The notes below the pieces were generated by a model that saw nothing but the letters and a program-made list of their open reading frames with translations, did no database searches and was not told where the DNA came from. A stretch of 64,000 bases of DNA from Amoebidium appalachense (Eukaryota; Protista; Ichthyosporea): positions 10,720,328-10,784,327 of the forward strand of contig CAVNZM010000002.1 in NCBI GenBank assembly GCA_963693365.1, written 5' to 3'. This document shows, piece by piece, positions 1 through 64,000 of the stretch (within the stretch, counting starts at the first letter, position 1; every line of letters begins with the position of its first letter). The position numbers were made by a program, and so were the translations under genes.

Positions 1-19
1 CACCCTCCACACCCACACA

Positions 20-8734
<8,715 letters not shown>

Positions 8735-9360
8735 GGGCCTTTTCAAGGCCGGCACCTACCGCCTGCTGCCTGGTGCGTGTGCAGACTTTGCGCGGGTGCA
8801 TGCGGCACGTGCAGGTCAATGCATACAGCACCCCGCCTCACTCTGCCCCAGCTACGGTTCCTGGCACGCCCTGACTGCACACCCTCTGGCCCTAAGAGTG
8901 AGCCAAAAACACAGCCTGGCACCAAAACCACCTGAACAGTCCTTAAACACGGATACTTCTAAACAAGAGGGTCACTCGGACTCCTGAAGTCATAAACAGG
9001 TGATACGGGCTAGCTCAATATGTATACAAGCTACCTCTATGTATGTGAGCCACCTCTTTGTATGAGCTACCACTGTTGAGCTACCTCTATATGTATGTGA
9101 GCTCAGTACCTCTACTATGTATCATACCTCTACGGTATGTTGGGGAATGAATGAGGAATAAAAAAATTGACCGACAGTCCCCCTTACACTTACACGTGAC
9201 CTACGATTGGCTCAATAAAAAGGTTACCCACGCTCATTGGTTCATTGCGCATCACCTCAATCCCCCCAACCATAAACTGCCCGAGGCAGAAGTTCATTTT
9301 TTTTTTTGCTGGTCTCCATAGTCTCCGTACGCACAGGGCAACGTTCAGTTCGAGCCCCAT

Positions 9361-9892
9361 GTCTGTATATTACAATGATTCACATTCAATGCTTTGTTTT
9401 GTCTGTATTTTACAATGATCCACATTCAATGCTTTGTTTTGTCTGTATTTTACAATGATTCACATTCAATGCTTTGTTTTGTCTGTACAGTATGCGTCCA
9501 CGCATAATATACCGCCCCGACAAGGGTCGAGGTCGTTATGTTAAATTTTAATTAGTATCTAAAAATAGGCTCCCAGAGCCCGTCTCGATTATGTTACCCC
9601 CCCCCCCCCCCCCCCCCCGCCCGCCCGCCCGCCCGCCCTCCCGCCCGCCCAGGAGGCCACACTGGGCCTCTCCATCGGGCGGGGAATCCGCAAACCGCTA
9701 TATGACATAAATATAGTAGTAAACAAATAATAAATTGATCAAATGAATGAATAAACAAAGAATACTTATACTAGTTCCTTTTTGAGATGGTGAAAAAAAA
9801 AAAAGGGAAATTCGGGGAAAAAAAAAAAACTTTGAAAAAAAAAAAAAAAAAAAAAGAAGCTGAAAGCGTGAAAGCCTATGTGTGTGTGTGTG

Positions 9893-9977
<85 letters not shown>

Positions 9978-10155
9978 AAATCTAAATCAATACTTGAAAG
10001 TCTAGCATTTAGTACATCAAGTCCCCCCCCCCCACCCCCCCCTCCCCTCCTCCCCAACCCGCTAAATAAGTAAATATAGAGGAAATCAATAAGTATTTGA
10101 TTCAAATAATAATAAAAACATACTAATTTTTTTCAAGGGGACCAAACCAAAAAAG

Positions 10156-10189
<34 letters not shown>

Positions 10190-11332
10190 CAACTCATACA
10201 AACAAGGACGTACTAGTCTTTCTGCTCCCTCACACCTTACTCTCACACCACGAATTTGGCACCACACGCCTACACGAGTAAGAGGCAACCCCTCCCCCTT
10301 CGCCTCATACAAATCCGTATTCAGGGTTTCATCAAGCTCCAAACCATTACCGTAACTCACACGGAAAAGACTCAGCGATTCCGCGCGTGTGGGGGCTCTG
10401 CGGCTCTCTAAACTTTCCATGTGCGAGCGCAATTATTGTGCTTTTGCCGTTTCGGCTTGTGCAATTGCACGTGTGGTTGCGTTGTTGATTGTGTTGTTTG
10501 CGTTTACAAAACCCTCAGAAATGATTGCTTGGGCTTCTTGGGTAGTTTCCTGAAACTTGTCTGTGGCCTCATTTACTGTGTGCAGTGCACTATTCAACGC
10601 CCCAAGTGCAGCTGCCTGCACCTGGACTACTGGCTTGGTCATGATCGGTGGGTTTAATATGCATTCAACCTGCCTATATGACTAGGATGTAAAAACTAGC
10701 TATACAAGACTGCTTCGAACTAGTTGGGGCCTTCGTATGTTTCTGCTCGTTTATCGACATAGTCGGCCACATGAGTCCTTTGCATACCATGCGATGCATA
10801 TGTGCGGCCGCCGCCTATCATTGGCCCTGGCGAGCTTTGGGCGGTCGTTGAAATCACGGCGAACCACTGTTTTGTCTGGGAAAGAGATCGAAATACTAAA
10901 CATAGGGGGTCTAAACTGACCAGATAAACCCGATAATTCGTCCTACTATGTATAGGACCCCTTGGTGCGCTAACATAATCCCGAAAAATGACCGAGGTCA
11001 GTATGTTAAGATTTTTGAAAATCGGCGTCGACGTTATGTTGTGCGTGGAGTATGTTATGCGTGGACGCATACTGTATTTTACAATGATTCACATTCAATG
11101 CTTTGTTTTGTCTGTATTTTACAATGATTCACATCTTTTACAACGATTCACATTCAATGCTTTGTTTTGTCTGTATTTTACAGTGATTCACATTCAATGC
11201 TTTGTTTTGTCTGTATTGTATACAATGATTCATATTCAATGCTTTGTTTTGTCTGTATTTTACAATGATTCACATTCAATGCTTTGTTTGTCTGTATTTT
11301 ACAATGATTCGAATTCACATTCAATGCTTTGT
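9361..11332. repeat. 40-bp minisatellite (GTCTGTATTTTACAATGATTCACATTCAATGCTTTGTTTT), split by a TIR element
   Basis: Three units at 9361-9487 and about six at 11075-11332. Confidence 0.92.
9488..11074. mobile_element. Non-autonomous Tc1/mariner-like element (1587 bp), 19-bp TIRs starting CAGT, TA TSD
   Basis: CAGTATGCGTCCACGCATA at 9488-9506 and TATGCGTGGACGCATACTG at 11056-11074. TA at 9486-9487 and 11075-11076. Empty site GTCTG-TA-TTTTAC is present in the flanking minisatellite units. Confidence 0.9.
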
Positions 11333-13721
11333 TTGGCACAAGAGTGGAACACGAAGACACCTGCAGCCGCATGCACAGAACATGCACATGGTCAACTAGG
11401 TTGAACCAGCCAACGCTGTGTGTGGTCCTAACGCTCAGGCGCTAGCGCTACCGAAATTGCCTTGGTTAGTTGGCAGATGACTTTGTAACCTCCCAGCCAA
11501 GATAAGATTGACCTCTGCGAGTAAGCATTTCCAGCGACCGGTGCGTTGCGTCTCAACTAACTGCTCCAATCCAATAGGGACAGATAAGACATGCAGTGAG
11601 GATTTGAGAGCAGAAGAGAGCCATCCTACATACACCTGGCCCTGATCATGAGGCAAGGCAACGTCCTCATTCTGTGGCGCCAGTGGCACTGCTTAGTTGC
11701 CATCACCGTATCGGTGTCCCTTCGAGTCATGTAGGGCCACTGGCGGCTACGCTTTGGGATCTGGCGCGTTCATTGGGGTTGTTGTCATGTCCTTGTTTTG
11801 ACAGCAACACGCCATGCATGCATGTGCCATAGATACGGCCGGCCAGCTCTTGCTCTCCTCACGGTGCTTTGGCACCCTCCTACGTTCCTTATTTGGCATT
11901 CAACACATGTATACCTCGGGCAACGGCTAGCACCCCAATAGTTGAACTTAGTAACCAATCGTGAGTCTGTCTGTACCAAGGCCCTTACGCATATATCACT
12001 GCTTTCTGAAAAGACAGTGTATTCAGAGCTATCCAAATCGCCACCTCTGTTGCAACTCTCAAATCGAAAGAATGCCTGTGGCCCATCATCTGTAAGAGAT
12101 CACCAGGCGGCCTGGATAGCAAGCGCAAAGTGTATCCACATGCAGCGGGCCAAGGTGGTTATATGGTGCAATAGCGAGTGGTTGGCCTCACGAGGCCCAG
12201 TTCAGCAAGGCTTCCAAGCTAATACGGTGTGCAAAGTGTGCAGGCAGCCAGGCTTTGTTCCATGGCCAACACGGCCCCATTGGTCACAGATTGATGACAT
12301 GCCCACAACAACCCCTAGGCCGTCAGGGGCGGTGTTTTCTATGCTGTGTCATTTTTAGGCAGACTCGTTCATCGAATCTGACAGATAGACTTGACGGCAC
12401 GTCGTTCAAACCGAGTCCTTTATAATAATTACACTGGATAGGTTGGAGTTAGCATGTGTGTCGGCCAAAAGGCCACCACCTAGCCACCTGTAAATCCCTC
12501 ACGATGTTCATGCCTACTAGTACTACCGGAGTGGGCAAGGCAAAGCCCCCGCGCCACCGTCACATGATATATTGTTGTCAATGGCCTAGTCAGTGCCGAG
12601 TGGCTTGGCGCTATTGTGTCGGTCATTTGTTGCCCACCAGGGGCATAGCTGCACCGCCACACACCACCATGTGCACTCACAGATCTCGACTGATCCAGAA
12701 TGTGTGCATGAGTGCACATGCCATGGCAGACCAAGCCCGGACCCATGGCCAGTGTTGTGCCGTCAGCATGGCCTGTTGATGCAGCCAGCAGCGGTTTCAA
12801 GGCATTGGCCCGTTGACCGCCAATACTCAAAAAGGTAGGAATATCCATTGTCTGTCCTGCCTTCGGGCAAACACATGGGGTGTGGCTTTCAGGGCCTGCA
12901 GCAGTATAAGGCTGCATGATGCAGGAAGGAGAAAGACATCATTGGACCGCCAGTGTAGTGAGCATCAAGCTTGCAAGATGTGGTTGCTTCGTTTCCATCT
13001 TTGCCTTGTTGTCGTAATACACGGTCCTATAATATCAATGCCCACAACATATGGGTCGTTGCACAGGTGTCCCACTTGCGCTCAAGGATCAACAAGAAAA
13101 TAACCCCATTGCATCAATATTCCCTTTCTTGCCCATCCCTTTTCGTTTTTGCTCTCTGTCCTCCGCCCCTTCCCTTGCCAAATTACAGACAAACCCTGCC
13201 AACATGCTGGATTGGCTTGCCACCTGCTTTTGTGCACTTAATACTTACAATTTGGTCACAAATTTAATTCCTAAATACGATCACTAACATGATGCACCTC
13301 AGAAAAATACTTACTCGGATCGAACTTCGATTGAAATTTATGGCTGTCTTATCCTTATTGTTGCTAACTATAAACCAGGGTGTGTGGGGTCGGGGAGGGG
13401 GAGGGGATTCCACAAGCTCCGACAACACTAGTTGGTGGTTAAGAATGTCAACATGGACAGGTGCACTTATTTCTTTTCCATCCTGGCCGTAGTCCAACCC
13501 ATGGCCCAGACATTGGATTTGCTTCGGGGTGTGTTGAGGGAGGAGTTTGTGGCATGCAGGAAGCAAGGCATGGCCCTCATATCTTCAACACATTCGGCTA
13601 GACACATACGGGTGCACACATTCAATTGCCTCTACTAAATTAGGAATCCCTGACACAACATAATCTCGCAGCCACGACACGGGCCATGTACGCTAACATG
13701 CCGGCACAGGCCAGGGGGCAG

Positions 13722-13849
13722 CTATGACCACGTGCTGGCCAGGGCCACCAGGGTAGCCACGATGTCTGGGTCGGCAATGGTAGACGTGTCCCCGAGGCTG
13801 CCGGCCTGCACCCCCCCCCGGTTAGCCTGTGAAATAAATGGGCCCATGG

Positions 13850-13907
<58 letters not shown>

Positions 13908-15961
13908 GCTGGCACCTGGCCCATGGCTATCTTGCGCAGGATGCGCCGCATGGTCTTTCCCGACCGTGTCTTGGGCAGCCCCGGCACGGCCCTGATGATG
14001 TCTGGCGCAGCAAACGACCCCACCATGGCCCGCACCAGCCCCCTGAGCTCCTGCTCCAGCCCTGGCCCACAGTCAGCAAAGCCCGGGCTACGGCCGGCGC
14101 ACCGTGGCGGCATACCTGGGGAGAGGGCCGGGGAGTCTGCATGCAGCACCACGTAGGCCTGGATGGAGCCACCCTTGATGGTGTGGGGCACCTCCACGGC
14201 TGCGGCCTCGGCCACAGCAGGGTGGCTGGCCAGGGCGCTCTCAACCTGCCCCACTGTCAGCACCCCGCACACCCAGGCCCCCACAAGACCCACCCACCTC
14301 GGCCGTGCCTATGCGGTGGCCCGACACACTCATGACGTCATCCATGCGCCCCGTCACCCACAGGTAGCCGTCCTTGTCCCGGTGGCCCCCTGAGCCCCCC
14401 CCCCCCGCCCCCCAATATCAGCCCCTGAGCCCCAGCTGCCAGTACCGGGAATGCACGCATCGCACCGTCGCCCGTGCTGTAGAAGCCGGGGAACTCGCTG
14501 AAGTAGGCCTTCTCGAAGCGCTCCTGGTCCCCATACAGTCCCCGCAGCATGCCCGGCCACGGCCGCCGGAACACAATGTAGCCTTCACCTACCCCCGTCA
14601 CCTCCTTGCCCTGTCCCCCCCGTCAGCCCTGAATTCTCCCCCCCCCCCCCCCCCCCCCCCTTCACACACACACAGTGCATTCACATACGTCCTTGTCCAG
14701 CAGGGCCCAGTCAACGCCAAAGAACGGTGTGGCACAGGCTCCGGGCTTCATGGGGATGGCGCCAGGCAGGGGGGTCATCACATGGCCCCCTGTGTGGGGG
14801 GTCAGACACCATGCTGCCTCGTGCCCGGCCATGGCAGCCCATGCACACCGACCTGTCTCTGTCTGCCAGTAGGTGTCCACCACCGCACAGTGGCCCTGGC
14901 CCACCACGGTGTAGTACCACAGCCATGCGTCCCGGTTGATGGGCTCCCCCACAGACCCCAGCACCCGTAGCTTGCCGAGATTGTGCCTGTGCCGGCCGTC
15001 AGCATCCACACAGCCTCTGGCCTGATCCGTGAGGGATCCTACCGTGCCACCCAGTGGTCCCCGTGGCGCATAAGTGCCCGGATGGCGGTCGGGGCCGTGT
15101 AGAACTGGGTGACGTCATACTTTGCACACACGGCCCAGAAGCGCCCGGCATCCGGGTATGTGGGCACGCCCTCAAACAGCACACTGGTAGCCCCGGCCAG
15201 CAGCGGCCCATAGACTGCACCCATGGTCAGCAACATCACATGGTCTGCCTGCACCCAGGGCCCCAACCTACCGATATACGAGTGGCCGGTGATCCAGCCC
15301 AGGTCGGCCGTGCACCAGTAGACGTCCCCAGGCCGGTAGTCGAAGACATACCTGAATGTGGTGGCCGCATAGACCATGTAGCCCCCCACCGTGTGCACCA
15401 CCCCCTTGGGTCGCCCCGTGGACCCGCTGCCAAGCCTTGCTCAGCCCCCTGCCCCCTTCCCCCCCCCCCCCCCCCCCCCCAAGCCAAGCAAGTGGCACAC
15501 CTTGTGTACAGCATGAAGAGGGGGTCCTCTGAGTCGCACCACACGGGGGGGCAGTGTGTGTCTGCTGCGGCCAGCAGCTCGTGCCACCAGAGAATAGGGC
15601 CGGGCAGGCCATCGGGCATGGGCTGGGCCGGGCTGCAGCGCACCAGCAGCACGTGGGGCACGGCGTAACCCTCCTGCTGGCACAGCTGCAGCGCACTGGC
15701 CGCTATGCGCCCCAGCTCGATCAGCTTGGGCCCCCGCTGCACGGCGTCTGTGCACCCCTGTTAGTTGCAACCCTGCCTGTGCCGGCCAGGCGGAGGAAAC
15801 CCACCACACGTGACCAGCACTTTGGCTCTGCTGTCCAGCAGCCGGTCGGCCAGCGCCTTCGACGAGAACCCCCCAAACTGCAGCCCTGCTGTCACTGCAC
15901 TGCTGGTAGCCGCGGTGGTGGTGGTGGTGGTGGTGGTGGTGGTGGTGGTGGTGGTGGTGGT

Positions 15962-15995
<34 letters not shown>

Positions 15996-16007
15996 TGTGT
16001 GTGTGTC

Positions 16008-16085
<78 letters not shown>

Positions 16086-17179
16086 CGTGTGTGGGTGTGT
16101 TTGTGTGTTGGGGGAGGGGGGGGGAGGGGGGGGGGGTCCACGTACTACAACGGTGTGGACGGCGCCAATGCGTGCACAGGCCAGCATGGCCACGACCTGG
16201 TCCATGACCATGGGCAGGTACAGCGCCACCCGGTCCCCTTTGCTCACCCCCAGCCCCAGCAGCACGTTTGCTGCCCGGCACACCTGCTCTTGCAGCTCAC
16301 AGTAGCTGCTCTGCGACTGCCGCCCCGGCTCGTTGCCCTCCCTGCAAGCCCCGTCAGTGCCCACACGGCTGGGGCCCAGGCAGGCCCAGGGCCACCCACC
16401 ACAGAAAGGCCGTGCGCTGGCCGTGGCCGGCCTCGACGTGCCGGTCCACGGCATTGTAGCACACGTTGGTGCGGCCCCCCACAAACCAGCGGATGTATAC
16501 TGGCCCCTGTCCAGGGTGGAAGTTGTAGGACACCGTGCTCTGCCAAGCCTGTGAACGGCACGCACGGTCAGCTTACACCAGCAACCGTGCAGTACCGTGG
16601 TAGAGAACATTAAATAAAAAATATAATATAAAATAAAAAACTTCATGTGCCTTTCGTTGCATGACTTCCTGGAAATCTTTCTTTCTGCATGAGGACAAGC
16701 GGTTGTAAAGGGGTATTTCAGTCTAAGGTTGGCTGGGACTTGCACCCACTGGCAGATATATGGGCATGTGTTGTGTTTTTTTTTTTGTTTTTTTTTTTGT
16801 GTGTGTCTGTGTATGTGTGTGTGGGTGGATGGGTGGGTGGGTGGGCGTGCGTGCGTGCAAACAAGTGCCAACGACTTCTTGATGTTGCGCAGCCGGAGCC
16901 GGCTGGCCGCAAGAGACAAAGAGAAGCAATATTCAGAGGATCCAACCAGATAACAGTTCTCTCTTTCACCTTCTTTTTAATGCAGGTAGAAAAATGGTCA
17001 TAGTTGCACCGCTTGTCCTTTGCACTTACATATTCCCAGAAGAACTCGCTTGCAATCTGGCCCCAGAACGCGTCGGGATCGCGAAGCGACTGCTGCCACA
17101 TGTCTTCATACTGAGCTTTGGATGAGCACAGGGCTCCGGCAAAACGGTCTGGCACAGCATAGACCTCCTCCCCCTCCAT
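13722..17179 (-). CDS. acs: Acetyl-CoA synthetase (AMP-forming), multi-exon
   Basis: Exons encode [110 protein letters not shown] and [18 protein letters not shown] (acetylation-site lysine motif). Stop TAG at 13722-13724. Confidence 0.95.
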
Positions 17180-17634
17180 GTTGCCGTGGGTCTGCTTGTC
17201 TGTTGCTGTGCTCTCTTTGTGCCTGCCTGTTGCTGTACTCTCTCTGTGCGTGGTCTGATTCCCTCGGCTTGACAACGTGGCTGTGTGTTTATGTGTGCCT
17301 GGGCACTCTCCGATTGTCTCTGCTGCAGATCTGCCGTAGATATCCCGCCTTCACACCCTATTTCCTGCCCCTGCAGCCTTCTCCGTTTCTGTGTCTCGCC
17401 TTGACCGTGTGTGTGCCAAATGGAGCACCTTGTGGCCGTAACTGTGGTTGCTGTCTTCGTGCTGCCTGGCACTTCGCCCCTTGCCTCTTTGCCTGAATGT
17501 GATTTTCAGTCTGGTCTGTGAGGATCTTATTCTGCTCCGATGTTTTCAGTCTGTGCAATGGTCGTTTCTGCTCCGTTGTTTTCAGTCTGGGCTATAAATG
17601 TCGGTTCTGCTGCTATGTTTTGAGTCTGATTTGA

Positions 17635-17762
17635 GTTACCTTTCTATGCTCTCAATCTGGTCTGTAATTACCTTTCTATGTTCTCAGTCTGGTCTGTAGT
17701 TACCTTTCTATGTTCTCAGTCTGGTCTGTAGTTACCTTTCTATGTTCTCAGTCTGGTCTGTA
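17635..17762. repeat. 31-bp tandem repeat (TTACCTTTCTATGTTCTCAGTCTGGTCTGTA), about 4 copies, in the divergent acs/KICS2 intergenic region
   Basis: Direct inspection; degenerate units extend left to ~17500. Confidence 0.8.
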
Positions 17763-17835
17763 AACGTATTGCCTTTCTTGTGTGGCCTGTGTAATAATTC
17801 TGCAAGTGTCGTTACCCCATTAGTACGAAAAATTA

Positions 17836-18224
17836 TGACGCTGATGGGCCACGCTTCCCATCGCCGCGTGATCATCTTTGCGAGTCTAGGGGGTCGTGAT
17901 GCGCCATCGGCGAATGAAATCATTTCGCGCCTGAGCCAGGCTCAGCCAGCAGTGCCATGTGTGCCAATCAGATGCGCCCAGCCCCTGGCCTTTTGAACCC
18001 ACCGAAACCTCGGGTGTACGAAGTGGGCCGCCCAGCCATGCTGCCACTGACTGTGTGCTGCCGCAGGCACGGTGTGCATGGTTCCCCTTGAAGTTGTACA
18101 TAGTCCTACATCCTGCACTAGGCCTGCGCAAGTGTCATGCCGGCCAGGCACCCCGAAAGGCACAGTGTGGCCAACTGTCAGCCCACCCACTATGACGTCG
18201 AATAGGCAGCCCTCTAAGTAAAGA

Positions 18225-18268
<44 letters not shown>

Positions 18269-19293
18269 AAAAAAAAAAAAAAAAAAGGACTCAGCCTGAC
18301 GGTAATGCAGTACGGGCCCAGGGGGGTCGGAGGGCGACAGTCTTAGCGAGCTGCTGGGCCGCACCGTGGGCTGGCTTGCCGCCTGCAAGTTCAGCGACGC
18401 CGTCACAAACCTGCGCGTGGCCGCTGCAGAGGTGCCGGCTGCCCGCCGGCCTGGGGACGGGCCACGGGGGAGGGGGGTGGCGGGGCTGACACGGGTTGGC
18501 AGGCACGGCGGCGGGCGGGGGGGCTGGTGATGGGGCACACGGTCACGGTGCTGCAGCACCTGACCGCCCTGCTGCACTTCTACTGCTCGCTGAGCTTTGT
18601 CAGCAAGAAGCCGCGCTTTAGAACCTTTGTGCGCCCCCCCCCTCTCTCTCCTCTCGGCCTGCTGATCGGATCGGACGTGCACTCTCTTTCCTCCTACCCT
18701 TCTTCGGGTTTTCTTTTCTATAGTCATGGTCCATCACTTTATTGATCAGTGTCATAGCAACATGCTTCGTGCATCGTGTGTGTTTTTGTGTGTGTATGCT
18801 CGTGTTTTTCACCTCCCGTACATAGGGCACTGTCCCCGCCCCTCTTGCCCTCTTGGCTTCTTGCTTCTTCTTTCACCACTGCACACCACGCTTCCTTACC
18901 CCTGCTGCTTGCACCCTGTGCCCTTTTACTCTGCGGCCCACACCTCTCCTTGCTGCCTTCCACCGGGCACCTCTCGTCTTCCCCTGTCCCCACCAGGGCC
19001 TGCTGTGTGCTGAGGCCGGGTCTGCAGGGGCCCAGCCAGGTGGACCGTGTGCGGGAGCTGGTGGTGGCCACCCGGGAGGCCATCCGCAGCCACCCGGCCA
19101 GCCCCGAGCTGCAGGCGCTGGACACGGCCCTGGGCGCTCTGGTGGCCTACGTGGCCACCTTCCGCCCCGCCATGGACGTATATCCACCTGCCCTGCAAGT
19201 GCAGCGGCTCCTCGCATATGTGTGCGCCTGTGTGTCCCACTATGTGTGTTTGGCACACCCAAGCCACCACGTTGCCCCCCTCCCCCTCCCCCC

Positions 19294-19341
<48 letters not shown>

Positions 19342-20519
19342 CCACACACACACAAATACACGGACACGGGGGCATTAACATCCCAACCAACCCCCATCAC
19401 CACCACCCACCCATCCCCCTCATTGCCACCACACTGCCCCTTTCCACACGCTGTTAGGCCTGTGTGTGCTCCTTGACCCCCACACGTACGTCAAGCTGGC
19501 TCACGGGCGGGCCAGCAGCAGCACGTACGGGGAAGCCGCCCACGAGGCCGGGCAGGTGCTGGCCATGCTCAAGGCCATCCCCCCCGGACCGCTGGACCCC
19601 CTGGTGGCTGTGCGCAGGTGGGCAGCCCGCTGGGCCTGGCCGGGGCGCAGCTGACGGCTGGGGCACAGGCACGAGCTGCAGGTGCTGCGGCTGCTGCTGG
19701 CAGGGCACGGGCGCGTTGAGGCCCATGTCTTCCTGGACGCCACGCTGGGCCTGGCCAGGGCCCACAGCACCCTGCAGGCCTGGACCGCCCTGGCCCCCCC
19801 GCAGGGCGGGCCTGACACCGGCAGCAACCACGTGCAGGGGTGGCTGGGCGAGCTGCTGGGGCTGCTGGGGGCCAAGCACAGCCTCTACTTCCACGCCCTG
19901 CTGGCCGGCCTGCGCCCCGCAGACACAGCCCCACCGGGCACCCGCTGGCCCCACGACCACGTGCGCAGGTACGGGCCTCATATATGCCCAAATAAGGCAG
20001 GTGGAGGGCTGGACCTAAAGCCTCGTACACGGAGAAGTAAAGAAAGGGAAGGTTTAGGCTCTCGGGAACATAGGGGATAGGTGCATCAGTAGTGGCAGAA
20101 GGGCACTGTTAGCGGCACCAGCCACCAGGAGGTGTGACCAGCCAAGAACCAGCACGCTTGGGGCTGTGTTTCCACACTGGATGGCTCGTGTGCAACACAC
20201 GTTGAGTATGGCTGCAGAGTAGGAAAGGCTTGGTCTCGACAGACCCGGGGCAGGGAGAAGGATTCATGCTCTCTGCGACTCTGTGCCAGCACCATAATTG
20301 GCCACTAGTGCGCCTGGACACATAGTGCCAGCACCATAATTGGCCACTAGTGCGCCTGTACACATAGTGCCAGCGCCATAATTGGCCACTAGTGCGCCTG
20401 GACACATAGTGGGGGTGTGCTGACTGCGGGGCAGCATCGAGCAGTTCTGCCGCCGCAACGAGGGTGCCATAGTCAGCCTGCTCTTCAACGCCCGCCACAC
20501 ACCCTTCAGCCCTACAGGG

Positions 20520-20558
<39 letters not shown>

Positions 20559-21199
20559 GGGGCCATCTCCTGCAGTGGCGCTAACCCCCCTTCCCAGCTA
20601 TCAGCTGCCCGGGCCCATGCCGCAGCTAGACGGGCTGGCGTCTGTGCCAGTCTTCTTTTCGTGGCCAAAGGCACGTGCAGTGGCCGGCAGACGGGGGGGG
20701 AAGGGAGGGGGAGGGAGGGGGTTGCTGAAGGGGTGTGTGTAGGAGCTGGGGCGCAAGCAGCAGATCAACGTGGTGGTGCTCGTGCTGGACGGATGGCCGA
20801 GGATGGCCCAGACTGGCCGCACCGAGTATCTGCGGTATGCAACACCCCCCCCCCCGCCTCCTCCCTCCCCCCACCCCCCACCACCACCACCACCCACCCA
20901 CCCCCACCTGGCCCAGGGGCCTCTGACACCCTTCTTGTGCAGGGACGATCTTGGGCCGGCCAGCACTCACTATGTGGCCGCAATTGATGCAAACGTCTGC
21001 CTGGCCGTGACCCAGATGGCCCGCCGGCCCCCAGACGACCCCGCCACCACCGCCTTCATGGCCGGTATGGCCCCCCCCAGAGCACACACTGGCAGGGGGC
21101 CTGGCCTGGGGCCTGTATTTAAACATGGACGGGCCGGGCGGCTGTGCAGAGCTGCTGGGGCTGCTGCGGCCGGCGGGGCTGGTGGGGTGGGGCAAGTAG
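17836..21199 (+). CDS. KICS2: KICSTOR complex subunit 2 (C12orf66)-like protein, multi-exon; start uncertain
   Basis: Exons encode WLGELLGLLGAKHSLYFHALL, DHVRSIEQFCRRNEGAIVSLLFNAR, INVVVLVL and STHYVAAIDANVCLAV...DDPATTAFMAELLGLLR, matching my recollection of the C12orf66 family pattern (AKFSFYFH, VSLIFD, PNVIMI, STYFL). Confidence 0.65.
20283..20410. repeat. 42-bp tandem repeat x3 (GTGCCAGCACCATAATTGGCCACTAGTGCGCCTGGACACATA), intronic
   Basis: Direct inspection. Confidence 0.85.
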
Positions 21200-22772
21200 C
21201 TACGGGCGCGGCGGGTAGACGTACAGCTCCACCAAGCGCAGGTACAGCCGCTGGTCGGCCGGGTTGCGGCGGAAGCCCAGGTACAGGTCTGTCTTGCCGT
21301 ATGTCTCGCGCTTGCTCTGGTACACCTGCACGCCGTCGGCGCGGCTGTAGACCGTGTTGGCTATGTTGCTGGCCTTGACGTCCTTCTTGCTGTGCACCAC
21401 GGCCACCATGGGCCCCTGCCTGTGCGTGCACTTCTTGTCCTTGTGAGCCAGCGGCGCCGCCTTGATGTGGAAGCTCACCGTGCCCTTCTCGCCCACCCCG
21501 AGGAACGGTGTCTCCTGTGCCCCCCCCCCCCCAGTCAGCCCCGTGGCCGGCCCCGGGCAAGCAGGCAGTAAAGCCAGCGGGGTGCCTACGGGCAGCTTGC
21601 GCACAAAGCTGTCGAAGCTGAGCACGGTTGACCGGCCCCCGCTGAGGTGCCGCGCAAACCACTCGTCCCCCAGGGAGCCCGGCACCAGGCCGTCACGCAC
21701 AAAGGCCACATAGTAGGCCCCGCGCTCCTTGGAGTATTTGGGCGTGAACCGCACCTGCACGCTGCAGCCCCCCGTCAGTCCCTGCCCTGCTGCCCCCACC
21801 ACCCACCCAGCCGTGCACTGGGTGGGTGCCCACCGCCCAACCAACCGTGCACGGGGTGGGCCCAGTGTGTGTGTGCGCGCTAGTCTGTGACCGTGCACAG
21901 CGCCCTGCCCGTGCACCCGTGCAGTCACACCGAGTGTTACTGGCCTGTGCATACACCCGTGTGCATGCGTAAGAGAGGTGTGTGTGTGTGCGTGCGTGCG
22001 GGGGGGAAGGGGGGGGGGGGGGGGGGGGGGGGGGGTTGTGTGCATGCAGGTTAGTGTGTGTGTGTGTGTGTGCGTGTATGTGCACCAGCACGCGTGCGCA
22101 TGTGTGTGTGTGGGCGCGCACCCACCCACACCTTGTGTGTGTGCAAGTGTGGCCTCTGTGTTTCATGTGAGCCTCGTAAGAGTGCACCCCTGCACACAAG
22201 CATGGTGCGTTATGGTTATCTGTATGTGTGTGTGTGTGCACTTACGGCTGGCTGTGTGCTGTATATGTGTGTGTGTGTGTGTACCTCTTTTTGTCGGAAT
22301 TAGAAACCTCTATTGTCCACTCGTTGTCAGCAGGGGCACTGATAGCAAACTGGCGGAACTTGACCGTGTCACGATCATCTATAGACGGACACTCGGCCCT
22401 TTTGGCCGAAGGTGCTGCCTGCCCGCTCTGTCAGTCCCCCCAGCGTCTCCCCCCCCCCCCCCCCCCCCCCCCCCTTCCGCCGCACCCACGCACCTCTTCC
22501 TCGCTCTCTGGCTGTGGGTCTGGCCTGCGTGGCCGCTTGACGCTGGTCTCCGGCTTGTCAGCTGGGCGCGGCTCTCGCGGCTCTGCCGGGCGCTTCTCGC
22601 GGCTGGGGGGCAGCTGGCGCGGCAGAGGGGGCGGGAGGTCTGTGAGGGCCGGCAGCAGCGGGCCGGCCGTGTGTGCGGCCAGCAGGCCCTGCAGGTACGA
22701 CACGCGCTTCTCCAGGTCCAGCACCTTGCCCGCCAGCTCTACGCACCGCGCACACTTGCCCTTGTCCCCCAT
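21200..22772 (-). CDS. Multi-exon hypothetical protein (N-terminal CxxC plus short coiled coil, Pro-rich linker, globular C-terminal domain)
   Basis: GC3-rich exons MGDKGKCARCVELAGKVLDLEKRVSYLQGLL..., VRFTPKYSKERGAYYVAFVRDG... and ...TDLYLGFRRNPADQRLYLRLVELYVYPPRP* with GT-AG boundaries. No family recognised. Confidence 0.7.
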
Positions 22773-23019
22773 CCTGCTGCACGCCCAGGCGGCTGGCGAG
22801 CTGAGGCGGCCTAAGAAAGGAAACCCTTTACGTTAACAAGCAAAGGCCTGACAAAGAAAACCATACAGGCTCACAAACGAGTGTTTGAACCGTCAAATAT
22901 GATACACCGGCAGGCTGGTTTGGCCAACCGCCAGAAACAGCATTTTGCCTTGCAGCGCTCAGAAAACCCTGGGTTCGAATCGGGGCTCGACAATCTTATG
23001 TTCCTCGTACAAGGGGGGA

Positions 23020-24080
23020 AATTTTTTTTTTCTTTTGACTGGATTTATTCGACGGAAAGATATGCAAGCATGCACGGCATACTGAGAAGACAATAAAAAC
23101 TTCACGAGTTATCCAGTAACAAGTGCATACTGAGATACCTGAACAGTGTGTGAAAATCATATAAAAACTTATGAAAATCATATAAATTCTCAATGTGACG
23201 ACCAACAGAATTCAACAAAAAGTCTAATTTAAAAGTGTTCACATTGCCAGCCAGTGTAGCAGACACTCGTAGGGAAAGAGGTAAAACGCGACATAAAAAC
23301 TCACACCTATCAACATGCTTGCGATTAAAAAGTTCAGCACAAGAGTGGCACCAGCGGCGATGGAAACAAGAATTACAACGCCACTGCACAACTTCCCAGG
23401 CAATATCAACATCAGAGCACCATACAGACTTAATATCTACTAGGGTGGTATCCATATGTACAGCAGGAGAAATGTATCCTGCCAAAGCTCCCAAAAAGCG
23501 ATAATGATCAGTACCGGTGTTGCCTAAGGAACATAACACATGCCGACTGAGTTTTACCTTTGATTTCTCTACCAGAACGAGAAAGAAACTTATACTGCGT
23601 ATAGTAATAACTCGAAAAGGCAGAAAAAACAGGAAGAGAAAAGAAAGAGGGAGTGAGATAGCGAGAGGAAGAATCAGGTTGAAAGAGGGTAGGCTGAGGA
23701 CATTCAGAAGTGGCGTTGGTGAATCGGGGGGGAAGAGGGATGGAGGGAGGGGGGGGAAAGAAAGCATAAAGAGGATGACCATCAGGTATCCTAACTAAAT
23801 GAAAACAAAAACGAAGAGACAATTCCTCCATACGACAAACAGCAGACGACAATCTAAACATACTGATTAAGGGAGGCACAAACCGATTACGAAACAAAGT
23901 GCGCAGTGCAGTACCCTGAAAATCGTCGAACTCTTTCAGCGCCACGGCCGCCTCGCGAGGTGGGGCGCAGGCCAATAGCGGAAGTCCATATTCGAAAGTT
24001 GGCCGTGAAAAAGTTTTATAGTAGAGAAGAAGGTTCGCAGGATGGATCACAGACTCCCGTTGAAACATATTTGACACGAT
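23020..24080 (-). mobile_element. 5'-truncated, frameshifted non-LTR retrotransposon (LINE) 3' fragment
   Basis: LLLYYKTFSRPTFEYGL is the typical post-RT 'thumb' motif. A Cys/His knuckle (QWRCN...CHSC...FNRKHVDRC) and LDFLLN follow in another frame. A-rich tail near 23022-23036. Confidence 0.7.
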
Positions 24081-24459
24081 GTGAAGCTTATCCTTCGCAC
24101 GAGGGGGAAAATCAAGGTATGATAGAAGGCCTATTCTATTGTAGAAGGCCTACATAGGCCTAGGTGTATCTATTGTAGAAGGCCTATTACATAGGTGTAT
24201 CTATTGTAGAAGGCCTTGGGAATAATTATTATAACTCGTGCTGCCGTTTATATGCCGGCACCAAGGCCAACAGTGCTTGCAACCAACAAGTTATACTTGC
24301 AAGGGCCGATGTGACATGATAGACATCATATGTACATATGTCGTGGAGATAGTGTGGTTTTTTTGTTGTTTTTTTTGAAGAAAAAAAAAACTTTGAAGTT
24401 CAAATAAAAAATCAGAGTGTGTGTGGAGTGTCAACTTATTGACCAGTCCCAGAGAGTTG

Positions 24460-24510
24460 TGACATATACTAATCCGTCTCAGCAGATCAGCCTAAGTCTA
24501 CGATCGAGAT

Positions 24511-24553
<43 letters not shown>

Positions 24554-25188
24554 GGGTCCACAGATCATCAAGATCAAGTCCGGGGCCTCAAGATAGCTGT
24601 GCAGCTGCGTGCATCATCTTGCCTCTGCCGGCGCAGGGCAGGACCACGTCAGCTGGGACAGCCGACCAATAGAATTCTAATTAGTGTGTAGGATAGATCG
24701 TAGGAGGACTTAGGAATGTGATTGTTCGGGCAGAAGCCCTTTGTAAATATTGGCAAGTTTTGATAGTGTATGCTGCCAAACGTATTTATATATTTCGATG
24801 ACAGAGGAAAGGGGGGAGGGAGGGGGGAGGGAGATAGTATGAAATGTAGAATTAGACTCTGCGGTGCCACTAGGGGAAGGGAGAGGGGTGAGACTTAGAT
24901 AAATATATTAGTGTGAGCCGATCGACTTAGCTCGTGCAGGCGCACGATAAAGTTAGATCGGAATGTACGGAATGTGGCATCGTAGGGGGCCAGGTGATGA
25001 TGATCTTGTAGGGCACGGCCTTGATGGCCTCAGTCGTAACTTAGACTCATTTCGTACGGATCTAAGTTTGCCCGTCGGAGCCTGGTCTGAATAAACTTTA
25101 CCGTTTTTCTGTACACGTTCGTTCCTTTTCGTGTGTGTACACTTAGTAGAGTGCCGCGTCTCTAGTACACATATAATAGGATACGACA
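24460..25188 (+). repeat. 5' LTR of copy 1
   Basis: TGACATATAC...GGATACGACA; near-identical to the three other LTRs in the window. Confidence 0.97.
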
Positions 25189-25337
25189 AGCTACACCTTT
25201 CTTTTAGTGCGGTTTTTCGCGCTAGGGTAACGCGGTGACAGTTCCTTCTGGGCTGTTGCTACACCTCATACACACAGAAAAAAAAAAAAAAAAAGAAAAA
25301 AAAAAAAACATAAACACAACCACCCGAACACCACACA

Positions 25338-26673
25338 ATGGCTAAGTTTAACGTAGACATGTTCTACGCATTGGCAGCGGAGGATAGCTCCCTGCACACA
25401 CAGGTACCACAGGTTCATACACTAGACGTTAGACAGACCACAGCTTTCAGTTTTACACTCAAACACGACTCGGAAATACCTAGGTGGCTTAGGACACTCC
25501 TAGCTAACACACCCACACTAGTGTTAGACACAAAGAAGGCCCCCACTGTGGCGGCCTCGTGCTTAATGATCAAACAGTGCATCGACCACAAAACAATGGC
25601 CGACTTATGCACCCTGATGGAGGAGCACCCGTACCGGGCCGAGCAGGCCCCCCAGGTGACGGCTCGTATATACGAGCAGCAGTACGACGAGGGGAGGGAC
25701 GAGATGGTGTCCCGGACACTCGGCCAGAAACGTCTGGCCGCACGGTTCATCCCCGACGACGAGGACGAGAACAGCACCGACGACGTGGACGGGGAGCTCG
25801 AGGCCTTCACACGGCCGGAAAACGAGCTCGAGTATACGGCCCGGCTCGTCGGCCGATACCTGACGGCCGACCGGCGCCGTACCTTCCGGGCCCAGCTCAG
25901 AGAATGGAAGTATACCTTTCCCACTTTAGATATGTCCCCCGTAGAAGCTCGTGCATTCTTTGAGAGGGAATATCGGGTCTTTGAAGACCTTTGCGAGTTA
26001 GCTGGTGACGTGAGTGATAGGGAAAAATTCGAGTTTGCTCGTAAGGCTCTCTCTGTAAACACAGACACTGCACGCATGTTTGGGGAGCATGATGATGTAG
26101 ATGAGGTGGTGTTGCATGTTAAACGTCACTTGCTTGCCATGCACGAGGTGAAGTTCAATAAGAGGGATAAAAAGGAGGTGATGGAAGTAGACAAGAAAAA
26201 GAAGGAGAGTGGACCGAAGGGGGAAAAAGAGAAAAAAGAGGGTGAACAGCCAGATGCACTCACCATGTTGGTCAAGCAGGTTGCCGAGCTCTCCCAGGCC
26301 GTCTTCTCTGGCCGAGGGGGCTTCGGCTTCCGGGGTGGCCGTGGCGGCGACCGGGGTGGACACGGCGGTCGTGGCCGAGGTGGACGTGGAGGACAACAGC
26401 AGCAGTTCACCGAGAGGTTTGCCCCTTATCTTGCTCGTGGTGGTGGGCAGGGTAGAGGGAGGGGTGGAAATGGTGGTGAGAGAGGCCGAGGGGGGCAGGG
26501 GGGGAAGGGGGGGCCGTGGTGCACACGGTGGGCCCCCCCAGCATGACCGGGCTCCCGGTTATGCTTTGCGCCAAGGTTTTGAAGTCCCCCCTGGCCCCTT
26601 CTTTGGGGCATGTTACTTTTGTGGCCGGCAAGGGCACTCTGCTGCATATTGCCGTAGTTACAAGAGCTATTGA
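25338..26673 (+). CDS. gag: Gag with RGG-rich region and CCHC zinc knuckle; apparent frameshift in a G-run near 26500
   Basis: ORF 25338-26546 plus the knuckle CYFCGRQGHSAAYC ending in TGA at 26671-26673. The uninterrupted version is in copy 2. Confidence 0.9.
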
Positions 26674-29600
26674 GTTCCGGGGGAGGGGGAAGCTGGGGTC
26701 ACTGAGGGAGGGGGGGACAGTGGCGGTCCCCCCCAGGTTGCAGAGAACCTTCACCCTCCCCCACCCCAGGTTAAGCTTCCCTTTGCCCCCTCACCGCCCC
26801 GATACGTGTGGGAGCCGGGCATCGTCGTGGGTCCTCAAGACAGCGTCGAGGTGGTATGGCATGAATGTTTGTGGGGTGACTCTACCAAAGGTATGAATGG
26901 TGTTAATGTTTTGTGGTTGGGGGAGGTTCCCCAGCCACAAGTGGATGGTCTCAGTGTTTCTTGTCCCAACCCGGTGTTTATTCTAACCACACCGGAGGGG
27001 GTTTCTGTGCCATTGTTTCCGGGAGGGGGGGGGGGGACACACACGAGTAAAGGGGGAAGGGGGGGGGAAGGCACAGACACGTCGGAACATACCACCACAA
27101 CAACATACGACGGTTGCAGACACACCTACACCCACACACACACACACACATACACCAAACACACACACACCACCCACCCACACACCACACACACACACTC
27201 CACCACCACCCACATCACATACACACCCCACCCCACCCGTGCAGGCACCACAGGTAGGTATGTTGCACGTAGGTATCGAGGGTGTGAGTCTTCGTGGGCA
27301 GGGATTGGGTGTGAGTGATGATGTGTTGCTTGAATTGGAGGAGGATTTAGTTGGTTTTAGCCGGCATTATATAGACGTATGGTTAGCTGATGGTAAGTTG
27401 AAGGCTGTTGCTTTGCTCGATGGAGGGGCTCAGGTTAATTGTGTGCATGCTTCGTTTATTCGTCGTTTTAATCAGGCCGGGGGGGGAAATTCCTATTTTA
27501 GATGCTTCTAGCACAGCCTTAGGTAGTGCTAATAATAGTAGTATGTCTGTGGAAGGTGTTTGTGTGTTGCCGTGTGAGATAGGTGGCCAGGCTATGCATA
27601 TTGCTTGTTATGTGGTTAAGGATTTAGCTCAAAGTGTTTTGTTGGGAGCCCCATTTTTCCGTAGACATGTGAATGCTTTGCTCTTATTACCCAAAAGGAG
27701 GATGCCGGCTCGAAGGGTGACTCAGGAGGAGGGGGAACAACTTTATTTAACGTTAGCCACCAAAACGTCACCCGACACGATGGGGGGGGGGACCGGGACA
27801 GCACCGGTCCCACTCCCCCGACCCCCAAGAGGAAGGAGGGTCACCCCGGGTGTGAGAATGTGCAGGCAGGGGGGGAGGGTGTTGGTTTAACCCGTGGATC
27901 TGACGGGTTAACCAACACCGTGGGGGGCAGGGTGGCCACAGACCTGGCCCCCCACATACATGCACTAACTCATCAGGAATTGCCCGGGGGCATTGGTGTG
28001 CCGGGGGGAGGGGGGGGTGCTAAGGGTGACCGCCTATATCCGGAGGTACCTCAACCTCACCCCGAGCAGCACCGATGTAATACAGGAGGTGAAATGTTAA
28101 GTGGCACTCCGGTGAATAAGGATGCATCCACTTGTGATGGGGGTAACCCGGAGTTAGTATTGCCGTTTGGTATGAAGGAGGGGGATTGGACGGTAGAACA
28201 GAAAAAATTGCTAGCTAAGTTATTTGATAGGACTCGGTTTGCATTTCTGGCCGATGATAACGAAGTAGGCTTCGTTAAAGGGTTTGAAATGCAGATCGAC
28301 ACAGGTGATAATAGGCCGGTAGTGATGCCTAGCTATAGAATGGAGCAGTATAAATTGTCGGATGTGCTAATAATAGTGAGTGATATGTTAAAAAAGGGTC
28401 ATGTGGAGCATAGTTCGAGTCCGTGGAGAAGTCCGGTGCTATTGGTTAAGAAGCCCGACGGGTCTTGGCGTCTAGTGAACGATTACAGGGCTCTGAATCG
28501 GATCACTAAGGCAGACCAATGGCCTCTCCCTAACATAGACGAGCAGCTTTCACAGCTGCACGGCTATACTCACTTTGCTAAACTTGATTTAAAAGCAGCT
28601 TTTTGGCAGATAAGGTTGGAGGAGAGCAGCAAGGAGAAGACTGCCTTTGCACTGGGTGACCAGCTGTTCCAGTACAAGGTGGTGCCGATGGGTTTGCTCT
28701 CCTCTCCAGCTATGTTGTGCCGGGTAATGTATAAAATTCTCCACCCTCATTTGGATGTATGCCACCCTTATTTGGATGATGTTTTAATTAAAGGTAGGTC
28801 ATTTGAGGAGTTAGTTAATAATTGTGAAAAAGTATTTTTAGCTTTGGGTGAGTCTGGTCTCCGTATTAGCGGTAGCAAGACTGTGATTGGTGTGCCGGAG
28901 GTTAAGTTTTTAGGTCATATTGTGTCTAGTAATGGTCTTTCCCCTGATCCGGAGAAAATCCGGGCCATAGTTGAGTGGCCCCGTCCTCAGACTGTCACTC
29001 AACTAAGGCAATTTTTAGGTTTAACTAATTATCTTCGTCGTTATATTAAGGATTATAGTATGCTTGCTTTGCCGTTAACTAGTCAGACGGGGGGGGAGAA
29101 GAAGAATAGAATAGATTGGAATGTTGATGCTGTTTCTGCTTTCGAAAAGCTTAAGTTAGCTTTGCAGTCTTCGAGTATGCTTGTTCATCCTGATTTTTCG
29201 GGCGGGGGGGGGGATGTTTAAAGTTCGGTGTGATGCAAGTAAGGTTGCTGAGGGGGCCGTGTTATATCAAGTGCAGGAGGGGCAGGATAGGGTGATTGCT
29301 TATGCTAGTCGTTCATTTAGTAAAAGTGAACGTAGATATAGCAATCCAGAGAGAGAGTCCCATGCTATCTTTTGGGCAGTCTCACAGGCATGGAGGTATA
29401 TACTCGCAGGCAGGACGTTTGAGGTCTACACCGACCACAAGCCCTGCCTAGCCATGGCCGGCACCACTCGTCTGGTCAACGAGAGGATGCAGAAGTGGGC
29501 CGCGGCTCTCGGTGAGTTCTCCTATAAATTGTTTTATGCCAAGGGTGAAACAATGGTTGACTGTGATGCTCTCTCTCGTGCTGCTTATATTCTGTTTGAA

Positions 29601-31489
29601 GAAGAGAAGGAGGGGGAGGGGGGGGCTAGTGAGAGACGGGGGGGGGAGGGGGGAAGGGTGGGGAGAGTGAGCAGAAAGGAATAGATGCTGTGTCTGTTGA
29701 TGTGTCTTCTTGGGCTCCGGGGTTGCTTGCTTATAAGTGTAGGGGAGGGGGGGGGAGGTATTTGTCAGTGTCTGAGGTCGGGACCGAGCCTCATGGCTCG
29801 GCCCCTGCCTTAGCACCTACGGCTTTGATCTTAGCTCAGGAGGAAGATGTGTTGATTGGTCTGGTTAAGAATTATTTAGAGGGGCCGGTTGATTCGATTA
29901 AATTCAAAAATAAAAGGCAGATGATTAAGGTAGCTAAGTTAGCAAAAATGTGTCAGGTAGAGCAGGATTTAGTTTATCATTGTTCTGGGCCAGACGGACA
30001 CCGAGTTTGGGTCGCGACGGCACTTGTGCCTGAGGTTTTGCATATGGTGCATGAGCATCCCATGGCTGGTCATTTAGGTGTAAATAGGACGTTGCTTCGT
30101 GTTAATCGTTCGTATTTTTGGCCGGGTATGAGTAGGGAGGTGAGGGATTATGTGTTGTCATGCATGCATTGTCAGGAAAGGAATGAGAGTCCCCACTCTC
30201 GTTCCCGCCCGTCGTTTATTAGGGATTTTAATGTTCGTATGTTTGAACGGGTAGCAGTGGATGTGGTCGGTCCTTTTAATTCTACGGTTGAGGGTAACAC
30301 TGTTCTTGTTACCGTCACCGATGTGGCCACTCGTTGGGTTGAAGTTTTTCCTCTCCCCACTGCTAATGCCGTTTTGTTTGCTCGTATTTTTGTGGATGAA
30401 ATTTGTCTTAGGTTTGGTTGTCCTCGTGTTTTGTTAACGGATAGGAGTCGTGTGTTTTTAAATCAGTTGGTGTCGGAGGTGTGTAAAATTTTAAGGGTAG
30501 CCCATATCACTACGTCTGCATATCACCCTCAAGCAAATGCCATCTCTGAACGTGTGCATGCAGTGTTTCAGAAGTCCTTTGGCAAAATGGTGGATGTGGA
30601 GGCTAATGATTGGGATCATATGTCTAGGTTTATTGCTCATTCATATAATTCTACCCCTCATGCTGTGACTGGTTTTTCTCCGTTTTATTTGGTCTATGGG
30701 CAGGAGGCTATTAGTTTGTTAGATACGGCACTTTTGCCGATGGGGGGGGCTGACCGACTAACCTATCCCCACTGGACTGAGTTCCGGGAGCAGCTACTAA
30801 CCCGGGCCCGGGCTGCACGTGATGCAGCTCTGACCCGTACACAGCAGGCACAGACACGTGCAGACGTGTCCACACGTCCGTTACGTGAATTTGCCGAGGG
30901 TACTTTAGTTTTAATTAGGGATCATACTAGGAAAAAGAGATATAAGCAGGAGCAGGAAGGTAAGGGTGAAGGTGAAGGTCTTCGTAAGTATGGTAAGAAA
31001 TGGTTGCCTCTTTTCATTGGCCCGTATAAAATAGTGGCTAGGTTAGGTCCGACGGAATATAAGGTGCAGAGGTTAGATAATGAGAGTGATGTTAGATTTT
31101 ATAATGTAGATGATATAAAGGAATATTATGATAGGGCCCTTAGGGTTAAACGGCCGGAGGGCCGTCGAGTGTTAGATGCATTCACCCCCGACTATGACGG
31201 GTCGGTGGATGTATCGGAGGCTGCAGTAGATAAAATTATGGATAAAAAGGTTATCGAAGGTAAGGAAGGTAAGGTAAATTATTATTTAATTCGTTTTGAG
31301 GGAGGTTATCAGGAAGATCAGTGGTTGCCTGAGTTTCATTTGGATTGCCCGTTTTCGATTCGTGCTTATGAGCCTAGATTAGTGCAGAGGGAGTTGCCTA
31401 GTGCTCCCTCTAGGCCAAAGAGAGTTATTCCTCAGTTTAATCGTGGTGTGAAAAAGTCGGTGGGGGAGGGGGCCGGGGGGGGGGAGTGA
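26674..31489 (+). CDS. pol: Pol polyprotein (aspartic protease, RT, RNase H, integrase, chromodomain), broken by homopolymer frameshifts and a 346-bp deletion
   Basis: PR ALLDGGAQVN; RT SPVLLVKKPDGSWRLVNDYRALN and YLDD; RH CDAS and YTDHKP; IN HEHPMAGHLG...CMHC, D-D-E core and GPY; chromodomain VDKIMDKK...YYLIRFEGGYQEDQWLPEFHLDC. Confidence 0.95.
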
Positions 31490-31757
31490 TGCAAATACAC
31501 GTAGACACAGGGGGGGAGGGGGAGGGAGGGGAGGAGACCGAGGAGGAGTGTGAACGTAGTCGTAGGAATTTAATTTATTATCATAGGTGTCTCCGTAGGT
31601 ATCAAGCTTATGGTGTAGATTAATTTATTATTTTTCTTCGTCATTTATTTATTTAATTTTTTTTTAGGAGACTGATTAGTCTATGTCTTTTTAGGGGGTG
31701 TTAGATGTAATGTGACTGAGGTGGGACTCAGCTTTTCCGGGGGCCGGGGGGGGGAGT

Positions 31758-31808
31758 TGACATATACTAATCCGTCTCAGCAGATCAGCCTAAGTCTACG
31801 ATCGAGAT

Positions 31809-31853
<45 letters not shown>

Positions 31854-32500
31854 GGCCCGGGTCCACAGATCATCAAGATCAAGTCCGGGGCCTCAAGATA
31901 GCTGTGCAGCTGCGTGCATCATCTTGCCTCTGCCGGCGCAGGGCAGGACCACGTCAGCTGGGACAGCCGACCAATAGAATTCTAATTAGTGTGTAGGATA
32001 GATCGTAGGAGGACTTAGGAATGTGATTGTTCGGGCAGAAGCCCTTTGTAAATATTGGCAAGTTTTGATAGTGTATGCTGCCAAACGTATTTATATATTT
32101 CGATGACAGAGGAAAGGGGGGAGGGAGGGGGGAGGGAGATAGTATGAAATGTAGAATTAGACTCTGCGGTGCCACTAGGGGAAGGGAGAGGGGTGAGACT
32201 TAGATAAATATATTAGTGTGAGCCGATCGACTTAGCTCGTGCAGGCGGCAGGCGCACGATAAAGTTAGATCGGAATGTACGGAATGTGGCATCGTAGGGG
32301 GCCAGGTGATGATGATCTTGTAGGGCACGGCCTTGATGGCCTCAGTGGTAACTTAGTGTGATTCCGTACGGATCTAAGTTTGCCCGTCGGAGCCTGGTCT
32401 GAATAAACTTTACCGTTTTTCTGTACACGTTCGTTCCTTTTCGTGTGTGTACACTTAGTAGAGTGCCGCGTCTCTAGTACACATATAATAGGATACGACA
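31758..32500 (+). repeat. 3' LTR of copy 1
   Basis: Direct repeat of 24460-25188, preceded by the PPT. Confidence 0.97.
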
Positions 32501-32957
32501 AGTTGTAACAGTATGGGCATTGTTGTCCAGTTAATAAAATCCAAGGTGGATCCATACACACACCTTTGGAACAGTAGGCACTCACCAGAGTGCCCATTGG
32601 CAAGTATGAGGTCAAGTACGGCAAATGTGGCAGGTCTTTCTTTATTGGTGCAGTGCGGTGTCACGGTCGTGTACACCTTGTATGTCTTTGGAGGGATACT
32701 ACCTACATACATGATGAGAGCAAACAACTCTTCTGGGATATGTGTGCAGAAAGACTTTATGGTATTTGGGCAGATGGTTCATGATACACGAAACTTGATC
32801 CACTGTAAATTAAATACGCAGTCCCTCCAAGTGCAGGGCTCTCAACTGGTCTATTTTAGCAAGGAATTGCACGCCATGCTAAGTACTCCTTCACAATGAA
32901 GGAGAGGGGTGTTAAGGAGGGGGAGGGGAGGGGAAGGGGCTCTCTCTCTCTCTCTCT

Positions 32958-32994
<37 letters not shown>

Positions 32995-33351
32995 CCCCCC
33001 CCCCCCCCCCCCCCCCCCTCTCTCTCCCCTCTCTCTTTCGAAAAATTGGGATATATCTCCACAAACATTGTGTATCCTGTAACGTGGTTATTTATACATG
33101 TATCTTGTTGGGTGGAAGTACTGTTGGCCTTGGTGCCGGCACCCCCTCACAGCTCCAGAGCATGTCACTCATATACAGCACATTCCTCCCATGCACTTAA
33201 TGGTGTCTCCTGCTCGTGTGTGAAATATGTGGGGGGCGTACTCAATTCTGCATATATGGGTGTGGTCCCTTATGTAACTGATATGATAATCGGTTGTGAT
33301 GGCAACTCCTCCACCCTTTGCCACCTCTCCCCCTCGGCAAATCCGTTTTGT

Positions 33352-33545
33352 GTGGCAGACGCCTTAGTAATGCAGCATGCTATGATATCATATATGGTGT
33401 CTAGACGCCTTAGTAATGTAGCATGCTATGATATCATATATGGTGTCTAGACGCCTTAGTAATACAGCATGCTATGCCATCATATTATATGGTGTCTAGA
33501 CACCTCAGTAATACAGCATGCTATGATATCATATATAGTGGTGTC
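33352..33545. repeat. ~45-bp tandem repeat (GTCTAGACGCCTTAGTAATGTAGCATGCTATGATATCATATATGGT), about 4 copies
   Basis: Direct inspection. Confidence 0.8.
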
Positions 33546-33698
33546 TCATGAATCCCTCTGATTATCTTGTGCATGTGTCGCTGGCTGCATTTGAATGCTG
33601 CACCGATAAACTCAGTAGGTCGTCAGGTGAGGCGGCTGGGCCCCAGACCGTAGCTATAGCTATAACAGTCACCCCCCATGTTCAGGTGGGTTGGCTGG

Positions 33699-34290
33699 CA
33701 GCAGCTGAGAGCATGCACCCACCAAGGCATGTATCAGCTGAGAGCATGCACCCACCAAGGCATGTAGCAGCTGAGAGCATGCACCCACCAAGGCATGTAG
33801 CAGCTGAGAGCATGCACCCACCAAGGCATGTAGCAGCTGAGAGCATGCGCCCACCAAGGCATGTAGCAGCTGAGAGCACTGCCACCAAGGCATGTAGCAG
33901 CTGAGAGCATGCACCCACCAAGGCATGTAGCAGCTGAGAGCACCAAGGCATGTAGCTGCTGAGAGCATGCACCCACCAAGGCATGTAGCAGCTGAGAGCA
34001 TGCACCCACCAAGGCATGTAGCAGCTGAGAGCATGCACCCACCAAGGCATGTAGCAGCTGAGAGCACTGCCACCAAGGCATGTAGCAGCTGAGAGCATGC
34101 ACCCACCAAGGCATGTAGCAGCTGAGAGCACCAAGGCATGTAGCTGCTGAGAGCATGCACCCACCAAGGCATGTAGCAGCTGAGAGCATGCATCCACCAA
34201 GGCATGTAGCAGCTGAGAGCATGCACCCACTGGCACCAAGGCATGTAGCAGCTGAGAGCATGCACCCACCAAGGCATGTAGCACCTGAGA
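33699..34290. repeat. 33-bp minisatellite (AGCAGCTGAGAGCATGCACCCACCAAGGCATGT), about 18 copies with length variants
   Basis: Direct inspection. Confidence 0.95.
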
Positions 34291-34354
34291 ACATGTTGCC
34301 TGCCTTCTCTCTTGCTTGCCTCCTGCCCGTAGCCTTCATGTTTGCTCACCAGCC

Positions 34355-34815
34355 ATCTCTACATCTAGTGAATCTAGATAACATGCAGCCTGAGATATAC
34401 CATGTCTACAAACCTAGTGATCCAGATAACATGTAGGTATATCATGTCTGCATCTGGCGATCCAGATAACATGTGGATATACCATGTCTACATCTAGAGT
34501 CTAGTGATCCAGACAACATGTAGATCTAGATATATCATGTCTACATCTGGTGATCCAGATACATGTAGATATACCATGTATACATCTAGTGACCCAGATA
34601 ACATGTAGATATACCATGTCTACATCTAATGATTCAGATAACATGTATACGTAGATATATCATGTCTACATCTGGTGATCCAGATACATGTAGATATACC
34701 ATGTATACATCTAGTGACCCAGATAACATGTAGATATACCATGTCTACATCTAATGATTCAGATAACATGTAGATATGTCATGTCTACATCTAGTGATCC
34801 AGAAAACATGTACGT
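34355..34815. repeat. ~40-bp minisatellite (CATGTCTACATCTAGTGATCCAGATAACATGTAGATATAC), about 11 copies
   Basis: Direct inspection. Confidence 0.9.
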
Positions 34816-35247
34816 AATATCTCCCTCAATGAGCAGGGGGGATTACACCAGTCTCTGGCATGGCGGTTCTTTTGCTCTGTATATCTTTTGGGCCTATAAC
34901 ATGCAAGTAGTCGGGGGCTACTTGTACATCAGCGGACAGTCACAGTGTTGTTTGCTCGAGCACTGAAGACCATATATCGGGTATGGACTCAGAAAGAACT
35001 GCGGTGGGGGTGGGGAGGGGGGGTGAGGGGGGGGGGGGGGGGTTCAAGTTGCAGTGCTTGGTTTATCCCCTCGGCGTCATATCCAATACATGGCAGGTAC
35101 ACTAAGAGCGTGTTGTTTGTAAGAAGTTTGCTTCAGCTGTGATAATACTCTGAAATACAAGAAAATTCTCAAACATTTGGGTTCCCTAGGGGGGGGGGGG
35201 GGGGGCTTTTTTCCTCAATTTTTCTACTGGACACTCGGTATCAACTG

Positions 35248-35302
<55 letters not shown>

Positions 35303-35321
35303 CGTGCGTGTGCGTGCGTGG

Positions 35322-35383
<62 letters not shown>

Positions 35384-35485
35384 CTTGAGCCAACCACTGT
35401 GACATGAAACATGGAACAAACAGGTCATGAAGTTCTTGTTCTGTCTGGGGCTATTTGCGTCAGACTGTCCCGTAGGCAAAGGGAT

Positions 35486-36201
35486 TGTCGTATCCTATTA
35501 TATGTGTACTAGAGACGCGGCACTCTACTAAGTGTACACACACGAAAAGGAACGAACGTGTACAGAAAAACGGTAAAGTTTATTCAGACCAGGCTCCGAC
35601 GGGCAAAACTTAGATCCGTACGAAATGAGTCTAAGTTACGACTGAGGCCATCAAGGCCGTGCCCTACAAGATCATCATCACCTGGCCCCCTACGATGCCA
35701 CATTCCGTACATTCCGATCTAACTTTATCGTGTGCCTGCACGAGCTAAATCGATCGGCTCACACTAATATATTTATCTAAGTCTCACCCCTCTCCCTTCC
35801 CCTAGTGGCACCGCAGAGTCTAATTCTACATTTCATACTATCTCCCTCCCCCCTCCCTCCCCCCTTTCCTCTGTCATCGAAATATATAAATACGTTTGGC
35901 AGCATACACTATCAGAACTTGCCAATATTTACAAAAGGGCTTCTGCCCGAACAATCACATTCCTAAGTCCTCCTACGATCTATCCTACACACTAATTAGA
36001 ATTCTATTGGTCGGCTGTCCCAGCTGACGTGGTCCTGCCCTGCGCCGGCAGAGGCAAGATGATGCACGCAGCTGCACAGCTATCTTGAGGCCCCGGACTT
36101 GATCTTGATGATCTGTGGACCCGGGCCACCCCCCCCCCCCCCCCCCCCCGATCTCGATCGTAGACTTAGGCTAATCTGCTGAGACGGATTAGTATATGTC
36201 A
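35486..36201 (-). repeat. 3' LTR of copy 2
   Basis: Reverse complement of the copy 1 LTR, with adjacent PPT. Confidence 0.97.
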
Positions 36202-36403
36202 ACTCCCCCCCCGGCCCCCGGAAAAGCTGAGTCCCACCTCAGTCACATTACATCTAACACCCCCTAAAAAGACATAGACTAATCAGTCTCCTAAAAAAAT
36301 TAAATTAAATAAATTACGAAGAAAAATAATAAATTAATCTACACCATAAGCTTGATACCTACGGAGACACCTATGATAATAAATTAAATTCCTACGACTA
36401 CGT

Positions 36404-37893
36404 TCACACTCCTCCTCGGTCTCCTCCCCCCCCTCCCCCTCCCCCCGTGTGTCTACGTGTATTTGCATCACTCCCCCCCCCGGCCCCCTCCCCCACCGAC
36501 TTTTTCACACCACGATTAAACTGAGGAATAACTCTCTTCGGCCTAGAGGGAGCACTAGGCAACTCCCTCTGCACTAATCTAGCCTCATAAGCACGAATAG
36601 AAAACGGGCAATCCAAATGAAACTCAGGCAACCACTGATCTTCCTGATAACCTCCCTCAAAACGAATTAAATAATAATTTACCTTACCTTCCTTACCTTC
36701 GATAACCTTTTTATCCATAATTTTATCTACTGCAGCCTCCGATACATCCACCGACCCGTCATAGTCGGGGGTGAATGCATCTAACACTCGACGGCCCTCC
36801 GACCGTTTAACCCTAAGGGCCCTATCATAATATTCCTTTATATCATCTACATTATAAAATCTAACATCACTCTCATTATCTAACCTCTGCACCTTATATT
36901 CCGTCGGACCTAACCTAGCCACTATTTTATACGGGCCAATGAAAAGAGGCAACCATTTCTTACCATACTTACGAAGACCTTCACCTTCACCCTTACCTTC
37001 CTGCTCCTGCTTATATCTCTTTTTCCTAGTATGATCCCTAATTAAAACTAAAGTACCCTCGGCAAATTCACGTAACGGACGTGTGGACACGTCTGCACGT
37101 GTCTGTGCCTGCTGTGTACGGGCCAGAGCTGCATCACGTGCAGCCCGGGCCCGGGTTAGTAGCTGCTCCCGGAACTCAGTCCAGTGGGGATAAGTTAGTC
37201 GGTCAGCCCCCCCCATCGGCAAAAGTGCCGTATCTAACAAACTAATAGCCTCCTGCCCATAGACCAAATAAAACGGAGAAAAACCAGTCACAGCATGAGG
37301 GGTAGAATTATATGAATGAGCAATAAACCTAGACATATGATCCCAATCATTAGCCTCCACATCCACCATTTTGCCAAAGGACTTCTGAAACACTGCATGC
37401 ACACGTTCAGAGATGGCATTTGCTTGAGGGTGATATGCAGACGTAGTGATATGGGCTACCCTTAAAATTTTACACACCTCCGACACCAACTGATTTAAAA
37501 ACACACGACTCCTATCCGTTAACAAAACACGAGGACAACCAAACCTAAGACAAATTTCATCCACAAAAATACGAGCAAACAAAACGGCATTAGCAGTGGG
37601 GAGAGGAAAAACTTCAACCCAACGAGTGGCCACATCGGTGACGGTAACAAGAACAGTGTTACCCTCAACCGTAGAATTAAAAGGACCGACCACATCCACT
37701 GCTACCCTTTCAAACATACGAACATTAAAATCCCTAATAAACGACGGGCGGGAACGAGAGTGGGGACTCTCATTCCTTTCCTGACAATGCATGCATGACA
37801 ACACATAATCCCTCACCTCCCTACTCATACCCGGCCAAAAATACGAACGATTAACACGAAGCAACGTCCTATTTACACCTAAATGACCAGCCA
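36404..37893 (-). pseudogene. pol: 3' part of copy 2 integrase plus chromodomain, separated from the rest of pol by the insertion
   Basis: AGHLGVNRTLL... through the chromodomain, near-identical to copy 1 positions 30062-31489. Confidence 0.95.
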
Positions 37894-39047
37894 CATCAGC
37901 AATCTTGTCGAATCCATCCATAAGCCATCTAAGACGTCAGCATCTAATCAAAGTCATCTACATCCCACCCTTTAACCCTATCTACCCCATATCCCATCGA
38001 AAAGATGTCAGGATATTTTCGGACCATTTAAAGACGACTTTCAAGTTATCATAAAGATGTCTGGAAATTTCCTGACATCTTTATATACATTTTTCCTGAC
38101 ATCGTTTTCTACACCTAAACCTAACCACTACCCATCCGTAACCCCACCCAATCCCCACCTTTTCTACCCCTAAAATATAGGTATCGTATGATCCTGCACA
38201 TCAAGACCCTTTTATGTCATCTTTAAGGCCACTTTAAAGAGCTTAAATAAGAAATTAAGGCAACAAACAGACATCTAAACGATATCGTTAAAGGGACATC
38301 ATGTACATTACCTTATTGCAACGAGAGGTGATTTAGAGGTCTTCATGTTGACTTTTCTGCATCTAAAAGGGCACATAAGGAGAACTAAATGTTGCCTTTA
38401 CAGTATCTCGGGGCATCGGAATCCTTATTTCACGATGCCTTTATGTCATCAAACGGATCTGTTGCCGACCATACAAAGATACCTTTTGGATCACTCTACA
38501 TGATCTTTATTTCATGCAGACCGATTCACGACATACACATGTCACCTTTATGTTTACTTTGTGACAACTTGTGCAGCATAATAAGTCGACAAAACGATCA
38601 CTACAAGCAATTTAATATGATCATTATACTGTATTCTAATCGTCCAAAAATCTATATTAAAGCATCATTTTGTGCCCCGGTTGATGCCAAGATGATGTCA
38701 GTTCCCCCCAGTCCCCCCCCCCCCCCCCCCCCTTTCCCTTTCCTCCCCGTGGCTGCACATTGAAGTGTCGTTGACCGTGCTGAACAATCTTTAATTTCTT
38801 ATGACACGTCCCACTGGGACGTGTCTCCACTCTTTACATCTACGAGATGTCCCACTGGGACACCCCTCTACTGTCTCAACTATTCAAAACATTAAAATTC
38901 AAGAAAAGAAACACTATAAATTTATGAGAAAAAAACAAACTAAACAAAGTAAACAAACTTGCAAAATAAAATCCAAAATAATCCCCTACAAAAAAGGGGC
39001 AGTACATTTCTTGGGGGGAAGGGGGAGGGGGGGGGGGAGGTGGGGGG

Positions 39048-40350
39048 CTAAGGGGTGAATTTGGGCTTTTTGTGGGGGCTGGCATGACCCTGTTGGCGCC
39101 TTCTCTTCATCGCCGACCTGGTAAGGGGGGTCTCTCCCTCAGCCTCGTTGAACTCAGCCGGAGAGTCCTCACCTTGAAACTCAGCCGCCTCCTCCTCCAC
39201 CCCCTCCACCTGCTGCACGGCCTCGCTGTCACCCTCCGTGCCGCCCACAGCGACATCCTCGCCCTCCTTGCCGACCTTGGCCGCGTCCGTCTCGTTTTCA
39301 CGTTGGTCCACCTTGGGGTCTGGGGCCTCCTTGTGCAGAGACGCGGCCTCCTTAGCGGCCTGCTCCTCCCGCTCCCGCTCCCGCTCCGCCAGTGCCTCTG
39401 CCTCCCTCTCCGCATCGGCCTCCTCCTGCTGCCTGCGCAACTCCTCCCCGGCCTCCCGCTCGGCTGTCACCATCTGGTCCTTCACGTAGTTGTCGTAGTT
39501 TGAGATGTACTGCAGGTAATGGCGGGCACAGAGTCAGATGCTTTACAGAAGTCAGTCTAGAAAACTTTTTCCAACTATGTGATTGTGTTGTTTGTGTTTT
39601 TTTTTTTTTTACGGGGGGGGGGGGGGGGGGGGTTTGCAGATGTGAACAAAGAAGTCTTTTATAAAACAGAACAGACTAAATGCTAACTAGCTCGAGTGTC
39701 GGCACGCTATAGTGTAGTAAGCCATAATCACACCATAAGGGGGGGGGGGGGGTAGGAATTATAATGAACTTAGCGTAAGTCTCGTGAGCCATGATGAAAC
39801 ACCCCACAGCTCAAGTGTCAGCATCCTATTGCCTAGCCAAAAGGGGAGGGGGGGGGGGGGGGGGGGGGACCCACCAACTTGATGTTGCCTTCGGCCGCAG
39901 CACCGTCATAGTTGGGGTCGTCACATTCGAATTTCACGGGGGTCCACTTGTTGATGAGCTTGTGTTGGTTGGGGTCTCGCAGCGACACCTCGAAGCAGTT
40001 GACGACCAGCCGGAAGAATGCCCTGTGGTCTCTGGCGATATCCTGCCCAGTGCTTCTTTAGTGATCTGTTTTCAAAAGAGGTAAAGTTCGGAAGGAATAC
40101 ACATAAGGAAGAGAAGAGAAGAGACAGATAATGTTGTCGTCATATTGTCTTACTGACATCCAATGGATGTCATTAGGATCATATGACGACAACATTATGG
40201 CCCTTCATGATGTAAGAATGTGACCGTAATTCTCTATGATGATGCTTAAAACTGTCTTTATTCTTGAAATATTCCAAGCATTTGCAGACCTAGGAATATG
40301 CATCAATTTTTTTTCGATTCGATTCGTGGAATGTTCATGGTGGAGGGGAG

Positions 40351-40385
<35 letters not shown>

Positions 40386-42437
40386 GGGGGAAGAAAGCGT
40401 TATGCAAGTAAATATATACGATGAAAGCAAGTTATTTGGGAAGTTAAACCGGTGATCAGAGGAGAACGTGGAAGGGTGAAAGGGAGTGTGTGTGTGTGTA
40501 TGTGTGTGTACACACGTGTGTTGGTTGAAGAGCGAGTATGTGTGAGTGGGTGGTGGGCAGGAGGGAAGGGGGGGGGGGGGGGGGGGGGGTCCTTTGATGT
40601 AGTCTAGACTCAGAATGTGTTGAAAGTGATTTGTTGGGGACATTACATACCAAGGCAGTCTTGTTGCCAAGGACAAGCCGCACAGCCTTCAATGAGATGC
40701 TGCTGAACAGGCGGGAAAACGGCTGGTACCCGAACGGGTTGCCCGTTTCAGGGTCGACAGAGTACACGCGGCCGCACGGCTGGCCATTCAGCTTGACCTC
40801 ATCCAGGAGGGCCAGCCACAGCGCTGGTCGCTCATCGGCAGTTGGGGCGTAGGCGACCAGCTGTGAATGTGTGTTTGAATGCAGCAAAAGAAAGGAAACA
40901 GAAGCGAGTGGTGGTGAAGCAGGTGGCGGTGGCGTTGTGGGGGGGGGGGGGGGGGAGGGGGGGGGGGGGGTTAGTTAGTCCATGATTGTGTATTACAGAA
41001 GACTGTCAATAAAATATTATATAAATACAATGAAAAGAAAGTATTATTACTACATTACTACTTGAAACAGCTACATATCTCCATCCCTGTACAAATGACG
41101 TTAATGGCATACAAGTAGATTAGAACAAAACAGCTACATATCTCCATCCCTGTACAAATGACGTTAATGGCATACAAGTAGATTAGAACAAAACAGCTAC
41201 ATATCTCCATCCCTGTACAAATGACGTTAATGGCATACAAGTAGATTAGAACAAAGTAACCTGTGTGCTAGGATGCGTGTGAGAAGAGTTAAGCCCATTG
41301 TCATAGAAGGAGTCCGTTGAGTACGGAGGCGGGGGACCCGGGGGGGGGGGGGGGGGGGGGGGGGGGGAATACATCGAGATTGGTCCCAGGTACAACGTAC
41401 CCAGTCCTCAGGAAGTTGCGGACGTGCTGGTGGACATTGGACTTGATGGAGGTGATGCCCGTGCGGATTTTGGAGATATACTTCTGTGCGGGATCGCTAC
41501 GCACACAGTTGCGGATGATGTGGACCCACTTGGCCACGGCCTCCTGATTCAGCTTCGCGCTTGACGTCTCGACTTTCTGAAGAACCTCAACGAACTTTCC
41601 AGCCAGGTCCCCATCGTGGGCGTTGTTGATCTGGGGTGACTCCAGCACAAGGTGCTGGTAGATGTTGTGGGTCTTGGAGGACTTTTCCACATAGTCATTC
41701 TGACGGTGATGGAAAATGTTAGAAAACAAGAATGACGATGTGAATAAATCTTGATGGAGCTATAAATCCTCCATGCTGGAAACGTGCTGTAGCAGTTGCT
41801 TTGAAATGACCAAGTTTGAATAGTTCCTTCAGTTTATCCACTTAGACAGAATAAGGGTGTGGATGTAGTAAGGATGGGTTTAGTGCGGGTAGGGGGGATG
41901 AATGCATTAGGAGGTGGCAGCATGAGGTGGTGGGATGGCAACAATTCCTCCACAAGGATGAGCTTTGATCACAGAGATTGGTGGGGGGAGGGTTGTTTGA
42001 AACATAACTACTACAATAGGTAAGAGAAACAAAATCAAAACGAAACCAAGGGAGGGATAGGTTGCCTACCAGGAACTGGGTGGTCTCCTGAAAGGATAAT
42101 GTCTCGGGGTGTTTCTTGGAGGGGGAGGGGGTTGGGCGACGGGAAGGGGTGGTAGGGGTGCGGCCCAGCCCAGGCGCAGATGGAGACGGAGGCGGCTCTG
42201 GATCATCAAGCACTGGCAGTCTCGCCTCCTTGCCCAGGAGGGCGCGCAACTGCTCCCTCATGGCGGCGCGACTGTAGGAGCGGATGAGCTTTCGCATCCT
42301 CTGGGAGGTGTAGGTTGGGTGCTTGCCCGACAACACCAGTGTGTAAAAAAGGACCTCGAGCTGATCCTCGCGGTTGTAGGGGCATTCATCCTCGTCGTTG
42401 AAGTTGTTCTCGTCATCTTCCTGGACTTCTGTGACTG
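39048..42437 (-). CDS. Cluster of coding exons of unknown function ending in an acidic, NLS-bearing tail; either the C-terminal part of the JmjC gene or a second cargo gene
   Basis: Exon-like open segments at ~42437-42070, 41699-41401, ~40860-40651, ~40055-39878 and ~39510-39048 (…MKRRRQQGHASPHKKPKFTP*) with GT/AG boundaries and coding-like codon use. Not all intron phases could be reconciled by eye. Confidence 0.65.
41066..41255. repeat. 63-bp tandem repeat x3, intronic
   Basis: AACAGCTACATATCTCCATCCCTGTACAAATGACGTTAATGGCATACAAGTAGATTAGAACAA repeated. Confidence 0.92.
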
Positions 42438-42909
42438 AAGAATAGTAGGACTAATGTTAGTACAATTGTTGGAATCGTAGAAAACTAACAGAAGTGCGGA
42501 AACAGGGCAACCCTGGCAACAGATAGTATTTTCCGGCATGATCCAGATAACTATTGGAGGTCATCATATGACCCAAAACACCACCGAATCCCCCCCTTTC
42601 CCAACCATTTCTACACCAAAAATGATCTATCGTATGGATATCCCCATCAACATATCGTGGGTGAATGCGGAGGTTTCGAAAACACAAAAGAACTAGTTGA
42701 CGTGGACAGGCGAGTGGGGGGAGCGAGTAAACCACACTAGCAGCAGGTGTGTTTAGAAAGAGTGGAGTGGGTGAAGGGAGAGTATATAAACGGAGGGGGA
42801 GGGGGGGGGGGGGGGAGGGTTGAATGCAGTCAACAGAACAAAAGTACAAATACAACGGGGAGTGTGGGTGGGTGAGTGCGGGGGGGGGGGGGGGGGGGGG
42901 TTTGACCAA

Positions 42910-44279
42910 TAGCAACGGCTATGTTTTCCTGTGTAACTGACTGGAATCCCGCTATCATGTTCTCCACACTAGGCAAGAAGTGTTCCCGACACTCGCACGT
43001 GGGATACAGCGCAAGCTGGTCGATCCAGAGAAAAGTTGCGGTGTTCACTGCTAGCGCAATGTTCGGGCCAACCTGAAAGCCATAGTGAAGCGCTCCAGGT
43101 GTGGTTTGTACCAAGTCGCCGGCGCGCTGTACGACTATGACAGGTGCCAACCCTATGGATGCAAGGTAACGCGGAGACCGAGGGATATAATTTTTGTGCT
43201 GAAGTGGGTTTCTGCACGAGCCTGGCAATTCGTTGCGGGCCAGCTGTAAGAGCCGTTTGTACTGGGAGGGAGGGTGGATAAACCACACCTTAATGCCCCA
43301 CAAAAGAAGGCTTGCTGAGGCCAGCGCGGCATCTTCAATGTGTGCACCAAACACTGTTAAACCCAAGACAGACAACTGCACGTACAACATGGCAACATTG
43401 ATTCCTGGCATTGTTTCCCCGAAATGATTTCTTCCCAACGGCGTGAAGTCACTGATTGCAGTTACATTGAAAACACGTTCGTCGAATATTTGATCACCAT
43501 CCACCTCGACATCGGATGCATAGACACCACCAACACCTTCCAGGTTTTCCTCAAACAACTGCGCTATCTGCTCACTGCTCATTTCACCCAAACCACTAAC
43601 ATCTTGAGGCAACGTTTGACACTTGGAAAGGTCCACGCTGACAGGCTCCCGGCTTATCTCGCACCATGACTCGGACACGCGAGTTACTGTTTGCCTACAC
43701 GCTTGCTCTTTTATCTCTTTGGTCGAAAACTGTTCCATCGCATCACGAAAAGGAACAGGAGGTGCAAACCCCTCTAATAAACAACAGCCCTCCCGTTTCT
43801 CTTCAGCACTGTGCAGGGCACGAAGTGCCTTTAAAGCCTTTTCCCTATTCATGAAAGACGAAGCGCAATGTTGTTTTTATGTTTGAAGATTTTAAAAGTT
43901 TTTGATGTTACAGTGAGAAAGCCTAGGTGAAACTGACAACGAGCACACGCGTAACGACTATTTATGCAGCAGGGGGTGTAAAACACAAACACAACCCACC
44001 TTTCCTCTTCGGCTGCAGCATGGCGAGGGCGGCCGGGGCCGTAACTGAGGTGATGCCTTTGAGGAGAATACCGACTGACTGCCCAGTAGGGCTTTCAGCC
44101 TTGCTGGGATTCTCCCTGCCCCTACCCCCGGCCTTGCTATCCTTGCCGCCCTTGCCGCCCTTGCCGCCCTTGCTGGCGGCCACGGGCTCGCTGCAGTCCG
44201 AGTCGTCGAACGGCGTCTCAACCTTTTTGCGCTTGGGAAGCTTGGTCGTTGTGGCGCCCATTTTCGCGGTCTTTGGCAT
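42910..44279 (-). CDS. KDM4/JMJD2-like JmjC histone lysine demethylase (exon 1 ~44279-44000; catalytic exon ~43845-42910)
   Basis: YASD, PGINVAMLY, FGAHIED (HxE), GIKVW, SCRNPLQHK, QRAGDLVQTTPGALHYGF (distal His), NIALAVNTA and TCEC align motif by motif with KDM4A YGAD, EGVNTPYLY, FAWHTED, PKSW, SCEAFLRHK, QEAGEFMITFPYGYHAGF, NCAESTNFA and LCSC. Confidence 0.9.
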
Positions 44280-45708
44280 GGTGGAGACGTGGAAGGCGTA
44301 AGCGCGAGACAGAGCGATGACGATATGTGGTCATATGGACCACAAAGATGTGTTATGTGGGGTTTCTGTTGCAGTTCCGGTTGGGAAATGGATTGCAATC
44401 GTATGCCCATGAAAACATTTTAATTGGTTGATCATCGCATAAGCTGAAGCCAATCAAACGCGTAACCCAATCACAGACGGCGAAAACATATGATATGTTT
44501 TCCCCCCACACCACCTGCAATTTGCTGAGGTTGGACCCTGGTCATCAAGACTTCTTGGCCATAAAATGACAATACAATTACAGCAAAACATTCTGCAGAA
44601 ACCCGATATTCTCACATTTAAAGTGTTTATAAAAAGCCTTAGTTTCAAGTAGAGGCATTTTTTTTCTTGCTTTGTGTCGACGACATCTTTTATCCGCTTG
44701 AAATTTGTCAGCACCCATAATTCTACTATTACAGTACGTTGTATGTGGGGATCACCATCCGTCTTTCCTGTTTTAACTCGCGCTGAGGCAGAAGTTATAA
44801 GAAGCAGACGGGGAAAACTCAGCATAAGAGATCAATGAAATGAACATAAATATTAAATTACCAGACAATTTACAGTGCAAATTTTCTAGTAATTTCTAAC
44901 GTCCATTACGAAAGAAAATAACCAACTTTTGACTTGCACCTGTTTTCCCTGCCGCGCTCAGGTATGTGGGTCTATCGGATGGGAAGGTGTGGACCTGACA
45001 TTGAGCTTATCGAGTCGAGTGGCCGCAGGGAGAATGAGCAATTAATATGATACTATTGGAATATTAATAGTTGAACTCTTCTGCATTTTTTATTGTTTTT
45101 TTGTATTTTTTACACTGTCCACATTTATTGACACTTATATAAGGACCGAACGATTAGGTAGGCTATGCCAGTGGATTCCCATGTTTACGAAGTGCGCGCG
45201 CTGCCTAGAGTGGCCACATGTATGCATGACAGATCACCAATGATATTTGCAACGCACGCAAACCAAACAACATCCAGGTCGTTGAAATCTCCACGGTTGT
45301 TCTAATAACACATTCAGCTTGTATATTTACTTTTAAGTTTGTTATTTTTTATGTCAATGTCATATATGGGCATGCGCACCTAGTAGCATCAGTGTTGGAC
45401 GAAGCAACGCAGCATGATAGAGTTTATGCCATAGCAGACCAATCGCCGCATTGGAACTATCCGAGTACGTGATAAATGTCCAATCACCACGATTAGGATT
45501 ATTGGACATCTTCATGTTGTAGGAAACACCACCCGGGGGTCAACGCGGACTCCACGACATCAGGCAAGGGACATCATGATCAACACAACCCATCCACATC
45601 CCAGCTGGACGCACACGAGAGATCTATCTGTACTATAAAATATATATGTATATACACTGTTTTGATAAACTTTGTGTATGCACGTGATGTGCGGTAAAGC
45701 GCGTCAAA

Positions 45709-52723
<7,015 letters not shown>

Positions 52724-53459
52724 AGGTAGCAATGGGTGAGGCTATGCAAATTGTCGTACCCTTAAAAGATGCCTTTATGGGGACTTTTAGACTACATTTT
52801 CCTTTTTTCCCATCTCGATCACCCCCACATCCGAACCTTTCGGATATCTTTATGAGATCTGTTTGACAATATGTTGATGTCTGAATCGAGTGCATAATTT
52901 TTGTTTTCGGCTTGGATTCACTTAATAATGCCAATCGTTGCCGCATCTATATGTATCTGTGGACCCTGTAGTGGCCACATCAGCTAACAAATAACGGAAA
53001 GGGTTGTGGCCATTAGTATATCTAGTATATCTAGTAACAATGCTGACAGTTACCGTAAGCCTGCCCGCCCACATGGGCCCGTATGGACAACTAAATGACG
53101 ACTTAGTGGCGGGTTTATGATGTCTCGGACGATGGAATTTGTGCACGCGCACGTGCACCAAGTCTGTGACACAAGGGTGTTGCTCCTCTGCCATATCTGA
53201 TACGACTTCTTTCATGAATCATTCATTAAATATGCAACAATATTATTATCTGTTATAAATTATATCAAAATATATCTTTACAACCAAGGTTGTTGGTAAT
53301 TATCTACACTAGCCATATGGGTGGAATGGCTGGGCCAGAGCCAGACGAGGAGATGGGCGAAGACGCAGAGTAAATTTTCTGTTTGTTGATGAGTGGGGGT
53401 GTAGGGGGTTTGGTTTTCACGTGTGTCAGTAGCCTGTAACATATAGGCGCTGTGCCGAT

Positions 53460-55144
53460 GTCAGAAGTTTAAGTGGACTGCAACCCAACCTTTTAGGTAT
53501 ATATTGACATCCAAATAGTATAGGTTTACTACGAAAAAGATATCAGAACTTATCGTTATAGCATCTTTACATTCTCCTGCTGATATCATTATATACATGT
53601 TGACATCCAAATGGTATAAGTTTATGGCTAAAAAGATATCAGAACGTATCAATATAGCATCTTTACATTCACCTGATGTCCATCTTGCGATGCTTAAAAG
53701 TGCACGGAATCGATCTAGCCTGGGTCCAAAAGATGCCTCGAACCCATCCCAGGAATCTCATGATGACCATCCAAAACACATCAAAGGGACAATTGCAAGA
53801 CACCATAATGTGCATATATATAGATTCATCTTCAGACAACTAACGGCTCCTGAAAAGTGCATACAAGGACCACTTAAAGACCCTAGAGAGATGCTGTGGA
53901 CTCCATTCTAGTATGAGAATTGCATCCAGCAACATTATAGCATCTATATATGCCTATCATGTGCACCGGGTAATCCACAAACCATCTATGACGTCGTGGA
54001 TGTGGACCATCGCAAAGATCACATAGAGACCCTAACTAGATATCATAAAGTGCACATGCTGTGCCTAGAACAGGGATAAATCAGGAATGATGATATAATA
54101 TGCACCAGAAATACACTTAGACATCTGAGGGTACCTAGGGGGTACATATGGATGGGAAAAGGATAGGATATTCAGAGATCTGTAATACCACATCATCAAC
54201 ACCATAGGTCCACATGTAGATGCCTTCAAGTGCACGGAATCGATCGAGCCAGGGTCAAAAAGATGTCACAAACCCATCCCAGAAACCTCATGATGACCAT
54301 CCGAAAGGCATCTAAAAGACCACGTAAAGGCCATATAAGATGCAAATATGGTTTTCCCTCATGACAACTAAATGTTCCTAAAAGGTTCATTAACAGACCA
54401 CTTAAAGACGTCAAAAAGATGCTGTATACCAGGAATAGCGTCCAGCAACATTAAAGCAACCATATATGCCTATCATGTGCACCACCCAATCCACATACCA
54501 TCTATGACGTCGTGGATGAGGTCCATCTACAAGAGCACATAAAGACACTTTGTCGATCATTAAAAGTGCATATGCTGTGCATATAACAGCGAAAAAACAA
54601 TATGGATCGTATAAAATGCACTAAAACTAGTCTTGGACATCATAGGGGACTTAGGGGGTAGAAATGGATGGGAAGAAAATATGATCATATAAAGTGGTCC
54701 ATATAATGTCTATGTGCACCGGAAATAAACTAGAAGTACACTTGGACGTCCTGGAGTACTTAGGGTGTACTTTGGGATGGGTACAAGAAAAGAGCATTTA
54801 ATGTGGTCTTTAGATGGTCCATATCACCACCCAAACCCCACCAAATTGTGTTTGGAAAATTTTGAACATCGGGGCATTTAATATGCATTTAGGATGGGTT
54901 GTAGATCATTTCATGACACCATAGTAGATGCCTTGCGGTGCTGTTCTGGATGATGGATGATATCAAGTCCCCTTTATCCCCTCCTGGACATCATAGATGA
55001 GTTATGGATAGTGGCCATCCAAATTGTTTACGACCCCCACATCCCATCTAGATGTCATCATGTAGGTAGGTTGTGGTGGATGTGTGGGGTGGATATGGTG
55101 GGAGGACCCCCAAAAGGTGTCCTGGATGGGATCCGGATCGCCGA
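53460..55144. repeat. Right subterminal repetitive region of the Plavaka element
   Basis: A ~117-bp tandem duplication (53460-53680), a degenerate ~530-bp-offset direct repeat (starts 53698 and 54228), and recurrent GGACCAYTTAAAGAC and GATGTC/GACATC motifs. Confidence 0.75.
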
Positions 55145-55159
55145 ACAAGATTGCTGATG

Positions 55160-58100
55160 CATGGGATGCTCATGCACCATATGCAAAACCTCAGGCACAA
55201 GTGCCGTCGGGACCCAAACTCGGTGTCCGTCTGGCCCAGAACAATGATAAACTAAATCCTGCTCTACCTGACACATTTTTGCTAACTTAGCTACCTTAAT
55301 CATCTGCCTTTTATTTTTAAATTTAATCGAATCAACCGGCCCCTTTAAATAATTCTTAACCAGACCAATCAACACATCTTCCTCCTGAGCTAAGATCAAA
55401 GCCGTAGGTGCTAAGGCAGGGGCCGAGCCATGAGACTCGGTCCCGACCTCAGACACTGACAAATACCTCCCCCCCCCTCTCCTACACTTATAAGCAAGCA
55501 ACCCCGGAACCCAAGAAGACACATCCACAGACACAGCATCTATTCCTTTCTGCTCACTCTCCCCCCCCCCTTCCCCCCCTCCCCCCCCCGTCTCTCACTA
55601 GCCCCCCCCTCCCCCTCCTTCTCTTCTTCAAACAAAATATAAGCAGCACGAGAGAGAGCATCACAGTCAACCATTGTTTCACCCTTGGCATAAAACAATT
55701 TATAGGAGAACTCACCGAGAGCCGCGGCCCACTTCTGCATCCTCTCGTTCACCAGACGAGTGGTGCCGGCCATGGCTAGGCAGGGCTTGTGGTCGGTGTA
55801 GACCTCAAACGTCCTGCCTGCGAGTATATACCTCCATGCCTGTGAGACTGCCCAAAAGATAGCATGGGACTCTCTCTCCGGATTGCTATATCTACGTTCA
55901 CTTTTACTAAATGAACGACTAGCATAAGCAATCACTCTATCCTGCCCCTCCTGCACTTGATATAACACGGCCCCCTCAGCAACCTTACTTGCATCACACC
56001 GAACTTTAAACATTCCCCCCCCGGCCGAAAAATCAGGATGAACAAGCATACTCGAAGACTGCAAAGCTAACTTAAGCTTTTCGAAAGCAGAAACAGCATC
56101 AACATTCCAATCTATTCTATTCTTCTTCTCCCCCCCCGTCTGACTAGTTAACGGCAAAGCCAGCATACTATAATCCTTAATATAACGACGAAGATAATTA
56201 GTTAAACCTAAAAATTGCCTTAGTTGAGTGACAGTCTGAGGACGGGGCCACTCAACTATGGCCCGGATTTTCTCCGGATCAGGGGAAAGACCATTACTAG
56301 ACACAATATGACCTCAAAACTTAATCTCTGGCACACCAATCACAGTCTTGCTACCGCTAATACGGAGACCAGACTCACCCAAAGCTAAAAATACTTTTTC
56401 ACAATTATTAACTAACTCCTCAAATGACCTACCTTTAATTAAAACATCATCCAAATAAGGGTGGCATACATCCAAATGAGGGTGGAGAATTTTATACATT
56501 ACCCGGCACAACATAGCTGGAGAGGAGAGCAAACCCATCGGCACCACCTTGTACTGGAACAGCTGGTCCCCCAGTGCAAAGGCAGTCTTCTCCTTGCTGC
56601 TCTCCTCCAACCTTATCTGCCAAAAAGCTGCTTTTAAATCAAGTTTAGCAAAGTGAGTATAGCCGTGCAGCTGTGAAAGCTGCTCGTCTATGTTAGGGAG
56701 AGGCCATTGGTCTGCCTTAGTGATCCGATTCAGAGCCCTGTAATCGTTCACTAGACGCCAAGACCCGTCGGGCTTCTTAACCAATAGCACCGGACTTCTC
56801 CACGGACTCGAACTATGCTCCACATGACCCTTTTTTAACATATCACTCACTATTATTAGCGCATCCGACAATTTATACTGCTCCATTCTATAGCTAGGCA
56901 TCACTACCGGCCTATTATCACCTGTGTCGATCTGCATTTCAAACCCTTTAACGAAGCCTACTTCGTTATCATCGGCCAGAAATGCAAACCGAGTCCTATC
57001 AAATAACTTAGCTAGCAATTTTTTCTGTTCTACCGTCCAATCCCCCTCCTTCATACCAAACGGCAATACTAACTCCGGGTTACCCCCATCACAAGTGGAT
57101 GCATCCTTATTCACCGGAGTGCCACTTAACATTTCACCTCCTGTATTACATCGGTGCTGCTCGGGGTGAGGTTGAGGTGCCTCCGGATATAGGCGGTCAC
57201 CCTTAGCACCCCCCCTCCCCCCGGCACACCAATGCCCCCGGGCAATTCCTGATGAGTTAGTGCATGTATGTGGGGGGCCAGGTCTGTGGCCACCCTGCCC
57301 CCCACGGTGTTGGTTAACCCGTCAGATCCACGGGTTAGACCAACACCCTCCCCCCCTGCCTGCACATTCTCACACCCGGGGTGACCCTCCTTCCTCTTGG
57401 GGGTCGGGGGAGTGGGACCGGTGCTGTCCCGGTCCCCCCCCCCATCGTGTCGGGTGACATTTTGGTGGCTAACGTTAAATAAAGTTGTTCCCCCTCCTCC
57501 TGAGTCACCCTTCGAGCCGGCATCCTCCTTTTGGGTAATAAGAGAGACCTCTATACTACCAATCTCATTAGTGAAACTACCGACGGAAACACCTGACCTA
57601 ATCACTATAGGCTCGATGCCCGGATTCACTAATTCTATTTCTATTGTCTTATCCGGCCATACCCTACTAAGGGTCCATTGGGCCACCTCCTGAAATGGGG
57701 TTTTCGGAGTAAAAACCCCTAAATCCCCTATCCTAACATGATTGCCGGCCCGGACACGTACCGTTTGGCACTGATAAGGCTCGATTACTACTTCAGCTAC
57801 CGTTCTAGCACCAGACTGATAACCGTCGAGCCCATCATGGGTTTTAATTTTAACGCCGGACTGCAATTCTAAAACATTCGTACGTTCAAACAAAGCATTC
57901 ACATGTCTACGGAAAAATGGGGCTCCCAACAAAACACTTTGAGCTAAATCCTTAACCACATAACAAGCAATATGCATAGCCTGGCCACCTATCTCACACG
58001 GCAACACACAAACACCTTCCACAGACATACTACTATTATTAGCACTACCTAAGGCTGTGCTAGAGGCATCTAAAATAGGAATTTCCCCCCCGGCCTGATT

Positions 58101-58894
58101 AAAACGACGAATAAACGAAGCATGCACACAATTAACCTGAGCCCCTCCATCGAGCAAAGCAACAGCCTTCAACTTACCATCAGCTAACCATACGTCTATA
58201 TAATGCCGGCTAAAACCAACTAAATCCTCCTCCAATTCAAGCAACACATCATCACTCACACCCAATCCCTGCCCCCGAAGACTCACACCCTCGATACCTA
58301 CGTGCAACATACCTACCTGTGGTGCCTGCACGGGTGGGGTGGGGTGTGTATGTGGTGTGGGCGGTGGTGGAGTGTGTGTGTGTGATGTGTGGGTGGGTGG
58401 TGTGTGTGTGGTTGGTGTATGTGTGGGTGTGTGTGTGGGTGTAGGTGTGTCTGCAACCGTCGTATGTTGTTGTGGTGGTGTGTGTCTACGTGTCTGTGCC
58501 TTCCCCCCCTTCCCCCTTTACTCGTGTGTGTCCCCCCCCCTCCCGGAAACAATGGCACAGAAACCCCCTCCGGTGTGGTTAGAATAAACACCGGGTTGGG
58601 ACAAGAAACACTGAGACCATCCACTTGTGGCTGGGGAACCTTCCCCAACCACAAAACATTCACACCATTCATACCTTTGGTAGAGTGACCCCACAAACAT
58701 TCATGCCATACCACCTCGACGCTGTCTTGAGGACCCAGGACGATGCCCGGCTCCCACACGTATCGGGGCGGTGAGGGGGCAAAGGGAAGCTTAACCTGGG
58801 GTGGGGGAGGGTGAAGGTTCTCTGCAACCTGGGGGGGACCGATACTGTCCCCCCCCCCTCCCTCCGTGACCCCAGCTTCCCCCTCCCCCGGAAC
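55160..58894 (-). pseudogene. pol: 5' part of copy 2 pol (protease, dUTPase-like segment, RT, RNase H, start of integrase)
   Basis: ORFs 57126-58331, 56314-57132, 55540-56304 and 55058-55534. In-frame nonsense change TTA>TGA in RT KFLGH at 56314-56316. Truncated at HEHPM by the insertion. Confidence 0.93.
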
Positions 58895-60229
58895 TCAATA
58901 GCTCTTGTAACTACGGCAATATGCAGCAGAGTGCCCTTGTCGGCCACAAAAGTAACATGCACCAAAGAAGGGGCCAGGGGGGACTTCAAAACCTTGGCGC
59001 AAAGCATAACCGGGAGCCCGGTCATGCTGGGGGGGCCCACCGTGTGCACCACGGCCCCCCCTTCCCCCCTGCCCCCCTCGGCCTCTCTCACCACCATTTC
59101 CACCCCTCCCTCTACCCTGCCCACCACCACGAGCAAGATAAGGGGCAAACCTCTCGGTGAACTGCTGCTGTTGTCCTCCACGTCCACCTCGGCCACGACC
59201 GCCGTGTCCACCCCGGTCGCCGCCACGGCCACCCCGGAAGCCGAAGCCCCCTCGGCCAGAAAAGACGGCCTGGGAGAGCTCGGCAACCTGCTTGACCAAC
59301 ATGGTGAGTGCATCTGGCTGTTCACCCTCTTTTTTCTCTTTTTCCTCCTTCTGTCCACTCTCCTTCTTTTTCTTGTCTACTTCCATCACCTCCTTTTTAT
59401 CCCTCTTATTGAACTTCACCTCGTGCATGGCAAGCAAGTGACGTTTAACATGCAACACCACCTCATCTACATCATCATGCTCCCCAAACATGCGTGCAGT
59501 GTCTGTGTTTACAGAGAGAGCCTTACGAGCAAACTCAAACTTTTCCCTATCACTCACGTCACCAGCTAACTCACAAAGGTCTTCAAAGACCCGATATTCC
59601 CTCTCAAAGAATGCACGAGCTTCTACGGGGGACATATCTAAAGTGGGAAAGGTATACTTCCATTCTCTGAGCTGGGCCCGGAAGGTACGGCGCCGGTCGG
59701 CCGTCAGGTATCGGCCGACGAGCCGGGCCGTATACTCGAGCTCGTTTTCCGGCCGTGTGAAGGCCTCGAGCTCCCCGTCCACGTCGTCGGTGCTGTTTTC
59801 GTCCTCGTCGTCGGGGATGAATCGTGCGGCCAGACGTTTCTGGCCGAGTGTCCGGGACACCATCTCGTCCCTCCCCTCGTCGTACTGCTGCTCGTATATA
59901 CGAGCCGTCACCTGGGGGGCCTGCTCGGCCCGGTACGGGTGCTCCTCCATCAGGGTGCATAAGTCGGCCATTGTTTTGTGGTCGATGCACTGTTTGATCA
60001 TTAAGCACGAGGCCGCCACAGTGGGGGCCTTCTTTGTGTCTAACACTAGTGTGGGTGTGTTAGCTAGGAGTGTCCTAAGCCACCTAGGTATTTCCGAGTC
60101 GTGTTTGAGTGTAAAACTGAAAGCTGTGGTCTGTCTAACGTCTAGTGTATGAACCTGTGGTACCTGTGTGTGCAGGGAGCTATCCTCCGCTGCCAATGCG
60201 TAGAACATGTCTACGTTAAACTTAGCCAT
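58895..60229 (-). CDS. gag: Gag of copy 2, intact 444 aa, RGG-rich with CCHC knuckle
   Basis: Single ORF ending CYFCGRQGHSAAYCRSYKSY*. Confidence 0.95.
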   Translation of the reverse strand: MAKFNVDMFYALAAEDSSLHTQVPQVHTLDVRQTTAFSFTLKHDSEIPRWLRTLLANTPTLVLDTKKAPTVAASCLMIKQCIDHKTMADLCTLMEEHPYRAEQAPQVTARIYEQQYDEGRDEMVSRTLGQKRLAARFIPDDEDENSTDDVDGELEAFTRPENELEYTARLVGRYLTADRRRTFRAQLREWKYTFPTLDMSPVEARAFFEREYRVFEDLCELAGDVSDREKFEFARKALSVNTDTARMFGEHDDVDEVVLHVKRHLLAMHEVKFNKRDKKEVMEVDKKKKESGQKEEKEKKEGEQPDALTMLVKQVAELSQAVFSGRGGFGFRGGRGGDRGGHGGRGRGGRGGQQQQFTERFAPYLARGGGQGRGRGGNGGERGRGGQGGRGGRGAHGGPPQHDRAPGYALRQGFEVPPGPFFGACYFCGRQGHSAAYCRSYKSY

Positions 60230-60376
60230 TGTGTGGTGTTCGGGTGGTTGTGTTTATGTTTTTTTTTTTTTTTTTTTTTTTTTTTTTCTGTGTGTATGAG
60301 GTGTAGCAACAGCCCAGAAGGAACTGTCACCGCGTTACCCTAGCGCGAAAAACCGCACTAAAAGAAAGGTGTAGCT

Positions 60377-61097
60377 TGTCGTATCCTATTATATGTGTAC
60401 TAGAGACGCGGCACTCTACTAAGTGTACACACACGAAAAGGAACGAACGTGTACAGAAAAACGGTAAAGTTTATTCAGACCAGGCTCCGACGGGCAAAAC
60501 TTAGATCCGTACGAAATGAGTCTAAGTTACGACTGAGGCCATCAAGGCCGTGCCCTACAAGATCATCATCACCTGGCCCCCTACGATGCCACATTCCGTA
60601 CATTCCGATCTAACTTTATCGTGTGCCTGCACGAGCTAAGTCGATCGGCTCACACTAATATATTTATCTAAGTCTCACCCCTCTCCCTTCCCCTAGTGGC
60701 ACCGCAGAGTCTAATTCTACATTTCATACTATCTCCCTCCCCCCTCCCTCCCCCCTTTCCTCTGTCATCGAAATATATAAATACGTTTGGCAGCATACAC
60801 TATCAGAACTTGCCAATATTTACAAAAGGGCTTCTGCCCGAACAATCACATTCCTAAGTCCTCCTACGATTTATCCTACACACTAATTAGAATTCTATTG
60901 GTCGGCTGTCCCAGCTGACGTGGTCCTGCCCTGCGCCGGCAGAGGCAAGATGATGCACGCAGCTGCACAGCTATCTTGAGGCCCCGGACTTGATCTTGAT
61001 GATCTGTGGACCCGGGCCACCCCCCCCCCCCCCCCCCCCCCCCCGGATCTCGATCGTAGACTTAGGCTAATCTGCTGAGACGGATTAGTATATGTCA
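60377..61097 (-). repeat. 5' LTR of copy 2
   Basis: Near-identical to 35486-36201. Confidence 0.97.
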
Positions 61098-62761
61098 GGG
61101 ATCAATGTCCATGTTATGGAACTGCTCCAAAATAAACGATCATAGCACCACTGGGACATGTGTCCGCAAGTGCGTGATCATGCTATATTATGTACTAACA
61201 CGTGTGATTATCATGTGCAGATCACCAAGTGTCACTCTTGACATGTGACACTCGCGTCCACACGGCGGACGCACCCATATCATGTTTTGGCACGCGCAGT
61301 TCAATGATCTGCCTGCGGCGGTATCACGTGTATCACCCGCCGGCAGGCGACTGCGCACGTCACTATAATATGTATTGAATGTACATCAAGAGATTGAGGT
61401 AGACGGGCTCCGTGTCACTGATTGGACTAGCAATTTAGCTGTCCAGATCAGGCTCGGGTAAGTGAGTAACGGTTGGCTGAGAACCCCAACAATTGTTGTC
61501 ACACAATTTGTGGGAGATCCGAAGGTATAAAACAGCACACGCAAGCAAGACCAGGACACCAGTTCATCACCACTTCTTCAAGGCAAGTACTTCTACAGAC
61601 CAAAGTGTGCTGTGCTGCCGTTACTAAGGTTGACACCAATACTGGTGCTTCATCAACCCGCTCTACCATACAAACACCTGTTGTTTTCCTTCTCTCTACC
61701 CTTTATTTCTAGCACGGCTACGGCTGCGCTCTACCCCTCTGGCCGCTTATGCTAAGGGTCCTTTTTGGCTGTAGCTGCCTAGCTCGCCACACGTGTGCTT
61801 GGTGCCCCAACCCTAGACGGTTGGAGCAGCCACCGACGACGGTGCCCTGAGTCTAAACACTTTGGGCTACCTATGCACACTTACACACACCACACCACGA
61901 ACCACCACATACATACATCATTGAGTGCAGACGGTGGTCTTTGAGTAGGTTGGGGCCCTGGACAACGGCTAACACATCACTGTGAATTGGTGTGAAGGCT
62001 TGCCTCCCAACGAAAGTCTACTACTTCATTCTTTGATACGCACGCACACACATGTACACGCGACGCGTGGCTGTAGTACGCACTTGACTAGGCTCCGCTG
62101 AGAATCCTTTTACATCCCTCTTTTGGGCAATACCCGTACAGTCTGAGCTACACCTAATTTTCGGCCACAGCATAGTCTTTTTGCGCAATATCATATTCAC
62201 AGCGTCGCAGCTACCGCGTCAGAGATTCTTCTGAGGAGGAGTCAGACAACCCCTACGCACCCACGTACGACGGACTAAGTGACTTTGACAACGACAATGG
62301 AGGAAGTGAGTCCGACGGTTACGCTGACAGTGCGTCAGACGGCAGTCATGATGCAGGCAGACACGGTGCATACGCACCTAAAAGCGCTGATTCTGATGAA
62401 CAAGACAGAGAGGGGTCCGTTGGTGAGCGCGCTGCAGATTCAGAGGTGGTACTGTCTCCTGCAGGCAGCGGCATACTGGACGAGAGTGATGAAGACCATG
62501 AGTCTCGGGACGGAAACCAAACATCACCAAGCCCTCCAGTCAACCGACGTCGTCGCCAGCGCGATACAGAAAATGAACGGTCACCTATGGACGACACAAG
62601 TGATTCTGAGCACATACGCCCCCCCGCTGCACGCGCACCTCTCGGTGGTGTGTTCTTGCCCCCCTTTTCCGGTCGCGGCATGCCCGCACCTGACAGACTG
62701 GACAACACTGCGCCTCGCGCTGATAAAGGCCCACGAGTCAGGTTCAGACCTAGTGCAGCTG

Positions 62762-64000
62762 ATGAGAGCGATGGCGACGGAGTACTCTGAGAACCCTGCA
62801 CCAAACGACAACCGCGGCAGATCACCCGTTCGGGGCCCTCGCTCTGACACACGCAACGACAAACATGGACATCGCTCTACGGAGCGTTCATTGGCCAACA
62901 CCGACACTGACATGGCGCGACGTGAGCAACACGACAAAGGCAAAGATCATGTGGGCACAACACCCCGCCTTTCGGGCCCTCACAGAGTAATCATTCCTGA
63001 TGATCCCATGTGCCTGCAGCTGTGTTACCTTCTCCAAGCCGCCAAAGAGCACATGATGTTCGAAGATCCGCACGCACCCAACCACGGCATGCCCAAGGTT
63101 GGTCCCAAGGGGACATGTGACCAGTCGACGGTGGTTTTTGACATGATGTGGCGCTGCCCCGACGACCACAAGTGGCACAAGGGTGCAGAACGGGCCTTTT
63201 CGGAGGTGTTTGTTAAGCACCCCAAGAAATTCCTTCGTCAGATTACCCGTCACTATCTCACCGAGAAGCAAGTCTCACGTCTATCCCTGAAGGACGCGGT
63301 GGCCCGCAGTATGGACAACAGAGACTTTGTCGACGAAACCATCTCAGCAATGGATGCCCTCGCCACGTGTGCGGAAAAGCTCGGGCGCAATGGGCACGCA
63401 CTGATCGCTAAGACCGTACAAATGCAAGCTGAGATGGTTCTACGTGCATGGGAGCTGGCCGATGCTGCTAATCCCATGGAACTCGACGGCACACCCGCCA
63501 AACTGTCCAATCGCACAACCAAGCCACTTGCTCTGTTCTCCGAGGAGGATTCCTTCGGCCAAAAGCTCTCTAGCTTCACCGGTTGCGGCACGGCATCTGG
63601 CCTATATGGCACGTCGGAACAGCGCGACTTCATCCAGCAACACATGCACCAGTTCCTCGATCATTGTTCAGACCTCAAGTACTTCAACGGCCGCAAGATC
63701 GACGGTCCTCTCCCACGCCAGACCAACAAAACGTTCAAACCAGACAAGGAGGTGTGGCCGGGCGTAGTGCAGAGCATCGCAGACCACGTTTCACGCCCCA
63801 TGCCCGACTTTTCCTACATCGTCGAGCATTGGCACAAGGAGCAGTACGGCAACACCTACGGCAACGGGGTCTATGCTGCATACCTCGCCGCTCTCGCCAC
63901 CAAATTACGCAAAATGGGTGGCGACAACCCGCTGTCCCACGCCAATGTTGCGGCTGACTGCTTCATGCGTGGTCTCGCCCAGGTCAACGACGACAATGTC
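62762..64000 (+). CDS. Intronless ORF open to the window end (at least 413 codons), possibly Gag/ORF1 of another retroelement
   Basis: Manual translation from ATG 62762 is stop-free to 64000 (…YAAYLAALATKLRKMGGDNPLSHANVAADCFMRGLAQVNDDNV). It is missing from the ORF track because it has no stop. An overlapping acidic open frame (62176-62790) precedes it. Confidence 0.6.
   Translation, partial: MRAMATEYSENPAPNDNRGRSPVRGPRSDTRNDKHGHRSTERSLANTDTDMARREQHDKGKDHVGTTPRLSGPHRVIIPDDPMCLQLCYLLQAAKEHMMFEDPHAPNHGMPKVGPKGTCDQSTVVFDMMWRCPDDHKWHKGAERAFSEVFVKHPKKFLRQITRHYLTEKQVSRLSLKDAVARSMDNRDFVDETISAMDALATCAEKLGRNGHALIAKTVQMQAEMVLRAWELADAANPMELDGTPAKLSNRTTKPLALFSEEDSFGQKLSSFTGCGTASGLYGTSEQRDFIQQHMHQFLDHCSDLKYFNGRKIDGPLPRQTNKTFKPDKEVWPGVVQSIADHVSRPMPDFSYIVEHWHKEQYGNTYGNGVYAAYLAALATKLRKMGGDNPLSHANVAADCFMRGLAQVNDDNV

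Follow-up and report, generated by a model that had tools for sequence, protein, structure and literature searches.

The JmjC gene considered here is carried by a PlavakaB DNA transposon that is complete and was inserted recently, and which lies within a 64,000-nucleotide stretch of an Amoebidium appalachense contig (the window, whose positions are used throughout). A preliminary description of the same DNA called the gene cargo, correctly as the element boundaries show, and concentrated on the conserved catalytic residues of the encoded domain, but the transposon context outweighs that residue list in importance. We infer, with confidence only a little above even for both activity and substrate, that the gene encodes an anti-silencing demethylase borne by the transposon. 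The features of the element and of its cargo gene are collected in the table.

Coordinates of the transposon, its genes and its insertion site
Feature	Position	Strand	Remarks
Complete PlavakaB DNA transposon	37894..55159		17,266 bp; splits gypsy B; empty site supplied by intact sister copy
Left TSD, CA	37892..37893	+	comparison with intact gypsy copy
Left TIR, 15 bp, starts CATCA	37894..37908	+	junction comparison; other flanks in X1, X3
Right TIR, 15 bp, ends TGATG	55145..55159	+	junction comparison
Right TSD, CA	55160..55161	+	comparison with intact gypsy copy
Plavaka transposase gene	45709..52723	+	nine predicted GT-AG exons; PF18759
Tandem array, 376 bp x 4.1	50242..51772		last transposase intron
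Shared upstream region of the divergent cargo and transposase genes	44280..45708		candidate two-way promoter, from sequence and model coordinates
Predicted exon 1 of cargo gene	44000..44279	-	Lys/Gly-rich, basic stretch; model, GC3 0.78; splice to exon 2 predicted
JmjC exon, KDM4-like catalytic core	42907..43773	-	predicted, 867 nt, phase 1-1
Zn ligands with adjacent Lys and Arg	42989..43216	-	sequence alignment
Five downstream exons	42434-42070, 41699-41373, 40860-40651, 40042-39875, 39509-39048 (span 39048..42434)	-	about 510 aa, acidic tail, basic end
Gypsy B, host of the insertion	35485..61097	-	LTRs 35485-36201 and 60376-61097; 5-bp TSD

The transposon and its insertion site

Self-comparison of the window revealed two gypsy copies that are 99% identical, the second of which, copy B, is interrupted between 37893 and 55160. 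The empty site of its sister allowed the target-site duplication (TSD) of the inserted element to be measured as 2 bp, and the 15-bp terminal inverted repeats (TIRs) form a perfect pair. The TIRs were read from the junction comparison; runs of CA/TG swamped the inverted-repeat scan. The LTRs of the interrupted gypsy differ at only 2 of 717 columns, from which the insertion of the transposon is taken to be recent. Contigs from two public runs of one sample (X1 and X3) begin at the left TIR, exactly at 37893/37894, with two different flanks, so that, together with the present locus, at least three left-end contexts are found for the element. These contigs are of low depth and do not tie the other flanks to copies with JmjC, and this was counted against the favoured explanation. 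The uninterrupted gypsy site is present in runs X1, X3 and X7, which, like the other flanks, speaks for mobility of the element.

The transposase gene is modeled as a stop-free product of 1043 amino acids from nine exons, two of which match the Pfam family PF18759 (E 4e-21 and 5e-8). The modeled protein carries a C(2)C and an H(3)H motif, at residues 453 and 687. PlavakaB elements are described as having CATCA..TGATG ends and a TSD of 2-3 bp (Kojima 2025, PMC12730594). On the strength of PF18759, the ends, the TSD and the two motifs, the element can be assigned to PlavakaB, in the CMCT clade. The cargo and transposase genes are arranged head to head, 1.43 kb apart. The right subterminal region (53689-54685) contains two blocks of about 480 bp that are 75% identical to each other.

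The surroundings of the element are a mixture of repeats and host genes. Gypsy copy A (24460-32502, plus strand) appears intact and has a 5-bp TSD, and tandem arrays with units of 46, 33 and 40 bp lie between the two gypsy copies at 33357-34812. A 346-bp segment in the protease/RT region of gypsy B (57545-57890) is missing from copy A, having been gained by B or lost from A. Host exons at 3-1057 and 13640-17350 on the minus strand belong to a HIP1R/Sla2-type I/LWEQ gene, which is nearer to the human than to the yeast protein, and to an acetyl-CoA synthetase. At the other end, a stop-free frame of at least 574 amino acids without a Pfam match runs out of the window (62279-64000, plus strand).

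The CGC/GCG context is reported to be hypermethylated in Amoebidium (PMC11244446). This context is strongly avoided in gypsy copy A, with an observed/expected ratio of 0.36 (0.18 in pol) against 1.1-1.3 for other CG contexts, which is a hint of context-specific host methylation as in that report. Over the whole Plavaka element the ratio is 1.11, with no avoidance. Transitions at CpG account for 8 of 37 across three internal gypsy segments, too few substitutions for a test of CpG decay.

The cargo gene and the family of its product

The open reading frame first noted on the minus strand, 43852-42830 (340 amino acids), is probably not a complete gene but exon 2 of a longer one. A seven-exon model running from 44279 to 39048 encodes 892 amino acids without a stop, comprising in order a basic N-terminus, the JmjC domain, about 350 residues of no known family, an acidic tail and a basic end. 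The basic stretch of exon 1 resembles a nuclear localization signal. Alternative boundaries for the JmjC exon are an acceptor at 43844 or 43808, or a start at the ATG at 43852. The JmjC domain matches JmjC clusters in the Atlas; none of the five downstream exons has a Pfam match above the cut-off, and one of them (exon 4) has no usable Atlas match. A perfect array of three 63-bp units occupies 41065-41255 in intron 4.

The downstream exons are fused to the JmjC exon in the model, but they may belong to a separate gene. One 1537-nt contig from run X6, presumed to be RNA, spans exons 3-7 and lacks their introns; GT-AG joints are listed for two of the junctions. In this copy, exon 3 has lost 2 nt and gained 5 nt, with a stop in the frame between the two changes, and the contig looks as if it stems from a degenerate copy. 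No X6 contig covers exons 1-2, and none of the listed RNA runs matched 42910-44300, two blanks that have no bearing on whether the gene is expressed. A second, unspliced X6 contig (42409-42658) enters predicted intron 2 by 224 nt, which disfavors fusion and fits a separate downstream gene. For fusion there are the 45 codons of exon 3 that precede its first in-frame ATG, whose GC3 is of the coding type (0.76, against 0.59 and 0.25 for the two alternative frames), together with matching phases and a poly-C tract and branch-like word in intron 2.

GC3 also differs between the JmjC exon (0.52) and the six other exons (0.77; Fisher p 2e-13), and this contrast suggests that the JmjC exon entered, as a cassette, an accessory gene that was already resident. 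The same contrast, which indicates a history different from that of the neighboring exons, and the symmetric 1-1 phase of the modeled cassette are what one would expect had a host JmjC exon been captured by accident, in the Pack-type manner, and carried along as a neutral rider. Such an accident is nevertheless quite improbable, as the domain is only 25-35% identical to canonical KDM4 and yet intact, a diverged paralog shows mostly silent changes, and a neutral passenger of this age should have decayed.

In runs X1 and X3 this paralog shows about 80% identity across 43257-43351. Nine of its 19 differences are listed, and these touch eight codons, six synonymously and two conservatively, sparing the Ser and Lys codons. 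A 99% identical copy in X1 carries three replacement and two silent codon changes in the JmjC exon and is uninformative on selection. The proposal that selection has maintained the active site is supported by these mostly silent paralog changes and by the best database relative, P0102 (E 6e-35, 37% identity over 242 amino acids), which keeps the HxE, K, HK, H and CxC residues.

The open reading frame matches the Pfam JmjC family PF02373 with an E value of 3.4e-14. A search of 177,635 PDB sequences placed KDM4C, D, B and A on top (E 6e-18 to 3e-16, with KDM4C at 6e-18), followed by Rph1 and KDM5 types. The predicted fold, built on a 94-row alignment composed mostly of KDM4-type relatives, reaches a pLDDT of 85 and a pTM of 0.88, whereas the single-sequence fold reaches a pLDDT of only 32. 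It superposes on residues 49-327 of KDM4A with a Z score of 23.8, an rmsd of 3.4 over 265 of 282 residues and a TM score of 0.76, and the 50 VIA rows listed in the structure search are all KDM4 entries, with Z scores of 22-24. The structural check proposed in the preliminary description thus gave a KDM4 catalytic-core fold in the model, with an alignment that is largely KDM4-type. The folded model leaves out the 43852-43774 stretch and contains no metal; the Zn site is judged by sequence.

No related loci were found in the viral contigs or in the metagenome contigs, and no named Amoebidium protein appeared among the 30 match clusters that were looked up. A word-index protein search matched none of 2924 near-length candidates and one of 3941 longer ones; seeding with this one longer match gave 100 proteins, mostly KDM5-like. 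A quick tree of 76 rows and 204 columns places the query outside the KDM5 clade (SH-aLRT 100), among long branches without resolved order. The matches also include P0101, P0106 and P0238, KDM4-like proteins that are divergent and bear names from Bemisia, Frankliniella and Orchesella; P0106 and P0238 sit on long branches of the tree.

Identity to the human KDM4A-D cores is about 26%. Neither Pfam (E<=5) nor a profile built from 26 relatives, which gave the control P0107 68 bits, detected a JmjN domain. The 28 residues before the acceptor at 43773 can be aligned in register with JmjN, but the score does not exceed that of shuffles (75 of 500 were as high), and a degenerate JmjN remnant in the 43852-43774 stretch is at most a possibility. 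As JmjN is not detectable, the protein is described as KDM4-like rather than as a KDM4 member. The absence of PHD and Tudor readers claimed previously holds both for the open reading frame (Pfam) and for the seven gene pieces at E<=5.

The catalytic core and the proposed mechanism

The preliminary description held that all Fe(II), 2-oxoglutarate (2OG) and Zn ligands of KDM4 are kept. For iron and zinc the residues bear this out. The His-x-Glu ligands of Fe(II) lie at 43342-43334 (-), exactly where they had been placed, and the third ligand, the distal His of ALHYGF, at 43087-43085 (-). The four Zn ligands are Cys 43216, His 43198, Cys 42997 and Cys 42991, with the CxC at 42997-42989, and the HK pair is formed by His 43198 and Lys 43195. 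All four Zn ligands are present in 140 of 148 relatives, this total being the 150 listed matches less P0101 and P0104, which contain internal repeats. For 2OG the claim fails. The ligands in KDM4A are reported to be Tyr132, Asn198 and Lys206 (PMC6010108, PMC8162366); the equivalents of Tyr132 (in YASD, 43522-43520) and Lys206 (in GIKVW, 43291-43289) are present, and the Asn198 site, in the motif SINYLH, is Ser (43312-43310, minus strand), a replacement that had itself been recognized. Among the 148 relatives, position 198 is Asn in 133, Ser in 14 and Asp in one; since Ser is common to P0102 and 13 other relatives, it is a lineage trait rather than a private lesion. The KDM4 hallmarks found are thus the Fe triad, the Cys-His-Cys-Cys Zn site with Lys241, and the Tyr132/Lys206 pair.

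The equivalents of Tyr177, Lys241 and Asn290, which are reported to orient the methyl-lysine in KDM4A (PMC8162366), are also kept. The methyl-state pocket reads ALAVN at 43057-43043, as stated before, but the further suggestion that it is closer to the KDM4D type lacks support. Ala288 occurs in 76 of the 148 relatives, AVN in 26 and the KDM4D-type AIN in 16, while Val289 is found in 68 of 76 aligned KDM5-like rows (out of 100); the AVN pocket, as these alignments have it, is common among KDM4 and KDM5 relatives and not specific to KDM4D. A KDM4D type was rejected on the grounds that the pocket is Ala-Val, not Ala-Ile, and that the Leu75/His90 hairpin positions align, with moderate confidence, to Cys/Ser. 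Kinship with KDM4D was likewise rejected, as the quick tree sets the three named KDM4D-like proteins apart in a separate clade, distant from the query.

Two of the three residues that read the Arg at the -1 position of H3 in human KDM4A differ, Glu169 being replaced by Pro and Tyr175 by Met. Pro at 169 (79 of 148 relatives) and Met at 175 (31 of 148) are both common; the two changes were nonetheless counted against the demethylase reading.

In the mechanism that we favor, the encoded Fe(II)/2OG demethylase would strip repressive methyl groups from H3 lysines in the chromatin of the element, with H3K9me3/me2 as the most likely mark. Exons 1-7 would form one 892-residue nuclear protein, in which the C-terminal region of no known family would take the place of the PHD/Tudor readers as the targeting part. 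Demethylation would keep the shared upstream region active, such that transposase expression could be sustained. A working demethylase is favored by the stop-free gene models, the retained Fe, Zn and pocket residues, the KDM4-like fold and the mostly synonymous paralog changes, while the Asn198 replacement and the undetectable JmjN call for caution on catalysis.

The domain might instead have kept its fold with weak or dead catalysis, and act as a methyl-lysine binder or as a scaffold that shields the element or recruits other factors to it. The undetected JmjN, a domain reported to be essential for KDM4 activity (PMC4224472, PMC3806659), the Ser at 198 and the long tree branch would all be consistent with such a role. 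However, nothing is missing among the Fe ligands and the equivalents of Tyr132, Lys206, Lys241 and Asn290, and the 37%-identical relative shares the Fe triad, Lys and HK pair, whereas in a dead domain the Fe triad should be the first to go; a catalytically spent domain is therefore unlikely.

It is similarly improbable that the protein is an active dioxygenase with a target other than the H3K9 of the element, be it H3K27, H3K36, a protein that is not a histone (the transposase, for example) or the genes of the host in general. The changed residues of the substrate groove and the AVN pocket, as seen in KDM5-like proteins, would suit a different substrate, and KDM4 enzymes are reported to act also on H3K36, H3K27 and H1.4K26 (PMC6010108). 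Set against this are the retained Zn site and the Lys and Arg beside it, a region described as shaping the H3 groove in KDM4A (PMC6010108). Moreover, these Cys residues are absent from most of the KDM5-like rows, and the quick tree, with the support given above, keeps the query out of the KDM5 clade.

Viral origin and known systems

In A. appalachense, divergent, multi-exon KDM4-like genes with only a JmjC domain have been described in viral insertions, with a proposed anti-silencing role (Sarre 2024, PMC11244446). The present gene is alike, by description, in its divergence, its several exons, its single detected domain and its proposed role, and the 52 viral insertions of that report give some reason to ask whether the gene is a remnant of an endogenized giant virus. 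This is, however, highly improbable. The gene is enclosed by a perfect TIR pair with its TSD, its flanks are the gypsy element and host genes (HIP1R-like and acetyl-CoA synthetase), and the best viral structure match has a TM score of only about 0.4. No giant-virus marker family was found in the 37 + 147 open reading frames scanned in the window. The window holds 239 frames of at least 90 amino acids, 173 of which remained once gypsy-region and low-complexity frames had been filtered out, and 147 of these were scanned; most of the remaining 26 overlie the two element genes, whose frames were scanned separately. A giant endogenous viral element was rejected, there being neither core giant-virus genes nor an intron-poor, gene-dense block. 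A viral remnant at this locus is thus largely refuted, and the JmjC exon may still be of ultimately viral origin.

The KDM4-like genes of Sarre 2024 are assigned to viral insertions, whereas the gene here lies in a TIR-bounded, intron-rich Plavaka; the "Plavaka giant repeats" of that report are a separate class, described as intron-poor clusters with tyrosine recombinases (PMC11244446). A tentative proposal, which we regard as possible but doubtful, is that a transposon with its own H3K9 demethylase, self-targeted by a new C-terminal domain, is the vehicle of the intron-containing KDM4-like expansion in Amoebidium that has been credited to giant viruses. If PlavakaB copies moved into viral insertions that were silenced, this would account for the KDM4-like genes being the only ones there to have kept introns. 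The same vehicle would explain the presence of KDM4-like genes among host genes and their want of relatives in public giant-virus genomes, as well as their dominance among the genes reactivated after 5-azacytidine. The element thereby gives the published account of the expansion, a viral origin, a rival that can be tested.

The core resembles those of human KDM4A-D (PDB 2q8e, 4xdo and 4hon) in its fold, Fe triad, Zn site, Tyr and Lys ligands of 2OG and methyl-lysine pocket, but differs from them in having no detectable JmjN, Ser for Asn198, no PHD or Tudor domains and an unrelated C-terminal region. It would also show whether a KDM4 core works without JmjN and Asn198. PMC11244446 was the only literature found to join KDM4 with Plavaka, and the openly accessible papers searched, a set without Repbase Reports, yielded no description of a DNA transposon that contains a KDM4-like gene.

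Red-algal giant Plavaka elements, which carry PAG1-3 (10.1101/2025.02.11.637652), are similar in their length of 17-19 kb, their chromatin-enzyme accessory genes and their internal tandem array. Their cargo differs, comprising SET, DNA methylase and a ParB/2OG protein, and the term JmjC is absent from the main text of that preprint. The TET/JBP PlavakaB elements of Agaricales (PMC12730594) share the Plavaka transposase, the CATCA..TGATG ends, the 2-bp TSD and, as cargo, a 2OG/Fe dioxygenase to which a role against silencing has been ascribed. The present element carries a JmjC protein of the histone-demethylase type and not a DNA dioxygenase, and JmjC is likewise absent from the main text of PMC12730594. 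Both the red-algal and the TET/JBP elements serve as functional precedents for the anti-silencing reading. Counter-silencing by transposons is described mainly for VANDAL/VANC and for TET/JBP and SET cargo (PMC12730594; Bostrychia preprint 10.1101/2025.02.11.637652). To these, a KDM4-like eraser in an element that is young and looks intact would add a histone-demethylase route, and the element provides one defined 17-kb unit in which counter-silencing can be tested.
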